From positions 23,792-87,791 of IMG/VR virus record IMGVR_UViG_3300044811_000031: DNA of 64,000 nt; one strand, 5' to 3'. Below, one piece after another: positions 1-64,000 of this stretch. The notes below the pieces were generated by a model, which was not told the DNA's origin, ran no database searches, and worked only from the letters and a program-made list of their open reading frames with translations. Source of the stretch: a virus. The translations under genes were made by a program, and so were the position numbers. Each line of letters opens with the position of its first letter. Positions within the stretch are counted from its first letter, which is position 1.

Positions 1-1
1 C

Positions 2-625
2 CGCCGGGCGCCCGCTCCGGTCGCTGCCGCTGCCGAGACCGTGGATCTCCACGGCACCCGGGGCGACCCCGGGTACGGCTCCATGCACCCCGGCAATGCG
101 GGCAAGGGCAAGGAGCGCCTGGACTCCGGCGGCATGGTCGGCAGCCCCGACTACACCGCCAAGGAGCATCAGGACGCGCTGTCCGACTACACCATCGACA
201 CGCTGGACGTCGGCACCTACCTGCGCACCGGCGAGACCAACCCCGGCGCCGACACCGAGAAGCTGAAGCGGCAGATCGACGTCCTGAGCGACCTCATCGA
301 CGTCCAGGACCGGACCGGGGAGGACCAGACCCTCTACCGGGGCGCCAAATCCATGCCCGACCTGGTCGTGGGGGACGTCTTCCACGACCGGTCGTTCACG
401 AGTACGTCGACTGCGGAGCGCCAGGCCCAGAAGCACGTCAAGTCGTACAAAGGCCAGGGACAGCTCATCACGGTCCATCTCCCCGCCGGATCCAAGGGGC
501 TCAAGGTGGCTGAGGTGGAGCCCTGGGGCGACAGCGAGAAGGAGTTCATACTCCCGGCGGGCACCAGGTTCCGGGTGACCGGCCGGTCACCCGACGGGGG
601 TCTGCAAGTCGAGGTGATCGAATGA
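2..625 (+). CDS. 5'-truncated gene ending in a VIP2/C3-like ADP-ribosyltransferase domain (probably a MuF-like minor head protein fusion)
   Basis: Frame is open from base 2; R-S-E ART motifs TLYRG, FTSTS, SEKEFILP; directly upstream of the capsid protease. Confidence 0.8.
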   Translation, partial: RRAPAPVAAAAETVDLHGTRGDPGYGSMHPGNAGKGKERLDSGGMVGSPDYTAKEHQDALSDYTIDTLDVGTYLRTGETNPGADTEKLKRQIDVLSDLIDVQDRTGEDQTLYRGAKSMPDLVVGDVFHDRSFTSTSTAERQAQKHVKSYKGQGQLITVHLPAGSKGLKVAEVEPWGDSEKEFILPAGTRFRVTGRSPDGGLQVEVIE

Positions 626-2337
626 CCAGCGATGCCCAGCGGCGGATGTCCTGGCTTCCTGGGGATATCGTGCTGGAACCCGGCGCTCCCCGTAAGGAGA
701 GCCTGTCAGCCGACCAGCAGGGAGGGCCCGTGCCCTGGCACAAGGTCCAGAACCATTCTGAGTGCTCAGCGGACAAGCCCTGGGCCGTAGTGAAGGACTC
801 CGACGGATCCGTGGCCGGGTGCCACGCCTCCGAGGGCGATGCCGACAGTCAGCTGGCCGCTCTCTACGCCAACGAAGGGAAGGCGACCACCGTGGCCGAA
901 GAGCTTGGCGGGAAGCCGACAGAAGGTACCAAGAAGGACAAGCGGCTGAAGCCGAACAAGATGGCTGAGGAGCCGGTGGAGACCGAAGAGACCGAGCCCC
1001 TGACCCTGGGCCAGGTGGTCGAGCAGCAGCTCGCCGCGAAGGCCGCCGCCCTGGAGGCGCCCGCCATTCCCGAGGACGCCACCACCGCCCCCTGGAAGGG
1101 ACCGCTCGCCGTCGAGGGCAAGGTCACCGGGGACGGACGGGAGTTCGCCGCCGACGCCCTCACCTGGGCAGAGCCCCCGCTCCCGCTCCGCTGGAACAAG
1201 GAGGACTCCCACGGTGGAGACCCCCACACCGTGGCGGTCAACGTCGGCCGCATCGACAAGGTCTACCGCGAGAGCGGCCTGATCATGGGCGAGGGCGTGC
1301 TCAACCTGGCGGAGACCGACGGCCAGCGGGTGCACGACATGATCAAGGGCGGCTTCATCCGGGGCGTGTCCATCGACGCCGACTCGATCAGCGATGCGCA
1401 GATCGAGTACGTCATGCCCGAGGACACCCCCACCGGCGACGACGCCGATCTGTTCGACCTGCTGATGACCCAGCCCGAGAAGATCGTCTTCCACGGTGGG
1501 CGGATCAGGGCGGCGACCCTGTGCGACATCCCCGCCTTTGCCGAGGCGTACATCGCCCTCACCGACGACGAGGGTGCCATCGTCGCCGGAGGTGCCCCGA
1601 CCGACAAGGTCCAGGTCCACTCGGTCTACGCCCGCACGGTCGACGGCCTGGTCGCTGACGCCGGTGGTCCCCGCGACACCAACTGGCTCCCCCCGGCCGA
1701 GTGGTTCTCCGACCCCAAGCTGTCCGTCCCCACCGGCATCACCGTGGACGACCACGGCCGCATCTACGGCCACGCGGCCATGTGGGGGGCGTGCCACATC
1801 GGGCAGGCCGACGTGTGCATCCAGCCGCCGCACGAGGACCAGCACCCGTACTACATGACCGGCGAGGTCAAGACCCGCGAGGGTGACCGGGTCGCCGTCG
1901 GGCAGATCACCGTCGGCACGGGTCACGCGTCCCTCAGCCTGGGGGCGCAGCCCGCTGCCGAGCACTACGAGCACACCGGCCACGCCGTGGCGGACGTCGC
2001 TGTCGGCAACGATGCCCACGGCATCTGGGTCGCCGGGTCCATCCGGCCGGGGGCCGACCCGCTGCTCGTCCACGAGCTGCGCGCCAGCGGTCAGGTCTCC
2101 GGAGACTGGCGTCGCATCGGTGGCCAGATGCGGATGGTCGGGCTGCTCGCGGTCAACATCCCCGGCTTCCCCGTGCCCCGGGCCCGGGCCCTGGTCTCCA
2201 GCGGATCGCAGGTCGCCCTGGTGGCCGCCGGTCGGCCGACCGTCGCCCATGCCAAGTCGGAGAAGGAGATCATCCAGCAGGCGTTCCGCGTGATGATGGA
2301 CGGCATGGCTGGAATCGTTCATGAAGGGAGGGACTGA
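622..2337 (+). CDS. Capsid maturation protease (cluster-B-like)
   Basis: 571 aa; WKGPLAVEGKVTGDGREF, IRGVSID, IRAATLCDIPAF, VSGDWR; precedes the major capsid gene. Confidence 0.7.
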   Translation: MTSDAQRRMSWLPGDIVLEPGAPRKESLSADQQGGPVPWHKVQNHSECSADKPWAVVKDSDGSVAGCHASEGDADSQLAALYANEGKATTVAEELGGKPTEGTKKDKRLKPNKMAEEPVETEETEPLTLGQVVEQQLAAKAAALEAPAIPEDATTAPWKGPLAVEGKVTGDGREFAADALTWAEPPLPLRWNKEDSHGGDPHTVAVNVGRIDKVYRESGLIMGEGVLNLAETDGQRVHDMIKGGFIRGVSIDADSISDAQIEYVMPEDTPTGDDADLFDLLMTQPEKIVFHGGRIRAATLCDIPAFAEAYIALTDDEGAIVAGGAPTDKVQVHSVYARTVDGLVADAGGPRDTNWLPPAEWFSDPKLSVPTGITVDDHGRIYGHAAMWGACHIGQADVCIQPPHEDQHPYYMTGEVKTREGDRVAVGQITVGTGHASLSLGAQPAAEHYEHTGHAVADVAVGNDAHGIWVAGSIRPGADPLLVHELRASGQVSGDWRRIGGQMRMVGLLAVNIPGFPVPRARALVSSGSQVALVAAGRPTVAHAKSEKEIIQQAFRVMMDGMAGIVHEGRD

Positions 2338-2338
2338 C

Positions 2339-2404
2339 ATGTGCGGCTGCAACCAACCGGCTCCCCCGCCCCCGCCCGCGCCTCCGGCGCCCGACCACAC
2401 CTGA
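2339..2404 (+). CDS. 21-aa micro-ORF MCGCNQPAPPPPPAPPAPDHT
   Basis: GAAGGGAGG RBS; starts just after the protease stop; followed by a terminator. Confidence 0.55.
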   Translation: MCGCNQPAPPPPPAPPAPDHT

Positions 2405-2407
2405 TCA

Positions 2408-2447
2408 CCAGGAGCCCCATCGTTCACCCGGTGGGGCTCCTGGCTTT
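2408..2447 (+). terminator. Intrinsic terminator hairpin
   Basis: CCAGGAGCCCCATCG-loop-CGGTGGGGCTCCTGG followed by CTTT. Confidence 0.7.
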
Positions 2448-2568
2448 CCATGGTCCGGATGGGCCTCAGCTTTATTTTCACTGGTCGAACTAAGTATATG
2501 ATCTTTGGCTCCTGGGGATTTTTGCGCTACCTTGACCCCGACCAACATCCATTACGCTCTCCGCGTCT

Positions 2569-4389
2569 ATGCCGGAGGTCCCCGTGCCCGAGCCGTTCGA
2601 GCCGTCCGCACTCTTCCCCGCCCCGGATGACCTCGTTCCGGTCTCCGACGTGGATCTGTCCAATCTGGAGACCGAGGGGATCGCGGAGTTCGACCGCGTC
2701 CACGCGATCACCGACTACACGCCGGAGATGGTGGCCTACGCCATGACTCTCCGCGAAGACCTCGACCGCATCAAGGCCGAGCTGAGCGCCCGTAAGGTCC
2801 GCGCGGACTCGACTGCCGCCGCAGCCAAGCTGCGTGCGCAGAAGACCATGACGGAACTCCAGGAGGCCGTGCACGGACCGGCGGAGGGAACTCCGGAGGG
2901 TGCGGCTCACGAGACTGAGATGACCGCCAAGCGTGAGGACGCCATCGCTGCCGCAGCGGCCAAGGGTGCTACCGCAGCCCTGGTCCAGGTACTGGCCGAC
3001 CGGCGCAACGGAGCGGCCCTCACCGAGTCCGGCGCCCGCGCCGTGGCCTCCCTGAGCACGACCGCCGCCACGACCCCCAAGCCGAAGGCCCCGACCGCCA
3101 AGCTGGCCATCACCGCCAGCGCCAACGGTTCGGACATCCCGAGCATGGAGGCCCTCGCCGCCGCGTTCATGGACAAGGCGACCAACATCCCCTCGACCTC
3201 GCTCGGACGCCAGGCCCCCCGTCACAAGGTCGCCAGCATCCGCAACGAGCACGCCCACACCGTGGACGACCGCCGCAACCCCATGCAGGTCCAGGAGATC
3301 TGGCGCGAGCTGGTCAACGGTGGCGGTGACACTGCCGAGGCTCTCGTCGCCGGTGGTGGCTGGTGTGCCCCGAACGAGATCATGTACGACTTCTTCAACA
3401 TCGCCGGTCAGCCGAGGACCATCGACCTCCCGACCATCGGCGTGACGCGCGGCGGCATCCAGTTCCCGACGTCGCCCGCCATCGGTGATGTGTTCTTCCA
3501 GGCCGGTGGCAGCAACCCGGCCTCCGGCTTCGGCGGCTTCGCGTTCCCGTTCAACAACGCGTCCGACCCGTGGCTGTGGTCCGAGACCGATGACATCCTC
3601 ACCGTCACCGGCTCCGTCAACAAGCCGACCCTCCGGATCCCGTGCTCGTCCTTCACCAGCCAGCGCCTTGAGGCCTACGGTCTCACCGTCACCGCTGGCA
3701 ACCTGACCGACAGCGCGTACCCCGAGCAGACGCAGAACTTCATCCGGCTGCTCCGTGCGGCCTACGCCCACGCGATCAACGCGCGGCTCATCGGCCTGAT
3801 GGTCACCGCCTCCGGCGGTGCCAACACCGTCGGTGCGGTCACCACTGACGCAGCCGTGCCCCGCGTCCCGAACGCGGTCGGCCTGGCAGCGACGGACTAC
3901 CGGACCCGCTTCGCCATGGACGAGAACGCGGTCCTTGAGGTCGTGCTCCCGTTCTGGCTCCTGGAGGTCATGCGTGCGGACCTCGGCTACAAGCCCGGCC
4001 TGAACAACCTGGCTCTCGCCGCCGCCACGGACGCCGAGATCATCGGCCTCTTCACGGCGAAGAACGTCCGCCCGCAGTTCGTCAGCGACTGGCAGGTGCG
4101 CGGAGCCAACCAGCTCGGCAACGCGACCGTCCAGCTCGTGTGGCCTGCCTCGGTCCAGTTCATGCTCTACGCGGCCGGGACCTTCGTCCACGGCCAGGGC
4201 ATGAGCCTCGACCTCGGTGTCGTCAGGGACTCGATCCTGAACGCGGAGAACGACTTCACCGCCGCATGGGCGGAGGAGACCCACCTGATCGCTCAGGTAG
4301 GCCACGCTTCCCGCCTGTACACCTGCGCCTTCCAGGTCAGCGGCCAGGTCGGCGGCGCAGTCGCCACGCCCAACGGCGCCCACGTCTGA
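2569..4389 (+). CDS. Major capsid (hexamer-type) protein with N-terminal scaffold-like region
   Basis: 606 aa; LVAGGGWCAPNEIMYD motif of Rosebush-like capsids; helical N-terminus. Confidence 0.8.
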   Translation: MPEVPVPEPFEPSALFPAPDDLVPVSDVDLSNLETEGIAEFDRVHAITDYTPEMVAYAMTLREDLDRIKAELSARKVRADSTAAAAKLRAQKTMTELQEAVHGPAEGTPEGAAHETEMTAKREDAIAAAAAKGATAALVQVLADRRNGAALTESGARAVASLSTTAATTPKPKAPTAKLAITASANGSDIPSMEALAAAFMDKATNIPSTSLGRQAPRHKVASIRNEHAHTVDDRRNPMQVQEIWRELVNGGGDTAEALVAGGGWCAPNEIMYDFFNIAGQPRTIDLPTIGVTRGGIQFPTSPAIGDVFFQAGGSNPASGFGGFAFPFNNASDPWLWSETDDILTVTGSVNKPTLRIPCSSFTSQRLEAYGLTVTAGNLTDSAYPEQTQNFIRLLRAAYAHAINARLIGLMVTASGGANTVGAVTTDAAVPRVPNAVGLAATDYRTRFAMDENAVLEVVLPFWLLEVMRADLGYKPGLNNLALAAATDAEIIGLFTAKNVRPQFVSDWQVRGANQLGNATVQLVWPASVQFMLYAAGTFVHGQGMSLDLGVVRDSILNAENDFTAAWAEETHLIAQVGHASRLYTCAFQVSGQVGGAVATPNGAHV

Positions 4390-4409
4390 TCCGCCCCCAC
4401 ATCCGCACA

Positions 4410-4438
4410 GGAGGGGCAGCTACCACCGCTGCCCCTCC
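4410..4438 (+). terminator. Stem-loop after the major capsid gene
   Basis: GGAGGGGCAGC-TACCACC-GCTGCCCCTCC inverted repeat, no U tract. Confidence 0.5.
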
Positions 4439-4460
4439 CGGACAGGGAAGGTGGTGACCC

Positions 4461-5378
4461 ATGGCCGGACCGCGCATCGTTGTCGACGGACCGTCCTTCA
4501 CCGCGCTCCCGTACGGTCTGTGGGACGCGGTCCAGAAGCCGACGGCTCCCAACTCGCACTGGCAGAACGGCATCACCTGGGTCGACCGTTGCGGTGGCGG
4601 TGACACGCTGTACGAGGAGTGCATCGCGGTCACCGGCACCGGCGGCGCGCCCACGGGCCAGGCCGCCAAGGTGAGCAACATCACCCAGACCAACCGGGGC
4701 GCCACCAGCTTCGCGGTGTACGCCGAGTTCGACTGCTCCGCCGTTGGCCTGACCGATGCCGAGACCGTAGCGGCCGACGCTCTGGCCCGGGTCGAGCAGT
4801 ACCAGGTCGAGCGTGCGTTCTGGACCGGCATCGCCGGTAAGACGTCGTCCGGCGGGGTGCCGCAGACCACTGTGTTCCCCCACCTGGCGGCCGTCACCGC
4901 GATGACCGACCCCAACGACAGCCGCATCACCCTCCAGACCGCCGCCACTCAGATCGTCACCGGCGGTGGGGACATCGCCCACCAGCTCGGCAACCTGGAA
5001 GCCCAGCTCGCCGATTGCTACCACGGCCAGGGTGTGATCCACGTCGCTCCCGAGGTCGTGGCGACCATGGCCGCCTGGGACCTCGCCGAGGACGACGGCA
5101 ACGGCGCTCTGTACACCCCCCGGGGCAACAGGATCGTCGTCGGGGACGGCTACACCGGCGGCTCCCCGGTCGGCGGCGCGGCGGCCGACCAGACGAGCTG
5201 GATCTACGCCACCGGGGCTCTGTTCGGCTACCGCAGCGACATCTTCATCCCCGGCTCGACCATCGAGCAGTTCGACCGCGTCGAGAACACGTACCGTCTG
5301 ATCGCCGAGCGCACCTATGTGATCGGCTTCGAGTGCTGCCACCTCGCCACGCTCGTCAATCTGGGCGTCCCCACATAA
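4461..5378 (+). CDS. Second capsid protein (pentamer-type)
   Basis: 305 aa; PYGL, HWQNGI, VERAFW, TPRGNRIVVGDGY, LIAERTY; follows the major capsid gene. Confidence 0.65.
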   Translation: MAGPRIVVDGPSFTALPYGLWDAVQKPTAPNSHWQNGITWVDRCGGGDTLYEECIAVTGTGGAPTGQAAKVSNITQTNRGATSFAVYAEFDCSAVGLTDAETVAADALARVEQYQVERAFWTGIAGKTSSGGVPQTTVFPHLAAVTAMTDPNDSRITLQTAATQIVTGGGDIAHQLGNLEAQLADCYHGQGVIHVAPEVVATMAAWDLAEDDGNGALYTPRGNRIVVGDGYTGGSPVGGAAADQTSWIYATGALFGYRSDIFIPGSTIEQFDRVENTYRLIAERTYVIGFECCHLATLVNLGVPT

Positions 5379-5389
5379 GGAGTTGAACC

Positions 5390-6094
5390 GTGGCCACTAC
5401 GTCTAACTGTGCAGCTCCGATCAAGGGGACGCACTACCGCATGGTCAAGGTCGACGTCTGCGGTAACCCGGTTACCGGCGCGTCGTCCGTGCAGGTCATC
5501 AGCAAGGCGTTCGTCCAGGTCGTCATGGACCCGCAGTACGAGGACGGTGTCGAGTTCTTCGAGCGCACCGCCGACGGCTCGGTCTGCGTCAACCAGAAGG
5601 ACGACCCGGTACTGAAGCGCTTCAACCTGACGATCGACTTCTGTGAGGTCAACGTCACCGGCGCGGCGTACATGATGAGCGCCCGAGAGCTGGCCGTCAC
5701 CAACACCGGCTACGGCTTCGCCGTGGCGGAGGGTGTGCCGAGCAACCGGTACAGCCTGGAGGTCTGGCAGCAGGTCGCCGGTTCCGGCGCCTGTGACGCC
5801 TCCGGTCTCCAGCGCTACATCTACCACGCCTGGCCGAACGTCGGCGCCACCAAGATCGGCGGGTACACGATCGAGAACGGCCGGTCCACTCTCCAGCTCA
5901 TGTCGGAGACCCGCGCCGGTAGCTCGACCGCTGTCACCGGCTGGCTCGACGGTCCCGGCACCGGCACCACCTGGCTCCCGGCCGGAGCGGCGAACGCCGT
6001 CGGTGGCGGCACCGGCGCGCTCGACCACTGGATGTGGAACATCACCACCACGCCTCCGCCCACCGCCGCCTGCTCCCCGGTGACCCTGACGTGA
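5390..6094 (+). CDS. Major tail (tube) protein
   Basis: 234 aa; PIKG, VDVCG, YSLEVW; position in the structural operon. Confidence 0.65.
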   Translation: MATTSNCAAPIKGTHYRMVKVDVCGNPVTGASSVQVISKAFVQVVMDPQYEDGVEFFERTADGSVCVNQKDDPVLKRFNLTIDFCEVNVTGAAYMMSARELAVTNTGYGFAVAEGVPSNRYSLEVWQQVAGSGACDASGLQRYIYHAWPNVGATKIGGYTIENGRSTLQLMSETRAGSSTAVTGWLDGPGTGTTWLPAGAANAVGGGTGALDHWMWNITTTPPPTAACSPVTLT

Positions 6095-6396
6095 TCCCCG
6101 ACCTGGGCAGGGTGGCAGTCAAGTGGTTCTGCCCGTCGTGCACCGCATACGCGGTCACGTACGGGCAGGCCAACCGCTTCCACCTGTGCCCGGGCCTGGC
6201 GGGCATCACCGCTCCGATGCTCCCGGTCGGCTCTAAGGCTACGGTCGTAGCGCATGAGCGCGAGGACTACATCGGTAACGCCGACGTCCAGCTCGATGGC
6301 AACGGCCGCCCGATCATGAACGTTGAGACCGTCCGCGAGGACGGCACTGATCTGATCGTCTTCGCTCCAACAGTGCACATGCGAATCGAGGTGTGA
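6091..6396 (+). CDS. Hypothetical protein with CxxC..HxC
   Basis: GTG overlaps the previous stop (GTGA coupling). Confidence 0.6.
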   Translation: MIPDLGRVAVKWFCPSCTAYAVTYGQANRFHLCPGLAGITAPMLPVGSKATVVAHEREDYIGNADVQLDGNGRPIMNVETVREDGTDLIVFAPTVHMRIEV

Positions 6397-6400
6397 CCCC

Positions 6401-6913
6401 GTGGCCTGGACCGAGAGCCGGATCTTCCAAGAGTGGCCGAAGTCGGTGTTCGGCCAGGGCCAGACTGCTGCCGTGCTCCCGGCCGCCTACGCGGGCCTGG
6501 GTGCCGACTCAGTCAAGTTCGCCCTGTTCGGGGGCAACACCCCGGACCGCACCGTGGCCATCACCGCCACCGGCTACAACGCTGCCGGATCCCAGTGGGT
6601 CGTCGCCAACGAGAAGACCGGTGGTGGCTCGTCCGCGTGGGTGACCGCCGGGCGCGTCCTGGCGTCCAAGACTTTCACCACCCCGTCCACCGGCGTGTTC
6701 ATGTTCGATGCGGCCGACCTCACCGACGCCGCCGCGTCCACCATGTCCGGTGTTGAGGGCGGCCTCGTCTTCGATGACACGATCACCGTCGGCACCGGCG
6801 GCATCGCCAAGCAGGGTGTCTGCTACAACTGGTTCGGCGGCTCCCAGTCGGTCACGGCCGGAACTTTTTCGGTCGTTTTCAACGCCAACGGCATCCTCCG
6901 CATAACGGTCTGA
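6401..6913 (+). CDS. Putative virion structural protein
   Basis: 170 aa, Gly/Thr/Ala-rich, beta-rich; GAGGT RBS. Confidence 0.6.
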   Translation: MAWTESRIFQEWPKSVFGQGQTAAVLPAAYAGLGADSVKFALFGGNTPDRTVAITATGYNAAGSQWVVANEKTGGGSSAWVTAGRVLASKTFTTPSTGVFMFDAADLTDAAASTMSGVEGGLVFDDTITVGTGGIAKQGVCYNWFGGSQSVTAGTFSVVFNANGILRITV

Positions 6914-6955
6914 CCTGGGGTTACGCCTCTTAACCGGGTACGGTAAACTGTACCC

Positions 6956-7609
6956 ATGAAGACGTGCGAGGGTTGTGGAGCAGGGCTGGTTTACAACGGG
7001 AGGGGTCGGCCTCCGAGCCGGTTCTGCTCCCGGAAGTGCAAGGACGCGGTCAAGCATCAGGAGAAGCGGGCGGCCAAGGTCGCCGAACTAGGTGAGAGGA
7101 AGTGTCCGGTCTGTGGAAACGTCATCCCGGACACTGTCACTCTCAAGGCGGTGTGCTGCTCCCGAGAATGCGGGATCGCTCACCAGAATCGGATCAGAGC
7201 CGAACGTAAGATCAAAAAGTTCGAGGCCCGGAACCCGCTCTGTGAGCGCTGCGGGCTGCCGATCCCGTCTGGCGTCGGCCGCACCAAGTTCTGCTCGTGG
7301 GAGTGCAAGCACGCCGCGATGGGTGCCCGGTACCGTGCCAGTCATCCCCGCCCGCAGCTCGTCTACAACTACGGAATCACCGAAGATCAGTATCAGGCGA
7401 TGCTCGAAGATCAGGGCAATGCGTGCGCGATCTGCGGGAGCCCCGAATGGCCTGCTGGATTGCACCCCGGCAGCCCTCACGTCGACCATGATCACGCGAC
7501 GGGCGCTGTCCGGGGGCTGCTCTGTGGACACTGCAATCAAGGACTCGGGATGTTCCGTGATGACCCCGTTCGCCTCCGTGCTGCTGCTGCGTACCTCGAC
7601 GGCCCGTAG
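6956..7609 (+). CDS. Endonuclease VII-family (HNH) endonuclease with N-terminal Zn-finger repeats
   Basis: YGIT..QY, CAICG, HVDHDH..G.VRGLLC..CN..LG; repeated FCS..C motifs. Confidence 0.85.
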   Translation: MKTCEGCGAGLVYNGRGRPPSRFCSRKCKDAVKHQEKRAAKVAELGERKCPVCGNVIPDTVTLKAVCCSRECGIAHQNRIRAERKIKKFEARNPLCERCGLPIPSGVGRTKFCSWECKHAAMGARYRASHPRPQLVYNYGITEDQYQAMLEDQGNACAICGSPEWPAGLHPGSPHVDHDHATGAVRGLLCGHCNQGLGMFRDDPVRLRAAAAYLDGP

Positions 7610-7639
7610 TATCACCGTCTGACCGGAGGGTGGTGAGCG

Positions 7640-9784
7640 ATGGCTGTCGCCTGGCGTGCCAACGGCTCGATCACCTCCGGCAGCACCGCCAACCCCGCCG
7701 CAGCATCCACCATCCCGGCCAGCGCGGTCGATGGGGACATGCTGGTCATGGCGGTGCTGACCCGCAACACGACGCCCCCCACCGTCACCACGCCCTCCGG
7801 CTGGAACCTGCTCGGCAGCATCCAGGGCGGCACGGGCGCCTTCGCGGCTGACGCCGGGCTGGTCCTGCTCACTCTGTTTTCGCGGATCTTCGTCACCGGC
7901 GACACCGCCCCGGCGCCCGCCCTATCGGCCGCGCCCGACAACGCCATGGTCGGGATCACCGCCTTCAGCAAGGGAGCCACCGAGACCTGGGTGACGCCCC
8001 GGCTGTCCACGGCCTCCAGCTCCACCGGCTCCGCCAGTACGTACTCCCCCTCCACCGGCACCCCCGTGCCGACGTTCCAGCCCGGGGACATGGTCTGGTG
8101 CGTGGACGCGATCAACGGAGACATCGGCACCTGGGCTGCTCCGGCCGGTACCCTCACCGCCACCGGCGTCACCTTCGGAACCATCACCAACCGCTTCGCC
8201 ACGCCTAACGGCCTGGGCACCGGCGACAGCCGCATGGACGGCTCGTCCATGCCGTACACCAGCGGCACCGCCTCCGCCGGTCTCGTCCGCTCGGTCAGCT
8301 ACACCGTGGGTGGCGCCAGCACGTGTGGCTCCTCCGGATACGTGCAGCTCTCCGTCACCGTCCAAGCCACCAGCACGGATGCGGCCAGCACCGGTGCGGC
8401 GGCCGACTCCACCGCCGGTATGGAGATGCTGCCCACGGCGGCCAACGGCGCCACCGGTGCGGCGGCCGACGCACAGGGCCAGCTGAGCACGCTGCCCACG
8501 GCGGCCAACGGCGCCACCGGCACGGCGTACGACGCGGTCGCCCAGACGTCCTCCGGAGTCACGGCCCTGCCGGACACTCCGGGCGGCACGGGCACGGCGC
8601 AGGACATGTCCGCCGCCCTGTCCGCCCTGCCGGACGCTCCGGCCGGGACAGGTGCGGCGCAGGACATGTCCGTCGCCCTGTCCGCCCTGCCGGACACCCC
8701 GGCCGGGACCGGCGTAGCGGCCGACGCACAGGCGCAGCTGAGCACGCTGCCCACGGCGGCCAACGGCGCCACCGGCACGGCTGCGGACATGTCCACCGCG
8801 CTGTCCGTCCTGCCGGACACTCCGTCCGGTACCGGCGTGGCTCTCGACGCCCCGCTCACGATCGCCGCTGGGGGCCTCGCCTCCGGGACAGGTACCGCGA
8901 GCGACTCCTCCGCTGGGCTGAGCGCGCTACCGGACACCCCTGCGGCCACGGGTACCAGCCTGGGGGCCACAGCCTCTCAGGAGGGAGCCTCGGGAGTTTC
9001 CACCGCCACGGGTGCGGCGGCCGACGGACAGGCTCAGATCACTGTCCTGCCGGACACCCCGGCCGGTACCGGCACGGCTCTCGACGCGGTCGCCCAAGCG
9101 GGCAGTGGGATCACGGCTCAGGCGGACATCGCCTCCGGCACCGGCGCCGCGCAGGACATGTCCGTCGCCCTGTCCGTCCTGCCGGACACTCCGTCCGGGA
9201 CGGGCGCCGGACAGGACGCCTCCGCTGGCGCAGGTGTCCTGCCCGACACTCCGGTGGGAGCCGGTGCCGCGTCCGGTCCTGTGGCGTCCCTGGGTGCCCT
9301 GCCGGACACGCCCTCGGGGGCCGGTGCCGCGTCCGGCCCTATGGCGCCCGAGGAAGCCCTGCCAGGCACCGGCCAGGCTACCGGCGCGGCGGCCGACGGG
9401 ACAGCCGGTATCGCCGCCCTGCCCGACGCTCCGGCCGGTACCGGCACGGCCCACGACGCGACCGCGCAGACCATCACCGGGACCGTCGCCAACGCGGGGA
9501 CCGCGAGCGCCACCGGCGCGGCAGCCGACGACTTCACGGCCATCATGGTCAACGCGGGCTTCCCCACCGCCGTGGCGGACGCCTTCGGCATCGGCGTCCC
9601 GGTCACCGGCAGCGAGGACGTCTCCGGCCGGGAGCCGGTGGGCGCCGTGTCCGGCCGCCGCAGCGACGTCAACTCCGCGACCGGCCGGGAGCCCGGCGGG
9701 ACATTCGGCTCAGCGACGGTAACCTCAGCTCAGGGCCGGGAGCCCTCACCATCCGCTTCAGGCCGGGAGGCTGGTCATCAGTGA
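7640..9784 (+). CDS. Ala/Gly/Thr/Ser-rich repeat virion protein (fiber or decoration)
   Basis: 714 aa; many ~21-aa LPDTP.GTG.A.D repeats; C-terminal GREP repeats; N-terminal domain resembles the start of 17988. Confidence 0.7.
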   Translation: MAVAWRANGSITSGSTANPAAASTIPASAVDGDMLVMAVLTRNTTPPTVTTPSGWNLLGSIQGGTGAFAADAGLVLLTLFSRIFVTGDTAPAPALSAAPDNAMVGITAFSKGATETWVTPRLSTASSSTGSASTYSPSTGTPVPTFQPGDMVWCVDAINGDIGTWAAPAGTLTATGVTFGTITNRFATPNGLGTGDSRMDGSSMPYTSGTASAGLVRSVSYTVGGASTCGSSGYVQLSVTVQATSTDAASTGAAADSTAGMEMLPTAANGATGAAADAQGQLSTLPTAANGATGTAYDAVAQTSSGVTALPDTPGGTGTAQDMSAALSALPDAPAGTGAAQDMSVALSALPDTPAGTGVAADAQAQLSTLPTAANGATGTAADMSTALSVLPDTPSGTGVALDAPLTIAAGGLASGTGTASDSSAGLSALPDTPAATGTSLGATASQEGASGVSTATGAAADGQAQITVLPDTPAGTGTALDAVAQAGSGITAQADIASGTGAAQDMSVALSVLPDTPSGTGAGQDASAGAGVLPDTPVGAGAASGPVASLGALPDTPSGAGAASGPMAPEEALPGTGQATGAAADGTAGIAALPDAPAGTGTAHDATAQTITGTVANAGTASATGAAADDFTAIMVNAGFPTAVADAFGIGVPVTGSEDVSGREPVGAVSGRRSDVNSATGREPGGTFGSATVTSAQGREPSPSASGREAGHQ

Positions 9785-10119
9785 GTACCGACAGTGCGGT
9801 GATCGGTCCCTACAAGACCGGCGAGAAGCCGCTCCCCCTGACCTACACCTTCCAGGACAACGGCGGGGTGGCTATCAACCTCACCGGCTTCACGGCGAAG
9901 GTCAACGTCCGGGAGAAGTACGGCGCGGCCACCCAGTACAACGCCACGGTGAGCACCCCGCTGTCGGGCATCGTCACCTACGCCTGGACCGGTGCGGAGT
10001 TCCCGACCCCCGGCCAGTACCAGGCCGAGTTCTGGGTCGGCAACGGCGTGGCGAGGTACGACTCCATCCTGCTCAAGTTCGATGTCCGCGCGGCCGTCGG
10101 GCCCGTCCCGGCGATCTGA
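9781..10119 (+). CDS. Small virion protein (BppU N-terminal-like)
   Basis: GTGA coupling; INLTG, G.VTY.W, G.Y.AEF.V pattern. Confidence 0.6.
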   Translation: MSTDSAVIGPYKTGEKPLPLTYTFQDNGGVAINLTGFTAKVNVREKYGAATQYNATVSTPLSGIVTYAWTGAEFPTPGQYQAEFWVGNGVARYDSILLKFDVRAAVGPVPAI

Positions 10120-10126
10120 GGGGATC

Positions 10127-10933
10127 ATGACTGCCAACGCATTCGGCCCGTGCTCGGCCTGGACCCCCATCTGGACCTGCGACGTTTCGGCCAAGTCGCC
10201 CACCGCCACCGGCTACGCCGCGCAGGCCGCGACCGAGGTCATCTGGGCGCTGTCCGGCCGCCAGTTCGGCCTGTGCCAGGTGACGCTACGGCCCTGCCGC
10301 CGCAGCTGCTACGACGACAGCTGGTGGTCCACGTACGGTGGTCCCTGGCAGGCCGGGTGGTGCTCCCCGGGCTTCAACGTGCAGTACGGCTTCGGCTTCT
10401 GGTTCGACCTCACCTGCGGGTCCTGCTCCGGCGGGTGCTCCTGCTCGGAGGTTCCGGAGGTCGTGCTCCCGGCGCCGGTCAGCTCCATCGTCAACGTCAA
10501 GATGGACGGCACCCCGATGGCCACCGGCGCTTACCGCGTCGACAACAACCGGCTGCTCGTCCGCACCGACGGCCAGCGCTGGCCACGCTGCAACAACATG
10601 GTCAAGGACGACACCCAGCCGGGCACCTGGTCGGTCACCGCCCTGTACGGCCAGGACGTACCGGTCGCCGGACAGCTCGCCGTCGGGGAGATGGCCTGCG
10701 AGATCCTGCGCGCCATGGGTGGCGAGGACTGCCGCCTCCCGGCCGGGGTCCAGTCACTCATCCGGCAGGGCGTGACGATCGACTTCCCCCAGGTGGGGCA
10801 GCTCATCCGCGACGGCATCACCGGTCTGTACCTGGTGGACCAGTTCGTCGCGTCGGTCAACCCGTCCAGGCTCCCGGCCCGCAGCCGGGTCTACAGCGTG
10901 GACACCAAACCCCATCGAAGGGCAGGCACGTGA
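10127..10933 (+). CDS. Head-to-tail adaptor
   Basis: LSGRQFG.C, Cys-rich loop, CRLP, RQGVT, TGL..VD; RBS GAGGGG. Confidence 0.7.
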   Translation: MTANAFGPCSAWTPIWTCDVSAKSPTATGYAAQAATEVIWALSGRQFGLCQVTLRPCRRSCYDDSWWSTYGGPWQAGWCSPGFNVQYGFGFWFDLTCGSCSGGCSCSEVPEVVLPAPVSSIVNVKMDGTPMATGAYRVDNNRLLVRTDGQRWPRCNNMVKDDTQPGTWSVTALYGQDVPVAGQLAVGEMACEILRAMGGEDCRLPAGVQSLIRQGVTIDFPQVGQLIRDGITGLYLVDQFVASVNPSRLPARSRVYSVDTKPHRRAGT

Positions 10934-12384
10934 GCGTAGAGGTTCCGACCATGACCGAGTTCGACGCGGTGACCGCGCGGGTGGATGCCCTCACCACGGC
11001 GGTCACCGGTATGGGCGCCCCCGCTCCCGACCTGACCGAGACCGTGTCCGCCCTGTCCTCCGCCGTGACCGGCCTGACCGAGGTGGTCGACGGCCACGGG
11101 GTCCTGCTGGGTACGGCCGTGGACGAGATCAACGACCTGGACGACCGCGTCACCGTCCTGGAGGGTGCAGCGAGCCCGGCCCCCACCGGCGTCGCCCCCA
11201 AGACCTGGGAGGTGGTGGTCAACGGCTACACGGACGCCGCCGTCCAGGCTGCCATCACCACGGCTCTGTCCGGTCGGATCGGCAACGTCGTCCAGCGCAA
11301 GGTGATCTTCCCGCCGGGCGTCTACAACCTGACGCAGCCGATCATCGACAGCGACACCGCCAACCACACCATGATCGAGGGTCTGACCCTGGAGGGCATG
11401 GGCTTCCGCTCCACCCGGATCAACTGGAACCCGGCGACCCCCGGCCCGGTCATCCGCGCCATCCGGCGGCTGCGCTTCTTCCGCATGGAGGGGTTCACGG
11501 TCAGCTCGTCCAACGCGGCCAACGAGTTCGTCTACGCGGTGAGCGACACCTCCGGTGGCTACAACCAGGCGTGGACCTTCCGCCACATGGAGTGGCAGGG
11601 CAGCTGGCTCCGGGTCGTCGGGCTCGACGGCGACGCCACCGCCAACCTCAACAGCGAGATGCTCTTCGACCGCTGCTCGACCGCGAGTGACTCGGTCTTC
11701 GCTGACGCGTTCTTCCGCTCCGGCGGCATCAGCGGCACCTTCAACCAGCAGAACCAGTTCCTCAACTACACGGTGCGGGACTGCTTCTTCACGGTGAAGA
11801 GCGGCACGATGTTCCGCTTCGACAAGGGCGGCTCGATCACCGTCCAGGGCGGCAGCTGGTCGGCCGCGAGCAGCGCCTCCGGACCGATCACCTGGTTCCT
11901 GATGCCGAACGACGGGGCCAACAACCGCTCCGCCTGCCAGCTCCACGTCGACCGGGTCCGTTTCGAGCCGAAGGCCAGCAACCACCTGATCATCGACTGC
12001 GGGTGGGGCACCGGCTCCGTCGAGTTCAGCAACTGCTGCGATCTCTCCAGCCTCCAGCAGCCCGACCCCACCACGGTGAACACCTACAGCCTGCACCGCT
12101 ACACCGCCCGCATCCCCTGGGGCTCCGGCGTGGGCGGCACCCTGCCGAGCGTGCGCTACGTCAACCATCAGGGCGTCGGCCATCACGCCGTGGTGGGGGT
12201 CACCAGCCCCGTCGGCCGGGGCGGCATCGTGTACGAGGGCTGCTACTTCTGGCGCGGCACCGGCGGCCAGAAGGCACCGGCGGCCGACGGCACTGCGGGC
12301 GCGGCCCTCACCTGGACCGGGACGCAGCCTCGGTACGAGTTCATCCACTGCGACAACGTCGATGCGGCGAAGTCGTGGGTGTGA
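10930..12384 (+). CDS. Tailspike/depolymerase-like beta-helix protein with coiled-coil N-terminus
   Basis: D.AVQAAI..A, VIFPPGVY, LTLEG.G pectate-lyase-like signature. Confidence 0.6.
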   Translation: MSVEVPTMTEFDAVTARVDALTTAVTGMGAPAPDLTETVSALSSAVTGLTEVVDGHGVLLGTAVDEINDLDDRVTVLEGAASPAPTGVAPKTWEVVVNGYTDAAVQAAITTALSGRIGNVVQRKVIFPPGVYNLTQPIIDSDTANHTMIEGLTLEGMGFRSTRINWNPATPGPVIRAIRRLRFFRMEGFTVSSSNAANEFVYAVSDTSGGYNQAWTFRHMEWQGSWLRVVGLDGDATANLNSEMLFDRCSTASDSVFADAFFRSGGISGTFNQQNQFLNYTVRDCFFTVKSGTMFRFDKGGSITVQGGSWSAASSASGPITWFLMPNDGANNRSACQLHVDRVRFEPKASNHLIIDCGWGTGSVEFSNCCDLSSLQQPDPTTVNTYSLHRYTARIPWGSGVGGTLPSVRYVNHQGVGHHAVVGVTSPVGRGGIVYEGCYFWRGTGGQKAPAADGTAGAALTWTGTQPRYEFIHCDNVDAAKSWV

Positions 12385-12467
12385 TCGCCTACCTCTGGCA
12401 TGGGATCCTGGACGGCACATGGGCCTGTCCCTGCGCCCACAGCCGCTGGCTGCGGAGGTACTCGTGA
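12381..12467 (+). CDS. 28-aa micro-ORF
   Basis: Fills the gap with GTGA overlaps at both ends. Confidence 0.35.
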   Translation: MIAYLWHGILDGTWACPCAHSRWLRRYS

Positions 12468-12967
12468 CCACCACCGGACCGCTCAAGTTCTACACCGTGG
12501 CGGAAGCCGTCCGCGTCGCGGTCGACGCCGCACTGACCTACTCCGTGCAGCGGTCCGGTGTGGTGCCGGGGGCCATCGCCTGGGACGAGTGCGACTGCGG
12601 CCTGCTCGCGGTGTCCACCGGCCGGGCGTACCTGAGCGACAACTTCCCCGAGGAGGAGACCACCCGGATCGGCCAGTGTGAAGCAGCATGGGAAGTGATC
12701 GAGATCGTGGTGCAGATCATCCGCTGCGCCCCCGGCCCGCAGGGTGAGAGCCAGCTCGCCCCGACCGTGGCCGCTCTGGACGCGTCGGCGCAGATCATGA
12801 TGACCGACCTCCAGCAGGCCCTGGCCGCCATCGCCCTGTGGATCTGCACCAGCAAGGACTCCGGTCTGATCGTTGACGGTATGATCATGCCGTCCGATCC
12901 GCAGGGCCCCGAGGGCGACTGCGTCGGCTCCGAACTCCACGCCGTAGTCGCGCTGCCGAGGGGATGA
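12464..12967 (+). CDS. Tail terminator/completion protein
   Basis: PGAIAWDECDCG, GPEGDCVG; GGAGG RBS. Confidence 0.6.
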   Translation: MTTTGPLKFYTVAEAVRVAVDAALTYSVQRSGVVPGAIAWDECDCGLLAVSTGRAYLSDNFPEEETTRIGQCEAAWEVIEIVVQIIRCAPGPQGESQLAPTVAALDASAQIMMTDLQQALAAIALWICTSKDSGLIVDGMIMPSDPQGPEGDCVGSELHAVVALPRG

Positions 12968-13347
12968 TCTCCGTGGCCCAGATGAGGATCAACATCGACC
13001 AGACCGCCGTCAAGCGGATGCTCGATGAGCCCGGCGGTCCGGTGGCCTGGAACATGGACCGCCGGGCGAAGCGCGTCGCCACCCGGGCGCGGCAGCTCGC
13101 TCCCGGCAGCATGAAGCGCAAGATCACTACGTCAACCGCGAGCGGCCACGTCCGGGTCGAGTGCAGCCACCCGGCCGTGCTGTACGTCATCCAGGGCACC
13201 CGGCCGCACATCATCCGGCCGAACCGGCGCAAGGCTCTGCGGTGGTCCTCCGGGGGCAGGTTCGTCTTCGCCAAGCTGGTCCACCACCCCGGGAACAGGG
13301 CCAACAACTTCCTGCTCAAGGCCATGCGAGAGGCGTCCGGCCGCTGA
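12964..13347 (+). CDS. Neck/tail completion protein (HK97 gp10-like)
   Basis: GTRPHIIRP, VHHPG..ANNFL. Confidence 0.65.
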   Translation: MISVAQMRINIDQTAVKRMLDEPGGPVAWNMDRRAKRVATRARQLAPGSMKRKITTSTASGHVRVECSHPAVLYVIQGTRPHIIRPNRRKALRWSSGGRFVFAKLVHHPGNRANNFLLKAMREASGR

Positions 13348-13350
13348 GGA

Positions 13351-13563
13351 GTTATACGGCCGTCGGGTGCCGCCTTGTTACCGGCTCGTACTGATCATGT
13401 CTTGACCAGGCGGAATGCCGAGCAGAAGAGGCTGGCCCGCTCGTACCAGGGTCTCCGGGAGAGGCCGGGAGAAGGGAACCTCCGGACTTTCCTACCCTAC
13501 GTAGTAGTAACTTCCCTGATAACTACGGATAGCTACCGTATACCTACGCTGGCCGCCGTATAG
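13351..13563 (+). repeat. Dispersed ~200-bp non-coding element, copy A
   Basis: Gapless alignment to 53243-53455 and 40107-40268. Confidence 0.9.
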
Positions 13564-13621
13564 CGACGCCTCGGATCGAGTCCGGAAAGATCATGGTTTT
13601 CGACCGCCTACGGTGATCGGC

Positions 13622-14044
13622 ATGAAGGACTTCACCCGGGAACGCAAGAAGATCGAATTCAAGATCGATGACGACGTCTTCACCGCCAAGTCGCCGATCC
13701 CCGCGCAGACGCTGATGGACTTCGCGTCCGCGTTCTCCTCCATGAACGAGGACTCCGCAGTGGAGGATCAGCTGGCCGCCTTTCAGGGCGTGCTGGATCT
13801 CGTGCTCATGCCCCAGTCGCTGGAGAGGTTCAAGCAGCGCATGTCCGATGCCGACGAGCCGGTCAGCGTCGAGCAGGTCGAAGAGATCGTCAGTTGGCTC
13901 TTCGAGGAGTACGGGCTCCGCCCTACTCAGCCGTCAGAGCCCTCTGTACCTGGGCCTCCCGCCCCGGACTCTGGCATGAGCTTGACGGGGAACACGCCAG
14001 TCGTGGTATCGACCTCCTCGGACTCCCCTGCGATCAGTTCCTGA
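13622..14044 (+). CDS. Tail assembly chaperone (gpG-like)
   Basis: Upstream of the tape measure; EEYGLRPT followed by a low-complexity tail. Confidence 0.75.
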   Translation: MKDFTRERKKIEFKIDDDVFTAKSPIPAQTLMDFASAFSSMNEDSAVEDQLAAFQGVLDLVLMPQSLERFKQRMSDADEPVSVEQVEEIVSWLFEEYGLRPTQPSEPSVPGPPAPDSGMSLTGNTPVVVSTSSDSPAISS

Positions 14045-14280
14045 ACGTGATCTATTACGCCATGACCCAGCGCATCGGCCCCAAGGACGAGAACGACAAG
14101 CGGACCGACAAGCAGATCCGCGACGAGCTGGACAACGGCCTCGGAGTGGTGCGGTGGATCACGCCCGGCGGGGGCACGGCCCCCGAGCCGGACGAGCAGG
14201 AAGAAGGCGCACCGCTGTGGTGGGCCGGTGAGGAGGAGGCTTCGCAGAGCTTCCTCGGGAGCATGGGGGTGATCCTCTAA
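13918..14280 (+). CDS. Tail assembly chaperone -1 frameshift extension (gpT-like)
   Basis: Overlapping -1 frame ORF (PPYSAVRAL..W..LDG) without a good start of its own. Confidence 0.6.
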   Translation, partial: PPYSAVRALCTWASRPGLWHELDGEHASRGIDLLGLPCDQFLNVIYYAMTQRIGPKDENDKRTDKQIRDELDNGLGVVRWITPGGGTAPEPDEQEEGAPLWWAGEEEASQSFLGSMGVIL

Positions 14281-14286
14281 ATGGCA

Positions 14287-14769
14287 CTAGCGCAGACCGG
14301 CACGCTTCGCTCGGGCGAACTCTCGTCCGCGCTTACGGATGCATGCGCGGCACCCTCGGCTGCCGTCCGGCCGGTCGTAAGTATTGATGTCGTCGTACGC
14401 GTGCCCGGCCGGGCAGCGAGTCTTGGCTCGCTGCCATGCCCCGTTAACCACGGAGCCGAGACCGCGTGCGAGGTTCACAGCCCGGGTGACAGGCTCTGTA
14501 TGCCAGGGGTTCCAACAGGCTCTGTTCCGGCAGAGGTGGTCGAGGTCGAGCCCCTCGGGGATCTCGTCTCGCAGCTCCGCGTACGCCACTCGGTGCATGG
14601 ACAGGAAGCGCCGGGTGCCGTCCGTCCGGCTACCGACCATGGCAATTCCGTAGCCCTTGCTGAGGTTTCCGGTCCACACCCAGCACAGCGGGTGGAGCCC
14701 TTTGATCAGGCACGGGACTTCTTTGGACCGAGCCACGATGCGGTCCATCACCGGAGTAACCTTGCGCAT
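14287..14769 (-). CDS. HNH homing endonuclease
   Basis: CWVWTG, HRVAY, DHLCRNRACWNPWH, C..GH; inserted antisense between chaperone and tape measure. Confidence 0.85.
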   Translation of the reverse strand: MRKVTPVMDRIVARSKEVPCLIKGLHPLCWVWTGNLSKGYGIAMVGSRTDGTRRFLSMHRVAYAELRDEIPEGLDLDHLCRNRACWNPWHTEPVTRAVNLARGLGSVVNGAWQRAKTRCPAGHAYDDINTYDRPDGSRGCRACIRKRGREFARAKRAGLR

Positions 14770-14851
14770 GTCGTCTCCTCTACAGACGGCGTGAGGTGTG
14801 CCCCTGGCCGGGCACACCTCTATTTTACGTTCACGGGTGGGGTGATCTGAA

Positions 14852-17800
14852 ATGGCTCTCGGATCGCTTGTGGGACGTGGATTTGTGAGAATAGATGCGG
14901 ACACCAAGCCCGCCAAGAAGGCCATCATGGCGCTGGGAGCGATCGGCTCCCAGGGTGGGCTGATGGCGATCAGCAGCGCGCTGTCCAGCGTCGCTGTCCC
15001 GGCCATCGCCGCCGTCACCACCGCTACCTTCGCCATGGCCAACAGCTTCGCCGCCGCCGGTGCGGCGGCCGGTATCTTTGCCCTCGCGGTCAAGCCTCAG
15101 TTCGCCGACATCAGCAAGGCCATGAAGGGCCAGGCAATCGCGGAGGACGCGAAGACCAAGGCTGCCGTCCAGGCGTCGCTCGCGCAGGACATCGCGACCA
15201 AGAACGGCTACAAGTACGGCACCCAGGTCAAGATCACATCCAAGATGACCGCTGCCGCCAAGGACAAGGCGACGGAGTACAACCGGGCGCTGGCCGCCTC
15301 CGGCAGCGCGAGCAAGACCGCCACCAAGGCGCAGGCCCTGTACAAGCAGGAGCTGGACGCCATGCCCCCGGCCACCCGCAAGACGGCCGAGGCGATGCAG
15401 AACTTGAAGGACGACACCAACTCCTGGAGCCGGTCGCTGGCCGCGACCACGATGCCGATCTTCACCCGGGGGATCAACATCATCCGGGGGCTGCTGCCCA
15501 AGCTGACCCCGATCGTCCATCTGGCATCCGAGCAGATCACCCAGTTCATGGACAACTTCCGGGGGGACCGGGGCGGGCTCTTCGTCAAGTTCGGCAAGAA
15601 CATGCAGCTCCTCGCCGGTGGCTCGCTGGGTGTGCTGCTCCGCTCTCTGAAGAACATCGCCCTCGGCTTCGTCGGGGTGATGAACGCCTTCGCCCCCATG
15701 GCCATGGGGATGGGGCTGGGCTTCGAGAGCCTGACCAAGAAGTTCGCCACCTTCGGCATCAAGCTCCAGTACAGCAAGGGCTTCAAGTCGTTCATCGCGC
15801 AGGCCCGCTCCCTCAAGCAGACCAACCTGCTGAAAACCATCGGGGACCTGGCCAAGATCGCCATCACGGCGGTGCAGGCGATGGGCCCCCTCGCCGGGGT
15901 CAGCCTCAAGATCGCTCAGGCGTTCGCGTCCATGCTCGCGGCCCTGCCGCCCGCCGTACTGACCAAGCTCGTCCAGGCCATCGTGCTGGCCAACGTGGCG
16001 TTCAAGGCGTACGCCATCTACACCGCCGCCGCCGCCGGGGTCACCTGGCTCTTCAGCACGGCCAACGGCGCCAGCCGTGTACAGATGGCCCTCACCCGGA
16101 TCGAGCTCTACGCCTGGAACATCCAGCTCCGGCTGATGGCCATGCAGCAGGGCATCGCCGCTGCCGCGACCTGGGCCTGGAACGCCGCGCTCACCGCGTC
16201 CACCGCCGTGGTCAACTTCTTCCGGCTGGCCAACCTGCGCGCCGTGGCGTCGGTCATCGCCACCCGCATCCAGATCATCGCCCTGGCCGTGGCACAGCGA
16301 GCGGCAGCCGTGGCGAGCGCCGTCGTCACCGCCGCCACGTGGGCGTGGTCGGTCGCGATGAACTCCACCGGCATTCCGCTGCTGATCATCGCCATCGCCG
16401 CCCTGGTCGCAGCGATCATCTGGATCGCAGTGAAGACCACCTGGTTCCAGACCGGCTGGAAGTACACCTGGAACGCGATCAAGGTCGCGGCGTTCTACGT
16501 CTGGCATGCGCTGGAAGCCGTCTGGCACGGCATCACCGTCGGCTACGAGGCGATCCTGTCCGCCGCGCAGGCCGTGTGGCGCTGGCTGAAGTCCAACTGG
16601 CCATATCTGGTCGGCATCCTCGGTGGGCCGTTCGGCCTCGCCGTTGCGTACATCACCAAGCACTGGGGCCAGGTCAGGGACTTCCTCATCTCCGGCTGGC
16701 ACTCGATCTACAACAACGTCGTCTCCCCGATCATCCACTTCTTCACCGTGTCGATCCCCAACGCGGCCGGGCACATGAGGGACTTCGTCAAGTCGGCCTT
16801 CCGGAGCATGGTGCTGTTCATCCTCGACCGCTTCGGGGATGTGCTCCACGGCGCGGCGCGGCTCTTCGGCTGGGTGCCAGGAGTCGGCGGGAAGCTCAAG
16901 TCGGCCGAGCGCTCGTTCCAGAAGTTCCGGGACAACGTCAACAAGGCCCTGGGCGGGGTCAACGGCCACACCGTCAAGGTGCCGGTGAGCTTCCGGACCA
17001 TCGGCGGGACGAAGGTCTTCACCCGGGCCAGCGGTGGCGCGATCGACGGTGTCGGCACGGAGACGTCCGACTCCAACCTCGCCCTGGTGTCCAAGAACGA
17101 GCACGTCTGGAGTGCCAAGGAGGTCCGGGGCGCCGGTGGCCACGGGGCGATGGTCAGCATGCGCAGGGCCGCCAAGGAGGGCAAGCTCCCCGCCTTCGCC
17201 CAGGGCGGCACGCTCGGTGTGACGACCTCGGCCCCGAACTACAAGAGCGTCAGTTCCGCGATGTCCCGGGCGATCATGGCGGAGATCAACCTGCACAAGA
17301 AGGCCCTGTTCAACACGCTGCCCATGGCGATGCTCGCGGGCGGCTTCGCCGGAGGGGGCAAGGCCCCGGTCGGCGGCGCGAACCACTGGCGTGGCCTCGT
17401 CATCACGATGCTCAAGATGGTCGGCCAGTCGACCGGGCTGGTCAACACGGTGCTCCGGCGCATGCAGCAGGAGTCCGGGGGCAACCCGAACATCGTCAAC
17501 AAGTGGGACAGCAACTGGAAGGCCGGGCACCCCTCCGTCGGCCTGATGCAGGTCATCGGACCGACCTTCCGGGCGCACGCCGGTAAGTACCTGCACACGG
17601 GGCCGTTCCTCTACGGCACGTCGGTCAACCCGGCGGCCAACATCTACGCGTCCTTCCGCTACGCCCTCGGCCGGTACGGATCCCTGGCCAACGCCTTCAA
17701 CCGCAAGGGCGGATACGACCTGGGTGGCGTGGCCAGCGGCACCGGCCTCTTCCCGAAGATGACCAGCGCGCCGGAGCGGGTCCTGTCCCCCCGGCAGACG

Positions 17801-17983
17801 GCCGCCTTCGAGAAGTCGATGAGCGGTGGCTTCGGCCAGGGCGGCCAGATGGTCGTCCACATCCACCTGGAGAACCACGGGGTCATCGGCAGCCGGGCAG
17901 AGCTGGAGCAGTGGCTGGTGGACTCCCTGGACTCCATCGGCCGCAAGCACCGCGTGCCTGCCTCGTTCGTGAAGAACGGGTGA
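14852..17983 (+). CDS. Tape measure protein with C-terminal lytic transglycosylase domain
   Basis: 1043 aa, Ala-rich with W-periodic repeats; QESGGNP..SVGLMQVI. Confidence 0.9.
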   Translation: MALGSLVGRGFVRIDADTKPAKKAIMALGAIGSQGGLMAISSALSSVAVPAIAAVTTATFAMANSFAAAGAAAGIFALAVKPQFADISKAMKGQAIAEDAKTKAAVQASLAQDIATKNGYKYGTQVKITSKMTAAAKDKATEYNRALAASGSASKTATKAQALYKQELDAMPPATRKTAEAMQNLKDDTNSWSRSLAATTMPIFTRGINIIRGLLPKLTPIVHLASEQITQFMDNFRGDRGGLFVKFGKNMQLLAGGSLGVLLRSLKNIALGFVGVMNAFAPMAMGMGLGFESLTKKFATFGIKLQYSKGFKSFIAQARSLKQTNLLKTIGDLAKIAITAVQAMGPLAGVSLKIAQAFASMLAALPPAVLTKLVQAIVLANVAFKAYAIYTAAAAGVTWLFSTANGASRVQMALTRIELYAWNIQLRLMAMQQGIAAAATWAWNAALTASTAVVNFFRLANLRAVASVIATRIQIIALAVAQRAAAVASAVVTAATWAWSVAMNSTGIPLLIIAIAALVAAIIWIAVKTTWFQTGWKYTWNAIKVAAFYVWHALEAVWHGITVGYEAILSAAQAVWRWLKSNWPYLVGILGGPFGLAVAYITKHWGQVRDFLISGWHSIYNNVVSPIIHFFTVSIPNAAGHMRDFVKSAFRSMVLFILDRFGDVLHGAARLFGWVPGVGGKLKSAERSFQKFRDNVNKALGGVNGHTVKVPVSFRTIGGTKVFTRASGGAIDGVGTETSDSNLALVSKNEHVWSAKEVRGAGGHGAMVSMRRAAKEGKLPAFAQGGTLGVTTSAPNYKSVSSAMSRAIMAEINLHKKALFNTLPMAMLAGGFAGGGKAPVGGANHWRGLVITMLKMVGQSTGLVNTVLRRMQQESGGNPNIVNKWDSNWKAGHPSVGLMQVIGPTFRAHAGKYLHTGPFLYGTSVNPAANIYASFRYALGRYGSLANAFNRKGGYDLGGVASGTGLFPKMTSAPERVLSPRQTAAFEKSMSGGFGQGGQMVVHIHLENHGVIGSRAELEQWLVDSLDSIGRKHRVPASFVKNG

Positions 17984-17987
17984 CGCC

Positions 17988-20351
17988 GTGGCCATCGCCT
18001 TCCGCGCCGCAGGCGCCCGCACCAAGGTCGACATCGGCAACAGCGGCTCCCCGCAGAACGTCGGCCTCCCGGCCGGTCACCTCTCGGGGGACCTGCTGTT
18101 CATGGTCGTCCTCACCGACGACAACAACGGCCCCACCACCCCGTCCGGCTGGTCGAGCCTGTTCGGCTCCCAGCCCGGCAGCTCGCAGGCGTCGCCCTAC
18201 ATCGCCCGGCCGAGGATGCACGTCTTCTACCGCATAGACAACGGCTCCCTGGGCGCCAACGTCAGCGTCACCTTCAACACGTCCAGCTGGCCCACCGGCG
18301 ACCCGTTCGTCGTCGCGTGCACCCTGGCGTACACCGGCTGCGACACCACGAGCCCTATCGGCCAGTGGCAGCAGAGCAACAACCAGAGCACCACGGCCGC
18401 GCAGGCCCACCCGCAGATCACCGAGTCCCTCGCCAACTGCTGGCTGCTGACCTTCCGGGGCGTCAGCACCGACAGCCCTGCCGCCACCTTCACCAACTCG
18501 GTCGGCACGGATGCCGAGCGGGTGGACGACTCCGACGGCTTCAACGAGCTGGCCTTCGGCCTGTACGACTCCAACGTCGCCCTCGTGGCGGGTACCTACA
18601 CCCAGCGCACCACGACGGCCAGCCGCGCCACCACCTACGGCAACGTCCTCGCGAGCATCGCCATCCGCCCGGCGGCCGTGGCTGGGGCCGTGGTCGCCAT
18701 CGCCGGTACGGCGGAGGCCACCGGCACAGCCAACAACGTGACCGCGACCGCCCTGTCCGGCCCGTGGGACAACTGCGCCGTGCTGCCCTCCTACTCGTGG
18801 GCGATCGACTGGGACGGCAACGGCGTCTTCACCGACCCGGGGGAGGACGTCCGGCCGGACATCCTGTCCGGTGGGGTGACGATCGAGTACGGCCGGGACC
18901 AGAGCCGACAGCTCAGCCCGACCAAGATCGGCAGCATCGGGTTCTCGGTCAACAACACCACCCGCAAGTACAGCCCCGAGTACGCATCGGGCGTCCTGTT
19001 CGGGGACCTGGACCCGGCCCGGGAGATGAAGGGCTCGGTCGTCTTCTCCGGCACGACGTACCCCCTGGGCTTCGCCCGGATCGATGACTACAACATCCAT
19101 GCCGACCGGGACAACCGGACCGTCGACTTCACCTTCCTCGACGGGCTCAAGCTGCTCGACGGCTTCCCCCTGTCCACGCCGGTGCTGTCGTCCATGCGCA
19201 CCGGAGACCTGATCAGCTACATCCTCGATCAGGCCGGTTGGACCGGCACCCGGGACATCGACCCCGGCGCGACGATCGTCCCCTTCTGGTGGGTGGAGGG
19301 CCCCAGCGCGCTGTCCGCCATCCAGGATCTCGTCCGCTCCGAGGGCCCGCCCTCGATCGCCTACGTGGACCTGAACAACAACTTCATCTTCCGCGACCGG
19401 CACCACCGGCTGCTGCGGTCGTCCTCGATCAACGTCCAGGCGTCCTTCGCGGCGAAGGCCCTGGGCGACTGCACCGCCCCGGCGGTCACCGGGCTGAGCT
19501 TCACGGCGCCTTTCGACTACGCGCACGGCTGGCGGGACATCGTCAACTCGGTCAGCTTCGATGTGGACGAGCGCTCCCCCGATGCCGAGTACACCGTCGT
19601 GTGGAACTCGGACAGCTCGTACTCCCTGGCCATCGGCGAGAGCCAGACGATCGACATCTCCGGGTCCGACCCGTTCATCAACGCGCAGGATCTCACCCTC
19701 GGAACCGACTACACCGTGACCGGCGCCGGGACGGTCACCACCACGGTCTCCCGCGACTCCGGCCAGTCGGTGCGGATCACCCTGCTGGCCATCGGCGGCT
19801 CCGTCGTCATCTCCAACCTCCAGCTGAGGGGCAGGGCCATCCCTGTCCGGCGGACCATCAAGGTCTCCCAGACGGACGCCGCCTCGATCACGTCCCACGG
19901 TGAGCGGTCGTATCCGGACAGCGCCCCCTGGTCCAACGTCCAGGACGCCTACGCCATAGCGACGATGATCCTGCTCCACTACGCGCACCGACGCCCCACC
20001 GTCTCGCTGCGCCTGGCGGCCTCCGACCCGGAGCACTACCAGCAGATCCTGTCCCGGATGATCTCCGACCGGATCCACATCGTCAACGCCGAGATGGGCA
20101 TCAACGACGACTTCTTCGTGGAGACGATCACCCACAAGATCGACCGGATGAACCAGACCGGGAAGCCGCCGCTGCACTCGGTCGTCCTCGGCTGCGAGAA
20201 GCAGCTGACCCTGAACACCAACCCGTTCCGCTTCGATGTGCGTGGCTCCGGGTTCGACCAGGGCGTGTTCGACCCGATCACCTCCGACGACCCGACCACC
20301 GTGTTCGTCTTCGACCAGGGCATGTTCGACACCGATCTGTACGGGACGTGA
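17988..20351 (+). CDS. Minor tail protein (baseplate hub-like fusion)
   Basis: 787 aa after the tape measure; IDWDGNG.F. Confidence 0.75.
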   Translation: MAIAFRAAGARTKVDIGNSGSPQNVGLPAGHLSGDLLFMVVLTDDNNGPTTPSGWSSLFGSQPGSSQASPYIARPRMHVFYRIDNGSLGANVSVTFNTSSWPTGDPFVVACTLAYTGCDTTSPIGQWQQSNNQSTTAAQAHPQITESLANCWLLTFRGVSTDSPAATFTNSVGTDAERVDDSDGFNELAFGLYDSNVALVAGTYTQRTTTASRATTYGNVLASIAIRPAAVAGAVVAIAGTAEATGTANNVTATALSGPWDNCAVLPSYSWAIDWDGNGVFTDPGEDVRPDILSGGVTIEYGRDQSRQLSPTKIGSIGFSVNNTTRKYSPEYASGVLFGDLDPAREMKGSVVFSGTTYPLGFARIDDYNIHADRDNRTVDFTFLDGLKLLDGFPLSTPVLSSMRTGDLISYILDQAGWTGTRDIDPGATIVPFWWVEGPSALSAIQDLVRSEGPPSIAYVDLNNNFIFRDRHHRLLRSSSINVQASFAAKALGDCTAPAVTGLSFTAPFDYAHGWRDIVNSVSFDVDERSPDAEYTVVWNSDSSYSLAIGESQTIDISGSDPFINAQDLTLGTDYTVTGAGTVTTTVSRDSGQSVRITLLAIGGSVVISNLQLRGRAIPVRRTIKVSQTDAASITSHGERSYPDSAPWSNVQDAYAIATMILLHYAHRRPTVSLRLAASDPEHYQQILSRMISDRIHIVNAEMGINDDFFVETITHKIDRMNQTGKPPLHSVVLGCEKQLTLNTNPFRFDVRGSGFDQGVFDPITSDDPTTVFVFDQGMFDTDLYGT

Positions 20352-20358
20352 GAGAGAA

Positions 20359-20721
20359 ATGAGCCAGCTGCTGCTGCCCAGTTCGCAGGCGTACATCTAC
20401 TGCGGCGAGTGGGTGGGCGACTGCCCCCGCGAGGGCTGCGCCAACGTCGAGTTCCTCTGGATGCCGCTGGTGCCCAACGGCCCCCGGGTCCAGCCCAAGC
20501 CGATGTATGTCTGCTCGTACTGCGGCATGCAGGCGGTCATCGAGTGGCCGGACAGCGAGTTCATGGTCGGGGCGATGGCCGTGCTCATGCAGCGGCCGGT
20601 GCCCGACAACCGGAACTGGTACCCGGCCGACCACGACGTCGCCACCCGGTTCCGCATCCCCCACGGGCAGACGCTCGATGACCTGAGGGCCGAGAACGAA
20701 GCTCACGGAGTGGAGGTGTGA
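20359..20721 (+). CDS. Hypothetical Zn-binding tail-region protein
   Basis: CP..GC, CSYC, RNW.P. Confidence 0.65.
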   Translation: MSQLLLPSSQAYIYCGEWVGDCPREGCANVEFLWMPLVPNGPRVQPKPMYVCSYCGMQAVIEWPDSEFMVGAMAVLMQRPVPDNRNWYPADHDVATRFRIPHGQTLDDLRAENEAHGVEV

Positions 20722-20722
20722 C

Positions 20723-21262
20723 ATGGCGTGGTCCAGCCCTATGACGGCAGTAGCCGGGGCGACGTTCACGGCTGCCCAGTTCAACCAGTACGTCCGGGAC
20801 AACCTGAACGAATGCCCGACGGCCAAGGCCACCGTGGCGTCGCAGATGTTCATCAGCACCGGGGCCAACGCCCTCGTCGCCCGGGCGCCGGGCACGGCCA
20901 CCGTGGTCACCAACCAGACCACGGCGTCGACCTCCTACGTCGACCTCACCACGGTCGGCCCGGCGTTCACGGTGAACACCGGCACCATCGCCATCGTCTC
21001 GTTCTCCGCCTCGGTGGCCAACAACGTGGCCAACAGCGCGGCCAACGTCTCCGTGGCGGTGTCCGGAGCGTCGTCCGTCGCCGCGAGCGACAACTGGTGC
21101 CTGCTGTTCGACGGCAACGCGGCAGGCAACTTCAGCCGGGCCGGGAACACCCACGTCTTCTCCGGCCTGACCCCCGGGTCCAACACCTTCACCACGAAGT
21201 ACAAGGTCGGCTCCAACACCGGCAGCTTCCAGTTCCGCGAGATCAACGTCATCCCCCTGTGA
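20723..21262 (+). CDS. Minor tail protein paralog 1
   Basis: MAW..PMTAV.G..AAQFN..VRDNL, LTPG.NTF..KY. Confidence 0.75.
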   Translation: MAWSSPMTAVAGATFTAAQFNQYVRDNLNECPTAKATVASQMFISTGANALVARAPGTATVVTNQTTASTSYVDLTTVGPAFTVNTGTIAIVSFSASVANNVANSAANVSVAVSGASSVAASDNWCLLFDGNAAGNFSRAGNTHVFSGLTPGSNTFTTKYKVGSNTGSFQFREINVIPL

Positions 21263-21275
21263 GAGGAGGGTCCGC

Positions 21276-21572
21276 ATGGCCACCATCCGCGCCTACGTCA
21301 ACCAGCTCTGGGACGCTCAGCAGTTCATCGCCAGGCAGCTCGGGTCCGACCTCGCCCGGGGGCCGCTGGAGCAGCGGGCGGCCGTCCTGTCCATCGATCT
21401 GACCACGGCCGTGATCCTCAAGACCCTCGTGGACGCCGGGGTCACCACCGACGTCGCCCTCCAGGCGACCATGACCAGCGTGCGGAACGCCATTTACAAG
21501 CGGCAGCCCGGCTTCGTCCCGGCCCCCGGGGACAACGACGAAGGCGTCACCCCGCAGCCGGATCTGGGGTGA
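21276..21572 (+). CDS. Hypothetical protein
   Basis: 98 aa; GGAGG RBS. Confidence 0.65.
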   Translation: MATIRAYVNQLWDAQQFIARQLGSDLARGPLEQRAAVLSIDLTTAVILKTLVDAGVTTDVALQATMTSVRNAIYKRQPGFVPAPGDNDEGVTPQPDLG

Positions 21573-21578
21573 CTGAAC

Positions 21579-22130
21579 ATGGCATGGACTGCTCCCATGA
21601 CAGCGGTGTCCGGCAGCGTCTACACGGCTGCCCAGTTCAACACCCACGTCCGGGACAACCTGAACGAGACGGCCGTGGCCCACGCTGCCAACCTGGGCGG
21701 GTACTTCGTCACCGCCGGGACCAACCAGATCGTGGAGAGGCTGATCGGGCAGTCGACCCTGAACGCCTCCAGTGTGACGTCGTCCACCAGCTACACCGAT
21801 CTGGACGACGGGATCCCCGGCCCGACCGTCACCCTGACCACCGGCAGCACGGCCCTGGTCACCGTCGGCGGGCGCATCGGCCCCAACACGGTCGCCACCC
21901 CGAGCACGAAGATGAGCTGGGAGGTATCCGGCGCGTCCTCCGTCACGGCGGCCGACGACTGGGCAGCCGGGCAGGTCAACTCCGGCACGACCACCATGGT
22001 CGTCTACACCTGCCGCACGTACCTGGCCACCGGCCTGACTCCCGGCGTGAACACCTTCACCGCGAAGTACTGCGTCAGCTCGGGCACCGGCACCTACAGC
22101 GTCCGCAACATCAACGTTCTGCCGTTCTGA
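21579..22130 (+). CDS. Minor tail protein paralog 2
   Basis: Same motifs as 20723. Confidence 0.75.
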   Translation: MAWTAPMTAVSGSVYTAAQFNTHVRDNLNETAVAHAANLGGYFVTAGTNQIVERLIGQSTLNASSVTSSTSYTDLDDGIPGPTVTLTTGSTALVTVGGRIGPNTVATPSTKMSWEVSGASSVTAADDWAAGQVNSGTTTMVVYTCRTYLATGLTPGVNTFTAKYCVSSGTGTYSVRNINVLPF

Positions 22131-22143
22131 GGGAGGTGATCGT

Positions 22144-22689
22144 ATGGCCTGGACCGCCGTCCCCACGGCCGTGGCCGGGTCCGTGGTGTCCGCCGCGCAG
22201 TTCAACACCTACATCCGGGACAACCTCCTCGCCTCGGAGGCTGCCGCCTGCCTGACGCCGGGCAGCTTCCCGGTCACCTCCGGAGCCAACGCCGTGGTCG
22301 AGAGGATCCCGGCCACGGCCATCGTCGCCGCCGGTGAGACCGTGACGTCAGCTACGTACGCCGACTGTGCGACCCCCGGCCCGTCGGTGACGTGCGCTAC
22401 CGGCACCATCGCTCTGGTCATCGTCGGCGGCCGTATCGGCCCGAACACGGTCGCCACCCCGAGCACGAAGATGAGCTGGGAGGTCAGCGGGGCGACGACC
22501 ATCGCGGCATCGGACACGTGGGCGGCCGGTATGGTCAACCCCGGTACCACCACCTTCGCCATCTACACATCCCGGTGGTTCCGGACCACGGCCCTCACCC
22601 CGGGCAACAACACCTTCAAAGCCAAGTACGCGGCCAGCTCGGGTACGGCCACCTACACCTTCCGCTCCATCCACGTCATTCCGTTCTGA
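22144..22689 (+). CDS. Minor tail protein paralog 3
   Basis: Same motifs; shares VGGRIGPNTVATPSTKMSWEVSGA with paralog 2. Confidence 0.75.
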   Translation: MAWTAVPTAVAGSVVSAAQFNTYIRDNLLASEAAACLTPGSFPVTSGANAVVERIPATAIVAAGETVTSATYADCATPGPSVTCATGTIALVIVGGRIGPNTVATPSTKMSWEVSGATTIAASDTWAAGMVNPGTTTFAIYTSRWFRTTALTPGNNTFKAKYAASSGTATYTFRSIHVIPF

Positions 22690-22696
22690 GGAGATC

Positions 22697-23011
22697 ATGG
22701 ACTTCAGCCGGTTCCTCAGCCCGGACGTCGGTGCCGTCGGCATCCTCGTCCTCGTCGTCCTGCTCATCCTCTGGGGACTGCTGCTCCCCCGGTCGACGGT
22801 CAAGGCCCTGCTCGACGCCAAGGACGAGCAGGTGGAGCTGTACCGGTCCGCCTACCGGGACGCCATGGAGACCGTCGGGATCAAGGACCGGCAGATAGGC
22901 CAGCTGATGGAGATGGCCCGCACCACCACCCACGTGATCGAAGCCCTTCCGGGAGCGATCGGCCGGGACGGGGGTGACACCCATGCGCTGGACCCTGCGA
23001 AGGAAGGTTGA
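22697..23011 (+). CDS. Membrane protein (lysis cassette)
   Basis: One N-terminal TM segment plus coiled region. Confidence 0.65.
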   Translation: MDFSRFLSPDVGAVGILVLVVLLILWGLLLPRSTVKALLDAKDEQVELYRSAYRDAMETVGIKDRQIGQLMEMARTTTHVIEALPGAIGRDGGDTHALDPAKEG

Positions 23012-23012
23012 C

Positions 23013-23198
23013 ATGATCAAGAGCGAAGACACCGAGGCTCGTCATGCAGCTCAGCACGCCAAGGCAGTCCGGAACAAGGCCCTCGAAGACACCGGGGAGA
23101 TCGCCGCCCTGAGCAACAGGCTCCGCACCCTGCGGGAGACCAACCACTTCGCCGACCTGATCCGGGCGGCCCTGAACGGTGAGGCCCACAGACCGTGA
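23013..23198 (+). CDS. Small lysis-cassette protein
   Basis: LRETNHFA; coupled to neighbours. Confidence 0.6.
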   Translation: MIKSEDTEARHAAQHAKAVRNKALEDTGEIAALSNRLRTLRETNHFADLIRAALNGEAHRP

Positions 23199-23503
23199 AC
23201 ACCTACGAGACGATCAACTACTGGGCGAGCATGTACGCCTCCATCGCCTGCATCGCCTTCGTGATCGCCTACTCGGTCCTGGCACCATGGTGGAAGACCT
23301 CCACCGGGCGCATGATCATGATGCTGGTCGGCGGGCTGGCCGGGCTGGCGATACTGAGCATCGCCTTCTACCAGGTCCGGGACGCGGACACCGTCCGGGC
23401 CATCCGCTCCGTCCTGGTGATCCTCGTCGGCACCGCCCTGTGGTGGCAGGCCGGAGCCGTGGTCAGGGTCCAGATACAGCGCAGACGGGAGAAGCGGCGA
23501 TGA
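23195..23503 (+). CDS. Putative holin
   Basis: 3 TM segments and a basic C-terminus; before the endolysin. Confidence 0.65.
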   Translation: MNTYETINYWASMYASIACIAFVIAYSVLAPWWKTSTGRMIMMLVGGLAGLAILSIAFYQVRDADTVRAIRSVLVILVGTALWWQAGAVVRVQIQRRREKRR

Positions 23504-24726
23504 GTAAGATCACCATCTGGCAGGCTCTGGCCCGCTGCGCGCTGACCACCCACTGGGCCGTCAACATGTGCGACAACTTCTGCGCCAACATGTACGGCTA
23601 CGCCTTCTCCGGCTACACCGACGCCGTGGCCCACTGGAACCACCTGCCCGCTGCCGACAAGCATCCCGGGGACGACACCGTCCCGCCGGGCATGCTGGCC
23701 TTCTGGGGTGGGGGCCACGGCCACGTCGCCGTCTCCGACGGTACGGGGTACGTCTGGTCCACGGACATCTCCGGCGCGGGTACCGTGAGCCGTGTGCCCC
23801 TCGGCCTGGTCGCCTCCCGCTGGGGCAAGCCCTACCTGGGCTGGGGGGAGCCGATGTTCCAGGGCATAGCTTGGAGTGAGACCGTGCCACGAGTGATGAG
23901 GGACAGCACCAACCCCGCCGACATCCCCCTGGCCGGGACGGACCTGGTCGCCGGATACCTGAACGGCAGCTACGCGTGGTCGGCCGCCGGGTGGGCCCGC
24001 TTCCCCGACGCCGGGCACGTGACGATCGACGTCAACGGCACCCGGCCGGATGCCGACGTGCTCGACGTGGAGCCCGGCGACGCCACCGTGGCGGGCGGCG
24101 TGCGCTGGCTGCCCAAGGCCCTGGCCGTCAGCCGTGACTTCGTCCCGGTGATCTACTGCAACCGCAGCAACCGCACGGCCTTCGTCACCGCCGCGAAGAC
24201 GGCCGGGTTCAGCATCAACACCCACTACAAGTTCTGGGTCGCGACGCTGGACGGCACCCGCACCCTGAGCGACATGACCGGCGTCGCGGCCATCCAGTGG
24301 GCGGGTGCCGGGCAGACCGGCCACCACTACGATCAGTCCGACGTGTTCGATGACACCTGGAAGGCGACCGACATGCCGCTCACCACGGCCGACAAGGCCT
24401 GGATCTCCGCCGAGTTCGTCAAGCAGCTGAAGGCCGTGGTCTACGGCCAGGTCTGGGACCAGGACAAGATGCCCGCTCCCGACACCGCGCCCGACAAGGC
24501 GACCAACGCCAACCAGCTCCCGCGCAACGTCGTGCGCAGCACGTACGACCTCGCCAACACCACCGAGCAGACCGCCCGCGCCGTTCTCGCGCAGGCCGAG
24601 ACCATCGGCGTCTCGCTCAGCGAGATCAAGGCGACGCTCGCGGCTCTCGATCTCTCCCAGCTCCCGGCGGAGATCGCCGCCCGGCTGGAGACCCTCAAGC
24701 TCAACGTCACCGTGTCGGAGGTCTGA
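23500..24726 (+). CDS. Endolysin: CHAP/NlpC-like peptidase plus glycoside hydrolase (GH25-like) domain
   Basis: MCDNFC, GHVA, YLGW; then LDVEPGD, PVIY, WVA, QW, D.S. Confidence 0.75.
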   Translation: MSKITIWQALARCALTTHWAVNMCDNFCANMYGYAFSGYTDAVAHWNHLPAADKHPGDDTVPPGMLAFWGGGHGHVAVSDGTGYVWSTDISGAGTVSRVPLGLVASRWGKPYLGWGEPMFQGIAWSETVPRVMRDSTNPADIPLAGTDLVAGYLNGSYAWSAAGWARFPDAGHVTIDVNGTRPDADVLDVEPGDATVAGGVRWLPKALAVSRDFVPVIYCNRSNRTAFVTAAKTAGFSINTHYKFWVATLDGTRTLSDMTGVAAIQWAGAGQTGHHYDQSDVFDDTWKATDMPLTTADKAWISAEFVKQLKAVVYGQVWDQDKMPAPDTAPDKATNANQLPRNVVRSTYDLANTTEQTARAVLAQAETIGVSLSEIKATLAALDLSQLPAEIAARLETLKLNVTVSEV

Positions 24727-24728
24727 TC

Positions 24729-24956
24729 ATGTCGCAGTTCGCACAGCTCGAAGAGACCGCGCGGGCGGCTGCCGTCGCCGTACTGCGGGAGGCCCTGGAG
24801 CGTATCGAGACCCTGGAGAAGAAGGTCGAAGACCTCCTGTCCGCCCCCGCCCCCAAGGCGCCGCCCGCCCCCGCCGCTGCTCCGGCCGCCAAGGGGTCGT
24901 CCACGACCGCGCGGGCGCAGAGCGCCACCGCCAAGGGAACGTCAGGGAACAAGTGA
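24729..24956 (+). CDS. Hypothetical coiled-coil protein
   Basis: 75 aa, coupled to the next gene. Confidence 0.6.
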   Translation: MSQFAQLEETARAAAVAVLREALERIETLEKKVEDLLSAPAPKAPPAPAAAPAAKGSSTTARAQSATAKGTSGNK

Positions 24957-26035
24957 AGATCAAGGTCTACCCGGCGGACGTCTTCGGGTGTGGGCACTTC
25001 CGGCTCATCTGGGCCTGCGAGTTCCTGATGGCGGCCGGGCACGACATCGAGCTGGTGCCCCCCGGGGAGCGCCAGCTCGAACTCCGTGTCAGCGGGAACG
25101 AGGTGACCGACGTCGTCCTGGGCGACGAGGACGTGATCGTGTTCCAGCGGGTGACGCACGCCTTCCTCGCTCAGGCCGTGCCGATCATCCGGGCCAAGGG
25201 CGTGGCGGTCGTGGTCGACATAGACGACGACCTGTCCGCCATCCACCCGAGCAACCCGGCCTACGCCGCGATGCACCCGCGCAACGAGATGCGCCTGGAG
25301 CCCGGCCGCCGGGAGCCCCGCCGTCACAGCTGGCACCACCTGGCCACGGCCTGCCGCGAGGCGACCCTGGTGACGACCTCGACGCCGGGGCTCATCGAGC
25401 GCTACGCCCGCCACGGCCGGGGACAGGTCATCTACAACTACCTGCCGGAGATCTACTACGGCGTCCCCCACGAGGACAGTGACCTCATCGGCTGGCCTGC
25501 CGCGCTCGTCTCCCACCCGGATGACCCGTCGGCCGTAGGTGGTGCGCTCGCACGCCTGACGGGGGCAGGAGCGGCCTTCCAGGTCGTGGGTGACCCAACG
25601 GGCGCCGGACGGGCCTTCGGGCTCTCAGAGGACCCTCAGGGGATTCTCGGGGTCGACGTCCACCAGTGGCCCGCAGAGGTCGCCAGGCTCGGCATCGGCA
25701 TCGCCCCGCTGGCCGACACGAAGTTCAACCGCAGCAAGAGCTGGCTCAAGCCGCTAGAGATGAGCGCTCTCGGTGTGCCGTGGGTGGCCAGCCCGAGCGC
25801 GGAGTACGCGCGCCTGCACCGCATGGGCGTCGGGGTGCTGGCCGACCGGCCGCGTCAGTGGTACCGCCACCTGGACCTGATCCGGCGGGACGCCGGGCTG
25901 CGCAACGACCTCGCCGGGCAGGGCTACGAGGTCGCCGCCGGGCTCCGGCTACGCGACCACGCGTGGCGGTGGGCCGAGGCCTGGAGCAACGCTCTGGAGC
26001 TGCAACGTGGGAGTGTCGGCGCCGGGGTCCAGTAG
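24953..26035 (+). CDS. GT-B fold glycosyltransferase
   Basis: GCGHFR, VVVDIDDD, IGIAPLADTKFNRSKSWLK.LE..ALGVP.VAS. Confidence 0.8.
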   Translation: MKIKVYPADVFGCGHFRLIWACEFLMAAGHDIELVPPGERQLELRVSGNEVTDVVLGDEDVIVFQRVTHAFLAQAVPIIRAKGVAVVVDIDDDLSAIHPSNPAYAAMHPRNEMRLEPGRREPRRHSWHHLATACREATLVTTSTPGLIERYARHGRGQVIYNYLPEIYYGVPHEDSDLIGWPAALVSHPDDPSAVGGALARLTGAGAAFQVVGDPTGAGRAFGLSEDPQGILGVDVHQWPAEVARLGIGIAPLADTKFNRSKSWLKPLEMSALGVPWVASPSAEYARLHRMGVGVLADRPRQWYRHLDLIRRDAGLRNDLAGQGYEVAAGLRLRDHAWRWAEAWSNALELQRGSVGAGVQ

Positions 26036-26212
26036 GTCGCACTGCCGGGAGAGCTGCTCGATCCGCCCGGCCAGGGCGTCGATCTGTACGGTCAGGGAGG
26101 CCCGGCAGCGGGGGCTCAGGTCGGTGGCGTCCTGGATCTGACGCCGTTTGGCCTCCAGCAGGCCGGTCATGTCGGCGGCGTGGGCGGCCAGCTCCTGCAA
26201 GGTCATCATCAT
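25949..26212 (-). CDS. Hypothetical protein
   Basis: ATGA-coupled to whiB; overlaps the convergent GT end. Confidence 0.45.
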   Translation of the reverse strand: MMMTLQELAAHAADMTGLLEAKRRQIQDATDLSPRCRASLTVQIDALAGRIEQLSRQCDLLDPGADTPTLQLQSVAPGLGPPPRVVA

Positions 26213-26610
26213 GTGGTGGCGGCTTCCGGCTGGTGCTTCCCGGTGGGACGGCTCTCCGCCCTCCACGATGCGCCGCACCGGGTGCAGACCTCGTACTCGT
26301 CCACCGCCACCAGGTCGACGCTCAGGCACAGCGGGCACTTGGCCCGGCTGCGCGTACGGGACATGGCCTGGCGCATGGCCCGGGTGGTCCCGGCCCACAG
26401 CCCCCAGTCCTTGTTGATCACTGCCGAGTTCAGGCACTTGCCCCGGACCGGGCAGATGTTGCAGTAGGTGCTCTGCACGAAGGCCAGAGCCACCGCGTCG
26501 TTCTCGTCGGCGGGGTAGAAGACCGCGTCGAATTCATTGAGGTCTACGCCCTTGCACCGGGCGTACTCGTGCCAGTCGGGCTTGATGGAAGCCCACACGC
26601 TGTCTGCCAT
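26209..26610 (-). CDS. whiB: WhiB-family transcription factor with C-terminal Zn ribbon
   Basis: W...A.C, C..CPV...C, GLWAG; extra CPLC..CTRC. Confidence 0.85.
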   Translation of the reverse strand: MADSVWASIKPDWHEYARCKGVDLNEFDAVFYPADENDAVALAFVQSTYCNICPVRGKCLNSAVINKDWGLWAGTTRAMRQAMSRTRSRAKCPLCLSVDLVAVDEYEVCTRCGASWRAESRPTGKHQPEAATT

Positions 26611-26654
26611 GCCGAGCCTCGATTCTTTCGCCTCCCATAGTCCGCCTGTGTGGA

Positions 26655-26695
26655 GAAATAGAAAAGGCCCAGCACCCGGGGTGGGTGCTGGGCCT
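26655..26695 (-). terminator. Intrinsic terminator of the leftward early operon
   Basis: AGGCCCAGCACCC/GGGTGCTGGGCCT stem with a U-rich tail on the - strand. Confidence 0.75.
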
Positions 26696-26702
26696 CTCGG
26701 TC

Positions 26703-27446
26703 CTAGCCTTGCCGTTCTCCCATGGGCGGATACCCGGCACCGCGCGCCGGTGCCCGCAGGTGCCACGGGATGTCCAGATCGGGGGAGGCGACGGACGCCT
26801 GCATGCTGAAGGCGTCGCCCTGTAGCTCCCAGTCCTCCCGGAACCCGGCCGTACGCGACTCGCGGTCGAGCACCGGCGGAGGAGGCAGTATCCCGCCGGG
26901 GTGGTACCCGCCGCCGCGCTGGCTGCTCGGCCGCACCGGGTACCGGTCGTCGTCCATGCCACCGGTGCGTCGTCCGCCCCCGGCCGGGATGGTCCGGCGC
27001 CCCCGCTCCGGGAAGGTCGAGCCGACGTAGTCCGTGTCCCGCCAGGCGTTCTTGACGACGTACTGGTGGGAGCCGGTCGTCGGGCTGTAGCCGATGTCGG
27101 GGACGACCCGCTGGCCGTCGGCCGTGATCCACGCGATGGGGGTCTGGTAGCTGTAGACCACGTACTCCGCGTCGCGGGCCTCGTCCTGGTACTCGGTCGG
27201 CAGGTGGCCCATCTCGGCCGCCCCACCGATCACGCCGCGCATCGACCCGGTGCCGATGCGGAACGCCTTCAACTGGGTGATGCGCGGTCCGGCCTGATCG
27301 ATCGTGACGACCATGCGCCGGTCGGTGTAGTGGCGGTGGCCGTCGACCATGTGGTCGCAGGTGCCGCACTTCCGGCCCATTCCCTCGGTGTACTGCTCGC
27401 AGCCGCACCAGCGGTTGGCGCACTCGTGCGGGGTTGCCCGGTTCAC
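26703..27446 (-). CDS. Hypothetical protein (YVVYSY.TPI.W family)
   Basis: GTG start; paralog of 28561-29037. Confidence 0.65.
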   Translation of the reverse strand: MNRATPHECANRWCGCEQYTEGMGRKCGTCDHMVDGHRHYTDRRMVVTIDQAGPRITQLKAFRIGTGSMRGVIGGAAEMGHLPTEYQDEARDAEYVVYSYQTPIAWITADGQRVVPDIGYSPTTGSHQYVVKNAWRDTDYVGSTFPERGRRTIPAGGGRRTGGMDDDRYPVRPSSQRGGGYHPGGILPPPPVLDRESRTAGFREDWELQGDAFSMQASVASPDLDIPWHLRAPARGAGYPPMGERQG

Positions 27447-27562
27447 TTCTTCTTGCCTCCCTTGTCGCCCGGCTTCTGGCCGGTGGCGATGTACTTGAGC
27501 GTCGCTTTGATGCCCCCGTAACCGGCCATTCCCAGCCCGGCCTCGATCACCCAGATCCACAT
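27443..27562 (-). CDS. 39-aa small protein
   Basis: GAGGAGG RBS; coupled to the downstream gene. Confidence 0.5.
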   Translation of the reverse strand: MWIWVIEAGLGMAGYGGIKATLKYIATGQKPGDKGGKKK

Positions 27563-27571
27563 GGCGCCTCC

Positions 27572-27928
27572 TCAGAGGGTGACGGTGAGCAGGTAGACGG
27601 CGCCCACCAGCTCGGCTGCGTTGACGGCCAGCTCGACCACCAGACGGCCGGGGCTCCACTCGCCGGTGTCCCGGCCGACCTTCAGGCTCATCCGGATGAG
27701 CGAGACGAACAGGGCGGAACCCATCAGGCCCACCACCAGCAGGACCCCGGGCTCGGGGTGGCCGATGGCCAGCGACGCCAGAATGCAGCTCATCGCCAGA
27801 GCCACGAAGGCTCCGGCACCGGCGGCCTGCTGAGTGACCATCGGCCGCTTGCCGGTGCCCCGGGACGCTTCAGTGGTCAGGCCGATTGCGTAGAGAGCGG
27901 CCAGGATGACGGCTATAGCAGTGTTCAT
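27572..27928 (-). CDS. Membrane protein (4 TM)
   Basis: AGGAGAGATCATG start; hydrophobic segments. Confidence 0.7.
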   Translation of the reverse strand: MNTAIAVILAALYAIGLTTEASRGTGKRPMVTQQAAGAGAFVALAMSCILASLAIGHPEPGVLLVVGLMGSALFVSLIRMSLKVGRDTGEWSPGRLVVELAVNAAELVGAVYLLTVTL

Positions 27929-27955
27929 GATCTCTCCTGTCTCGTTGGTCTTACG

Positions 27956-28030
27956 TGCACCCGGCAGGACTCGAACCTGCGCCACGCGGCTTCGTAGGCC
28001 GCTGCTCTGTCCGGACTGAGCTACGGGTGC
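27956..28030 (-). tRNA. tRNA-Arg(ACG)
   Basis: Cloverleaf GCACCCG/CGGGTGC, GCGGC-CTACGAA-GCCGC, TTCGAGT. Confidence 0.9.
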
Positions 28031-28108
28031 TCGGTGGCCGCCGCTGGCCCTCAGTGGACCGGCGGCGGCCGGGGTGGTGCTACCTCCTTGGTCGGGCCCG
28101 GCGAGCCC

Positions 28109-28573
28109 TCAGCGGGCTGTTCGGGCGCGGTCCCGCTGGCTGATGAAGCCGTGCTCCTTCGGTGCCAGCGGCAGCTCCTCCTCGCGGTGGGCGACGACCC
28201 AGCTGTCCGCGTCGCCGTCGCCGTCCGCCAGGGTGATCCGGCAGGCGACCCACAGCCCCGGGGTCTCCCGGATGTGGTCCTCCAGGTTGCCCCCGATGTA
28301 CTCGGAGGAGTGCAGCCCCACGCCGCTGTAGCCGTACTGCCCAGTCCAGCCGGACAGCAGGCTCCAGCCCTGGCGCCGGACCGCGCGGATCATGTCGGCC
28401 TCGTGCTCCTTGAGGATCGAGCCGTCGTCCGTCGTCTCGGTCTCGACCTCCGGCGCCCGGACGTCCGGCACGGCCTCGACCGTGCCGTCATCCCGGACCC
28501 GGACGACCTGGCCGAACTCCATCAGGTCGCGCAGCTCCCGGCTGCGTCGTCCCCAGCCCATTACGGCTTCCAC
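28109..28573 (-). CDS. Hypothetical protein
   Basis: 154 aa; GWTGQYGYSG..HSSEYIGG. Confidence 0.65.
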   Translation of the reverse strand: MEAVMGWGRRSRELRDLMEFGQVVRVRDDGTVEAVPDVRAPEVETETTDDGSILKEHEADMIRAVRRQGWSLLSGWTGQYGYSGVGLHSSEYIGGNLEDHIRETPGLWVACRITLADGDGDADSWVVAHREEELPLAPKEHGFISQRDRARTAR

Positions 28574-29037
28574 TGCGATCCGCCGAAGTGCGGGTCACGC
28601 TTCATGGCCCGGGTGTAGTCGGTACCGGCCGCCACCATCGCGTCCGGGCCCGGCTCGTCCGGGTCCAGGCCGCGCTGCTTGAGCCATGCCTTACGGCCCT
28701 TGGCGGTGCCGTCGTGGTAGCTCCCCCACGCCTCGATCAGGACGGCACGGTGGGCGTTGGTCGTGGTGGAGTGGTTGACCGCCGGGATGACCCGCTCCAG
28801 CAGGCCGGTCTGCTCGTCTTCGAGGGCCCAGCCGATCGGGGTGTCGTAGCTGTAGACCACGTACACCGCCTCATGCAGGCTGGCCTTCAGCTCGGCCGCG
28901 TTGCTCTCGCTGCTCAGCCAGCCGAGGTCGCGCCCGGCGCCGGGTACGCCGCGCAGGTTGCCGGTGGACAGCTCCCACTTGCGGTGGTTGTCGAACGCGC
29001 TGATCGCCTTACGCCGTGCTTCCTGTCCCATGGCCAT
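28561..29037 (-). CDS. Hypothetical protein (YVVYSY.TPI.W family)
   Basis: AGGAG RBS; paralog of 26703. Confidence 0.7.
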   Translation of the reverse strand: MAMGQEARRKAISAFDNHRKWELSTGNLRGVPGAGRDLGWLSSESNAAELKASLHEAVYVVYSYDTPIGWALEDEQTGLLERVIPAVNHSTTTNAHRAVLIEAWGSYHDGTAKGRKAWLKQRGLDPDEPGPDAMVAAGTDYTRAMKRDPHFGGSQWKP

Positions 29038-29057
29038 GGGTGTCTCCTGTCTCGGGG

Positions 29058-29071
29058 GATTTAATTAAACC
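29058..29071. promoter_or_regulatory. Palindromic operator-like site, copy 1
   Basis: GATTTAATTAAACC, intergenic. Confidence 0.6.
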
Positions 29072-29102
29072 ACTCGGAGCCCCCCGGAGGGGGCTCCGGC
29101 GA

Positions 29103-29363
29103 CTACACCTCGCGGCTGGCCGCCCACAGCCGCCGGGTGGCGGCGAACACGGCGACCCGCTTCCTCGTCTTCAGGTCGGACCCGGTGACGAAGTAGGCCG
29201 GGATGTACTCGCCCCGGTACAGGATCTCCGCCAGGGCGACCTGGTGGACCAGCACCTGGCGGGTGATGACGGCCGGGCCGTCGTCCTTGACGTACTCGGT
29301 GAACACGTCGCCACCCTTCAGCTGCGGGCTGCGGACGATGAACTCGGTGAGCTTGCTCTGCAT
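29103..29363 (-). CDS. Hypothetical protein
   Basis: 86 aa with RBS. Confidence 0.6.
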   Translation of the reverse strand: MQSKLTEFIVRSPQLKGGDVFTEYVKDDGPAVITRQVLVHQVALAEILYRGEYIPAYFVTGSDLKTRKRVAVFAATRRLWAASREV

Positions 29364-29402
29364 GATCGATCTCCTGGGCTTGCTGTGCGGTGGACGGGCG
29401 GG

Positions 29403-29747
29403 TCAGCGGCTGGACCGCTTCTTGAACGTCACCGGCGCGTCGTCCGTGTAGACGGCGTCCCGGATCTTGGGGGCCCAGCGGAACATCGGCTTGGTCCGGG
29501 CGGGGGCCAGCCAGGTCTCCCCGTTCTGCGGGTTGCGGCGCACCCGGGGCGCCTCGACCTTCGGGTACCAGGTACCGAAGTTGGTGACGTTGACCGGGTG
29601 ACCGGCCACCACGTTGCGGGGGATGACGTCGAACGTCGCCCGCAGTACCCGCTCCACGATCTCGCGGCTGACGCCGGACTCGGCCGCGACGGCCTCGGCC
29701 AGGGCCATGTGGTTCAGGCGGCCGGTGGGGATGTGTCGTGCGCTCAT
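29403..29747 (-). CDS. HU/IHF-family DNA-binding protein
   Basis: LAEAVA, V.VTNFGTW, R..RNPQNGE, P.F. Confidence 0.9.
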   Translation of the reverse strand: MSARHIPTGRLNHMALAEAVAAESGVSREIVERVLRATFDVIPRNVVAGHPVNVTNFGTWYPKVEAPRVRRNPQNGETWLAPARTKPMFRWAPKIRDAVYTDDAPVTFKKRSSR

Positions 29748-29754
29748 GATCTCC

Positions 29755-30207
29755 TCAATCCTTGACGACCGGCCACGGGACCGGCTTGCCGTCGCTCTTG
29801 CGGACCCACTGTCCGCCGGATGTCTTCTCGAAGGGGTCGATCAGGTCGGCCGCGAACTCCATGCCGTCCAGACCGTGGGGCGTCCAGGTGCCGAGGCGCC
29901 TGACCCGCGCCTTGCGGATCTTCTCCGCGTCGTAGTGCTGGATCATGTCCGGCAGCCACGAGACGAACTTGCACAGGGTCTCCAGCTCGGAGTCGTCACC
30001 CTCCCAGTCGTCCGGCTGGTCCATGTCGTAGGTGACCTTGTGGACCGCGTCGGCCAGCGTGCGGTACGCCGCGTGATCGCTGTCCTCCAGCGCTCCGGCG
30101 GCGACCTTGTCGTGGAACTGCTGGATGTACTTGCTCCCGCTGTCCCACGTCCAGCCGTGAGCGATCATCGCCCCCAGGAGGACGGCCCGCTCGGTCTCTC
30201 CGTGCAT
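29755..30207 (-). CDS. Hypothetical protein
   Basis: Coupled to the upstream ORF; GGAGG RBS. Confidence 0.6.
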   Translation of the reverse strand: MHGETERAVLLGAMIAHGWTWDSGSKYIQQFHDKVAAGALEDSDHAAYRTLADAVHKVTYDMDQPDDWEGDDSELETLCKFVSWLPDMIQHYDAEKIRKARVRRLGTWTPHGLDGMEFAADLIDPFEKTSGGQWVRKSDGKPVPWPVVKD

Positions 30208-30380
30208 CACGATGCCTCCGTCCGGGCGAGGAACCACGCGGCGGACCGGGACGTCCTCCGTGCCCTGCTGGAGGCCCGTGAGCCCCTGGCCCGGTCGGTG
30301 GTGCCGGACCGGTCCTGTTCGGCCGCCCTGCGCCCGTCTGTGGACGCCTTGCGGGTCTTCTGCACCTGCTCCTGCTTCAT
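30207..30380 (-). CDS. Small basic protein
   Basis: GAGGAG RBS; Arg-rich. Confidence 0.4.
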   Translation of the reverse strand: MKQEQVQKTRKASTDGRRAAEQDRSGTTDRARGSRASSRARRTSRSAAWFLARTEAS

Positions 30381-30401
30381 AACCGATCTCCTCTCACTGC
30401 G

Positions 30402-30474
30402 AGCCCCCGGCACGATTCGAACGTGCAACCTGCTCATTACGAAAGAGCTGCTCTGGCCGTTGAGCTACGGGGGC
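30402..30474 (-). tRNA. tRNA-Thr(CGT)
   Basis: GCCCCCG/CGGGGGC, anticodon loop TT-CGT-AA, TTCGAAT. Confidence 0.85.
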
Positions 30475-30500
30475 TGGCCCGGCCGGAGCCGGGGTTGTGC

Positions 30501-30782
30501 TCACTTCCTTCGTCCACCGCACCAGGACTCCAGCGCTCCGTCGATCACCTGCTTGTTGCTGGTGGTCTCGGCTTCGTCCTCGTCCGCGAAATCGAACCAC
30601 ACCGAGTGCAGCCACTCGGAGAACGGCTTGGCGCTCTCGGGCGGCAGCTCGCGGGTGTCCAGGACGTACTGGTAGATCATCCCGGCGTCGACACCGCGCT
30701 GGACGCCCGGCCTGACGTCCTCCGGCCGGGCCCCCTGCTCGTCGTACTGCTCGGCCAGGGCTTTGGGGTCCAGGGCGGTCAT
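30501..30782 (-). CDS. Hypothetical protein
   Basis: ATGA-coupled. Confidence 0.6.
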   Translation of the reverse strand: MTALDPKALAEQYDEQGARPEDVRPGVQRGVDAGMIYQYVLDTRELPPESAKPFSEWLHSVWFDFADEDEAETTSNKQVIDGALESWCGGRRK

Positions 30783-31099
30783 CGGGGCACCTCTACTTCG
30801 GCGCTCTCGATGGCCGTGGTGTGGACTCCGTAGACCCCGGCCTTGCTGGCTGTGATGAGGTACATGCCGACAGCTTTGGACGGGTCCTTGAAAGCCTGGC
30901 CCCACGAGAGGTCGAGCTGCTGGACGAACAGGTCGCGCTGGAAGCCGACGACCCGGTACGGGTCGCCATGCCAGACGTCCTGGCGGCCGATCATGCCCTG
31001 CTCGTCTGCGAAGAACGGGTACGGGAGCTTGGTCAGCTCCTGTCCGTCGTCGGTGATCTGATCGGTGAACGCTGCGGGTTGCAGCCGGATGATGGTCAT
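30779..31099 (-). CDS. Hypothetical protein
   Basis: 106 aa, coupled. Confidence 0.65.
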   Translation of the reverse strand: MTIIRLQPAAFTDQITDDGQELTKLPYPFFADEQGMIGRQDVWHGDPYRVVGFQRDLFVQQLDLSWGQAFKDPSKAVGMYLITASKAGVYGVHTTAIESAEVEVPR

Positions 31100-31485
31100 A
31101 GCGGGTCCAGCCCTTCGTGCTCACGGATCAGGTTGGCGAGGGTGACCATGTCGTCGGCCCACCGCTTGCTGCTGTGGACCTCGATGCCGAGCCCCCGCAG
31201 GTACTCGCGGGCGGCGGACTCACGCCTGTCCCAGGCGAGCTGCTCGGGGGTGCGGATACGCGCCGGGCTGCCGATGCCCTTGCCCGGCGGGTAGACGGTC
31301 TTGGTCCCCATGTGGAAGCGGTCGTCCCGGATGTACCCGCCGTCTATCGGCTTGACGGTCAGCCATACCCGGCCGACCGAGACGACCTCGACCGGGGTCT
31401 CCCGGGTGCCACGGTTCAGCGTTTCGGTGATCATCAGTTCGTCGCCGACGGCCAGCGGACCCAGCTCCGGGCGCTTGTGGTTCAT
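31096..31485 (-). CDS. Hypothetical beta-barrel-like protein
   Basis: LAVGD..VVSVGRVW; coupled. Confidence 0.6.
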   Translation of the reverse strand: MNHKRPELGPLAVGDELMITETLNRGTRETPVEVVSVGRVWLTVKPIDGGYIRDDRFHMGTKTVYPPGKGIGSPARIRTPEQLAWDRRESAAREYLRGLGIEVHSSKRWADDMVTLANLIREHEGLDPL

Positions 31486-31637
31486 CGCCACAGCGAGTCC
31501 CCCTCCTCGTCCACGGCCTCGCCGTCGATGCCCTGGCCGACGATCGTCCACTTCTCGGGGAGGTCGTCGTACGCCTGGATGATCGCGGCCTTGGGGTCGT
31601 CGGACTCGATCTCGATGAAGATCTGTACGTGTGCCAT
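31482..31637 (-). CDS. 51-aa acidic protein
   Basis: GAGGAGAG RBS; coupled. Confidence 0.55.
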   Translation of the reverse strand: MAHVQIFIEIESDDPKAAIIQAYDDLPEKWTIVGQGIDGEAVDEEGDSLWR

Positions 31638-31717
31638 CTGCTCTCCTCTCCACTGTGCTGGGTGAACCGTACCCCGGGGCTGACTGGGTCAACCCCGGGG
31701 CAGGCTACACGGGTTGG

Positions 31718-32437
31718 TCAGCGGTAGCCCTTCGCGGTCGTCCGGAAGGTCGATTTGGTGCCGGTCTTCCACCAGCGGCCCTGACTGAGCGGCGTGGCGC
31801 AGAACTCCACGACGTGGAGCACCCCGGCCATCTCGTTGACGTAGTCCCGCCACTCCTCGTAGGACATGTCCTCCGGACCCTTGAAGTACAGCGTGTCGTC
31901 GCCGTCGGCCAGGTAGCCGGTGTCCCGGTCGATGATGACGTTGAGCGCCCAGTCGGCCAGGTGCGGGGGGACCTCCTTGAGCTGCTCCCGGCGGCGGCCG
32001 GACTTCCAGCCGGTCCAGCCGTTGGCCAGCTTGTCGTCCATCCACGCCATCAGGTCGAGCACCTGGCTGGTGGCCATGCGGAACGACCCGGCGACTTGGT
32101 GGGGGGTGCTGTTCCAGAACGTGGTGAAGTGCACTCCCGCGTCCGGCAGCCGCTTGGCCTGCATCGTGTTCTGTCCACCGGCGTTGGTCCAGACGTCGCC
32201 CATGCGGGAGCGGTGCAGCCACCCGGCCAGCCGCTCGAAGTCGGCCTGCTCCAGCAGGGTCGAGTCCGAGTGGGAGCTGTGCATCGGGTAGAGCGCGAGC
32301 ACGGTGGTGTCGTCCAGGGGGCGCCAGTAGCGCGGTCCCATCTGGAAGCTCGATGACTTGTTCTGCTCGCCCTTGCCCGCTACCTGGTACAGCGCGGCTT
32401 CGTACGCCTGCTGCTCTTCCCTCGTGCGCCTAGGCAT
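31718..32437 (-). CDS. Hypothetical protein
   Basis: 239 aa; GGAGGA RBS. Confidence 0.65.
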   Translation of the reverse strand: MPRRTREEQQAYEAALYQVAGKGEQNKSSSFQMGPRYWRPLDDTTVLALYPMHSSHSDSTLLEQADFERLAGWLHRSRMGDVWTNAGGQNTMQAKRLPDAGVHFTTFWNSTPHQVAGSFRMATSQVLDLMAWMDDKLANGWTGWKSGRRREQLKEVPPHLADWALNVIIDRDTGYLADGDDTLYFKGPEDMSYEEWRDYVNEMAGVLHVVEFCATPLSQGRWWKTGTKSTFRTTAKGYR

Positions 32438-32675
32438 TGTGTGTTCCTCCTCGTCCCTGCCAGCGGAGGCCGTGGCGCCTCAACCGGGTGATCTTGTTCT
32501 TGCTCTCGTGGTCCATCAGCTTGGCGGTGGTGGAGACGATCTCCCGGTAGCCGCAGGCCAAGCAGACCAGCGCCGGGTGCTTGCCCCGGCTGCGGTCCAG
32601 CTCGAACACCTTCTGCTCCTCCGCCGCGTCGACCAGGCGGCGGAGGAGGTCGGAGCGGAAGCGGATCTTGCTCAT
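32430..32675 (-). CDS. HicA-like (dsRBD fold) protein
   Basis: Helix, ELDRSRGKH, IVSTT, KN...LRRHG pattern. Confidence 0.5.
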   Translation of the reverse strand: MSKIRFRSDLLRRLVDAAEEQKVFELDRSRGKHPALVCLACGYREIVSTTAKLMDHESKNKITRLRRHGLRWQGRGGTHNA

Positions 32676-33214
32676 CAGTCGGTGCACTGCGGGGTGTTGT
32701 GCACCCGGCCGACGTAGCCGCACGGGCACGGCTTCAGATAGGTGGCGTCGGCCGCCTTGGCCGCCCTGGCGGCGGCGGCCAGCTCCCGTCCGCAGGAGCA
32801 GAGGTGGCCCGTCCCCTTCCACCGGGGGCAGCCCTGGCAGCCGGGGAGCCCGGAGGCGCGGGCTGCCCTGACGGCTTCCTCCACGATGCCCTCCAGGTTG
32901 CGGAGGGTGTAGTCGGTGCCGCCCTCGACCCCACCACCGCGCCGGGCCTCCGCCACGACGCTGTACAGCTGGTCGGTCAGGTCGTCGCCGAGCTTGACCT
33001 CGTCCTCGGCCAGCAGCTCGTCCAGCGTGACGGAGTCGTCCTTCCGGCCGTCAGTCCACCCCTTCTGGTAACCGATAATCGACGCCTGGCCAAGGAAGCC
33101 TGCGAGGGTCCGCTTCGCGTCCTCTCGCTGCCGGGGCGGTACGTTCACCAGGAGGACCGCGTACGCCTCCTGATAGACGTCGTTGAGCGTCCTCTCGGGC
33201 TTGCTCTGTGACAT
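32675..33214 (-). CDS. Hypothetical Cys/His-rich protein
   Basis: RBS; C-terminal CxxC/HxC motifs. Confidence 0.6.
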   Translation of the reverse strand: MSQSKPERTLNDVYQEAYAVLLVNVPPRQREDAKRTLAGFLGQASIIGYQKGWTDGRKDDSVTLDELLAEDEVKLGDDLTDQLYSVVAEARRGGGVEGGTDYTLRNLEGIVEEAVRAARASGLPGCQGCPRWKGTGHLCSCGRELAAAARAAKAADATYLKPCPCGYVGRVHNTPQCTD

Positions 33215-33235
33215 CGTGCTCTCCTCTCGTTTGAG

Positions 33236-33305
33236 TGTCCTCAACAGGATTCGAACCTGTGGACTCCGGCACTAGCAACCGGCGCGCAACCGATGCGCTG
33301 AGGAC
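33236..33305 (-). ncRNA. Atypical compact tRNA-like RNA (central loop triplet CUA)
   Basis: Perfect acceptor stem GTCCTCA/TGAGGAC and T arm ACAGG-TTCGAAT-CCTGT; 5-nt D loop; CCGG-TTGCTAGTG-CCGG. Confidence 0.7.
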
Positions 33306-33435
33306 GTGCACGGGATTACGGCTCCCGGCGGCCGGTCGGGCGTCCTCAGCGAGGAACGCGGGGGAGAGACGGGGAGTGGATCTCCCGGGGGTCCTTGGGT
33401 GTCGGCTTGGGACCGGGCTGGCTGACTGCCATTCT

Positions 33436-33705
33436 TCACTCCTCGTTCAGGAACGCTATAGCGATCCGTGCGGCACCCGCGTGGGTGACCGGGTGGCTGG
33501 CCGGGGTGACCAGATCGTCGGCCTCCAGCAGGTACTGCGGTCCACGGGCGCGGGTCACCTTGTCCGCCCGCAGGCGGACGATCCACTTGCCGTGGTAGCG
33601 GGGGCCGACGCGCCCGCCGCCCGCCTTGGCGACCTGCGCCCGGATGGTCGTGCCGGGCATCACCTTGTCGAACTCGAAGTCCTCGTCCGTGTACGGATCA
33701 CTCAT
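33436..33705 (-). CDS. Hypothetical protein
   Basis: 89 aa, coupled. Confidence 0.6.
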   Translation of the reverse strand: MSDPYTDEDFEFDKVMPGTTIRAQVAKAGGGRVGPRYHGKWIVRLRADKVTRARGPQYLLEADDLVTPASHPVTHAGAARIAIAFLNEE

Positions 33706-34171
33706 CGTCTTCCTCCGGGAACATCAGGTCGAAGCAGGGACCGCAGGTGCCGGTCTTGACCAGCTCGCGCTCGTCGGCGTTCAGGTACGGCAGCGCGTTC
33801 TGGATGAACATGCCGCCACGCCAGTCGGCGAGGTCGGACTCGCTGACCTCCAGCGTGGTGGCCGTGCCGCACACCCGGCAGGTGTAGTCGCGGGGCAGCC
33901 GGGCCGACGACAGGAAGATCGTCTGCGTCTCGCAGACGCGGGTGTCGGGGCTGCCTCCGGGGGCCTCGCTCAGCCAGCCGGAGATGCCGCCGGAGCTGAC
34001 CGCACCGCTCACGCCGTACTCGGTCTTCATGACCTGCGCGGCCTCGCGCACCAGCTTGGTGTGCTCGGCCGCCGGGCCGTAGCTGTAGATCGCCACGATG
34101 CCGTGGCCCCGGTCCTCCGCCTCGTGACGGTAGACGTACCGGGGGTTCTCCAGGGGCTTCCTGTCAGTCAT
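33698..34171 (-). CDS. Hypothetical protein with Zn-ribbon-like C-terminus
   Basis: CRVCG, IQNALPYL..DERE...TG.C..C. Confidence 0.7.
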   Translation of the reverse strand: MTDRKPLENPRYVYRHEAEDRGHGIVAIYSYGPAAEHTKLVREAAQVMKTEYGVSGAVSSGGISGWLSEAPGGSPDTRVCETQTIFLSSARLPRDYTCRVCGTATTLEVSESDLADWRGGMFIQNALPYLNADERELVKTGTCGPCFDLMFPEEDDE

Positions 34172-34181
34172 GCTGTCCCTC

Positions 34182-34412
34182 CTAGTTGAACTGGGATATG
34201 GCGTGCTGCTGGTCGATGTCCCAGTGGGACGCCGAAGCGGCGATCTCGCCCTCGGGGCAGAGATCCTGGATCAGGCCGGAGCCGAGAGCCATCACGTGGG
34301 AGCAGTGCTGGCAGTCGGACATGTGCTCGATCCACATGGTGTAGCTCGACCAGTACGGGAGCGACGCCAGCCGGTGTACGGCTGGCGCCACGAACTCGTT
34401 GGGGAGGTCCAT
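34182..34412 (-). CDS. Small Cys/His protein
   Basis: H..DC..C..C. Confidence 0.55.
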   Translation of the reverse strand: MDLPNEFVAPAVHRLASLPYWSSYTMWIEHMSDCQHCSHVMALGSGLIQDLCPEGEIAASASHWDIDQQHAISQFN

Positions 34413-34810
34413 CACGCCACGGCCAGTACGGCGGCGGCGTGCATGCGGCGCTGGATGTCGGCCCACTCGTTCTGGGCGGCGGTGTCGGCCTCCGCCATGC
34501 GGGCGGCGGCGGCGCGGCTGGCGTCGCTGCGGGGCTCCGGAACGGTGAGCCGGAAGGCGTCGCCCAGGCCGTACGCGGTGACGCGGTCGAGCCGGAAGGT
34601 CCGGGTCTCCCCGGACTGCCGGTCCATCGCCCGGACGTAGCGGTCGCCCTCTGCGTTGCGGGTGATGGCGTACGGCTCGATGGTGCGGACGGTGCCGGAG
34701 CTGTTGGCCCGGGTGTAGACGATGGCCAGCGAGCGGTGCTCGCGCATCGCTCGGGTGACCGTCCGGTACAGGCTGTGCAGACGGACGTTGGTGCAGAGCT
34801 GAACTCGCAT
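34412..34810 (-). CDS. Stand-alone WYL-domain protein
   Basis: I.Y......T.RTIEPY, Y..A.D...GE.RTFRLDR. Confidence 0.85.
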   Translation of the reverse strand: MRVQLCTNVRLHSLYRTVTRAMREHRSLAIVYTRANSSGTVRTIEPYAITRNAEGDRYVRAMDRQSGETRTFRLDRVTAYGLGDAFRLTVPEPRSDASRAAAARMAEADTAAQNEWADIQRRMHAAAVLAVA

Positions 34811-34849
34811 GATCTTTCTCCTGCTCTCCTGGTCCTGCTGGGGTGGTGC

Positions 34850-34863
34850 GATTTAAGTAAACC
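34850..34863. promoter_or_regulatory. Palindromic operator-like site, copy 2
   Basis: GATTTAAGTAAACC upstream of the WYL gene. Confidence 0.6.
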
Positions 34864-34916
34864 ATCAAGGGTCCGGCCGGGGACCAACCACGACGAAAAT
34901 ACCCGGCCGGACCTTG

Positions 34917-34997
34917 CTCACGGAGTGGGGCCCGAACCCACGTCTGCCCCCCGGGGTGCGGCCCCGGCGGCGCTCTGCCATGTTGAGCTATCCGTGA
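34917..34997 (-). ncRNA. tRNA-like RNA with elongated anticodon arm
   Basis: TCACGGA/TCCGTGA acceptor, canonical D arm, 8-9 bp anticodon stem with 5-nt loop CCGCA, T loop TTCGGGC. Confidence 0.7.
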
Positions 34998-35121
34998 TCG
35001 GCTCCCCGGTACCCCGGGGAGCCTTCGAGGCTTTCTTTGGGTTGCCCCTCAGACGGACCACCGGCCACGACACTCCGGGTGTCCCCGGCGCGACCGTCCT
35101 GGTACCTCTCCGTCCCTCATG

Positions 35122-35193
35122 TACTCCCACCCGGTCATGATCCGGGACCTGCACCTTGAGAGGGTGCCGGGCATCCATTGCCACCATGGGAGC
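35122..35193 (-). tRNA. tRNA-Glu(CTC)-like with aberrant T loop
   Basis: GCTCCCA/TGGGAGT, GCACC-CTCTCAA-GGTGC, T arm CCCGG-ATCATGA-CCGGG. Confidence 0.65.
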
Positions 35194-35222
35194 TGGCCCG
35201 GCCGGAGCCGGGGTTGTACGTG

Positions 35223-35717
35223 TCAGTGCCCGCACAGGGAGCGGTGCCCCTCGTCCATGCCGCAGTGATCACCATTCGAATCGTAGCCCGAGCACTGCCG
35301 GTGCGGATGGGCCAGCTGGCAGTCAGGCCCGAACTGGCAGGTGGTGTCGACCGAGGCTCGGGGGGTCATCGTCTGGGTACGCCGCAGCCAGTCGTGGGGG
35401 TCGACCAGCGTGCCCTCGACTTTCCGGGGGAGCGCGGCACCGAACCCGGCGCGCCGTCCCTCCTCCTCGGTCAGCCCATAGTCCGCACCCCGGTTGACGC
35501 TCTGGACCTGCTCCAGGGTCGCGGGCGGGGACACCGTGTGCCTGGCCAGGATGTCCCCGGCCGAGTACGTCTCGGCCTGCTCGTCCAGTGCGGCGAAGAC
35601 GCCCGCGTTGTCGAGCGTGTTGATCAGCCAGGCGACCTTCCCGCTCATGCCCACCTGCCCCAGAGCCATGCCCCGGAGTTCGGCCAGGGCCTGGATCGTC
35701 TCGTCGCTGTAGTTCAT
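35223..35717 (-). CDS. Hypothetical protein
   Basis: GAGGAGAGATCATG start. Confidence 0.65.
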   Translation of the reverse strand: MNYSDETIQALAELRGMALGQVGMSGKVAWLINTLDNAGVFAALDEQAETYSAGDILARHTVSPPATLEQVQSVNRGADYGLTEEEGRRAGFGAALPRKVEGTLVDPHDWLRRTQTMTPRASVDTTCQFGPDCQLAHPHRQCSGYDSNGDHCGMDEGHRSLCGH

Positions 35718-35739
35718 GATCTCTCCTCGATCGCTGGGA

Positions 35740-35937
35740 CTAGCTGACCTCTACGGTGTCCAGGGCGAGGCTGAGCACCTCGTCGTACGACGTTGCGTTG
35801 TGCGCGGCCGTGGTGAAATCCTCGGCAGCCTCGCGGTGACCGGCGCGCCGGAGGGCCTGGGCGACCTTGGCGATGATGCCGAAGACGTTGCCGTCCTGGC
35901 CGGTGAGCTGGACCTCGACGTCGGGGTAGTTGGGCAT
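35740..35937 (-). CDS. Small phage protein (LTGQDGNVF.I motif)
   Basis: GAGGAGAGATCATG start. Confidence 0.7.
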   Translation of the reverse strand: MPNYPDVEVQLTGQDGNVFGIIAKVAQALRRAGHREAAEDFTTAAHNATSYDEVLSLALDTVEVS

Positions 35938-35969
35938 GATCTCTCCTCGCTCGATCTTGTGGTGCTGAG

Positions 35970-36042
35970 TGGACCCGACAGGACTTGAACCTGCCACCCC
36001 CTGTGTGCGAAACAGGTGCTCTACCAGATGAGCTACGGGCCC
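35970..36042 (-). tRNA. tRNA-Ala(CGC)
   Basis: G3:U70 pair, CCTGT-TTCGCAC-ACAGG, TTCAAGT. Confidence 0.9.
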
Positions 36043-36077
36043 GTGACGACCCCCGCAGACGGGGGCCGGTAGAAGGA

Positions 36078-36176
36078 TCAGCAGGGAGAGCCGCACTTGG
36101 TGCAGCGCCCCGCCCATTCGCCCGAGCTGCCCCGGGTGTGCTCGCCGCCCGCCGGGCAGCTACCGTAAACGATCAT
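36078..36176 (-). CDS. 32-aa Zn-finger-like microprotein
   Basis: MIVYGSCPAGGEH...RCTKCGSPC; GAGGAG RBS. Confidence 0.5.
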   Translation of the reverse strand: MIVYGSCPAGGEHTRGSSGEWAGRCTKCGSPC

Positions 36177-36243
36177 CTATGCTCTCCTCTCCGTGGTGTC
36201 TGCACGTGCCCCCGGCCGGACGCCCTTTGGCAGCTCGGTCGGG

Positions 36244-36678
36244 TCAGTTGTCGGTCCCGTCGGACCCGGTCTTGCGGACCAGCTCCCAGCCGCGCTCGTA
36301 GGTGGCCTCTACGGACAGATCGACCTTGAGGACGTACCGCGTACCGGCCTGGCCGTGGAAGCCGCTCCTGATGCCGTCTCCGGCTTCCTCGGGGGTCTGG
36401 TACTGGGTGGGGTCGAAGCCCCGGGAGCCGTCGTCCGACACGACCCGGTCGTTCTCGGTCGAGACGATGTAGTGGGTGTCTGTGCGGTGGGAGCCGGTGC
36501 TCTGGCTACGGTCCAGGTCGCGGTCCAGGTCGCGCATGTCGCGGACTCCCATGTCGTACGCCCGGACCAGGTAGGCGTCCAGGGCGGCACGCTCGCTGCC
36601 GAAGCCACCGAAGCCACCGGCGTGAATCGCCCGGAGGGCCTCGTCCTGGAGCTGCTGGAGCGGAGTGCGGTCAGTCAT
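36244..36678 (-). CDS. Hypothetical protein
   Basis: 144 aa; GGAGG RBS. Confidence 0.65.
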   Translation of the reverse strand: MTDRTPLQQLQDEALRAIHAGGFGGFGSERAALDAYLVRAYDMGVRDMRDLDRDLDRSQSTGSHRTDTHYIVSTENDRVVSDDGSRGFDPTQYQTPEEAGDGIRSGFHGQAGTRYVLKVDLSVEATYERGWELVRKTGSDGTDN

Positions 36679-36684
36679 GATCGG

Positions 36685-36888
36685 TTACCTCCCCGCCGCA
36701 TGGCGGATCATCGCAGCGGCACGGGCTTTGGGGTGCTCGCGATTCAGGGCTGACGCCTTGACCACGATCATCGTCTCGGAGTTGATGAACCGGACGTTGA
36801 TCATCCCGCCGTCCAGCACCTCATCGACCATGACCATCTCCGGTCCGTCGAAACGGTCCCACCAGACATACTCACCGTGTGCGAACAT
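36685..36888 (-). CDS. Small SH3-like hypothetical protein
   Basis: AGGAG RBS. Confidence 0.55.
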   Translation of the reverse strand: MFAHGEYVWWDRFDGPEMVMVDEVLDGGMINVRFINSETMIVVKASALNREHPKARAAAMIRHAAGR

Positions 36889-36905
36889 CGTTTGCTCCTG
36901 CTCTG

Positions 36906-36973
36906 CTGTGAGGCTGAATTGCCCCCGCCAACGGCCGGGCCCCGGGTAGGCGGACCGGCCGCTCGCAGCGAAC
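36906..36973 (-). repeat. Leader hairpin element, copy 1
   Basis: Homologous to 37476-37537 and 38746-38808. Confidence 0.75.
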
Positions 36974-37459
36974 TCAGGCTTCATCGATCGCCTTCTTGAC
37001 GGCTTCCTTGAGGTCGAAGCGGTGGGCCGCCTCCCACGCGTGGAGCGCCCGCCGGGCTTCCTGCTCGGCCTTGGCCAGCTGGACGTACTCGACCCGCTCT
37101 TCCTGGGCCAGGGGAGCGACCCGCAGGAGGTGCTCGGTGAGCTGGGTGCGGCTGCCGTCGGACCAGGTGACCAGAATGTTGCCGTTGGCCGCGTGGAAGC
37201 CAGTGGCCGTACCCGAACGGGCGTAGGGCTTGGCCGGGTAGCCGTAGCCACCGCCGGACACACCCAGCTCGGTGAAGGCCACCGCTACCTTGACGACGGC
37301 CTGCTTGGTCGCGGTGGCGATCTTGTCGATCAGCTTGGCCTTGGTCTCAGCCGAGAGGACGTTGCTCGCGACCTTCGCGCCCCAGTTGCCGAACTCGGTG
37401 ACGTGGATGTCGACGGTCTGGCCGTTCTTCTCGACCTGCCCGGCCGGGTACTCGATCAT
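36974..37459 (-). CDS. Hypothetical protein
   Basis: 161 aa; AGGAG RBS. Confidence 0.7.
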   Translation of the reverse strand: MIEYPAGQVEKNGQTVDIHVTEFGNWGAKVASNVLSAETKAKLIDKIATATKQAVVKVAVAFTELGVSGGGYGYPAKPYARSGTATGFHAANGNILVTWSDGSRTQLTEHLLRVAPLAQEERVEYVQLAKAEQEARRALHAWEAAHRFDLKEAVKKAIDEA

Positions 37460-37475
37460 GATTTCTCCTGTCTGG

Positions 37476-37537
37476 CTGTGAGCCCTGTTGCCCGCAGAAC
37501 GGCCGGGCCCCCGTAGGGTACCGGCCGCTCGCCGTGC
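37476..37537 (-). repeat. Leader hairpin element, copy 2
   Basis: AACGGCCGG..CCGGCCGCTCGC core. Confidence 0.7.
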
Positions 37538-37544
37538 TAGGGGA

Positions 37545-38723
37545 TCACTTACCGGTCACGCCCACCAGGCCCACGGCCGCGAGCGCGTCGGCGTTCATGG
37601 CGTACGCCTTGTCCGCGTCGGCGACCGTCTGGCTGAACGACGTGATCGCGTTGAACAGCCCGCCGGTTGTGGTGTCGCCACCCTTGATGAAGTGCTCCAG
37701 GATGCCGTCCGTGTCCTCCTTGGAGAATGCGTCCCGCTTGACCAGAGCCTTGACCACGTCCTGCGGCTTGCCGGTGACGGGGCGGTCGGAGCCGGACTCG
37801 ATGCGCTCGATGACCCGCTCCATGTAGTCCGTGTCCAGGAACGTCTTGACCGCGTCCCGGGTCTGGAGGGTGATCAGCTCCAGGTTCTTGGCGGCGGTCT
37901 CCTCGCTGTAGCGGACGACGCCCTCCTCCTCCAGCCGGGAGCCGAGGTGGCGGCGGCTGACCGCGTCCTGGGTGATGGTCATGCCGTTGGTGCAGACCTC
38001 GATCTCCAGGCTCGGGGTGATGCTGAAGGCACCGCCGCCGGTCTCGGAGTTGGAAAGGACGAACCCGGCGAACACGGTCGGGTTGTCCGCGCCACGGTTA
38101 CCGCTGAAGGGGCTGCGGTAGTCGCGGAGCAGCTTGGGCGCGAGCGCCTGGACCTCGGGGACGACCACCTTGACGTACATGCGGCGGTCGGTCAGGTCGG
38201 CCTGACGGACGACGTGGGCGTCGAGCCCGGCGGACTTCATGCCGGACAGGGTCGCCATCAGGACGTCCCAGTTGTCGATCGTCTTGTAGCTGTCGGACAG
38301 CAGCGCCCGGGCGTAGCCGTTACCACCGTCCTGGCCCTTGAAGGTCCGGACGAGGAACTTGCGGGGGTCGGTCTCACGGACCAGCGTGCCGTCGTTCTTG
38401 GTGAAGCCGTGGAGCTGGCCGTTGATGTTGGAGTCGATCAGGTCGAGCTTGTTGGTGTCCCGCAGCTCCCGGACGTATGCCCGGGGGACGCGGAGCTTGG
38501 CGGCCACGCCCTCGTCGTACACGGGGGACGGCGCGTAGTGCGCGACCGGGGTGGTGACGCCGGTGTCGGTCACGGCGGCCTCTCCGGCGCCCCGGATGAC
38601 GACGTTGCCCTGGTGCGACCACAGGTCGCGGGCGGGGACGATCAGGTCTTCCTTGCGGTCCCGCTGCTCGGTCAGCTCGGTGACGAGCCCCTGAAGCGAA
38701 GCGTTGCGAAGGTTGAGCTGCAT
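37545..38723 (-). CDS. DUF932/DUF945-like protein
   Basis: ARALLSDSY..IDN, AGFVLSNSETG.G, VCTNGM, H.G. Confidence 0.75.
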   Translation of the reverse strand: MQLNLRNASLQGLVTELTEQRDRKEDLIVPARDLWSHQGNVVIRGAGEAAVTDTGVTTPVAHYAPSPVYDEGVAAKLRVPRAYVRELRDTNKLDLIDSNINGQLHGFTKNDGTLVRETDPRKFLVRTFKGQDGGNGYARALLSDSYKTIDNWDVLMATLSGMKSAGLDAHVVRQADLTDRRMYVKVVVPEVQALAPKLLRDYRSPFSGNRGADNPTVFAGFVLSNSETGGGAFSITPSLEIEVCTNGMTITQDAVSRRHLGSRLEEEGVVRYSEETAAKNLELITLQTRDAVKTFLDTDYMERVIERIESGSDRPVTGKPQDVVKALVKRDAFSKEDTDGILEHFIKGGDTTTGGLFNAITSFSQTVADADKAYAMNADALAAVGLVGVTGK

Positions 38724-38745
38724 GGTGATCTCCTGAGTGTGCAGT

Positions 38746-38808
38746 TGAGGCCCTGTTGCCCCCGCCAACGGCCGGACCCGTGAAGGCGCCCGGCCACTCG
38801 CAGCGAAC
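38746..38808 (-). repeat. Leader hairpin element, copy 3
   Basis: TTGCCCCCGCCAACGGCCGG..CCGGCCACTCGCAGCGAAC. Confidence 0.75.
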
Positions 38809-38812
38809 AGGA

Positions 38813-39043
38813 TCAGTTGGTGGCGTGGCCCCGGAGTTCCGAGAGGATCATGATGCACTCGGTCCGGGTCAGGCCCGAGGTGTCGTACTCGGGGTCGCCG
38901 TGCTCCTCCTTGAGCATCTCGTACAGCCTCGCCAACGACACCTTGTCGTACGACGCCTGCACCATCTCGAAGGCCTGGAAGGTGGTCTCGTACTGGCCGT
39001 GCCCGGCGATCTCCGCCCGGATGGTTCCGTGTCGCTGGCTCAT
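38813..39043 (-). CDS. Hypothetical protein
   Basis: Coupled; GGGAG RBS. Confidence 0.6.
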   Translation of the reverse strand: MSQRHGTIRAEIAGHGQYETTFQAFEMVQASYDKVSLARLYEMLKEEHGDPEYDTSGLTRTECIMILSELRGHATN

Positions 39044-39357
39044 GATCGGCACTCCCTTGCAGCGTGCAGCGAGCGGAAGACGATGTTCATGTAGGCGTCG
39101 TACTCGTCCCGGCCGAAGCTGGCGTCGTACTTGGCGTGCATCTTGCAGAGGCCGCGTGCGACCTCCGCCACGCGGCAGGCGCCGTCGTTGGTGTCCGACC
39201 GGTCGTAGGCCGCGAGGATCATCTCGGCCTCTTCGGTGTACTTGTCCGCCAAGGTGACGCTCCGGGGGAGCTTGGCGATGCGGGCCATCAGCTCGGGCTG
39301 CGCGGAGTACGCGCTGTCGTCGTAGGCGATGTCGTCGCCCCACTCGTTGTCGCTCAT
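39040..39357 (-). CDS. Hypothetical protein, first gene of the leftward early operon
   Basis: AGGAGAGATCATG start. Confidence 0.7.
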   Translation of the reverse strand: MSDNEWGDDIAYDDSAYSAQPELMARIAKLPRSVTLADKYTEEAEMILAAYDRSDTNDGACRVAEVARGLCKMHAKYDASFGRDEYDAYMNIVFRSLHAARECRS

Positions 39358-39359
39358 GA

Positions 39360-39918
39360 TCTCTCCTGGTGTCGCTGGGGTGGTCCGTGCGGGGCGCCGG
39401 GTTGCGACCCCGGCCGTCGTGGTGACCGGCCGGTCGATCCGGGGATCTCGTCCCCGGCGTCCCAGTGCGCGGTAAGGGTCTGACCCCCGACCGTGCCTGG
39501 CGGATTGTGGCTCCGCCGGGCCGTGTGGTGCTTGTGCCTGGCCGTGCTCGCCGGTCTGGCCGGTCGAGTCGTTCCGCAGGCGATCGTGCTCGTGTATAGG
39601 TGACGCTCTCGATGTCGCGGCTAAGTACCGTCCGGGGCGGTCCGTGAGGATCACCGCTGGGTGGCTCGCTCGATCGTTTCGTGCTGGCGCTCGATCCCTC
39701 GCGCTTACCCCGCCCGGATGTGTCCGACGTGATCAGTCAGTGCCGTATGTCCTCGGCTGATCACCGGCCGTCCCCGGGCAGCGTTTCCGCTGCTGGATCT
39801 TGCTTCCGTTTTCTTGGGGAGGGTCGGTGCCCTGTCGCCGGTCGCGCTTCCGCTTTTAGGCCCTCCCCGGTTCCCCGGGGGCTCTGCCTGGGACTTGCCG
39901 CTTGCCCCTGCCCTACAA
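39360..39918 (-). ncRNA. Long structured 5' leader or candidate ncRNA
   Basis: ~560 nt between promoter and first RBS; several hairpins; no convincing ORF. Confidence 0.5.
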
Positions 39919-39923
39919 CCACA

Positions 39924-39952
39924 AATATACGGGCGGTAGTGAGTTATGTAAA
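39924..39952 (-). promoter_or_regulatory. Sigma70/HrdB-type promoter
   Basis: TTTACA-17 nt-TATATT on the - strand. Confidence 0.75.
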
Positions 39953-40106
39953 GTCTCACTTAAGCCTCTGACCTGGGGCTTTCAAACTCGTAGGTAAAGT
40001 GTTGGTAAAGTGATCAAGGCTTCGGGGGCCCTCAACCCCCATACGAATGAGGCAAGTTCACTGACCTGGGGTTATACGAAAACTATGCGAGGCCACCGGC
40101 CCGGAA

Positions 40107-40268
40107 GTTACCGCGCCGTAGTGATCAAGCTCTGACCAGGGGAAATCCCTAGCAGAAAGAGCTGGCCCACTCGTACCGGGCCAGCTCCGAAAGGCTCTTA
40201 GACGGCAACCTCGCCGTTTTGCTACCCTACGTATCAGTAACTTGAAGGATAATTACCCATAGCTACCG
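40107..40268 (+). repeat. Dispersed non-coding element, copy B
   Basis: Gapless alignment to 13377-13538. Confidence 0.85.
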
Positions 40269-40293
40269 GCTCCCCAACCGGTAGCTGACATAT

Positions 40294-40668
40294 TTATTCG
40301 GTCGCCTTCAGCCGCTGCTTCATGATCTTGTGGTCGGTTCCGGACTGCCGGAGCGACCGGACCATGGCCGCGAAGGCCAGGCAGCAGATCGCCAGAGAGA
40401 TCATCGCGATCATGAGCGCCTGAGCGATCATGACGAAGACGACCGCGACTCCGGCCAGAGCGATCATGGCCCAGACCGCGAGGACGAAGTGACCGGCGTA
40501 CCGGCTGGCGATGTCCATCTCCGGCACCGGCACCGGCGCGACGGCCGGAGGGTAGTGGTGGTGATGGATCTCGATCTTGTTGACGTTCGGCTGCGCCCAG
40601 TCCCGCTCGGCCATGTCGTACCGGGTGTACTCGACCAGCTCTGCCAGACGCGCCTGCTGCTCATCCAT
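40294..40668 (-). CDS. Membrane protein (Spd-like)
   Basis: IHHHHY.P followed by 2 TM segments. Confidence 0.6.
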   Translation of the reverse strand: MDEQQARLAELVEYTRYDMAERDWAQPNVNKIEIHHHHYPPAVAPVPVPEMDIASRYAGHFVLAVWAMIALAGVAVVFVMIAQALMIAMISLAICCLAFAAMVRSLRQSGTDHKIMKQRLKATE

Positions 40669-40807
40669 GAGTCGTCATCTCCTTGATCCTGTCCCAGTGC
40701 GCCGCTACGTAGATCACCGCGAGGAAGCCCAGCACCGTGAACGTCAGCCGCCGGTTGGCCCGGCGGCGCTGCTCCCTGCGGGCCCGTCGGCTGCGCCTCA
40801 CCACCAT
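40661..40807 (-). CDS. Small membrane protein
   Basis: Arg-rich N-terminus plus one TM. Confidence 0.5.
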   Translation of the reverse strand: MVVRRSRRARREQRRRANRRLTFTVLGFLAVIYVAAHWDRIKEMTTHG

Positions 40808-41052
40808 TCGATCCCCCCGAACAGATCGTCCCCACGGTGGCGCAGGTACGCCCGGCCGGGGACGGTGATCACCGTCATGATGATCGCGATGGCGACCATC
40901 AGGACGAGGGAGCCGACGACGTTCGCGTTGGCCGCGTCGCCGGGGAGCAGCGTCGCGAACAGGATGAGGAACACCAGCCCGAGCGCTCCGTCGATAACCA
41001 GGACGGTGCCCTTGACGACTTTGCTTACCATGATCTTCGCCTCCGTTGACAT
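40798..41052 (-). CDS. Small membrane protein (2 TM)
   Basis: Hydrophobic segments. Confidence 0.6.
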   Translation of the reverse strand: MSTEAKIMVSKVVKGTVLVIDGALGLVFLILFATLLPGDAANANVVGSLVLMVAIAIIMTVITVPGRAYLRHRGDDLFGGIEWW

Positions 41053-41177
41053 GAGCTGACACGGGTCCGTGTCAGTAGATGGGTGTCAGAAAAAGTGATC
41101 TAGGTCAGAGCCTCTGTCAGAAGACCTGACACCGGCGTCTGACACTCAGCTGACAAGGCTCCTGACATGCTCTGACA
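41046..41177. repeat. CTGACA/TGTCAG array (clt-like locus)
   Basis: 9 exact hexamers at 41056, 41070, 41084, 41115, 41126, 41139, 41150, 41162, 41172, plus near-matches. Confidence 0.75.
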
Positions 41178-41481
41178 GCCGTTGCTTGGTGACCTCTGGG
41201 AGTCGGCCCCGGAGGATGTTCACGGACCTCGTTACCGGGTCCAAGTGATACGGGTTCCAGCAGCGGGTCATCCTGCACAGATGGTCGGGCTCCAAGCCGT
41301 CCGGTAGATCATCGATCATCTCTCGGTACGCCACTCGATGCGCGTACTGGGTACGGCCTTCGATCATTACCCGGCTGTAGTCGTGTCCTGTACTGCGGGC
41401 CACCCAGCACGGGAGATCCAGCCCTTTTACCAGGCATGGAACCTCCCGTGACCGGGCTTCCAGACGGGCGAGCGGGTCCAT
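41146..41481 (-). CDS. HNH endonuclease
   Basis: HRVAY..DHLCR..RCWNPYHL; paralog of 14287. Confidence 0.8.
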   Translation of the reverse strand: MDPLARLEARSREVPCLVKGLDLPCWVARSTGHDYSRVMIEGRTQYAHRVAYREMIDDLPDGLEPDHLCRMTRCWNPYHLDPVTRSVNILRGRLPEVTKQRLSEHVRSLVS

Positions 41482-43439
41482 CAGGGCCGGTGGCCGTTAC
41501 TGACACGAGCCCTGATGTAGTACGGCGGCTTGCCGTTGACCTGGGTCAGGCGGCCCTCCTCCACGAGCCTGTTCAGCTCGTTGTAGACCCACTGGCGGGT
41601 CCGGCCGACCAGCCCGGGGAGGTCGTTCAGATCGGAGAAGTTGACGTCCATCTGGCCCCGGGTCTCCAGCTCATCGATCTTGCTCTCCAGCAGAGCGACC
41701 GCCTTCTCACGGGTCATCCGGTCCTCGGGCTCCGGCGGCCGGAGCGCGAACACGACGTCGTTCTTGGGACGGGCGATAGGCATCGACACGTCCACCTCCT
41801 CCTCGAACGGGTCCTCCATGTCACCGGCCACGGCTGCGACCGGCTCCTTGACCGGGTCGGCCGACAGACCCCGGGACAGGTACGCGAGCGTCCCGGCGTC
41901 GATCGTCGCCCAGTACCCGGCCGCCTTGCTCGCGGCTAGCTCAGCCTGCTTCTGCTCCCGGCTGAGGTAGTACGCGCGGGCCTCCTCCGCCCACTTCTCC
42001 GGGTCGGTGCCGACCAGCTCCCCGTACAGAGAACCGGGGTAGTTGTTCCGCCACTTGGTGGGGTCGGCCCCCTTCTCCAGCGTCCCGGCGCTCAGGGCGA
42101 AGCGGGCGTCGTAGTGCTCGACCGCCCCGTGGCAGAGGCTGTTGGTGAACTGCCCCCTCGTCTTCCGCTCGATGTTGCTGTGGTGGGCGGACGTCATGCT
42201 CGCGCAGAGACTGATGCCGACCGAGCGCGCGGTGCGGATCGCCTGGTCGAACTCGTCGTTGCCCGACAGGACGGTCGCGGCCTCTTCGATGTCGATGAAG
42301 AGGAGCGGCATGCCGTGCAGGGTCCACAGCTCCGGCTCCCACTGCTGGTAGCCGACGGTGCCGTCGCTCCTGGTCAGCTCGCCGAAAACCTGCGCCCGGT
42401 ACTTGATCGCATCGGGCAGGTTCCGGATGAACTGGTTGGTGTCGTCCTCGCCGTCGATGGCCAGGCCGAGGCAGTGGGCGATGGCGCCGAAGCCCTGCTT
42501 GAACTTCTCCGGGTCGGCCACGATCGGGACGACGTCGATGCGCCAGCGCATGTCGATGATCGCGGTGACGATCGTCTCGGTCTTGCCCGCGCCGGTGACG
42601 CCGGTGGTCAGCGTGTGCGGCAGGGGGCGGGGGCTGTCCGGGTCGGAGTTGCCGACGATCCACATGGCCAGGGGGGTGCCACCGGCGCGCTCCCCGGGGA
42701 CCAGGGCGGCAGCGGCGATGCTCTGACCAGGAGCGGAGGGCCCGGCCCACTTGACGGACTTCTTGAGGGACTCGGTGAGCTGGAACGCCAGGGTGACCTG
42801 ACTCGCATCCCCGGAGACGCCGGTCACGGTGACCTCGTCCTCGCCCATGCCGACGACCGAGGCGATGCGGCTCCGGTCCATCTGCACGTCGGCCGTGGTG
42901 CTGCCGCCCTTCTCCATCTGGATGGTCGTGGCGACCCGGCCGGGCTTCTCCTCGACCTTCTTGACCGTGCCGTTCTTCAGGCTGGCGATCTTGTCCAGCA
43001 GGCTGTCGTGGCCCCCGGCCGCCTTGTCGTCGTCGTGGTGGGGGGACATGGCCGCGTGGCGGATGCCCCACAGGGCGGAGACGAAGATGCCGCCCATCAC
43101 CCAGCTCTGCGTCATGCCGCTGGTCAGCGGGTCGGTGGCCGTGGCCACGACCAGCCACCCCAGCACGACGGTCGCGAACACGGTGGCCGCGTTGCGGGTG
43201 TGGGGGTGGCGCCGGTTCCACATGGTCCAGGTCGAGTAGACCAGCGCGGTGCACCCGGCGGACAGGAAGGCGATCATGACCGGCTTCCCGCCCCACTGCC
43301 AGTGAGCCAGCAGGGCCACCGGCATGACAACGACGCAGATCAGCGGTGCCGTCAGGTACGGCATCATCCGTGATCCGGCCAGTCCGCTGACCCCGAGCCG
43401 CTTGGTGCGGACGGCGCTGCGGCTCCCCTGCTTGCTCAT
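41481..43439 (-). CDS. traB: TraB-type FtsK/SpoIIIE DNA translocase
   Basis: N-terminal TM segments, Walker A GVTGAGKT, Walker B LFIDIEEA, C-terminal wHTH. Confidence 0.8.
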   Translation of the reverse strand: MSKQGSRSAVRTKRLGVSGLAGSRMMPYLTAPLICVVVMPVALLAHWQWGGKPVMIAFLSAGCTALVYSTWTMWNRRHPHTRNAATVFATVVLGWLVVATATDPLTSGMTQSWVMGGIFVSALWGIRHAAMSPHHDDDKAAGGHDSLLDKIASLKNGTVKKVEEKPGRVATTIQMEKGGSTTADVQMDRSRIASVVGMGEDEVTVTGVSGDASQVTLAFQLTESLKKSVKWAGPSAPGQSIAAAALVPGERAGGTPLAMWIVGNSDPDSPRPLPHTLTTGVTGAGKTETIVTAIIDMRWRIDVVPIVADPEKFKQGFGAIAHCLGLAIDGEDDTNQFIRNLPDAIKYRAQVFGELTRSDGTVGYQQWEPELWTLHGMPLLFIDIEEAATVLSGNDEFDQAIRTARSVGISLCASMTSAHHSNIERKTRGQFTNSLCHGAVEHYDARFALSAGTLEKGADPTKWRNNYPGSLYGELVGTDPEKWAEEARAYYLSREQKQAELAASKAAGYWATIDAGTLAYLSRGLSADPVKEPVAAVAGDMEDPFEEEVDVSMPIARPKNDVVFALRPPEPEDRMTREKAVALLESKIDELETRGQMDVNFSDLNDLPGLVGRTRQWVYNELNRLVEEGRLTQVNGKPPYYIRARVSNGHRP

Positions 43440-43451
43440 CCCGTGGCCCCC

Positions 43452-43946
43452 TTACTTGATCGTGAAGCGCTGGTGGGACTTGGCCTTGGTCTCGGACTTC
43501 TCCAGGATGTCCGCGTACACCTGCTCGAACGTCGACCATGCGGACACGAAGCCGCTGGCCGCCGAGGCGAAGTGATCCGCCGACGCCTCCAGGTGCTTGG
43601 TGACGCGCTTCATCTTCCAGGCGGCGGCCCACTGGTGACCGAGCTTGGCCATGTCCCGGGCGCCGGAGGTCAGCTCCCCGGCCGCGAGCGCGGACTGGAC
43701 CGCGAGGTAGTGGGACAGCTTGCGTCCGGCCTCGCAGAACTCGTTCAGGTCGTGCTGGTCGGACAGACCGACCTCGTCCATCGCCTTGACCAGAGCCTCG
43801 ATGCCCCCGCCGCCGGACGACTTGCGGGCGGGGCGGGACGCAGACGGACGGGACGCGGGCTGGCCCTGTCCGGTGAGTCCACGGTCGCTGGCGTCCTGTC
43901 CGTTCGCCGGGGTCGTGCCCCGGGTGGTGTTGTCTCCTGCTGCCAT
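43452..43946 (-). CDS. TraA-like plasmid transfer accessory protein
   Basis: Helical 164-aa protein directly upstream of traB. Confidence 0.5.
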   Translation of the reverse strand: MAAGDNTTRGTTPANGQDASDRGLTGQGQPASRPSASRPARKSSGGGGIEALVKAMDEVGLSDQHDLNEFCEAGRKLSHYLAVQSALAAGELTSGARDMAKLGHQWAAAWKMKRVTKHLEASADHFASAASGFVSAWSTFEQVYADILEKSETKAKSHQRFTIK

Positions 43947-43963
43947 GATCTTGTCTCCTTGTC

Positions 43964-44722
43964 TCAGGCTGTCCGGACATCCGGACGGTTACGGGCGATG
44001 GCCTTGCGCAGCGTGTCCGGCTTGGTGTCCGGCAGCTTGTCCAGCACGGCGGTGCGGATGTCCTCGTCCGAGATGTCCGGGTCGGCGGACACCAAGTCGC
44101 GGACAAGGGAGGGGACAGATCCATCGGCTGTCCGGCGGACAGGCTTGGGGTTGATCCGGAAGACAGGTCCGGTGTCCGGCTGTCCTCCGGCGAAGGCCAC
44201 GACGTCCGTGTCCGTGTCCAGAGCGGACGCCAAGGCGGACACGGACAGGGGCGGCCGGACAACGGGGGCGGACACGGCGTCCGGGGTCTCTGTCCGGACA
44301 GCGGCCATGTGCAGCAGGTGTCCGAAGACGAGCGCCGGGATGCAGGACACGGTGATGACGAGGGCGACCTGCTGAGCGGTGAGGCCCGGCTTGCCGTAGA
44401 GGTGGGCGATGGGCTGCGCCGCCATGGCCAGGAGGATTGCCAGAATGGCGCCCCAGACGGCCGTGGCCTTGCCGGGGGTACCGGGGGCCCGCTTGGTGGC
44501 TACGACGGCCGCTATGCCCGCGTAGGCGGTCAGGGTGCCGGGCATCCCCCAGGCGAGCGTCGGGCTCCACCCGGCCTGGTGCGCGAGGTAGTGCTCACCG
44601 GGGGCGCACATCACCAGGACGAAGACCGCGACGACCGGACGGCCGACGTTCAGGATCAGCCGGACCCACCACAGGTCGCGTCCGGTGTCCTGTGTCCGCT
44701 TGAACCACTTCGGTGTCCGCAT
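43964..44722 (-). CDS. SpdA/SpdB2/DUF2637-like membrane protein with C-terminal DNA-binding-like domain
   Basis: 4 TM (E..LA..AGW, P....HLL), Pro/Asp/Thr linker, DTLRKAI.R. Confidence 0.65.
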   Translation of the reverse strand: MRTPKWFKRTQDTGRDLWWVRLILNVGRPVVAVFVLVMCAPGEHYLAHQAGWSPTLAWGMPGTLTAYAGIAAVVATKRAPGTPGKATAVWGAILAILLAMAAQPIAHLYGKPGLTAQQVALVITVSCIPALVFGHLLHMAAVRTETPDAVSAPVVRPPLSVSALASALDTDTDVVAFAGGQPDTGPVFRINPKPVRRTADGSVPSLVRDLVSADPDISDEDIRTAVLDKLPDTKPDTLRKAIARNRPDVRTA

Positions 44723-44745
44723 GTCCTGGCTCTCCTGTCCTGACT

Positions 44746-44759
44746 GATTTAGTTAAATC
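44746..44759. promoter_or_regulatory. Palindromic operator-like site, copy 3
   Basis: GATTTAGTTAAATC upstream of the transfer module. Confidence 0.65.
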
Positions 44760-44832
44760 ACCCTGGATAAAGAAGTGTCCGGCCTGTCCGCTCAGCTGTC
44801 AAGCGGACAGGCCGGACACGGCCGGACACGGA

Positions 44833-45069
44833 TCAGGCTCCCGGACAGACGCCTCCGACCGGACCCCAGTTGTGGGTGTCGTGGGACACGAGGGCGGACA
44901 GGCGCGGACATGGCTCGTGTCCGGTGTCCGGCGGGCGGGTGCCCAGGACACGGGCCCGGGCGGACATGACGGCGGACAGCTCCGCAGCCGCCCGGCCGAA
45001 GTTGCGCAGAGCGAGGGCCATCTCCTCCAGGCCGGACACCACGATGTCCAGGTCTATCTGTCCGCCCAC
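44833..45069 (-). CDS. Hypothetical protein
   Basis: GTG start with GGAGG; start uncertain. Confidence 0.4.
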   Translation of the reverse strand: MGGQIDLDIVVSGLEEMALALRNFGRAAAELSAVMSARARVLGTRPPDTGHEPCPRLSALVSHDTHNWGPVGGVCPGA

Positions 45070-45281
45070 TGGATGCCCTCCATGTCCGTGACGTCCACCG
45101 TCTTGAGGGACATCAGCTCCAGCTCGTCCCGGGGAATCTTGAACGTCTTGCTCGTCCCCTTGACCACCAGCCGGGCGATCGGCTCGTCCGTCATCGGCAG
45201 GGGACTCCTGGCCGTCCCGGACATCTCGATCAGCCGGTCCCCGGCTCTCATACTCGCCAGGTACACGAAGCACGTCATCAC
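45054..45281 (-). CDS. Hypothetical protein
   Basis: GAGGAG RBS. Confidence 0.5.
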   Translation of the reverse strand: MMTCFVYLASMRAGDRLIEMSGTARSPLPMTDEPIARLVVKGTSKTFKIPRDELELMSLKTVDVTDMEGIQWADR

Positions 45282-45368
45282 TGTCTCCTCTGTCCGGCCG
45301 GTAGCGTCCGCTACCGGCCCACCGGGCGATGCGCCCGGCCTCGGCCAGCAGGTCGATCCTCTTCTCTA

Positions 45369-46010
45369 TCATGACCTTCCTCGTCCGGCGGTGGACGTCC
45401 GGGGGTGGGCGTGCCACTTCCAGGTCTTGCGGTCGACGTGTTCGAAGACCGCTCCGGCGTCGAGCATGCGGATCAGGTACGCCTCGTCCTCGCCACGGTA
45501 GCGGCCGTCCGGCAGGGTGAAGCCCTCGGGGAAGCCGTCCACCCGGCGGACCATCTCCGTGCGGACCAGATGGGTCATGGGGATGAAGCTCCCGGCCCGG
45601 CGGAGATGGGCCTCCTGCTCCTTTCCGAAGCGGATCCCCCAGGGCAGCATCAGGTGGCCCTGGACGGTGACGGCCGTGGGGTCCGGTCCGCCGACCATCC
45701 GGGGGACCGGGTAGACCAGGTCCGGCGGCGGGTCGTACCGGCCACGTGGCGTCTCGAACGGCCGCATGCAGACCTTGAGGTGACCCTCAAGAAGCTCGTC
45801 GTCGTCATCGAGCCAGGCGATGACGTCGGTGGTGACGCGCTGCATCGCCCGGTTGCGGCTGGCGGCGGCTCCGGTGCGCTGGCTGTCCCGCTCGACCACG
45901 AGCTGATCGAACGGGCGGACCTGGCTCTTGGCCGACAGCACGGCTCGCTCCAGCTCCCTCTCCCGGCCGGGGATCGTCGGGATGACCACCGCCACCGTGA
46001 GCCTGGTCAT
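45369..46010 (-). CDS. Glycosyltransferase family 2
   Basis: VVIPT, GAAASRN, WLDDDD, GED. Confidence 0.85.
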   Translation of the reverse strand: MTRLTVAVVIPTIPGRERELERAVLSAKSQVRPFDQLVVERDSQRTGAAASRNRAMQRVTTDVIAWLDDDDELLEGHLKVCMRPFETPRGRYDPPPDLVYPVPRMVGGPDPTAVTVQGHLMLPWGIRFGKEQEAHLRRAGSFIPMTHLVRTEMVRRVDGFPEGFTLPDGRYRGEDEAYLIRMLDAGAVFEHVDRKTWKWHAHPRTSTAGRGRS

Positions 46011-46165
46011 CGCCACTCCCGGGGGGAGCCGAGGGCCCGGAAGACCATGTTCAGCCCGTCGCGTATGTCCCGGTTGAAGTCGGCAGCCGTGACCACCCGG
46101 CGGACCCGGGCTGCACGCTCGATCTGGTGCGTGGCCTTCTCCACGTTCGGGTATCGGATCTTCAT
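46007..46165 (-). CDS. Small hypothetical protein
   Basis: Coupled ATGA. Confidence 0.45.
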   Translation of the reverse strand: MKIRYPNVEKATHQIERAARVRRVVTAADFNRDIRDGLNMVFRALGSPREWR

Positions 46166-46435
46166 CAGAACCACTTCCCCCAGTGCTGGTAGCCACAGCG
46201 GCGGCAGACGGCCGACGCGAACTGGCCACCCTGGATGAACGGGTGCGGGATCAGGATCCAGAAGGTACGGATCAGTGCTCGGTAGATCATCGTCTCTCAC
46301 TCCCTGGCGGTGGTGGTGCTGGCAGGGTGAACGGATCCGGCTGCGCCCCGCAGTACTGGCACATCCACCGGTGGCCCTCCGAGAGGAAGTTGTGCCCCGT
46401 CCACACCCCGCACCACCATCGGCCTAGCCTCGACT

Positions 46436-47020
46436 TCACCAGCGGTCTCCTCGTCCATTCGTGTTGTCGCCCCAGTGCCAGTACCACGTGCGCCGGTTCA
46501 GGTGGGTGAACTTCGCTCCGGCCCGGAGCAGGGCGTCCCAGGCCCCCCAGTCATCGCAGGGATTCTCCGGCGGACCCTTCGGCTGGAAGCCGCCGACGTC
46601 CTGGAGCAGGGCCGTACGCACCAGCACGGTGACCGGGATGTAGTTTTGGGCCTCCAGAGCCTTCGCGCTGAACTCCTGACCCTCGAACTGCGGGAAGGGA
46701 TCCCAGCCCTCGGGGACGGTGAACCACGGGTAGACGAGGTCGGCCCCGGTGGTCCGCGCGCAGTCCAGCAGGGAGGCGATGTGGTCCGGCCGCCACTGGT
46801 CGTCGGAGTCAAGGAAGGCGGTCCACTGCGTGGTGACCCCGGCCAGCGCCCGGTTGCGGGTCTCGGCAGCACCGGCATGGGTGGTGTCCACGGCGATGCT
46901 GATGGCGTCGACCGGCCGGGTCTGCCAGGCGACCGACTCCATCGCCCGGTCGAAGATCGCGGTTCGCAGCCGGGGCAGGTGCACGGGGATGACGGCGGTC
47001 ACGCCGCCGGTCAGCCTCAT
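46436..47020 (-). CDS. Glycosyltransferase family 2
   Basis: AVIP, GAAETRN, FLDSDD, GGF, DDW. Confidence 0.85.
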   Translation of the reverse strand: MRLTGGVTAVIPVHLPRLRTAIFDRAMESVAWQTRPVDAISIAVDTTHAGAAETRNRALAGVTTQWTAFLDSDDQWRPDHIASLLDCARTTGADLVYPWFTVPEGWDPFPQFEGQEFSAKALEAQNYIPVTVLVRTALLQDVGGFQPKGPPENPCDDWGAWDALLRAGAKFTHLNRRTWYWHWGDNTNGRGDRW

Positions 47021-47493
47021 GCGGGGGTGGCCCTCCAGTTCCCCTCGAAGCCCTGGTTGAAGTGCCAGCTGATCTCTTGCCAGAGCTTGATTCCGTAGTC
47101 CGCGTTGGCCGCGAACACGGCCTGCCCCGGCTGGCCGGGCTCCGCCTGCATGAAGTAGTAGAAGCTCTCCCTGCACCAGTAGCTGACGTGCGTCGGGTCG
47201 GCGATGGCGTGCCAGGTCGGCAGCCCGTTCTCGGTGATGATCAGCGGCAGGATCACCTCGAAGACGCCGCCCGGCCGGAGCACCCTGTGTGCCTCGTTGA
47301 AGATGTCGATCCGGCCCTGCCCGGCGGGGATGTGCTCCAGCACGTGGCTTGCCCGGATGTGGTCCACGGTGTCGTCGCCGGTCGGCCAGGGGACCTGCTG
47401 AGCCTCCCGCTGCCAGTCACCGTGGCCGTTGCGGCTGTCCAGGTTGACCCACCCCGGCTGGACGAGGGTTCCCCCGCCGATCTCGATGTTCAT
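47017..47493 (-). CDS. SAM-dependent methyltransferase-like protein
   Basis: IEIGGG, ASHVLEH, EAHRVLRPGG, DPTH. Confidence 0.8.
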   Translation of the reverse strand: MNIEIGGGTLVQPGWVNLDSRNGHGDWQREAQQVPWPTGDDTVDHIRASHVLEHIPAGQGRIDIFNEAHRVLRPGGVFEVILPLIITENGLPTWHAIADPTHVSYWCRESFYYFMQAEPGQPGQAVFAANADYGIKLWQEISWHFNQGFEGNWRATPA

Positions 47494-48224
47494 CAGTGCC
47501 TCGCGCTTCCCTCGTACTTGAGCCACGGGTTGGAGATGTGATCACCGGGCAGGGCCGACGGCCGCAGCTGATACCGCCGCAGGACGTACGGCTGACTGAC
47601 CTGGTCCTGGAAGGTGTGCCGCTGGACCTCGGCCATCCACGCCGCACTGAAGTCGCTCAGGGCGTCCCGGTAGTAGTTGCAGTTGCGAATGATGACGCCG
47701 GTGGCCCACAGCCCCCAGTGCTCGGGCATACCGGCCTCGCGGTACTCGGCCGCCTGGCGGGCCAGATCCTGTCCGGCGTACTTGGGCAGCGTGGCGCTGA
47801 AGGCGGCCTCGTCAAAGAGGCAGTCCCGCCACGGGTGGGCGAACTGCGCCAGGGGCTCCGCGTACTCCCCGGCCTCCGCCAGGAAGCGCGGGGAGGTGAT
47901 GCGGTAGCTGCCGTCGATCCAGGCGGTGAGCAGCGCCCGAGTGTGGGCCCGGGGGTGGAACTTCGGGTACTTGGCGGCCACGTTGCGGTGCAGACCTGGC
48001 TGGGGGTTCTCCACGACCCTCCAGCCTGCCAGGGCCCCGGGCTCGGCCTCGGTCAGCAGAGCCGGGTTGTCGGTGACCAGCACCCAGTCGACCTTCATCT
48101 CGACGTCGTACCCGAAGATCCTCATGACCTGCGGGCAGATGGGCTTCACGGTGTCGTAGCCATCGAAGATCCCGGTGATCACCGCTGCGTCGAACCTGGC
48201 CGGGTCGCCCTTCACCGGTACCAC
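47493..48224 (-). CDS. Glycosyltransferase-like protein (DUF616/TOD1-MUCI70-like)
   Basis: TGIFDGYD, K..P, WIDGS, HP.RDCL.DEA, DQVS.PY. Confidence 0.7.
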   Translation of the reverse strand: MVPVKGDPARFDAAVITGIFDGYDTVKPICPQVMRIFGYDVEMKVDWVLVTDNPALLTEAEPGALAGWRVVENPQPGLHRNVAAKYPKFHPRAHTRALLTAWIDGSYRITSPRFLAEAGEYAEPLAQFAHPWRDCLFDEAAFSATLPKYAGQDLARQAAEYREAGMPEHWGLWATGVIIRNCNYYRDALSDFSAAWMAEVQRHTFQDQVSQPYVLRRYQLRPSALPGDHISNPWLKYEGSARH

Positions 48225-49048
48225 TCCACAGCGGCCTCGACGCGGTCCCAGTCCAGCTCGGGCTTCCAGTCCAGAAGGTCCCAGCCCTCGCCGGTGGCGG
48301 CGCTCAGCGCGCTCGCCGTCTCGCCCCGGCGCATCGGCAGGTACTCGACACCGGCCTTGCTACCGGTCCATCCCAGGACCCGACGGGCCAGCTCGTTCAC
48401 CGTGACGGGCTGGCCGGTACCGGCGTCGAAGGTCTCGTCGTCCCCTCCCTGAGCGGCAGCCTCGACAAGCATCCGGCCGACGTCATCCGCGTGGACCAGA
48501 TCCACAATCTGCTCGCCGCCTCCCCAGATGGGGATCGGCTGGCCCTCCCAGGCACACCGGGCGAACGTCGGGAGGATCTTCTGCGGGTGGCCGTGACCGT
48601 GGGCCTGGTGAGGGCCGTAGGCGTTGAAGGCCCGGACGTGGCTGACCGGCAGGCCCTTGGACAGGTGCCAGGCCGTGGCCAGCCGGGTGGCGCAGATCTT
48701 GGTCGCGGTGTAGACGGACGGGAACACCGGCGGCATGGTGATGCCGACGTAGCGGACGCCGTGGTTGTGGCACCACTCCAGCACGCGGAGCGTACCGATC
48801 ACGTTGGCGTGCACGGCCTCCTCCGCCGTGTCGAACAGTTCGTCCGTGCCGAGCATCCCGGCCAGGTGGATCACGACGTCCGGGTGGGTCGGGGGCCACA
48901 TGCCGTGCAGGATCAGCTCGTCCAGGTCTCCGAGGACGTCCTGTCCGGCCGCCCGGTCGAAGGACCACGCCGTGTGTCCGGCGCGTACGGCGGCGGCGAT
49001 CGTCGCCCTGCCGATGAAGCCGTTCCCTCCGGTGACTGCGATGCGCAT
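48212..49048 (-). CDS. NAD-dependent epimerase/dehydratase
   Basis: VTGGNGFIG, HLA, YTATK, R.FNAYGP. Confidence 0.9.
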   Translation of the reverse strand: MRIAVTGGNGFIGRATIAAAVRAGHTAWSFDRAAGQDVLGDLDELILHGMWPPTHPDVVIHLAGMLGTDELFDTAEEAVHANVIGTLRVLEWCHNHGVRYVGITMPPVFPSVYTATKICATRLATAWHLSKGLPVSHVRAFNAYGPHQAHGHGHPQKILPTFARCAWEGQPIPIWGGGEQIVDLVHADDVGRMLVEAAAQGGDDETFDAGTGQPVTVNELARRVLGWTGSKAGVEYLPMRRGETASALSAATGEGWDLLDWKPELDWDRVEAAVEWYR

Positions 49049-49707
49049 CAGTGGGGGTATCCGTTCCACTTGGCCAGGAAGAGCTGGCGGTCGACGTGCG
49101 TGCGGGCGGTCAGCTCGGCGGAGGCCGATGTCGTCTCGCCGGGGGAGAGGTGGACCACGGCGCAGCCGGGAACGCACAGTGCCCCGCCCGACAGCCGGGC
49201 GGTGAAGTCGAGGTCGTTGTCCCCGTACCACCACTCGAACTGCTCGTCGGTCTTCAGGCCGGACTCCCCCCGCAGCATGAAGCACCAGCCGGTGATGCGG
49301 GTGGAGACGTCGGCGTTGGGCTGGGTGAGCAGCACCCGCCGGTCATCGAAGGCGTTCGGGTAGGCGAGCACGGCGGTGGTGGCCCGCATCTCGCGGTCCA
49401 GGGTCTCGGTCAGATGAGGGCAGGCGATGATGTCGTCGTTGGTGACCAGGACGTTCCACTGCTCCTGTCCGGCCGCCTTGGCGTAGGCGGCGGCAGCGGC
49501 GATGCCCAGGTTCCACCAGCGCTGGATGTTCTTGGGAGGGTCGGCATCGTCAATCGCGACGATCTTGCCTCCCCCGATGTCGGGGACGGTGAACTCCTCG
49601 CTGGTGCGGACCAGGAACAGCAGATCGACCTGATCGACCAGGCTCTCCAGGCATCCGTCCAGGCACTCCCGGCCGAAGCTCGGGACCACGGCGTAGGTGA
49701 GCGTCAC
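49048..49707 (-). CDS. Glycosyltransferase family 2
   Basis: WNLG, VTNDD, GWCF, WWYGDND. Confidence 0.75.
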   Translation of the reverse strand: MTLTYAVVPSFGRECLDGCLESLVDQVDLLFLVRTSEEFTVPDIGGGKIVAIDDADPPKNIQRWWNLGIAAAAAYAKAAGQEQWNVLVTNDDIIACPHLTETLDREMRATTAVLAYPNAFDDRRVLLTQPNADVSTRITGWCFMLRGESGLKTDEQFEWWYGDNDLDFTARLSGGALCVPGCAVVHLSPGETTSASAELTARTHVDRQLFLAKWNGYPH

Positions 49708-49955
49708 CGGCCACCGACCTGGGGCCGGAACACGGCGTTCATCTGCTCCTCCAGAGCGTCCAGCCGCCGGGCGATGGACAGCGCCCAGTCGGAGCTGATG
49801 ATGGCTGTCAGCTCCCGGCCACTGCGCAGGCACAGCTCTGCGATGTCCATGGCCGCCTCCCGGTCGTAGACGTTCCCGGAGATGATCCAGCGGTCCCCGT
49901 AGCTCTTGGCGGAGCGGTCCAGCATGGCCTGGCAGTCCTCGCGGCTCAGGGACAT
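49704..49955 (-). CDS. Hypothetical protein
   Basis: Overlaps both neighbours. Confidence 0.5.
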   Translation of the reverse strand: MSLSREDCQAMLDRSAKSYGDRWIISGNVYDREAAMDIAELCLRSGRELTAIISSDWALSIARRLDALEEQMNAVFRPQVGGR

Positions 49956-50194
49956 GGGCTGTCGCTCTCCGCGCTCCACACGGAGCTGCTGTCCTCCTTG
50001 AGGCACCGGCGCACCCGGCCGGAGCGGCGCAGCCGGTCCAGAGTCAGGTACGTCAGGCTCGCGGTGAGGCCCGTCTTCTCGGCGACCTCGTTGCGGGTGA
50101 GAGGGCCCTCCGCTGCGAGCAGGTCGTAGACCCGTTCGTCTCTGTCGATGTTCTCCTGCGGCCGGGGGCGTCCCCGGCGCGGGGTGTCGCTCAT
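49946..50194 (-). CDS. Winged-HTH DNA-binding protein with AT-hook-like RGRPR
   Basis: GPLTRNEVAEKTGLT....Y..L.RL...G.V. Confidence 0.75.
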   Translation of the reverse strand: MSDTPRRGRPRPQENIDRDERVYDLLAAEGPLTRNEVAEKTGLTASLTYLTLDRLRRSGRVRRCLKEDSSSVWSAESDSPCP

Positions 50195-50526
50195 TACTTG
50201 GTCCCTTCGGGCATGCGCGGCTCACGGTGAAGCTCGGCACACGCCAGGCCGTGAATCCCGGCGAGGTGCTTCTCCAGGTCCCCGATCTTGATCACTACCG
50301 CGTGGCACGGGGGGTCGGCCACGGCCGCTGCGAGATCCTCGTCCCAGGAGTACCCGCACCGCAGGCACTCGCGGTGCAGCCGTTCGTTCGTGTCGTAGCC
50401 GACCACCTCGTTGAGACGGCCGTGCGTGCATTCGCCCCACCGCATGTACTCGGTGGTCGCCCCGATCTTCAGGCACTTGGGGCAGAGGGGGTCGTCTCCG
50501 CTGAAGGGCTGGTGCGCGGCTTGCAT
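50194..50526 (-). CDS. Zn-ribbon hypothetical protein
   Basis: CPKC, CLRCGYSW. Confidence 0.55.
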   Translation of the reverse strand: MQAAHQPFSGDDPLCPKCLKIGATTEYMRWGECTHGRLNEVVGYDTNERLHRECLRCGYSWDEDLAAAVADPPCHAVVIKIGDLEKHLAGIHGLACAELHREPRMPEGTK

Positions 50527-50554
50527 GACTTTCCTTTCACCGATTCGCTCAATA

Positions 50555-51109
50555 CTAGAGCGCGCCCAGGGCCAGCTGCTGCTTGAGGTACTCGCGGTGG
50601 AGGTCACCGGGGGTGACGTCACCGTTCCAGCGGCCGTCATCGAAGATGTGCCAGCCCCCGAGTTCGGCCGCACGGTCGGCCAGCTGCGAGCAGATGAGGT
50701 GGCCGCCGTTCTTGATGAAGCCCTGGAGATGCGGCGCCGGGATGTGGAACCGGTGCAGCGCGAGCAGCCCGTAGTCGAGGAAGCTGTACGGCGTGCCGAC
50801 CAGGGAGTGCGCGGCCTCCGCCACGGCTGCCCGGTACTGCTCGGGGCAGCGGAGGTAGACCACGTCGGTGTGCCAGTCGGGGACCTCCTGCGCCCCACCG
50901 GGCATGGCCTCCACGATCAGGCCGTAGCCGGTGACGACGTCGACATGCGCGTATTTCTTGAAGCCGTCTCCGTTGGCCCACTGGAGAGCGCGGATGATCC
51001 GCCCTCCGAAGCCGCTGATCGTCGTGATGCCGATGTCGCCGGGCTGCGGCTGGTAGGCGGCGGCGCGGGCTCCGGCGGTCTCCCACCGGGTGTGCTGGCT
51101 GTCGGGCAT
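50555..51109 (-). CDS. Permuted papain-like NlpC/P60 (YiiX/YebB-like) amidase
   Basis: QPGDI, H, IVEA, G.PY, ICSQL, VTPGDL. Confidence 0.75.
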   Translation of the reverse strand: MPDSQHTRWETAGARAAAYQPQPGDIGITTISGFGGRIIRALQWANGDGFKKYAHVDVVTGYGLIVEAMPGGAQEVPDWHTDVVYLRCPEQYRAAVAEAAHSLVGTPYSFLDYGLLALHRFHIPAPHLQGFIKNGGHLICSQLADRAAELGGWHIFDDGRWNGDVTPGDLHREYLKQQLALGAL

Positions 51110-51206
51110 GTACGCTCCATGGTTGGTGTGGTCATGAGACGGGCCCGCAGGCGAGGGGTGGGGAGACACCTCGCTTGCGGGCCCTGCCGGGTAATTACCT
51201 CCACCC

Positions 51207-51220
51207 GATTTTATTAAACC
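51207..51220. promoter_or_regulatory. Palindromic operator-like site, copy 4
   Basis: GATTTTATTAAACC, intergenic. Confidence 0.55.
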
Positions 51221-51227
51221 ACCCTCG

Positions 51228-52166
51228 TCAAGGGGTGTAGCGGTAGCACGTGAGCCAGGTCGTGTCGATCTGGACCGACGAGCCCTTGGCCGCGTAGCTC
51301 CCGGCGAGGGCGGACTCGTTCTGGAGGATCCAGTCGGCCGCGTCGGGGAAGTCGGCATTCACCGTCTTGACGAGCTTGCCGTCCAGGTAGAAGCGGATGT
51401 GGCCCGGGACGATCTCGGTCGAGTAGGTGTGCCAGCTCGTCCACGCGCTGTTGGGGGCTACGTCCGCCTTGGACTCGTTGAACTCGTGGGTGAACATGCT
51501 CACGGGGTCATGGTCGAAGTTGCCTCCGGCCTCGGGGTAGTCGACCTCGTTCGGGGTGTAGCGCAGGTGGGCCATCTTGAAGCCGGGCGTGCGGGTGCGG
51601 ACGACGAGACGCTCGGTGAACTTGCCGTAGCGCAGGCCCATGCACTTGACCGGCACCAGGGCGGCCACGTGATTGGACCCACCGGCGGCAGGACGATACA
51701 TCTTGACGTGGAGCTGGCCGTCGGTACCGGAGGGACTGATCCAGGTGGTGTCGTCGGGCCGGTAGTGGCCTCCGAGGGTACGGCCGCCGTTGCCGTCGTT
51801 GCCGGAGGTCGCGGTGTCGTCCCATCCGGACGGGTAGGCGCCGATGCTGCGGTAGATGCTCCCGGTGCCGGTGCCGTACTGCTTGAGCCCGGAGCACTTG
51901 AAGTCACCCTCCCCAGCGCATCCGCTGAAGCTCCCCTTGGCTGCGTGCTGCCCGTTGAAGGTGTCCCGGAGGAGGAGCTTGAAGGCGCCGCAGTTGCCGA
52001 CCGGGGCAGCGTTGCTGGTGACGTGGCACGCGTCCTGGCTTGGGGTGACGGCTGCTCCGGCCCGAGGTGCAGGCCCCAGAAAGAGGGAGGCGAGGCCCAT
52101 GAGCATCACCCCAGCCAGGATCATCCAGGGACGAACGAAGTTCCGCCGGGCGTGGGCTCCGGACAT
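51228..52166 (-). CDS. Secreted GH16/concanavalin-like glycoside hydrolase
   Basis: Signal peptide (RRNF, hydrophobic, AGA); YGKF, EVDYPE, WHTY, FYLDG. Confidence 0.7.
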   Translation of the reverse strand: MSGAHARRNFVRPWMILAGVMLMGLASLFLGPAPRAGAAVTPSQDACHVTSNAAPVGNCGAFKLLLRDTFNGQHAAKGSFSGCAGEGDFKCSGLKQYGTGTGSIYRSIGAYPSGWDDTATSGNDGNGGRTLGGHYRPDDTTWISPSGTDGQLHVKMYRPAAGGSNHVAALVPVKCMGLRYGKFTERLVVRTRTPGFKMAHLRYTPNEVDYPEAGGNFDHDPVSMFTHEFNESKADVAPNSAWTSWHTYSTEIVPGHIRFYLDGKLVKTVNADFPDAADWILQNESALAGSYAAKGSSVQIDTTWLTCYRYTP

Positions 52167-52199
52167 GACGGGTCTCCTTTGGTCGCTCCGGACAGCGTA

Positions 52200-52230
52200 G
52201 AGCCCGGCTCCCCCGTGGAGAGCCGGGCTC
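52200..52230. terminator. Intergenic hairpin
   Basis: GAGCCCGGCTC/GAGCCGGGCTC. Confidence 0.5.
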
Positions 52231-52243
52231 GGGTACGGTCCGG

Positions 52244-52396
52244 TCAGCTCGTCCAGATGGTGGCCAGGTAGGCGACCAGTGCGGACAGGATCAGCCAGGC
52301 GGCCACGGTCTCGAACGTGTGGCTCCAGCCCCGGTCGACCGGTCGGGGCTCCTTGGTCTCGGCCGTCTTCAGGTTGGTGACCTTGTCGATGTCCAT
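52244..52396 (-). CDS. Small membrane protein
   Basis: GAGGAG RBS; C-terminal TM. Confidence 0.55.
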   Translation of the reverse strand: MDIDKVTNLKTAETKEPRPVDRGWSHTFETVAAWLILSALVAYLATIWTS

Positions 52397-52403
52397 GCTC
52401 TCC

Positions 52404-52592
52404 TCATCTCGTCAGTTGGTTGATCTGGTTGCGGGTGATCACCTGCGTACTGCGGGTCGCCAGGCCGTACAGCTTGTGGTGGTGCTCCGCCCAGTTGAGG
52501 CCTGGCCCGGGGGTGCACTCCACGCACTGGCACGGGCCGGAGTCGTAGACGATCGGCTTGGCGCCCGGCTTGTGATCGGCGTACTGCCTCAT
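52404..52592 (-). CDS. Small hypothetical protein
   Basis: CQCVEC; coupled. Confidence 0.5.
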   Translation of the reverse strand: MRQYADHKPGAKPIVYDSGPCQCVECTPGPGLNWAEHHHKLYGLATRSTQVITRNQINQLTR

Positions 52593-52708
52593 GACCAGCC
52601 CCACAGGTAGAGGACGATGAAGATCACGACCACCACGGCCCAGAAGCTCAGCTGGCTGAACACGGTGTCGTAGAAGCCAGGTCGGCGGGGATACAGGCGG
52701 CGGCTCAT
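52589..52708 (-). CDS. Small membrane protein
   Basis: Coupled on both sides; one TM. Confidence 0.5.
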   Translation of the reverse strand: MSRRLYPRRPGFYDTVFSQLSFWAVVVVIFIVLYLWGWS

Positions 52709-53199
52709 CAGCTCCTCCACCGGGGGGCTCGGGTCGGGTCCTGCTGGACCCACTGCCGTTCGAGAGCTTCCTTGATCTCGACGTCGTGCACGGCGGCCAT
52801 CTTGAACAGCGCCATCGCCGGGGCGGTGAGGAAGCGGGTGTCACCACTCGGGGTCGACATGGTGAAGATCGCCTCGTACGCGTCCTCCGCGAAGCGGTAC
52901 CGGGGACGGTCCGTCTCGCCGGGCATGTTGGAGCAGCCCAGGGTGTAGAGCACGTACCGGCGCGGGAGCGCCGTCTCCCGGAACAGGCGTGGCTCGTACC
53001 ACCGGCAGGCCGGGCACCGGCGGCCCTCGGGGGTGAACTCCCCGGCATGGTTGTGCTTGTCCTGGCGGGCGGATGCCACCCCGAGGAAGGTCCCGTGCAC
53101 GGGCAGGCTCCCGTGCTCCAGGGGCAGGTCGAGATCGAACTCCTCGCCCACTTCGTCGGGCTGCGGGTACAGCTCGGTCCTGCGCGGATCTGTGATCAT
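52708..53199 (-). CDS. Hypothetical protein
   Basis: CPACRW.E..LFR; GAGGAG RBS. Confidence 0.7.
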   Translation of the reverse strand: MITDPRRTELYPQPDEVGEEFDLDLPLEHGSLPVHGTFLGVASARQDKHNHAGEFTPEGRRCPACRWYEPRLFRETALPRRYVLYTLGCSNMPGETDRPRYRFAEDAYEAIFTMSTPSGDTRFLTAPAMALFKMAAVHDVEIKEALERQWVQQDPTRAPRWRS

Positions 53200-53242
53200 C
53201 TGCTCTCCTCAGTCATGCTCTCCTGGTCAGCGTACCCGGTAG

Positions 53243-53455
53243 GTTATACGGCCACCCCCACCCGTCTTGTTACCCACTCGTACTGATCATGTCCTGACCA
53301 GCCACTATCCCGGAGAGCGGAGCCTGGCCCGGTCGTAGAGCCCCTGCTCCGGTAGGCCGGGAGAGAGGAACCTCGGCACTTTCCTACCCTACGTAGTGGT
53401 AACTTGCAGGATAATTACCGACGGTTATCGTATAGCCAACCGGTCTGTCGTATAG
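53243..53455 (+). repeat. Dispersed non-coding element, copy C
   Basis: 213-bp gapless alignment with 13351-13563. Confidence 0.9.
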
Positions 53456-53456
53456 A

Positions 53457-53612
53457 TCACTTGGCTCCGGCCAGCCCCAGAACGGTGCCCATAACGATCA
53501 GCGCCATGAGGGTCAGCCACACAATGATCACGATGAACTTCCACGAGGACAGCCGCTCGACACGGGCGGGGAGGGACACCCGGTGGGTGCCCCTCCCGTG
53601 CTGTCCGGTCAC
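53457..53612 (-). CDS. Small membrane protein
   Basis: GTGA-coupled; one TM. Confidence 0.5.
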   Translation of the reverse strand: MTGQHGRGTHRVSLPARVERLSSWKFIVIIVWLTLMALIVMGTVLGLAGAK

Positions 53613-54424
53613 ACCTGGTTCTCGGGCTTGCGGCCCCGGTTGTAGATGCCCTTGACGTGCGTGTAGGCGGCGGCCCCCAGGGTGGTGCCGTAGTGCCGCT
53701 TCGCGGTGGCCACCTCCCCGATGAACTGCGCCGGGGTCGTGTGCCGCAGCTTGACCACGAGACCCTGCACCTGCTTGGGCTCGATCTCCGGGTGCTTGGC
53801 GAACAGGCCTCCGATGCCACCGATGGTCTCGGTGCTCACCGCGTCGGTCGAGCCGTTCCAGGAGTTGGAGATGACCTCCAGCGTCCGGCGCAGGGCGACC
53901 CCGTCGTCGGCCCGGTAGATCCGCTCCACCGTGCCGATGCAGTTGTACCGGCGGTGCTTGGCGTCGGCCTTGCCGAAGCCCTGCGCCACCCATCCGAAGT
54001 GGGCCGTAATGTCGGCGATGTTCACCGCCCACTCCTCCTTAGCGGTGACTGCCAGGCGGAAGCGGTCCCGGACGTGAACGGCCTTGCGATCGTTGTGCTC
54101 CAGGAAGATCGCGGCCTCCTCCGGAAGGGTGAGGCCCTCGTACACCTGGCAGGTCAGCGGCGCCACGGTGGCCTCACCGCAGACGAGCTTGAACGCCTCG
54201 TACCGGGTCTGTCCGTCGAGCACGACGAACTCCTCGGCCACATCGACGTCGCCGGGGGAGCCCATGAACAGGGCCTTCCGGTGGCTCACGGCGAGGATGC
54301 CGACCATGTCGTCGTTCCAGCGGTCAGCGATCTTCCGGACGCGTACCGGGTCGAGCAGCCGCTGCACCCGGGGGTCGATGGACAGTTGATCGGCGGGGAT
54401 CTCTTCGATCTTCTTCTCGGTCAT
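53609..54424 (-). CDS. ParB/Srx N-terminal domain protein (DUF6551-like)
   Basis: L.ID..VQR, VLDGQTR, EEA.IF...N. Confidence 0.75.
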   Translation of the reverse strand: MTEKKIEEIPADQLSIDPRVQRLLDPVRVRKIADRWNDDMVGILAVSHRKALFMGSPGDVDVAEEFVVLDGQTRYEAFKLVCGEATVAPLTCQVYEGLTLPEEAAIFLEHNDRKAVHVRDRFRLAVTAKEEWAVNIADITAHFGWVAQGFGKADAKHRRYNCIGTVERIYRADDGVALRRTLEVISNSWNGSTDAVSTETIGGIGGLFAKHPEIEPKQVQGLVVKLRHTTPAQFIGEVATAKRHYGTTLGAAAYTHVKGIYNRGRKPENQV

Positions 54425-55329
54425 GCGTCGTTGTCTCCTGTGCTCTCTTCGATCTTCTTCTCGATCAGGTGGATCAGACGGACCAGGTCGGCCTTGGTCT
54501 TCCGGAGGTTGTCCGTGAAGACGTACAGCTCGTCCCGGTCTAGACCTGCGATCAGGTCCTTGTGGGCCTCCCAGTCCTTGTAGATGCCCCGGAGGAAGGT
54601 GATCTCCGGGAGGGTCATGTGCCGGGCCATGGTGGTCTGCGGCTTGCGGAGACGGTCCCGTCCGGCCGGGGCCTCCGGCGCCTGGAACCCGGTGGGGACG
54701 GAGGCCAGCTTCGGCCGGTCCCGGTCCGGGCGCTCGTCGGGTACGGCGGCGGGGACCTGCTCGATCGGGAGCTGCATGATCTGCGCCTGCTCCTCCTTGG
54801 GCTTGCGGACCAGACGGTCGGCGGCCGACAGGGCCAGCTCCCCGTCCTCGACCGCCTGCGCCACCTCGGGCACGCCCAGGCTGCGTACCCGCTTGGCCCG
54901 CTCCAGGCCCTTGACGCTGGCGCCGGTGCGCTCGGCGACCTGCTCGCGGGTCAGATGCGCAGACACGCCGGTCGACGCCTCTCCGGTCAGGTAGTCCTGA
55001 CGCTGCCCCCAGCCCAGCGTCTCCAGAGCCTGCGCGGCCATGGCGATCTGGCTGGGGGTGAGATGACGTCGGGCGGTGTTCTCGTCCCAGACGTAACCGG
55101 CTGCGTCGTCGCCGGTGTAGGGCTTCTCCGGGCAGGCGATGCCGAGTTCCTGGCAGGCCCGCTTGCGGTTGCGGCCGTCGAGGATCATGCCCTCGAAGGT
55201 CGTGATCGGGTGGATCAGCCCATTGCGGCCGATGCGGTCCTTCAGCTCCTCGAAGGCGTCACCGTCCATCAGGGGGAAGACGTCGGCCAGCGGGTGCGCC
55301 TTGAGCCCTCCGTAGCTGCCCTTTGGCAT
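54421..55329 (-). CDS. ParB/Srx domain plus HTH protein
   Basis: HPLA.VFP, ILDGRNR..AC, N..RRHLT.SQ.A, HTH. Confidence 0.8.
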   Translation of the reverse strand: MPKGSYGGLKAHPLADVFPLMDGDAFEELKDRIGRNGLIHPITTFEGMILDGRNRKRACQELGIACPEKPYTGDDAAGYVWDENTARRHLTPSQIAMAAQALETLGWGQRQDYLTGEASTGVSAHLTREQVAERTGASVKGLERAKRVRSLGVPEVAQAVEDGELALSAADRLVRKPKEEQAQIMQLPIEQVPAAVPDERPDRDRPKLASVPTGFQAPEAPAGRDRLRKPQTTMARHMTLPEITFLRGIYKDWEAHKDLIAGLDRDELYVFTDNLRKTKADLVRLIHLIEKKIEESTGDNDA

Positions 55330-55523
55330 CAGACGCCCTCCTGGTCCAGGGGTGTGCCGTCCTCGGTCACGGTGAGCCCGGGGCCGAACTGCTCGGCCGT
55401 GGCCTCGGCATCGTCCCGGCTCTCACCGGAGTAGAGGATGTGGTCGTTGCCCAGGCGGTCCTTGCCGACGACCTGGTAGTTGGGGAACCTCGGGGCGGGG
55501 GTGACCTCTTCGGGAGTGGTCAT
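55329..55523 (-). CDS. Hypothetical protein
   Basis: Coupled. Confidence 0.55.
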   Translation of the reverse strand: MTTPEEVTPAPRFPNYQVVGKDRLGNDHILYSGESRDDAEATAEQFGPGLTVTEDGTPLDQEGV

Positions 55524-55693
55524 CGGACGGCCCCCTTGGTGTTGCGGTCGAGCCACTCACGCAGGGCCCAGCGCGCAACCGTGGACTTGTCGACGCCCCG
55601 GGCTTCCCCGGCGGCCTCGACTTCCTCCTTCATTTCCGGCTCTACCGCCACGGCCATCTGAGCCGTGTAGCGTGCCTTCACTCTGGCTGTCAT
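55520..55693 (-). CDS. Ribbon-helix-helix DNA-binding protein (probably leaderless)
   Basis: QMAVAV....K..V...GVDKS..AR.AL; GGGTATCCT -10 element just upstream of the ATG. Confidence 0.65.
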   Translation of the reverse strand: MTARVKARYTAQMAVAVEPEMKEEVEAAGEARGVDKSTVARWALREWLDRNTKGAVR

Positions 55694-55744
55694 ACTCGAA
55701 GGATACCCTAGGTCGTATGGGGTTACACGATCACAGGAGACGCG

Positions 55745-56305
55745 ATGCAGATGAAGATCATGGGGCTCGACCTCTCCATCACCTCGACCGGGGTGTGCCT
55801 GCCGGACGGCTCGGTGATCGCCCTCCGGCCGAAGCGCAAGGGTGACGACCGGCTGGGGGAGATACGCGATCACATCCGGCTGGCCGTCCGCACCAGTGGT
55901 GCCGACCTGGTGGTGATCGAGTCCATCCAGGGCCGTGGCCTGAAGGGCGACGCAGCGATCATAATCCCCATGCTGCACGGGGTGATCCGGGTCATGCTCC
56001 GGGACGAGCAGGTACCGTTCGTCCTCGTCAACCAGAGCACCCTGAAGCGGTACGCCACCGGCAACGGCAACGCGGACAAGACCGCCATGGCGATGGCCGC
56101 GTACAAGCGGGCGCGCGTCGACTTCGCCGACGACCGTGGTGGCGACAAGTGCGACGCCTGGTGGCTGTACGCCGCCGGTATGGAGCACACCGAGCAGCTG
56201 CTCTTCATCCTCCCGCTGGCCCAGCGCCAGGCTCTGGAGCTTGTGGACTGGTCCCCGGTACCCGTGGCCCCCCGGTTCCGGACAGGCGCTCAGACGGGAA
56301 TCTAG
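55745..56305 (+). CDS. RuvC-like Holliday junction resolvase
   Basis: MGLDLS.TSTG, VVIE, LKRYATG.GNADK, D.CDA. Confidence 0.85.
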   Translation: MQMKIMGLDLSITSTGVCLPDGSVIALRPKRKGDDRLGEIRDHIRLAVRTSGADLVVIESIQGRGLKGDAAIIIPMLHGVIRVMLRDEQVPFVLVNQSTLKRYATGNGNADKTAMAMAAYKRARVDFADDRGGDKCDAWWLYAAGMEHTEQLLFILPLAQRQALELVDWSPVPVAPRFRTGAQTGI

Positions 56306-56327
56306 ACCGCCCGGGCCGGAACAACGA

Positions 56328-56363
56328 AGAGCCCCACTGCCGGAGAGGTAGCAGTGGGGCTCT
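56328..56363. terminator. Hairpin between convergent genes
   Basis: AGAGCCCCACTGC/GCAGTGGGGCTCT. Confidence 0.7.
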
Positions 56364-56405
56364 CGTGCGCCGTGTCCTGCGAGGGGTCAGGACCGGCTGG
56401 TCACA

Positions 56406-57059
56406 TCAGAACGGGGGCTCGTCGCCCTCGTCCTTGTTGAACGGGTCCTCGCCACCGAGGAAGCTGTCGGCCTCGGGCTTGTAGTTCGGGTTGTCGGCCG
56501 CCGGGGTCCACTTGGCCACGAAGGTGTGGCCGTTGAAGCCGGAGCTGTACTTCTTGGACTTGCCCCGCTTCATCTGGAGCCGGATGCCCTTCTCCAGCGG
56601 AGCCAGGCTGCCCTCCGGCTGACCGAGCTTGACGGCGGCCTCCTTGCGGGCCTCCACGATGGCGTCGAGCATGGCGCCGAACACGTACGCCCGGCGGGTG
56701 CCGTCGTCGTCGGGGACGGCCTCCTCCTCGTTCTCCCGGCCCTTCCAGGTGATGCCCCAGTGCTCGCTGCCCTCGGGGATCTGGAAGTCCATCAGCACCT
56801 GGAGGGACGGCCGGGCGCTCCGCTCGTTCTTGACCTCGGAGTCCTTGACGTGCTTCCGGCCCTCGAACCACATCAGCTCACCGGTGTTGATGTCGGTGCG
56901 CTGGACCGGGTCGCCCCACGAGAGCAGGGTGCCGTCGAACTGGGCGCCCACCTTCGGGAACTTGACGGCCACCATGGAGGTGTAGTTGCCGCCTCCGAGG
57001 AAGTCGTCTGCTGCGTCGCTGGTGTCGGCGGGCTTGCCGCCGAACGGGTCTACTGCCAT
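56406..57059 (-). CDS. ssDNA-binding-like (OB fold) protein
   Basis: KF...G....G, DDDGTRR.YV, acidic C-terminal tail ending DEPPF. Confidence 0.65.
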   Translation of the reverse strand: MAVDPFGGKPADTSDAADDFLGGGNYTSMVAVKFPKVGAQFDGTLLSWGDPVQRTDINTGELMWFEGRKHVKDSEVKNERSARPSLQVLMDFQIPEGSEHWGITWKGRENEEEAVPDDDGTRRAYVFGAMLDAIVEARKEAAVKLGQPEGSLAPLEKGIRLQMKRGKSKKYSSGFNGHTFVAKWTPAADNPNYKPEADSFLGGEDPFNKDEGDEPPF

Positions 57060-57078
57060 GATCTTGGTCTCGCTTCCT

Positions 57079-57113
57079 GTGAACCTGTAAACGGGTGAAC
57101 CTGTAAACGGGTG
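57079..57113. repeat. Tandem 16-bp direct repeat
   Basis: GTGAACCTGTAAACGG x2 plus GTG. Confidence 0.85.
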
Positions 57114-57234
57114 CGGGTCCGCCGCGCAGCTACGACGTTGACCAGGCCCGGACTCGGCTGCCGCCTTCCGGCGGCCCAACTGCTATCCCTTGTCCGGTAC
57201 CTCCGGCCGGAGCCGGGGTGACCATGTGCCACCA

Positions 57235-57325
57235 GTGCGCTGACGGGACTCGAACCCGCGACCTCCGAACGACGGGCACTTAGGACCCGAGCGTCCGGCG
57301 CTCTTTCCATCTGAGCTACAGCGCG
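57235..57325 (-). ncRNA. tRNA-like RNA with ~12-bp anticodon arm
   Basis: Canonical D arm and GCGGG-TTCGAGT-CCCGT T arm; C1:A72 mismatch; arm CCGGACG-CT-CGGGT-CCTAAGT-GCCCG-T-CGTTCGG. Confidence 0.75.
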
Positions 57326-57334
57326 CCACGTTGA

Positions 57335-57601
57335 TCAGCGGATGGTGCTGAGGAACTGCTCCCACGCCACCGGCGTGAAGGCCAGTCCCGGGAGGGTGAT
57401 GTCCTTGCTGTCGCGGACCAGCACGATACCCCGGCTGGCGACCTCGACGCAGTTCTCGATGGTGGAGTAGCTCGACTTCCGGTACGCGGCTTCGAGACAC
57501 TCCCCGCCCTCGTTACCGCTGTAGCTGGACGCCTTGAACGCGGCTTCCAGGCAGGTGCCGTTCGCGTCCGAGTGGGTCGACTTGCGGAACGTGTCGTCCA
57601 T
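57335..57601 (-). CDS. DUF397 protein with repeated KSS.S motif
   Basis: FRKSTHS/FKASSYS/YRKSSYS, CVEVA, VRDSK, W..F. Confidence 0.85.
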   Translation of the reverse strand: MDDTFRKSTHSDANGTCLEAAFKASSYSGNEGGECLEAAYRKSSYSTIENCVEVASRGIVLVRDSKDITLPGLAFTPVAWEQFLSTIR

Positions 57602-57753
57602 GATCTCTCCTGGTCTCTCGGTGGATGAGCGGGGACGGATGCTTGCTGCTCGATCTTCGGATGGCCCGGAGACCACCTACGCCAGAGCATCCGTCCCTCT
57701 CCGCCCCGGTACCTTCGCCCGTCGAGTGAGTCGGGTCCGGGGAGTACCTGTAC

Positions 57754-57777
57754 AGCATACCCCGGTTTAGCTAATTC
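57754..57777 (-). promoter_or_regulatory. -10 element (GGGGTATGCT) with adjacent operator-like copy 5
   Basis: - strand GAATTAGCTAAACC-GGGG-TATGCT. Confidence 0.55.
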
Positions 57778-60026
57778 GAAGCCTTCGCCAGGGTGTCCTG
57801 CATCAGCTTGACCAGGGCATTGAGCCGGGTCATGCCGATCTTGGCGACCTCGCCCTTCATCTCCTGGAAGAGGGCCGACGCCTCCGGCCGCGTCGTCACG
57901 GACCGGGCGCGATCCTCATACGTGGGCTGCGCCGGGACGGGAGCGGGGGCAGGAGCTGTCGTACGCCCCGGGTTGGCCACCGGTGCCGGGGTGGGCCTGC
58001 TCGGCCGGGAGACGGCCGCCTGAGCCTTCTCCATGTCGACCACGGCGAGCAGCGTCTTGATGACCTCCTTGGTCAGCCCGGCGTCCTTGGCCTCCTGCCA
58101 GGCCGCGTTGCCCTCCTCCGGCGTTTTGACCGCGCGGAACTTCGCCTCCCACTGCGCCACGGTCGGCGGCCGGGTCACGGACGGGTGGCCCGTGGTCATC
58201 TGCGCGGCGGTCGGCCGGTCGAATGCCTCCGGCTCGGCATGCCGGATCGTGGCGGTCTCGTCGGACGTCATGTCCCCCAGCTCCTTGATGATCGCCGCTG
58301 CGGCGCCGGTCACGTCGGCCTTCGTCAGGGACAGCAGGGGCTCCGGCATCTTGGGGTCGCGGCCAGACCGGACAGCCGCGCACAGCTTGGCGTCCCGCCA
58401 TCCGGCGATCAGGTCGGCCGGGACGATGGAGCACCGAGCCTCGCCGTACGGCATGTGCATCACGATGCCGACGTCCTCACGCACGGGCTTGATGCCCTGC
58501 TCACTCAGCGGGCTCCATGCCCAGTGCGGCCGGTTCTGGTCGTCGTACACGACCGTGGCCACACCGTGCTCGTTGATGCCGTGAGCGTAGATCGACTCCT
58601 GGATCTGAATCTCCTGCCAGGCGTAGTCGAGCATGGCGCCGGACTTGACGTCGCCGATGACGTAGTCCCCGGCGTGGATCTGCACCCGGCGCCCCTCCAG
58701 GACGGTCTCCGGCTGGTCGCGGATGCACTCCAGCACCCGGTCGAACGTGCCGACGATGCCCTTGGCAAGCTCCAGCGTCAGCACGGACCGCTCAATGAGG
58801 TGCGGGACGGGACGGAACCCGGCGGCCTCCAGTGCGGCCAGGTAGACGGCGACGTCGGGCCGGTACTCGTCGGGGACGTCCTTGACAGTCTTGCGGCCGG
58901 ACTCGACCTCTTCGGTGTGCTTGTGGAGCTGGGTGCCCTTCTTGGCGCGGTCCTTGGATCCGGCGGCCAGCTTGGCCTGCTCCACGATGGAGTTGAGATC
59001 GTCCCGGCGCTCGCGGGCGACCTCGTACGCCACGCCGCCCTTGAGGATCCGCTTGACGTTCTCCATCAGGTCGGGGCGCCGGGCCAGCCCGAGAGCCGCC
59101 ATCCGGCTCTTCCACTGGTCCAGGGCGATCGAGTCGGCGATGGTCTCGGCGAAGGTCGTCGTCCGGGTCCACTTGGTCTTCTTGCCGGTGATGGGGTGGG
59201 GGCCCTCGTACCGGCCGTTCTTGACCGGCAGCTGGAGAGAGATGTGCTTCGGCCGCTCGGCCACGGCGGCGCGGGCCTCCGCGTCGGACTCGATCTCGTC
59301 CCCGCAGCAGTCCTGAGCCTCCCAGCCGCCATCTCCATCGGCCCGGATGACGTCCCCGGAGAGGAAGGAGGTGTAGCAGCCGGAGCAGTCCCCGTCGTAG
59401 GCGGAGTCGAACCACGGGCCCTTGCCGCCCTGCTCGGGCTCGGGGGTGGGGCTGCCCCCACCGAGGAAGTCGTCGGCTGCGGAGCGGGGGATCACGGTCA
59501 CCGTGGCACCGGCGCGGGCGGCCGTGCTCGGGTCGTCCGGCTCCTCCATGCCGCACACACAGAAGCTGCCGGAGTGGCCCTTGCCGTCGTCCCCGTACTC
59601 GAAGTCGTGGACGTGCTCCGGACCGTACAGGCTGTTCAGCTCAGCAGCCGCAGCCCGGGACCGGCCGTACTCCGCCTCGACCTCCTGCTCCAGGACCGGG
59701 CTGATGCCCTCGACCCCCAGCGGCCAGTCGGAGCCCCCGGGGCAGTTGGCCCGGCCGGACCGGTCCAGGTGGGTGCGGATCCGCTGGTTGGCGGTCAGCG
59801 GGTAGGGCATGCGGCACTCCTTGCAGAGCGCTCCTCCACCGTGGTGCTCGCCACCGGGCTCCCCCTCGTACGCACCCTTCGGGTGGCCGCCGGAGCCCGG
59901 GCACATCGGGTTCTCCGGAGTGATCTTCTTCCCGTTGGCGGCATGGGCCCGCAGCACGCCTCCGGCGACCAGACTCACGTCAGTCCGGGGGCACAGCGGG
60001 CAGGCCGCCTTCTTGGTCTCAGGCAT
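57771..60026 (-). CDS. PD-(D/E)XK (Cas4/RecE-like) exonuclease with Zn-binding N-terminal repeats
   Basis: RTTT, GTQLH, E, GTFDR, IGDVKSG, Q...YA. Confidence 0.8.
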   Translation of the reverse strand: MPETKKAACPLCPRTDVSLVAGGVLRAHAANGKKITPENPMCPGSGGHPKGAYEGEPGGEHHGGGALCKECRMPYPLTANQRIRTHLDRSGRANCPGGSDWPLGVEGISPVLEQEVEAEYGRSRAAAAELNSLYGPEHVHDFEYGDDGKGHSGSFCVCGMEEPDDPSTAARAGATVTVIPRSAADDFLGGGSPTPEPEQGGKGPWFDSAYDGDCSGCYTSFLSGDVIRADGDGGWEAQDCCGDEIESDAEARAAVAERPKHISLQLPVKNGRYEGPHPITGKKTKWTRTTTFAETIADSIALDQWKSRMAALGLARRPDLMENVKRILKGGVAYEVARERRDDLNSIVEQAKLAAGSKDRAKKGTQLHKHTEEVESGRKTVKDVPDEYRPDVAVYLAALEAAGFRPVPHLIERSVLTLELAKGIVGTFDRVLECIRDQPETVLEGRRVQIHAGDYVIGDVKSGAMLDYAWQEIQIQESIYAHGINEHGVATVVYDDQNRPHWAWSPLSEQGIKPVREDVGIVMHMPYGEARCSIVPADLIAGWRDAKLCAAVRSGRDPKMPEPLLSLTKADVTGAAAAIIKELGDMTSDETATIRHAEPEAFDRPTAAQMTTGHPSVTRPPTVAQWEAKFRAVKTPEEGNAAWQEAKDAGLTKEVIKTLLAVVDMEKAQAAVSRPSRPTPAPVANPGRTTAPAPAPVPAQPTYEDRARSVTTRPEASALFQEMKGEVAKIGMTRLNALVKLMQDTLAKASN

Positions 60027-60438
60027 TCGTAAGCTCCTCGATCTGTACGGGCGGGAGGTCCCAGCACGGGTGGTCTCCCACTGCGGCAGCGGTCAGCGAC
60101 CACTGGGTGAAGCGGTACGGCTGCCCGGGGCCGGTCTCCCATGAGCCGTAGCTCAGGTCGATCTCCAGCCACGCCTGGCCCAGGGCCAGCCGCTCGACGT
60201 AGGGGGCGGCCTCGATGCCGGTGAACATCCGGCCGAATACGATCAGCCGACGGTCCACGACGGCGGCCGACTCGATCACGCCGATCTGCGGCCGGTGGAA
60301 GCCGTTGCCCTCCCACCGCCCGAACACCGGCAGGGGGTACGGGCGGTGGTCCAGGACGTCCTGATCCTCCAGCACCCGGCCATCGTTGGTCGGCACGCCG
60401 ATGCGGCCGACGATGGCGATGAAGACGATCCGTTTCAC
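60019..60438 (-). CDS. Stand-alone paralog of the capsid protease domain
   Basis: GVPTNDGR, PLP, IG.I, IDL, LTAAAV...P.W align with 622-2337. Confidence 0.55.
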   Translation of the reverse strand: MKRIVFIAIVGRIGVPTNDGRVLEDQDVLDHRPYPLPVFGRWEGNGFHRPQIGVIESAAVVDRRLIVFGRMFTGIEAAPYVERLALGQAWLEIDLSYGSWETGPGQPYRFTQWSLTAAAVGDHPCWDLPPVQIEELTNA

Positions 60439-60824
60439 TACGCCTCGTCTTCCATGCGGCTGAAGATCCAGTCGTTGCCACCGGCGACGACGCGGTACCG
60501 GCCGACCGGCCCGAGAGGGTGGTCCTGGCCCTCCAGGTAGGTGTGCAGAGCGCACCCGAACAGCGTGCCGTCGAGCCGCTCGATCAGCGGGTGCTGGATG
60601 CTGAAGGCGTCCGGGTCGAGCTGCACGAGGTGGGCGGTCTCACCGGCCCGGTCGAGCAGCACGGCGGGAGCCTCCGGCCAGGGGCAGTCCATCTGGACGC
60701 ACACCAGGCGGCCACCGGTGGACACCTGGACGGTCGGGTTGCCGCAGGCCGGGCAGTACCCGGCGACGTCGCGGTCGTGGACGCTGCGCCGGGGGGTGGT
60801 GGCCTTCTTCTTCGCGGGGGTCAT
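60438..60824 (-). CDS. Zn-binding hypothetical protein
   Basis: GYCPACG, C...DC, FSIQHPL.ERL. Confidence 0.65.
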   Translation of the reverse strand: MTPAKKKATTPRRSVHDRDVAGYCPACGNPTVQVSTGGRLVCVQMDCPWPEAPAVLLDRAGETAHLVQLDPDAFSIQHPLIERLDGTLFGCALHTYLEGQDHPLGPVGRYRVVAGGNDWIFSRMEDEA

Positions 60825-62485
60825 GTCTGGATGCTCCTCATCCTCGGGTCGAGCCTGCGGGTGGCGAAGACGATACCGATCGCGTCGGACACTTCGCCCT
60901 TGGTAGCGGGGCCGTCGATGGTGATGCCGATCGACCGGGCCTTGCTGATCTGGAGGGGGCTGGCGGGCTCCTTGCGCCACCGCTTCTTCTTCATCGTCAG
61001 GACGCCCGCCCCGGCCTCCGTCTCCGCCCACGCCATGGCCATGCCGAGGGGGAGGGTGCGGTGCAGAACCTGCCAGGCGGTGCCGTTGGCCGGGGCGAAG
61101 CCAACTGCCCAGGTGCCCTCGCGGTCCGGCCAGATGAAGACCTCTCCGTCCCCCCGGCCGATGAACATCACCCCACCGCGCGTGCGCAGCCAGGAGACCC
61201 CAGAGGCCGCGAACAGGTCGACGTCCCGGTACTTGAGGTCGAACAGCAGGTGGTCGGCGGACAGGGTCGTCTCGTCCCGCTCCTGCTGGCGGACGTACGC
61301 CTGCGACAGGGACTCGCCGGGCTCCGGCTCCACGTGCAGGCCGGGCTCCAGATCCACCAGCGTGCTGATCACACCGCCCTGGCCGACGACGTTGAGCACG
61401 AGAGCGTCGGCCTTGCCGGGCCAGGTGCGCAGCACCCGGCCGACCATCTGGATGTACAGCGGGGCGCTCTTGGTCGGCCGGGCGATGACCGCGCAGTCCG
61501 CCCATGGGAAGTCGGCTCCCTCGGTCAGCACCATGCAGTTGACGATGGCCTGGTACTCGCCGGTGCGGAACCGCTCGTAGATCAGCCGTCGCTCCTCCCG
61601 GGTGGTGTTGCCCTCGACCACGTCGCAGGTGATGCCGATGCGGTCCAGCTCGGCCGCCGTCAGGTAGGCGGTCGCCACGTCGGGGGTGAAGACGATATGC
61701 CGCCGATCGGCGGCGTGCTGGTGGATGGCGAAGGCGATGGCGTGAGGGCCGTCGACCGCCATCAGGGCGTCCCCGAGGGACTTGGCCTGGTAGTCGCCCC
61801 CGGACGTCTTTACGGCGCTCAGATCCAGCTCCAGGTCCACCGTGCGGGCGGACACGTCGGTCAGGAAGCCGTTGGCGATCATCCACAGGGTGGTCTTGGT
61901 GTAGACGACGTCGTCCCACACGTCACCGAGGCCCACCTCGTCACCCCGGGCCAGGGTGGCGGTGAAGCCCACGGCCCGGGTTCCGCCCCACTCGTCGTCG
62001 TCCATCCAGTCGAAGCAGCCGAGGGACGTCATGATCTTCATGTAGCTCGGGGCGGCGGCATGGTGGCACTCGTCCACGATGACCAGGCCGATCCCGGGGC
62101 CACCGGTCTGGGACCGGACCAGGGCGGCCAGCCGGTTCTCCCGGGCGAGGGTCTGCACCGATGCCACGATCACATCGGCGTCGACCTCGTTGTCGGCCGC
62201 CTTGACCTTGCCGATCTCCAGATCGGGGGCGATCGTCCGCAGCTTGGCGATGGCCTGGTCGGCCAGTTCGTCCCGGTGGACGAGGACGACCACCCGGTGC
62301 GGGTCGCCCATCATCCGGTGGACCTGGACGAAGTCCCGGATCAGCGAGGCGAAGATCACTGTCTTCCCGGCACCGGTGGGCAGCACGACCGCCGGGCGCT
62401 GCATGCCCGACGGCCACGCCCCCCAGACCGCGCTGATGCACTCGGTCTGGTACGGCCGGAGGGTGATCTCCTCGTGCCTGATCAT
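60821..62485 (-). CDS. Superfamily 2 (DEAD/DEAH-like) DNA helicase
   Basis: LRPYQ, PTGAGKT, DECHH, TAT, QMVGR.LR. Confidence 0.92.
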   Translation of the reverse strand: MIRHEEITLRPYQTECISAVWGAWPSGMQRPAVVLPTGAGKTVIFASLIRDFVQVHRMMGDPHRVVVLVHRDELADQAIAKLRTIAPDLEIGKVKAADNEVDADVIVASVQTLARENRLAALVRSQTGGPGIGLVIVDECHHAAAPSYMKIMTSLGCFDWMDDDEWGGTRAVGFTATLARGDEVGLGDVWDDVVYTKTTLWMIANGFLTDVSARTVDLELDLSAVKTSGGDYQAKSLGDALMAVDGPHAIAFAIHQHAADRRHIVFTPDVATAYLTAAELDRIGITCDVVEGNTTREERRLIYERFRTGEYQAIVNCMVLTEGADFPWADCAVIARPTKSAPLYIQMVGRVLRTWPGKADALVLNVVGQGGVISTLVDLEPGLHVEPEPGESLSQAYVRQQERDETTLSADHLLFDLKYRDVDLFAASGVSWLRTRGGVMFIGRGDGEVFIWPDREGTWAVGFAPANGTAWQVLHRTLPLGMAMAWAETEAGAGVLTMKKKRWRKEPASPLQISKARSIGITIDGPATKGEVSDAIGIVFATRRLDPRMRSIQT

Positions 62486-62847
62486 CAGCTCTCCTCCATC
62501 CCGAGCAGGTCCATCACGTCGACCGGCGGCGCCTCATGCTCCGGCCGGGCCCCGAACCTGAGCCACCGCCACTGCACCGGGAGCCACGCCAGCCTGAGGT
62601 CCATAGCGACCAGGGCCCGGTGCTGACCGTCGTCCATCAGGACGGCCGGACTGTCAGGAGCCAGGGCCAGCCGGAGCGGCGTACGGACGCCCTGGAGCCC
62701 GATCACCCGGCGCAGGTCGTCCAGCCGCTCCCGCTCGGTGTCGTTCCGCACGGAGTCCCGGCGGCACTCGTCCCAGGTGGCGTACCGGCCGGGGGACACC
62801 AGGCCCGAGGTCAGTGACGTGAGCGGCAGACGGCCGGTCCAGATCAT
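62485..62847 (-). CDS. ParB/Srx-like small domain protein
   Basis: G...PL.L, DGQHR...A..L....LPV. Confidence 0.6.
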   Translation of the reverse strand: MIWTGRLPLTSLTSGLVSPGRYATWDECRRDSVRNDTERERLDDLRRVIGLQGVRTPLRLALAPDSPAVLMDDGQHRALVAMDLRLAWLPVQWRWLRFGARPEHEAPPVDVMDLLGMEES

Positions 62848-63356
62848 CAGCCCTCCTCAGGCAGGGTCAGATCCACGATCATGGGCTTGGCGATGATCTC
62901 GGGACGGTTGGTCCGCAGGGACTTGACCTCATCGAAGTTGAGTCCCCGGCGGCGCCCCGTCGCGGCGTACAGCCCGTCGGTCTCCCGCTCCAGCTCCTCC
63001 GCCAGACGGCAATCGATGATCTCCATCCACTTCACCGCGACGGCGGCCACCTGACCCAGCTCCCGACGGAGCTGCTCGGGGTCACCATGGACGGCCTGCG
63101 CCAGGGCCTCGAACACCTCCTCCAGGAGCACGACGGTCATGTTGCGGGGGTCGCCCCGGCCAGCCTTCCATTCGTCCTTCAGGTGGTCGCACCGGGCCTT
63201 GAGCATGATCTCCAGCACGGCATAGCTCCGGCCGAGGATCAGGGTGCCGTCGTCCGTGCCGTCGTTGTCGGCGAGGTGCTGGCGGCCCCACAGCTCCACC
63301 TGGCGCTCGCGCTCGGCCGCGACCTCGCTCAGGATCATGTCGGTGTGCGCACTCAT
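62847..63356 (-). CDS. MazG-like nucleotide pyrophosphohydrolase
   Basis: ER.RQ...WG, LLEEVFEA, EL.QVAAVAV.W. Confidence 0.6.
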   Translation of the reverse strand: MSAHTDMILSEVAAERERQVELWGRQHLADNDGTDDGTLILGRSYAVLEIMLKARCDHLKDEWKAGRGDPRNMTVVLLEEVFEALAQAVHGDPEQLRRELGQVAAVAVKWMEIIDCRLAEELERETDGLYAATGRRRGLNFDEVKSLRTNRPEIIAKPMIVDLTLPEEG

Positions 63357-63565
63357 CAGACCCTCCCCATCCGGAGCAGCTCGCGCCAGCAGGTTCCGCA
63401 GTACCACATACCGGCCAGCCGGTAGCGGTCGGACTTCAGGGCCACGCCCTGGCAGCGCTGGCAGGTGGCCGGAGCGCGCACCGCACGGACCCGGTTGACG
63501 ACGGTGTAGCCGGTGGCGAAGCCGATCGCTGCTGCGATGAAGCACGCCACCAGAACGATCACCAT
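63356..63565 (-). CDS. Small membrane-anchored Zn-finger protein
   Basis: TM plus CQRC..CGTC. Confidence 0.5.
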   Translation of the reverse strand: MVIVLVACFIAAAIGFATGYTVVNRVRAVRAPATCQRCQGVALKSDRYRLAGMWYCGTCWRELLRMGRV

Positions 63566-63903
63566 GCCCGGCCTTCCGTGAAGCCGGTGCACAGGGCACG
63601 CAGCTCGTCCTCGCAGGGGGTGCAGAGCAGGGTGTGGGGCTTGCCGGTCCACAGGGCCTGGCGGAAGGTCCAGTCGTTGCAGCTGGCGCAACGGGGGCCC
63701 CGGGCGGCGACGGCGGCGAGCGTCGCGGGCCAGTTGGTGCTCTGGACCGACGGGACGGTCTGGCCGTCGTGGCTGTGGATGCGCAGGCACCGCAGGACGT
63801 CGTGCTCGGAGGCGTCCTCGCTGTCGCAGCCGTACTCGTTCAGCGCGGTGGCGTAGGCGAACTCTCCGGGGGTCACCGGGACCACGGCCGGGGACAGGTG
63901 CAC
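63559..63903 (-). CDS. Cys-rich hypothetical protein (start uncertain)
   Basis: CASC..CTPC; the strong RBS at 63944 is out of frame. Confidence 0.45.
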   Translation of the reverse strand: MHLSPAVVPVTPGEFAYATALNEYGCDSEDASEHDVLRCLRIHSHDGQTVPSVQSTNWPATLAAVAARGPRCASCNDWTFRQALWTGKPHTLLCTPCEDELRALCTGFTEGRAW

Positions 63904-63980
63904 GGGCGGTCAGGCCACGTGCAGACGGGCTGGTTGCTGATCATGATCTCCCTCTCTCCTGGTTTCCGTTGTGCCCTACG

Positions 63981-63990
63981 ATGATACCCC
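63981..63990 (-). promoter_or_regulatory. Putative -10 element GGGGTATCAT
   Basis: Same GGGTATNNT pattern as at 55700 and 57754. Confidence 0.4.
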
Positions 63991-64000
63991 GCGCTTACCC

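Follow-up and report, generated by a model that had tools for sequence, protein, structure and literature searches.

The window analysed here is a stretch of 64,000 nucleotides, bases 23792-87791 of an 87,791-bp IMG/VR virus record that is rated complete and coded G000. It holds three members of a family of non-coding cassettes of ~220-230 bp, which is undescribed and so far known only from a single clade of soil phages that are uncultured and have high-GC (Streptomyces-type) genomes. Our preferred reading, to which we give a probability of roughly 40%, is that the cassette is a mobile regulatory unit that would work mainly as DNA bound by a phage protein. This reading is supported by selection on the cassette, fixed spacing of its parts, boxes that are essentially confined to cassettes, relocation between sites, positions at seams of gene content and an invariant -10-like word.

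Four copies of the cassette in one genome

Alignment confirmed copies A, B and C at the places given in a preliminary description of this stretch, together with the conserved blocks reported there. With copy A as the query, within-genome BLAST returned copy C at E = 1e-33, copy B at 4e-20 and a fourth copy, D, at 3e-22, all far beyond chance. The three copies first described were real, and the total for the 87.8-kb genome is four, copy D lying outside the window. The single orientation ascribed to the copies is likewise true inside the window and limited to it, because copy D is on the opposite strand. Profile envelopes gave a unit size of ~250 bp (positions are those of the window unless marked as genome positions):

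13340..13587, + strand: copy A, whole cassette (profile envelope)
40059..40305, + strand: copy B, whole cassette, long form (profile envelope)
40260..40287, + strand: terminator-like 10-bp hairpin with a T-run in copy B, replacing the right-hand boxes
53225..53482, + strand: copy C, whole cassette (profile envelope)
genome 13589-13805 (BLAST), genome 13577-13827 (profile envelope), inverted strand: copy D, ~10 kb before the window start

All copies are non-coding and intergenic, as had been claimed. Copy A has a 127-aa gene (stop TGA 13345-13347) on one side and a 143-aa tail-region gene on the other, and runs in the same direction as both. Copy B, previously taken to span ~160 bp, proved to be full length (profile 40059-40305). 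It lies between two leftward genes, antisense to both and just upstream of a strong leftward promoter (39952..39924); its left spacer carries a 10-bp insertion, and its terminator-like hairpin immediately follows the stop codon of the leftward gene 40294..40668. Copy C is antisense among leftward genes, with its right-hand box 1 nt from the stop of the upstream frame (53457-53459, minus strand). The alignment of A, B and C, described as gapless, was nearly so, with a few gaps present. Recent duplication could be excluded, as the preliminary description had argued, since within-genome identity was only 56-63% over the full envelope and 72-75% over the core aligned by BLAST; purifying selection nevertheless acts on the family (see below).

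The family is found on uncultured soil phage contigs

Further members were recovered with an 18-base core pattern, searches with neighbouring proteins and a profile model (R1) built from the copies. The family now counts 27 distinct copies, every one on a contig of an uncultured high-GC soil phage. Nine IMG/VR records account for 14 of them: G000 has four, G002 and G006 have two apiece, and six others have a single copy each. Another 13 came from a scan of soil metagenome contigs. Copy number was 1-4 per phage record, with four in the complete genome G000; all the other related contigs are fragments. No copy was present in either of two further relatives, the records G009 (estimated to be 76% complete) and G010. 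A BLAST search of 50,697 phage records gave no match, the cultured phages being without the cassette, and plasmids gave none either, while the scan of 185,579 prokaryote genomes (GTDB) returned chance matches to the 18-base pattern only. The element had not been recognised as a described one, and the comparison with Rfam agreed with this: there was no match at gathering score in the window, and none overlapping any copy at E up to 5.

The cassette is assembled from two kinds of box and a near-invariant core

Two short motifs, here called M1 (the 8-bp CCGTATAG box) and M2 (GTTAC-N5-CGTA), recur on the two arms of the cassette and enclose a set of conserved words, a variable hairpin and a core. 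In copy A the parts are placed as follows:

13352..13359, + strand: left M1 box (TTATACGG, the inverted form of CCGTATAA/G)
13377..13390, + strand: left M2 box (GTTAC-N5-CGTA)
13392..13409, + strand: conserved TGATCA and (C/T)TGACCAG blocks
13428..13458, no strand assigned: central variable hairpin region, loop near CGTACC
13488..13513, + strand: near-invariant 26-bp core (TTYCCTACYCTACG-N5-GTAACT), including the right M2 box, inverted
13494..13499, - strand: -10-like TAGGGT, with a poor, AT-rich -35 candidate 17 bp upstream
13536..13543, + strand: right M1 box 1 (CCGTATAC)
13556..13563, + strand: right M1 box 2 (CCGTATAG), exactly 20 bp past box 1, as in every copy checked

The 27 homologues fall into two length classes, 215-222 or 229-231 bp, and the 10-bp step between them occurs only in the left arm, in the spacer that separates M1 from M2. 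The strong conservation of spacing noted earlier was therefore confirmed, as two classes 10 bp apart with the right-hand CCGTATAG boxes always 20 bp from each other. The further claim of helical phasing found no support: there was no significant 10.5-bp periodicity in conservation, and the best period, 12.75 bp, was below the 95% null.

The boxes hardly occur elsewhere. The hexamer TATACG/CGTATA is present ten times in the 87.8-kb genome, nine times within the four cassettes and once at 147 bp left of copy B. The M2 boxes form an inverted pair ~121 bp apart, and all seven genomic occurrences of the pattern are within cassettes. The N5 of the left M2 box differs between copies and, in many of them, pairs with the stretch preceding GTTAC. 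Between the two M2 boxes lie the conserved TGATCA and CTGACCAG words and the central hairpin, whose sequence varies. The 26-bp core, found also at 40218-40243 in copy B and 53380-53405 in copy C, is the best-conserved part of the cassette, and the interior as a whole is conserved above the ends.

In the A-type layout the left arm has one inverted M1 box and the right arm two direct ones. In the D-type layout, with five boxes in total, the left arm has two boxes placed head to head and the right arm one additional inverted box. The inverted end boxes of A, B and C (TTATACGG ... CCGTATAG) are only 7-9 bp long and imperfect. The outermost boxes of D-type copies are repeated directly instead of being inverted. 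A large dyad symmetry of the whole element was also considered and rejected, as only the short boxes match between the arms and z was ~0 in most copies. All M1 boxes within one copy are of the same variant, TATAC or TATGC, so that a left TATGC goes with GCATA at both right positions. A helix between the ends would need one partner, and both right boxes change with the left, which points to common recognition by a protein.

The cassette does not encode a protein and is under purifying selection

A coding reading was rejected. The sole open plus-strand frame (in copies A, L026 and L013) is interrupted in roughly half of the copies by a TAG, TAA or TGA stop, D-type copies carry frameshifts in the frame that is open in copy A, and the homologues taken together have stops in every frame. 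A phage tRNA with a CUA anticodon would not rescue the open frame, because the stops are not TAG only.

Selection was judged from the orthologous copies at site D in G000 and G006. These are 77% identical, against 78% (nucleotide) for the adjoining lysin gene and 61% for four-fold synonymous sites in the same comparison, where 44% is expected from composition. The constraint on the cassette is therefore about as strong as that on coding DNA, and orthologous copies have been kept at one site while synonymous sites approached saturation. This comparison indicates that the cassette family is under purifying selection and is not a neutral relic.

A promoter-like word is invariant in the core

Read on the bottom strand, the core has the form AAGTTAC-N5-CG-TAGRGT-AGGRAA, and TAGRGT is present in 28/28 sequences (the 27 distinct copies and the near-identical L110). 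The -10 form in Streptomyces is TAGRRT, which TAGRGT fits. A promoter, set aside in the preliminary description, is again a candidate because this word is invariant on the bottom strand in all 28. The -35 candidates, hexamers such as TTATCA or TAATAA, are poor. A generic sigma-70 scan found no promoter in copies A or C and did not call TAGRGT, and no plus-strand promoter was evident. The spacer around the -10-like word is invariant as well, which ordinary promoters do not need, and we count this against a regulatory cassette. The right M2 box overlaps the -10-like hexamer, as an operator would.

Several other signals suggested by eye did not hold. For a T7-like promoter used by a phage RNA polymerase no polymerase gene was found, the 751-aa protein being an exonuclease; the AAC of an ECF-type promoter is not conserved here; the TACTACG of a pMV158-type nick site is not invariant; and a lambda boxA-like word and integron attC core sites gave no fit.

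Transcription from the putative promoter would run toward the left end of the cassette. At sites D, E, F, B and C (sites are listed below) this is the direction of the flanking genes, and at A, A' and G it is the opposite one. The three site groups opposite to the genes, of which A is filled in four phages, were counted against a regulatory cassette. At site D in G000 the order is lysin gene, a 160-nt spacer with a long hairpin, cassette, and then the terminase/portal/head gene block, a place where one would expect a late or middle promoter.

Copies occupy at least eight sites, in either orientation, with relocation or conversion between them

By synteny to G000, the copies in nine related phages fall into eight site groups (sense and antisense give the cassette plus strand relative to the flanking genes):

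site D, antisense: lysin gene, then packaging/structural block; in G000, G002 and G006
site E, antisense: directly after the replicase gene; in G002 and G006
site F, antisense: before a 744-aa gene; in G003
site A', sense: 201-aa gene, then 127-aa gene; in G004
site A, sense: 127-aa gene, then 143-aa gene; in G000, G001, G007 and G008
site B, antisense: a G000-specific junction; in G000
site C, antisense: behind the ParB-like genes; in G000
site G, sense: before the helicase gene; in G005

The flanking genes are co-directional at every site, and the cassette is found in either orientation between them. At most sites the upstream stop codon is 0-2 nt from the cassette and a ribosome-binding site is on the other side.

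Sites A', C and E are polymorphic for presence or absence among the relatives. Four phages have a cassette at site A, and in G003, G004, G009 and G010 this junction is empty. Where G004 holds the A' cassette, the G000 genes overlap by ATGA, and at site C G005 has a plain hairpin instead of the cassette and keeps both ParB-like genes. Gene content also differs right beside the D and E sites in G000, G002 and G006. After site D, G000 has genes for proteins of 88 aa and 56 aa and for an epimerase, G002 has the epimerase gene only, and G006 has an unrelated 322-aa gene; the site E locus has two ORFan genes in G000 where G002 and G006 have the cassette. In the tree of copies, D clusters with its orthologue from G006 and the two copies of G002 with each other; the A-site copy of G007 falls with D-type copies, and C goes with the E-site copy of G006. 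Site polymorphism, tree clustering and the differences at the seams together show relocation, or conversion, between sites.

At the filled and empty junctions A, A' and C the flanks are too diverged for anything beyond a trivial GG to be read as a target-site duplication. A search for excision joints over B and C in contigs from four soil DNA runs found none that was informative; one joint, 40177->53354, proved to be copy A aligned across B and C.

Gene context and candidate partner proteins

A gene map based on GC3 places genes rightward to about genome position 50 kb and leftward past that point. Pfam and PHROG matches identified a primase-helicase-PolA fusion, a TET/JBP cassette, a lysin, a terminase, a portal and a major head protein, and further ParB-like and DUF6551 proteins, a helicase and an exonuclease. 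Among the ~45 phage proteins scanned, a subset of all, there was no phage RNA polymerase, integrase, transposase or HUH enzyme, no ParA-type ATPase and no obvious partner that would bind the cassette. Presence and absence relative to the copy-free relative G009 left five candidate partners, none with a Pfam domain. The lack of a partner among the ~45 proteins, like the poor -35 and the missing sigma-70 call in A and C, was counted against a regulatory cassette.

The position of copy C had suggested a connection with the two ParB-like genes just upstream. This connection is not conserved: the corresponding junction is empty in G005, which has both genes, and the other copies are at seven unrelated sites. 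In work on a ParB-dependent thymine dioxygenase, the ParBs are without a DNA-binding domain and no loading site is known (PMC13229309), and for these reasons that system gave no lead here. A word resembling block 3, CGTAACGATCAAG, occurs once more in the genome, in the replicase linker at genome position 3279, where 0.03 occurrences are expected. As a linked site it was rejected, because it is not conserved in G006 or G002.

Individual copies fold, without a common RNA structure

Single copies were more stable than dinucleotide shuffles of the same sequence, with a mean z of -1.9 on the plus strand and -2.0 on the minus strand; folding thus had no preference for either strand, and G-U pairs were not in excess. 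We also compared the duplex energy of arms from the same copy with that of arms taken from different copies (swap test). For the central hairpin, p was 0.001 on both strands. The left hairpin (p = 0.05 and 0.009) and end-to-end pairing (p ~0.05) gave marginal results, and the right hairpin and two control pairings gave null ones. The central stems are fully different between copies, some being perfect over 10-14 bp, and the stem is weak in copy A. The central hairpin has no U-tract, and a terminator-like hairpin is found in copy B only. Because cognate-specific complementarity is present in the central hairpin and, more weakly, in the left hairpin and the end-to-end pairing, some nucleic-acid structure is selected.

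A covariation check on 27 sequences found no column-wise consensus RNA fold on either strand. With RNAalifold, the core gave -0.9 and -2.2 kcal/mol on 14 sequences, essentially no consensus structure, and the 27 sequences, at -0.9 (z -0.8) and -1.1 kcal/mol (z -0.5), did not outperform column shuffles. A scan of column pairs returned just one 4-bp helix despite the nearly gapless alignment, and the register of the stems slips from copy to copy. What is selected is hairpin propensity, as with terminators or inverted-repeat DNA, and not a fixed RNA architecture. The cognate-specific complementarity of the hairpins was counted against a regulatory cassette, as was the lack of a significant 10.5-bp periodicity.

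Weighing the explanations

In a mobile regulatory cassette, the 8-bp CCGTATAG end boxes and the inverted GTTAC-N5-CGTA pair would be operator-like sites for a sequence-specific phage protein, the bottom-strand TAGRGT, overlapped by the right GTTAC-N5-CGTA, could start transcription toward the left end, and the variable central hairpin may serve as a leader or terminator-type stem. Much of the same evidence could be read as a selfish, non-autonomous MITE-like element, in which end boxes and core are binding or cleavage sites for a transposase or recombinase acting in trans and conservation serves mobility. The cassette is small, non-coding and multi-copy, it has inverted end boxes in A, B and C, nine related phages have it at eight sites, in both orientations and with junctions that are filled in some and empty in others, its copies partly cluster by genome and not by site, and its folding z of ~-2 on both strands is as in inverted-repeat DNA. 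We nevertheless find this reading doubtful. A target-site duplication could not be shown at junctions A, A' and C with their diverged flanks, the outermost D-type boxes are direct, conservation peaks in the interior core and not at the ends, and the scanned proteins included no transposase, integrase or HUH enzyme. A parent IS borne by a host is also argued against, because none of the 185,579 prokaryote genomes has a copy, and orthologous copies stayed in place over a time in which synonymous sites came near saturation.

Alternatively the cassette could function as RNA, either as a co-transcribed, structured intercistronic element (a stabiliser or processing site like ERIC or REP) or as a self-contained small RNA gene. 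The stability of single copies agrees with this, and so do the central hairpin arms, which differ fully between copies and yet are complementary, the left-hairpin stems flanking a conserved GTTAC loop, the end boxes, which can pair in both variants (TATAC/GTATA -> TATGC/GCATA), the plus-strand intrinsic terminator at the end of copy B, and the way the cassette abuts stop codons within operons. This is unlikely in our view, given stems that slip in register with no fixed-column consensus despite a nearly gapless alignment, no strand preference or G-U excess, two right-hand boxes that change together though one helix partner suffices, no Rfam match even at E up to 5, and no evident plus-strand promoter; co-transcription would, moreover, expose opposite strands at different sites. 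A dispersed site for genome handling, centromere-like for the ParB-like proteins or an auxiliary replication site for the primase-helicase-PolA fusion, seems equally improbable. Prophage N15 has four dispersed centromere sites, and the iterons of the P4 crr region act in either orientation. The two box types of the cassette, in inverted order on its two arms at fixed spacing, form a layout that resembles boxA/boxB of P1 parS and the type I iterons of P4. Its orientation is independent of transcription, copy C is downstream of two ParB-like genes, the E-site copies are directly behind the replicase gene in two relatives, and the replicase linker contains the CGTAACGATCAAG word at genome position 3279. 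But the ParB-gene junction is empty in G005, no ParA-type ATPase is among the scanned proteins, the linker word is not conserved in G006 and G002, the related G009 (estimated 76% complete) is without any copy, and close relatives carry the cassette at different positions, as would not be expected of origins. We give no better odds to a self-relocating nucleoprotein site, that is, a two-box array which, with a dedicated phage protein, would organise the genome (as a dispersed centromere, a replisome-loading or crr-like site, or a looping anchor) and would spread between seams without a classical transposase.

Hardly any non-coding control DNA has been mapped in uncultured soil actinophages. Since the cassette is at one major gene-block boundary and at module seams, it offers a handle on the timing and insulation of transcription and on the exchange of gene modules, and its short exact boxes (CCGTATAG, GTTAC-N5-CGTA and the 26-bp core) can be used for pull-downs, reporter assays and metagenome mining. 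A genome-handling site, if that reading is true, would be the more unusual finding.

Comparison with known systems

Set against the criteria for MITEs, PeSL cassettes, Rfam families, structured RNAs and ParB-parS centromeres, the cassette lacks at least one defining feature in each case. BIME/RIP elements of enterobacteria are mosaics of short alternating palindromic units with a conserved internal motif, located behind stops in operons and present in hundreds per genome. The mosaic layout and the placement at stop codons are similar, whereas there is no sequence relation, and host, scale and units differ. The centromere sites of P1 (parS) and N15 are 16-90 bp long and have a demonstrated ParB partner and ParA. 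They share with the cassette two short kinds of box arranged asymmetrically on two arms and the dispersal of several sites over a phage genome; in contrast to them, the cassette has no obvious partner among the ~45 proteins scanned, and its position beside ParB-like genes is not conserved. Actinobacteriophage stoperators and the SAS/ESAS of Cluster K, 13-35 bp and bound in orientation to gene starts, are, like the cassette, phage-specific repeated non-coding words tied to actinophage gene expression, but the cassette is composite, 220-230 bp long and found in either orientation.

The nearest described systems in behaviour appear to be the bacterial MITE-like intergenic repeats and the PeSLs of T4-type phages. 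Correia/NEMIS elements (Neisseria), ERIC/IRU elements (enterobacteria) and viral MITEs, the last surveyed in viral genomes (PMC11602168), share with the cassette the size, the absence of coding, inverted end motifs (as far as copies A, B and C go) and the occurrence in either orientation. They also share a location in transcribed intergenic spacers, presence or absence at orthologous sites, and internal regulatory words. The cassette differs from them in that no target-site duplication could be read in its diverged flanks and no parent IS was found, its interior is conserved above its ends, and it is restricted to phages at 1-4 copies per genome. PeSLs (promoter-early stem-loop) are mobile regulatory cassettes of T4-type phages (Arbiol et al. 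2010, PMC2839356). Like our elements they are small, repeated, intergenic and non-coding, join a stem-loop to a promoter-like element and are located where the gene content of relatives diverges; unlike them they are shorter, have strong canonical sigma-70 promoters and proven terminators and run with the genes (PMC2839356). The cassette, at 220-230 bp, has additional box arrays, a promoter that is predicted only (good -10, poor -35) and three inverted site groups. If it is indeed a movable promoter-operator unit, it would be the actinophage counterpart of the T4-type PeSL cassettes.

Coding potential of the cassette

A predicted tRNA that reads the amber codon is carried in this part of the genome:

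window 33235-33305, minus strand, tRNA with anticodon CTA, labelled tRNA-Pyl by ARAGORN

The same interval was scored as a tRNA by Rfam (40.6 bits). The possibility that the cassette (the repeated non-coding element) is a gene rescued by this CTA-anticodon tRNA was ruled out, as its in-frame stops are not TAG alone, and the tRNA therefore does not make the cassette a gene.

Surroundings of the cassette copies

A second short repeat, (T/C)CTGACCTGGGG(T/C)T, is found three times in the window:

6906-6925, end of the gene 6401..6913
39964-39985, 100 bp to the left of copy B
40057-40075, left edge of copy B

In one contig of low depth from a soil sequencing run (X3), position 39855 was joined to 40061 and 205 bp were missing, corresponding to the stretch from the strong leftward promoter to copy B. 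This single contig suggests that a natural variant of the spacer 39855-40061 exists.

Two features were recorded beside copy C:

about 53565-53597, minus strand, GC-rich hairpin behind the ParB-like/DUF6551 gene
within 53457-53600, minus strand, open frame following the hairpin and ending 1 nt before copy C

The final ~33 codons of this frame are strongly hydrophobic.

A word resembling the cassette block CGTA-N2-GATCA(A/T)G, CGTAACGATCAAG, has one further occurrence (0.03 expected by composition), in the linker of the replicase (primase-helicase-PolA fusion; L027:3279-3293, genome 3279, outside the window), where it adjoins GTTAC/GTAAC inverted repeats. It was not conserved in G006 or G002, the two related phage records compared.

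Insertion context

At site A', the junction of the 201-aa and 127-aa genes, a cassette in the related phage G004 (L031, reverse strand 1500-1745) splits two tail-region genes which in this genome lack the cassette and share an ATGA overlap (window 12964-12967). In G004 the upstream stop, TAG, directly abuts the cassette; a GTG preceded by GGAGATC serves as the new start of the downstream gene. At site A, the word GGAG/GGAA-GATC-(T/A)TG is retained in the spacer that precedes the 143-aa gene, with or without the cassette:

window 13585-13621
L010:2879-2921
L011:2905-2947
L012:2880-2922

At site A', and likewise in the metagenome copies L109 and L138, the cassette is followed by a similar word. 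The word may be a sequence context favoured for insertion, or else a translation signal that these junctions share.

Follow-up and report, generated by a model that had tools for sequence, protein, structure and literature searches.

Does the half kilobase that separates a predicted early promoter from the first gene of a long phage operon encode an RNA with a role of its own, and if so, on what does that RNA act? This question is raised by a locus in a window of 64,000 nucleotides (the whole stretch of DNA that was analysed), which makes up the right-hand 64 kb of a virus record of 87.8 kb (68% GC) in IMG/VR, and whose closest nucleotide matches by BLASTN are Streptomyces phages. The original prediction, drawn from the letters and their open reading frames, described a strong promoter followed by about 560 nt with few reading frames and several hairpins, and proposed a large non-coding RNA or a put-like antitermination RNA serving a 13-kb early operon rich in hairpins. 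The motifs it named and the leader itself read on the minus strand, and the transcription unit is framed by three features:

39924–39952, minus strand: sigma-70 (HrdB)-type promoter TTTACA-17-TATATT, with the −35 hexamer at 39952–39947 and the −10 hexamer at 39929–39924; 10 of 12 matches
39040–39366, minus strand: Shine-Dalgarno sequence GGAGAG (39366–39361), ATG (39357–39355) and first gene (105 aa, no family)
26662–26698, minus strand: strong intrinsic terminator with a 16-bp stem and T-tract, closing the unit of about 13.2 kb begun at 39952

The promoter is present where it had been proposed, and it is the sole sigma-70-like site both in 38800–41200 (0.3 expected) and in 25500–45000 (1.0 expected). 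Because one such site is expected by chance in the larger interval, the match by itself is borderline; a score of 10/12 was reached by 1% of shuffles of the upstream region. Transcription is predicted to start near 39917, which would give a leader of 560 nt up to the first ATG at 39357 (GGAGAG-N3-ATG spans 39366–39355), its RNA consisting of 23% A and 7% U. In a GC3 frame plot, third-position GC reaches 0.97 in the gene at 39040–39357 and in the upstream gene at 40294–40668 (minus strand), and codon periodicity is absent in every frame across 39365–40293; the non-coding gap therefore measures 936 nt. This agrees with the description of the leader as poor in reading frames up to the first strong ribosome binding site and as unusual for its genome, the gap being the largest non-coding one in the 87.8 kb. 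The promoter splits it into an upstream part of lower GC and the 560-nt leader. Extending the first gene at its N-terminus to GTG 39654 was rejected, as the added stretch gave no GC3 signal.

The unit of about 13.2 kb contains small genes without families, one WYL-domain protein and several tRNAs. A terminator scan found no canonical minus-strand terminator between 39360 and 26698–26662; the many hairpins attributed to the operon were not confirmed. A tRNA with anticodon CUA lies inside it at 33235–33305 (minus strand; called "tRNA-Pyl" by ARAGORN, 40.6 bits with the Rfam tRNA model) and is a possible amber-suppressor tRNA. On the other side of the gap, a 652-aa protein (41481–43439, minus strand) with a weak FtsK/SpoIIIE-like match has a counterpart at −2766 to −835 relative to the core (defined below) in a syntenic relative, L005, and a very strong terminator-like hairpin at 44775–44819 (minus strand; 20-bp stem and T-rich tail) shows where the unit running up to the gap begins.

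The upstream half of the gap holds the following elements:

40260–40287, no strand assigned: 10-bp palindromic hairpin directly after the stop of the upstream gene at 40294–40668 (minus strand), from the scan for terminator-like hairpins
40107–40268, minus strand: copy B of a non-coding repeat of about 160–213 bp, which fills the upstream half of the gap
40024–40040, minus strand: GGGGG..CCCCC hairpin without a U-tract, by sequence inspection
39966–39978, 40059–40071 and 40130–40142, minus strand: three direct copies of the 13-nt motif CCCCAGGTCAGAG

The upstream transcription unit probably ends at the palindromic hairpin. L005 carries a canonical terminator at the equivalent place, GGCCCCC-TC-GGGGGCC followed by TTTTTT and directly before the promoter module, an arrangement that supports what would be an independent transcription start. 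The promoter-nearest copy of CCCCAGGTCAGAG ends 13 nt upstream of the −35 hexamer, and the motif also stands beside the promoter in six relatives (L005, L009, L010, L012, L017 and L020). Cluster BN Streptomyces phages have ACCTGGTCAAA or TTTGACCAGGT in its place, ACCTGGTCAAA as inverted repeats. From its placement, the 13-nt motif is probably an operator for a DNA-binding regulator. A −10-like A/T-rich hexamer occurs 90–145 nt ahead of the core in most lineages, and a promoter scan that included the homologues gave clear matches of consensus quality for the window, for L010 and L011 and for the BN phages, but for no others. The phage Rooney has a second copy of operator, promoter and the first ~150 nt of the leader (L028, 55644–55797; 77% identity to L027, 59687–60067). 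This duplicate at 55.7 kb is devoid of core and 3' domain, and two more short promoter copies at 61.65 and 63.9 kb indicate a family of related promoters in the right arm.

The non-coding repeat is present in three same-orientation copies in the genome (13351–13563, 40107–40268 and 53243–53455), with 71% mean column identity in their alignment and long invariant blocks, for example AAGTTACT..TACGTAGGGTAG and CTGGTCAG..TGATCA..TACG..GGTAAC..CGTATAAC. One copy sits between plus-strand structural genes, so the orientation of the repeat follows the genome and not transcription, and the repeat may be a DNA-level site for partition, regulation or an origin.

Comparison with L005, which agrees with the window in both neighbouring genes (FtsK/TraB-like upstream, phrog_1362 downstream), delimits what is conserved behind the promoter. 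The two sequences are 80–90% identical solely from about 39917 to about 39690 and unalignable past 39690. Two covariance models, R1 and R2, match the window at 39704–39841 and 39802–39862, and the leader can be divided accordingly:

About 39690–39917, minus strand: conserved RNA module of about 225 nt, 38% G and 7% U, from identity with L005 and the covariance models
39865–39880, minus strand: P1 hairpin CCCCGG-GGAA-CCGGGG, from folds of each lineage, by inspection
39844–39853, minus strand: P2 hairpin GCG-GAAG-CGC, from the model R2 alignment
39806–39836, minus strand: core GACAGGGCACCGACCCTCCCCAAGAAAACGG, near-invariant, about 31 nt, from pattern scans and model R2
39704–39779, minus strand: 3' domain (P3–P5), from covariance model R1 and folds
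39358–39689, minus strand: variable leader spacer, not conserved even in the syntenic L005 and folding no better than shuffles

The module has at least five helices. Other lineages have different stems at the position of P1 (CACCGGG/CCCGGTG; GATCGTC/GACGATC versus GATCGCT/AGCGATC; GGGCC/GGTCC versus CGGCC/GGTCG), and the P2 stem reads GCG/CGC, GGCG/CGCC, GGCCC/GGGCC, GCA/TGC, GCCCC/GGGGC, TCCG/CGGA or GGCT/AGCC, depending on the lineage. The core forms a 4-bp hairpin, in which A39833 pairs with T39820 and GGG (39832–39830) with CCC (39823–39821) around the loop CACCGA, and on its 3' side it continues into a conserved single-stranded A-rich tail, CCNCAAGAAAACGG. The loop occurs as CACCGA, CACCGG, CACCAT or CACCAA, and the closing A-U pair is flipped to U-A in Lizz-type variants. 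The CACCGG form, which corresponds to a plus-strand T>C change at 39824, was found in soil contigs of three runs including an RNA library, and in several IMG/VR loci.

Most lineages form the 3' domain from an outer stem P3 and an irregular stem P4–P5 around a conserved loop. In the window, P3 pairs GCCCGGG (39779–39773) with TCCGGGC (39718–39712), and differs from its counterpart in L005 by a compensatory C-G to T-A change. P5 pairs GTGATCAG (39764–39757) with CTGATCAC (39736–39729) and encloses the conserved loop, which reads GAGGACATACGGCAC in the window and GAGGGAGACACGGAAC in most relatives. GGAGACA-like motifs are repeated in the core and the loops.

We propose that the functional unit is the first ~225 nt of the leader and that the remaining ~330 nt are a variable spacer. 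All four hairpins named in advance exist (GCAGCG-GAAA-CGCTGC at 39793–39778, GGGT-CGCA-ACCC at 39410–39399, GGCGGA..TCCGCC at 39517–39499 and CCGGGGA..TCCCCGG at 39457–39439), but three of the four lie in the non-conserved last part and are thermodynamically ordinary. Several CCGGGGA- and GACCGG-like 7–8-mers are also present in the spacer. ARAGORN reports a 96-nt tRNA-Arg(GCG) at 39369–39464 on the plus strand, antisense to the spacer; no Rfam tRNA match was obtained there even at E up to 10, and the call is probably a false positive.

Folding energy exceeds chance weakly: against shuffles, the initial 232 nt score z = −2.2 and the final 328 nt z = −0.9, and the energies of the P1/P2 segments are not significantly different from shuffles (mean z −0.4 to −0.8). 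The signal lies instead in the conservation and covariation of the first ~225 nt. The idea of a large structured leader thus stands for a promoter-proximal domain with compensatory changes, and falls for the last ~330 nt. RNAalifold on an all-lineage MAFFT alignment recovered the invariant core hairpin only, because the helices are out of register between lineages in the MAFFT columns. We built the two covariance models, R1 for the core and 3' domain (12 distinct sequences) and R2 for P2 and the core hairpin (20 distinct sequences), and realigned the sequences by them. Alignments fitted in this way are biased towards the model structure, and kinship among sequences can beat shuffles without any structure; read with this in mind, R1 gave 81.8% paired cells versus 69.8% in shuffles, 12 pairs changed on both sides versus 6.8 ± 1.5 (0/500) and a covariation score of 0.319 versus 0.116 (0/500; slid controls at most 0.117), and R2 gave 91.1% paired cells versus 76.5% and a score of 0.288 versus 0.056 (0/500; slid controls at most 0.039). 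Both models therefore exceed their shuffled and slid controls in a homologue-based covariance check of the kind that had been suggested for this leader.

Individual positions agree with the models. The loop-closing pair of P2 takes all four Watson-Crick types among the 20 distinct sequences (AU 9, GC 7, CG 3 and UA 1), and the G-U pairs of P1 and P3 are compatible with the transcribed (minus) strand alone; P1 itself was identified by inspection alone. At the level of comparative sequence analysis, the first ~225 nt are thus established as a conserved non-coding RNA domain with compensatory pairing on the minus strand. The same evidence makes it highly improbable that the element works as DNA, either as an R-loop-primed replication origin fired from the promoter or as an array of protein-binding sites. 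The G-rich non-template strand directly behind a strong promoter would suit such a role, as would the adjacent lower-GC half of the gap with its iteron-like repeats and three-copy genomic repeat. The layout of ColE1 RNA II, about 550 nt, is superficially similar. Yet the compensatory changes preserve pairing on one strand, G-U pairs included, which DNA recognition would not select; the module is always oriented as its flanking genes are, and no AT-rich unwinding element was found downstream.

Who carries the module, and next to which genes, bears on whether it has a function at all. The first BLASTN matches, in Rooney and Wentworth, fall inside unannotated gaps of about 835 nt between co-oriented genes, and the piece common to the BLASTN-matched phages is the ~31–35-nt core GACAGGGCACCGACCCTCCNCAAGAAAACGG. 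BLASTN with the Rooney region extended this to nine of nine lytic cluster BN Streptomyces phages, again in similarly large unannotated gaps (cluster membership and lytic lifestyle from PMC8852317). Pattern scans placed the core in about 14 IMG/VR contigs, 10 soil metagenome matches and one Streptomyces genome, its near-invariance being partly an ascertainment effect of exact-pattern searches. Four loci (L006, L007, L011 and L017) have P2 and the core only in common with other carriers. Yara (L043, 1200–1575, found by BLAST) retains the promoter and 5' leader of the BN phages; the core, however, is changed to GGAGACAGGAACCGGACCTCCACAAAACCGG, the 3' part is unrelated and a canonical 3' domain is missing, making Yara a natural variant useful for delimiting the minimal element.

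That the module is functionless, either a decaying remnant or a recent transfer too young to have diverged, is hardly credible on this distribution. Much of the core identity could indeed reflect recent horizontal transfer, and pattern searches select for identity; against this, the flanks have become unalignable while double changes keep the pairing, and all nine BN phages retain the module, the divergent Yara in its altered form.

Four complete or near-complete genomes (G000, G001, G002 and Rooney) hold one copy each. The window phage has many proteins in common with G001 and G002, and none with Rooney by BLASTP or tblastn; the module has therefore crossed between at least two unrelated lineages. 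Neither search detected a phage-encoded partner protein common to the window and Rooney lineages. The occurrence of the module in phages without common proteins argues for a host target.

Among 185,579 species genomes, a 24-nt core pattern searched on both strands was found in one, in a prophage-like context. None of the other ~185,000 species genomes contains the core on either strand, and the core is therefore neither an attB copy nor a host-RNA copy or full antisense; an attP core and a host-RNA mimic were rejected with them. The single bacterial copy lies in a contig of Streptomyces sp. NPDC101227 (L011, 6380–7100), flanked on one side by a divergent Xre-like gene and on the other by the 3' fragment of a tRNA (T-arm, acceptor strand and CCA), after which comes a TetR-like host gene. 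The arrangement resembles the boundary of an integrated element, from which the module would read outward over the att site. Intact tRNA genes following the module were considered for L011 and L017 and rejected, ARAGORN finding none and L011 having the 3' fragment only.

The module has no counterpart among catalogued RNA families. A search of the whole window with Rfam 15 (4227 families) at the gathering threshold, one of the checks suggested with the original prediction, returned four tRNAs only; relaxing to E up to 10 on 39250–40400 gave two chance matches of 15–17 bits, and the module in seven homologous loci had no match. Nor does it appear to be translated. No ORF spans the core, and a protein-coding leader or micro-ORF was rejected since, in the sole frame with synonymous-looking variation, a start codon ahead of the core is missing from nine of 16 homologues; three of the variable positions in the core are synonymous in that frame, where the window carries a TAA seven codons upstream.

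The architecture, a 5' leader in which covarying stems surround junctions and loops of highly conserved sequence, is typical of aptamers, and no protein partner is needed; both points would suit a riboswitch that senses a metabolite or ion and so ties expression of the operon to the physiological state of the host. We nevertheless regard a riboswitch as very unlikely: no known class matches, the downstream genes are unrelated small phage genes without a metabolic theme, and no conserved terminator/antiterminator or alternative pairing that sequesters the Shine-Dalgarno sequence was found.

RNA-library data come from soil. Parts of the stretch are contained in 16 soil runs, of which one is a metatranscriptome, and this one has a single matching contig of 216 nt at a depth of 9.8. 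It covers 39700–39855 at about 94% identity and runs 60 nt beyond 39855, crossing a P1-like hairpin unlike that of the window and reaching a point equivalent to about 39915. It thus takes in the module of a relative, beginning near the predicted start and stopping shortly beyond P3. Given that contig ends do not define RNA ends and that DNA carry-over is possible, the contig is a weak hint of a discrete, abundant RNA.

A layout of this kind has been described in mycobacteriophages. In L5, D29 and StarStuff, the early lytic promoter Pleft is followed by about 500 nt of non-coding DNA before the first gene; no other phage RNA is as abundant and stable as the one from this region, and some 90% of transcripts stop short of the first gene with no canonical terminator (PMC5712189). 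The same source states that a portion of the region is essential, that it is toxic when expressed and that its function is unknown. The likeness extends to an actinobacteriophage genome, a strong leftward promoter, an ORF-free stretch (about 500 nt there, 560 nt here) and a long operon, and the 13-bp regulator sites reported there at and around the promoter resemble the 13-nt CCCCAGGTCAGAG motif (PMC5712189). The two differ in host genus and in position, the mycobacteriophage region lying at the genome end by that account and the module being internal. They have no sequence similarity, distant-mode BLASTN against 50,697 phage records returning Streptomyces phages only. Covariation supports a structure here, and none is met with in the description of the L5 RNA in the part of PMC5712189 used. 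High abundance and stability are reported for the Pleft RNA; for the module they are predictions by analogy, hinted at by the one 216-nt contig of a relative.

We favor the reading, to which we assign a probability of roughly 0.55, that the module founds a new family of leader RNAs heading the 13-kb operon, a regulator or attenuator that acts on a host component and whose RNA accumulates as that of Pleft does. The domain, made up of P1, P2, the core hairpin with its A-rich tail and P3–P5, would be made from the promoter at 39952–39924 at the head of the leftward operon, and would act as RNA on a host component rather than together with a phage protein. Most transcripts would end or be cut just 3' of the domain to leave a stable RNA of about 215–230 nt. 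Those running on would express the operon, so that the domain would set how much transcription or intact mRNA continues. Such a leader-embedded regulator or attenuator, the product of which also accumulates, would be the equivalent of the Pleft leader RNA of cluster A mycobacteriophages. We infer the start site, 3' end, abundance and stability, host partner and effect on downstream expression; control of the downstream operon is probably the module's role. As to how transcripts might end, the C>G skew of the spacer (C/G 1.2–1.5), which resembles a Rho-utilisation site, is the same as in coding sequence on that strand and was set aside as a sign of one; the skew therefore speaks neither for nor against a Rho attenuator.

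The RNA could instead be the product of a free-standing small RNA gene that acts in trans, for example by titrating an RNA-binding protein, a nuclease or a defence system of the host as a decoy or sponge, and merely shares the operon promoter. The module is single-copy and conserved whichever genes follow it, the first downstream proteins differing in each lineage and belonging to no families. The discrete 216-nt contig and the recurring GGAGACA-like motifs would also suit such a gene, and so would the toxicity to the host that the analogous L5 RNA shows when it is expressed by itself (PMC5712189). Two observations make this account unlikely: no terminator follows the module, and in L021 the first gene begins about 45 nt past it, the module there being simply a 5' UTR.

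The HK022 put elements consist of two stem-loops in about 70 nt and are found at both early operons. In the put-like alternative of the original prediction, the nascent domain would bind host RNA polymerase in cis and let it pass terminators throughout the 13-kb operon without help from a protein factor. Like put, the module is a folded RNA directly behind a promoter, here a predicted early one, co-oriented with a long operon, and would act without a phage protein; that the unrelated carriers have no phage protein in common fits a factor-independent RNA working on a conserved host machine, and the strongly conserved single-stranded and loop nucleotides would suit protein contact. In size and number it departs from put, having about 225 nt (some three times as many) and at least five helices, once per genome despite several long units. 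The operon also has no canonical intrinsic terminator on the minus strand for such a polymerase to read through, the RNA-library contig stops just after the module (a weak point) and no Rfam family of any kind matches. We therefore judge processive antitermination to be improbable.

Other phage leaders offer partial parallels to the regulator or attenuator that we prefer. The lambda PR' 6S leader (qut/tR') and the P4 CI and P1 c4 leader RNAs are short, abundant leader transcripts from the promoter of a long operon, and those of P4 and P1 are processed to yield a regulatory RNA. Here, in contrast, we found neither a Q-like protein nor a terminator of the tR' type, and likewise no antisense target of any extent inside the sequence.

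Non-coding leader RNAs downstream of early phage promoters are thus known as a kind of element, and it is the sequence and structure family that has no Rfam entry and for which no description was found; the literature searched contained no Streptomyces-phage leader RNA of this kind. A survey of IMG/VR lists 8,495 unnamed candidate structured RNAs (DNAVirus_n) with a mean length of 67 nt and a maximum of 151 nt (PMC10690425). These rest on the same kind of evidence, intergenic conservation and covariation in IMG/VR phage contigs, but are shorter than the ~225-nt module, which might be among them.

More broadly, and as a tentative proposal that we hold to be possible but doubtful, the module may represent a new class of phage RNAs, self-sufficient ones whose binding partner is either a small molecule or a conserved machine of Streptomyces (RNA polymerase, Rho, a ribonuclease or the ribosome). 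RNAs of this class would have moved between lineages unrelated in their proteins, would gate a long operon, disable a host function or do both, and would have the Pleft RNA as their functional counterpart.

If the module controls elongation or stability, it could become an expression part for Streptomyces engineering. The leader RNAs of mycobacteriophages are partly essential, toxic to the host and unexplained, and the module is their counterpart in Streptomyces phages. It brings with it a fold supported by covariation, a near-invariant core and nine cultured lytic phages with laboratory hosts, so that the role of leader RNAs becomes directly testable in the cultured BN phages.

Follow-up and report, generated by a model that had tools for sequence, protein, structure and literature searches.

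The window, a 64,000-nt stretch of the genome of an uncultured 88-kb soil tailed phage of Streptomyces type, carries on its minus strand, from 40294 to 44760, what we judge on balance to be an intact Streptomyces-plasmid-type dsDNA transfer module that is native to an actinophage lineage and would work by a pump and tether mechanism. The gene run described in the original prediction (a four-transmembrane (4-TM) protein, a helical accessory protein, a translocase and three small membrane proteins) was found in full where it had been placed on this strand, and the presence of virion genes in the same genome was borne out by the identification of terminase, portal, major head protein, tape measure and minor tail protein. 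The gene list was nevertheless incomplete, as a 111-aa HNH endonuclease gene inside the module had been missed.

The putative pump is encoded at 41481-43439 (minus strand) by a gene for a 652-aa protein, which profile match, predicted structure and tree identify as the dsDNA translocase TraB. The protein matches the NCBIfam profile NF041214 (plasmid_TraB) over its full length (residues 23-642, E 1.9e-106) and, because its score of 357 bits lies far under the equivalog cut-off of 800, it is by sequence a divergent subfamily of TraB, with its activity assumed; a Pfam search of the same protein reported no FtsK_SpoIIIE match. Its layout comprises four N-terminal helices (17-130), a beta domain, an FtsK-type ATPase with the Walker A motif GVTGAGKT at 280-287 and the further ATPase residues D383, E385 and E386, and a C-terminal winged helix (577-642), and none of the Walker A and B residues varies among 21 homologues. 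The AF2 model contains the TM helices, the ATPase and the winged helix, and structural comparison ranks the FtsK motor as its top match (E 5.7e-12). At least 120 homologues with identities of 41-73% were found. In the tree the phage TraBs form a single clade with 99% support, and the 652-aa protein branches as sister to the clade of plasmid TraBs; together with the full-length profile match and a whole-length identity of 26-27% to TraB of pSN22 and pWTY27, this places the ATPase with plasmid TraB and not with another family, as had been predicted.

Foldseek also gives HerA/SIR2 and EccC as matches of the model, FtsK/HerA-type motors occur in defence and secretion systems, and PHROGs places FtsK-like phage proteins under host takeover, all of which would fit a pump that serves the phage in some other way, by superinfection exclusion, mobilisation of host chromosomal DNA, or segregation or resolution of replicated phage DNA. 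We consider such a role improbable, since a full-length TraB, a TraA, a clt-like array on the phage DNA and spread-type membrane genes amount to a complete plasmid transfer set, and no defence partner genes are adjacent.

The other proteins of the proposed transfer module are smaller. Directly upstream of traB, at 43452-43946 (minus strand), lies the gene for a TraA-like helical protein of 164 aa, which matches NF041213 (plasmid_TraA) at E 1.3e-9 with 38 bits, under the 80-bit cut-off, and which in BLASTP is 26% identical to pSN22 TraA (E 1.7e-6). The three small membrane genes, also on the minus strand, encode a protein of 84 aa with two TM helices (40798-41052), which has a positional equivalent in most relatives, a protein of 48 aa with an Arg-rich N-terminus and one TM helix (40661-40807), and a membrane protein of 124 aa with a cluster of two to three TM helices (40294-40668). 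Their stop and start codons overlap, indicating translational coupling, and the 48-aa gene is coupled in this way to both neighbours via the overlaps ATGGTGGTGA and ATGGATGA.

A scan for repeats, with comparison to relatives and to the clt of pWTY27, revealed downstream of traB an array of ~10 TGTCAG/CTGACA copies (core TGACA[C/G]) spaced by 10-14 bp (41046-41177), a candidate clt, that is, a candidate loading site for TraB, and a clt-like array is what the transfer hypothesis requires. The same TGACA[C/G] array begins 4-7 nt past the traB stop in five relatives, and three to five copies occur at that place in 10 further relatives; co-variation of the array with the TraB winged helix among the relatives is not clean. 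In our genome traB and the array are parted by the HNH endonuclease gene (41146-41481, minus strand; Pfam HNH_3, E 2.9e-7; phrog_826, E 7e-20), the start of which overlaps the traB stop and which represents a genome-specific insertion, missing at that place in relatives. A close model for the arrangement is the plasmid pWTY27 (NC_013667.2), where footprints show Tra bound to a clt of four TGACACC repeats, an array that begins inside the final 16 bp of tra (PMC3583192); we confirmed the repeat sequence directly in the plasmid. The two elements share a TraB-family translocase (27% full-length identity, E 5e-49), a small traA directly upstream of traB, and a common repeat core, seen as TGACACC at the end of tra in the plasmid and as TGACA[C/G] 3′ of traB in the window. 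The differences are that pWTY27, a plasmid of 14 kb with theta replication, has no virion genes, that its four repeats are direct whereas the ~10 copies in the window lie in both orientations, and that the window has the HNH gene between traB and the array as well as an upstream 4-TM gene with an array of its own.

This upstream gene (43964-44722, minus strand) encodes a 252-aa membrane protein that is SpdB2/DUF2637-like by architecture and position. Its AF2 model has four long helices, a disordered linker (146-198) and a confident three-helix tail (203-245). The DUF2637/Spd-like label given to it earlier holds for architecture and position and agrees with 25 of its 30 language-model neighbours in the Atlas, which are DUF2637 clusters, and with DUF2637 HMM matches in two of 13 positional equivalents, but an HMM search with the protein itself gave no DUF2637 match, and sequence comparison revealed no similarity to Spd proteins.

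A scan for hexamer clusters showed that the gene is accompanied by an array in which sCGGACAs occurs ~39 times, in either orientation (43867-45291); one block is intergenic, upstream of the gene, and the other falls in the stretch of the gene coding for the disordered linker. At nine copies per 300 bp, compared with four to six in shuffles, the array outranks every other hexamer cluster of the 88-kb genome in density. In 28 of 31 relatives the densest hexamer cluster of the locus is found at the same position, and ~26 of these 28 have clear element-specific motif arrays of 16-67 copies. The motif tracks the type of the 4-TM tail in all five phylogenetically independent contrasts, a number with which a sign test can attain no p lower than 0.06, and it is not tracked by TraB or TraA identity. 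Where the tail is MerR/Xis-like (type B), the array blocks on both sides of the conserved TM-coding segment change. We propose the array as a candidate docking site for the C-terminal tail of the 4-TM protein, which appears from these comparisons to be sequence-specific, with ~39 sites in its cognate array.

In the mechanism that we favor, TraB would form a ring in the membrane and load through its C-terminal winged helix on the TGACA[C/G] array just 3′ of traB, which would act as clt, and its FtsK-type motor would then pump phage dsDNA over hyphal cross-walls or into touching mycelium. The SpdB2-like 4-TM protein would bind the ~39 sCGGACAs sites via its three-helix tail, and this binding would keep the phage DNA close to the pump at the membrane, with TraA and the coupled trio of small membrane proteins as putative spread helpers. 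In this way the phage may also spread without virus particles. The TraB identity, the native module, the palindrome and the clt-like array of the original interpretation stand, whereas its virion-free movement and plasmid prophage state go beyond what the sequence supports. A narrower function, which we regard as less likely, is that the module acts within one mycelium only, spreading a plasmid-like or replicating phage genome over cross-walls into compartments and spores as a stability or infection-spreading function, while other individuals would receive no DNA. Intramycelial spreading is driven by Spd proteins and TraB and has been discussed as a stability function (PMC4447253, PMC4170104), and SpdB2 homologues on actinophages have already been proposed to aid the spread of phage DNA (PMC4447253). 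The very large tether array is also more like a centromere than a minimal clt, and spreading within one mycelium could stand in for a ParA-type partition system, of which none was found among the proteins scanned; lacking a ParA partner there, the ParB-like genes are no evidence of plasmid partition. Against a restriction to one mycelium, the same plasmid TraB also does the intermycelial step. The two roles are not exclusive, and sequence alone cannot separate them. No integrase turned up in the same protein scan and the record lacks end repeats, so a carrier state that would make conjugation pay is hypothetical.

The preferred reading further holds that the module belongs to the phage. The same gene order occurs in at least 30 other IMG/VR phage contigs of 54-98 kb, and one of these relatives has also been deposited as the plasmid pS1D4-14.2 from a cultured Streptomyces, in which it is a resident extrachromosomal element (PMC6722414). 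In one sampling of TraB-carrying records, all seven that reach at least 90% completeness have the homologous portal. Four complete relatives that share the portal are missing TraB, showing that the module is dispensable for the phage. Together with the HNH gene inserted in the operon and the lack of a close match to TraB or portal among isolated phages in GenBank, these four relatives could point to a module that does nothing for the phage, either a plasmid or AICE passenger that was captured recently or is decaying, or an artefact of assembly. This is very improbable and already largely refuted, as the order of five to six genes and both arrays are retained at 33-52% protein identity in 30 contigs, all module reading frames are open, the catalytic residues are invariant and the lineage palindrome stands ahead of the genes. 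The module borders showed no integrase, rep or att. An independent AICE is contradicted by the shared gene order and by flanks in which no integrase or att-like sequence was seen, and an assembly chimera by the order kept in relatives and by a second, separate assembly of the probable source run, which covers the region with 0 differences. By sequence comparison, the operon is native to, and conserved in, an uncultured lineage of soil actinophages of 75-98 kb.

A motif scan located the AT-rich palindrome GATTTAACTAAATC at 44746-44759, with its last base 23 nt ahead of the 4-TM start codon. Its consensus GRTTTAnnTAAAYC is found at five gene starts in the window, here and at 29058, 34850, 51207 and 57764, giving 10 strand-matches (5 sites) compared with 0.41 expected by chance, and the relatives carry the same palindrome at many gene starts, among them directly upstream of the 4-TM gene, traA and downstream genes. 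The palindrome, which the module had been predicted to share with other phage genes, is on these occurrences a lineage-wide promoter- or operator-like element, and its presence at other genes and in relatives upholds the claim that the module is wired into phage regulation rather than being a recent passenger. The operon would be switched by this element, which also precedes other right-arm phage genes, and not by a plasmid GntR repressor. No GntR-type TraR (kil-kor) partner was found; unregulated traB has been reported to be toxic (PMC4447253). A perfect palindrome with 18-nt arms, built from four CGGACA units and followed by a T-rich tail, lies at 44775-44819 (minus strand). It is distinct from the recurrent element, being unique in the window and terminator-like, and it probably ends the upstream operon.

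The combination of a phage with conjugation is already a published precedent, with pZL12, pFP4 and SpdB2 on actinophages. As cited in PMC3583192, a tra gene and the two genes next to it are required for conjugal transfer of the plasmid-phage pZL12, and pFP4-type plasmid-phages have been described as conjugating and particle-forming (PMC4170104). pZL12/phage ZL12 (GQ919031) and pFP4 join infective tailed particles to conjugal transfer. The Tra of pZL12 (pZL12.71c) has no significant similarity to the phage TraB (BLASTP, E 2.5), pZL12 was not found among the portal matches listed for this phage, and it has ParA, ParB and integrase, whereas ParA and integrase were not found here among the proteins scanned.

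The plasmid pSN22 (traR, traA-traB-spdA-spdB; NC_001425.2) shares the traA-traB order, with TraB and TraA each 26% identical. It differs by its divergent GntR repressor TraR, in place of which the phage uses the AT-rich palindrome. In its spd region pSN22 encodes a ~250-aa hypothetical protein with N-terminal TM helices (L130, 5361-6116), presumably the spdB product, and the 3′ half of this gene carries an element-specific hexamer array, as does the 252-aa gene of the window; in pSN22 the membrane-protein gene lies downstream of traB, whereas its place in the phage is upstream of traA. TraB and SpdB2, the latter a DNA-binding protein with four TM helices, are known to form a translocation complex (PMC4447253), and the phage module resembles the TraB-SpdB2-Spd complex of pSVH1 in having TraB, a 4-TM SpdB2-like protein and small translationally coupled membrane proteins. 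SpdB2 of pSVH1 is reported to bind DNA non-specifically, whereas the phage tail appears to be specific for its array. Finally, pIJ101 SpdA2/sps (PMC4170104) offers a transfer/stability-associated DNA-binding protein with sites within its own coding sequence, although SpdA2 is small and soluble and has one to three conserved 12-bp palindromes, while the phage protein is anchored in the membrane and its sites, of 6-8 bp, are element-specific and number in the dozens.

The window is the right-hand 64 kb of one IMG/VR virus record of 87,791 bp, for which sequencing-run data indicate a soil metagenome as the source; its G+C content ranges from 63 to 74% over 2-kb windows. The left arm encodes on the plus strand a primase-helicase-PolA fusion, the terminase large subunit, the portal, a head protease/MuF-like protein, the major head protein, the tape-measure protein and a minor tail protein, and the right arm is encoded on the minus strand. 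With these virion genes present, the original prediction of a virion-encoding phage was confirmed. Beside the tra module, the terminase, portal and protease genes and those for the major head, tape-measure and minor tail proteins put a complete virion gene set and conjugation genes in one replicon, as is characteristic of plasmid-phages of the pZL12/pFP4 kind. No end repeats of 15 nt or longer were found in the record. Among the matches listed, the closest portal of an isolated GenBank phage is 36–38% identical and none is close; megablast of the module and tblastn of its TraB against 50,697 GenBank phages gave no match, so that none of these carries a TraB of this type. ParA, integrase and GntR proteins were not found among the ~70 proteins scanned, which covered the small ORFs in part. 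Three ParB-like proteins are encoded, one in the left arm and two in tandem at 53,609–55,329; the tandem pair belongs to the DUF6551 and PHROG ParB-like families and has no ParA partner.

Between 45,053 and 40,294, in minus-strand orientation, the parts of the module come in the following order. First are a terminator-like perfect palindrome (44,819–44,775) and an AT-rich palindrome, GATTTAACTAAATC (44,759–44,746), after which comes a ribosome-binding site. These are followed, all on the minus strand, by the genes for a 252-aa protein with four transmembrane (TM) helices (44,722–43,964), a 164-aa TraA-like protein (43,946–43,452), the 652-aa TraB (43,439–41,481) and a 111-aa HNH endonuclease (41,481–41,146), whose start overlaps the traB stop. 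A repeat array at 41,177–41,046, a candidate clt (the plasmid repeat site onto which TraB loads), precedes three small membrane proteins of 84, 48 and 124 aa, encoded on the same strand down to 40,294 with overlapping stops and starts; translational coupling has likewise been reported for plasmid spd operons (PMC4447253). All the parts of the module that had been described from the sequence were recovered, and only the HNH gene had been overlooked. This gene (41,146–41,481) occupies precisely the junction of traB with the clt-like array, a site that is empty in relatives, which have HNH homologues at other places; it looks like a homing-type insertion that left both neighbors intact. Directly upstream of the module, at 45,369–49,285, lie glycosyltransferase, NAD-dependent epimerase and TOD1/MUCI70-like genes, an adjacency kept in most relatives.

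The 652-aa ATPase matched the NCBIfam profile NF041214 (plasmid_TraB) from end to end (E 1.9e-106, residues 23–642 against profile positions 4–632 of 639), with a score of 357 bits that lies below the 800-bit equivalog cut-off; no Pfam FtsK_SpoIIIE match was reported for it. By BLASTP, it is 26% identical to TraB of pSN22 over 658 columns and 27% identical to that of pWTY27 over 676 columns. All of the 21 homologues aligned keep the Walker A residues G280, G285, K286 and T287 unchanged, as well as D383, E385 and E386, the acidic residues of Walker B. In the AlphaFold model (mean pLDDT 72.5), four N-terminal helices (17–130) are followed by a beta-rich domain, the ATPase (276–520), a disordered linker and a C-terminal winged helix (577–642). 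Foldseek placed FtsK motor domains at the top for this model (E 5.7e-12), then the conjugation coupling protein TcpA and EccC, and a sequence-profile search of the PDB with the TraB alignment returned FtsK alone and weakly (E 0.008). In a quick maximum-likelihood tree, the 31 phage-borne TraBs formed one clade (support 99) beside the plasmid TraB clade (support 100), with the pZL12 Tra protein far outside both on a very long branch; pZL12 Tra was also discarded as a homologue by BLASTP (E 2.5). The full-length profile match, the identity to pSN22 and pWTY27 and the position next to the plasmid clade place the ATPase with TraB, as had been predicted, and on these sequence comparisons we classify it as a divergent, phage-borne TraB subfamily instead of an equivalog.

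The 164-aa protein gave a weak match to NCBIfam NF041213 (plasmid_TraA; E 1.3e-9, 38 bits, below the 80-bit cut-off) and matched TraA of pSN22 with E 1.7e-6 by BLASTP, that of pWTY27 giving no better than E 0.35; its gene is directly upstream of traB, which is the traA position in both plasmids. The 252-aa protein had been described as DUF2637/Spd-like. No match of this protein to the DUF2637 profile (PF10935) was obtained at E values up to 0.1, and 2 of its 13 positional equivalents do match (best E 1.9e-12). DUF2637 clusters account for 25 of its 30 nearest language-model neighbors (Atlas features), and its structural model comprises four long helices (18–143), a disordered linker (146–198) and a confident three-helix tail (203–245), with no Foldseek match among solved structures at E up to 0.001. 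In 30 loci, its gene immediately precedes traA. SpdB2 of pSVH1 has been described as an oligomeric DNA-binding protein with four TM helices that forms pores and partners TraB; some actinophages encode homologues of it (PMC4447253). The protein shares with the SpdB2 type its four TM helices, a location within a tra/spd operon and a putative DNA-binding part, the last deduced solely from the co-variation of its tail with the upstream array. On account of its architecture and position, and not of a profile match, we therefore name it SpdB2/DUF2637-like.

The possibility that the module is a passenger or an assembly chimera was addressed through its distribution. At least 120 TraB homologues with 41–73% identity, many on contigs of 60–98 kb, were found among the 5.8 billion proteins searched. 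An alignment-based scan of IMG/VR recovered 30 loci on contigs of 29–98 kb, mostly 54–98 kb; a scan with the single sequence returned no locus. According to tblastn and ORF maps, the order glycosyltransferases, multi-TM protein, TraA, TraB, 2-TM protein and ~140-aa TM-cluster protein is kept in nearly all of them. In a sample of 10 TraB-carrying records, seven are at least 90% complete, and all seven encode a portal 50–63% identical to the one found here. Among 15 further portal-positive records (at least 60 kb, outside the TraB list), TraB is present in three, and four complete ones (67–122 kb) are without it. The survey of related phages that had been called for thus found the module, with matching portals, to be common in the lineage, and it is dispensable. 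Another assembly, made from what is probably the source run, covers 39,500–46,500 with no difference, and this agreement, together with the gene order kept across 30 loci, speaks strongly against both a passenger and a chimera. Three other soil metagenomes from different studies yielded contigs of 200–430 nt that are 95–100% identical to parts of the module, therefore near-identical phages occur in several soils; none of these contigs bridges a gene border, and the joints seen in them were distrusted, their short sides being 20–42 nt and in one case 97 nt.

A member of the lineage was also found in a cultured strain. The element pS1D4-14.2, deposited as a plasmid of Streptomyces sp. S1D4-14, encodes a TraB 42% identical and a portal 54% identical to those of the phage, along with terminase, capsid and tape-measure proteins, a tyrosine recombinase (integrase), an XRE regulator and a ParB-family gene. 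The extrachromosomal elements that the authors of that strain report start at 98.8 kb (PMC6722414), and a later paper left the TraBs on such elements aside, without analysis (PMC9513070). pS1D4-14.2 shows that the lineage can be carried as an extrachromosomal element in a cultured strain.

The AT-rich palindrome in front of the 4-TM gene is one of a set. The consensus GRTTTAnnTAAAYC occurs at 29,058, 34,850, 44,746, 51,207 and 57,764, each time a short distance ahead of a gene on the minus strand, and is absent from the left 23.8 kb of the record; these sites make 10 strand-matches, where chance would give 0.41. Relatives have up to 12 copies per 22 kb; at least 14 loci have the palindrome immediately before the multi-TM gene and ~10 have it upstream of traA, and it precedes downstream genes too. 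The arrangement is reminiscent of the repeated operator palindromes of phage phiC31. A palindrome common to the module and other phage genes, here and in relatives, supports the view that the module is wired into phage regulation. Such shared control is consistent with the absence of a GntR-type TraR/KorA, the kil-kor partner, for which no match was found among the neighboring proteins scanned; a GntR repressor is present in pSN22 and in the Amycolatopsis and Thermobispora plasmids. The perfect palindrome at 44,819–44,775, which has 18-nt arms, was discarded as the recurrent element, occurring once in the window and being terminator-like.

Two repeat arrays accompany the module. The downstream one, at 41,046–41,177 between the HNH and 84-aa genes, consists of ~10 TGTCAG/CTGACA units (core TGACA[C/G]) spaced 10–14 bp apart. 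Five relatives (L006, L008, L010, L012 and L026) have a run of eight or nine such units starting 4–7 nt past the end of traB; three to five units of the TGACA[C/G] type are present in another ten loci, and other loci have GATC-type variants at the same place. Transfer of pWTY27 requires its tra gene and a 175-bp clt starting in the last 16 bp of that gene, and the translocase footprint covers four TGACACC repeats (PMC3583192), which we located in the pWTY27 sequence record. The array and the footprinted clt of pWTY27 agree in position, in repeat nature and in core sequence, and they differ in that the HNH gene separates traB from the array here, whereas the arrays of relatives and of pWTY27 are at the traB end. 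On this likeness we consider the downstream array a candidate clt. A clean code between this array and the TraB winged helix was looked for and not found.

The upstream array, 39 copies of CGGACA/TGTCCG (extended form sCGGACAs) at 43,867–45,291 in about equal orientations, is the densest hexamer cluster of the genome. One block lies upstream of the 4-TM gene and the other within its linker-coding part; the 450 nt between them, which encode the TM part, are nearly motif-free. The densest hexamer cluster is at the same position in 28 of 31 relatives, and a clear element-specific motif array of 16–67 copies was found in ~26 of the 28. By locus, the motif is GGGACA (14), CGGACA (3, the window included), AGGACA (1), GGACAG (3), GRGACG (3), CGARAG (2), GCTCAG (1) or ATCCGG (1).

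We then asked which protein could read these element-specific motifs. The winged helix of TraB was ruled out, since the recognition helices of L014 and L018, relatives with GGGACA and CGAGAG arrays respectively, are nearly identical; moreover, TraB and TraA identities track the tree and not the array motif. The motif does follow the C-terminal tail of the multi-TM protein: NGGACA accompanies the common tail type, CGARAG a third type, and GRGACG a MerR/Xis-like tail, the last at three separate places in the tree. Tail and motif agreed in five of five independent contrasts (sign test, p = 0.06, the best value possible for five). In the loci with MerR/Xis-like tails, both array blocks are changed around an intervening TM-coding segment of unchanged type, which speaks against mere physical linkage. 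This co-variation suggests that the tail of the multi-TM protein docks on the upstream array, and would thereby keep the DNA at the membrane beside TraB.

Classical TraB plasmids have comparable arrays, of 12–45 copies of an element-specific 6–8-mer. Element-specific arrays lie in or near multi-TM genes of the spd region downstream of traB in pSN22 (5797–6253), the NBC_01506 plasmid and the Thermobispora plasmid, with further coordinates of 6472–7428 (L039), 6710–7558 (L037) and ~8750–10,200 (L132) among the classical plasmid loci; that of pSN22 is written into an Arg/Glu-rich linker. An array in or near the multi-TM gene is therefore probably ancestral to TraB systems. The tail-array co-variation suggests that some classical-plasmid arrays so far credited to TraB may be those of SpdB-type membrane proteins, and the arrays listed here may be sites for the membrane protein instead of TraB.

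The in silico tests proposed with the original prediction all gave favorable outcomes, and virion-free DNA transfer by the module is plausible, with the candidate clt and the putative tether now lending it support from sequence comparison. The principle of a conjugating plasmid-phage has been in the literature since 2010 and is documented for pZL12 and pFP4, so that the gain is one of breadth and mechanism, not of a new category. Unlike pZL12, the phage has a traA-traB-clt set of the pSN22/pWTY27 type, unrelated to pZL12 Tra, and it differs from pZL12 and pFP4, as published, in the control by the phage's own palindrome and in the tail-matched site arrays. A fuller reading, which we offer tentatively and with rather less than even confidence, is that widespread soil actinophages transmit both by virions and by pumping their genome through hyphal walls, with two readers, TraB on the clt array and a membrane-anchored, sequence-specific tether with a swappable tail, each type of tail having its own array of 20–60 sites, partly in the tether's own gene, this member being apparently without integrase or ParA-type partition. 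Such a conjugative phage would have a modular DNA-address code without a described counterpart in plasmid TraB systems.

Should it prove functional, the module could allow tailed phages of mycelial bacteria to pass between hyphae as naked double-stranded DNA, bypassing receptors, cell-surface defenses and the need for lysis; models of host range, of gene flow in soil and of how lysogeny spreads in Streptomyces would then change. Soil metagenomes commonly contain the lineage, and cultured strains carry it as 'plasmids', which makes the proposal directly testable in pS1D4-14.2, and the tail-to-array co-variation amounts to a simple, testable DNA-recognition code.

Some observations outside the module were also recorded. 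The segment at 8250–9780, with 74% G+C, encodes ~20-residue repeats of the type ALPDTPAGTGTA, a protein segment that is repeat-rich and probably structural; the CCGGACAC signal recurs there about every 120 bp, produced by the coding repeats, and the CCGGACAC cluster at 8570–9303 was accordingly rejected as a regulatory array, as it codes for the LPDTP-type peptide repeat. A tRNA called by ARAGORN at 33,235–33,305, one of eight tRNA-like genes of the right arm, has the amber-reading anticodon CTA and may act as a suppressor. At the genome start of L002, the record's first ORF (21–248) encodes a short protein with an excisionase/MerR-like motif (ITVRRWM...), which resembles the MerR/Xis-like tails fused to the multi-TM protein in some relatives.
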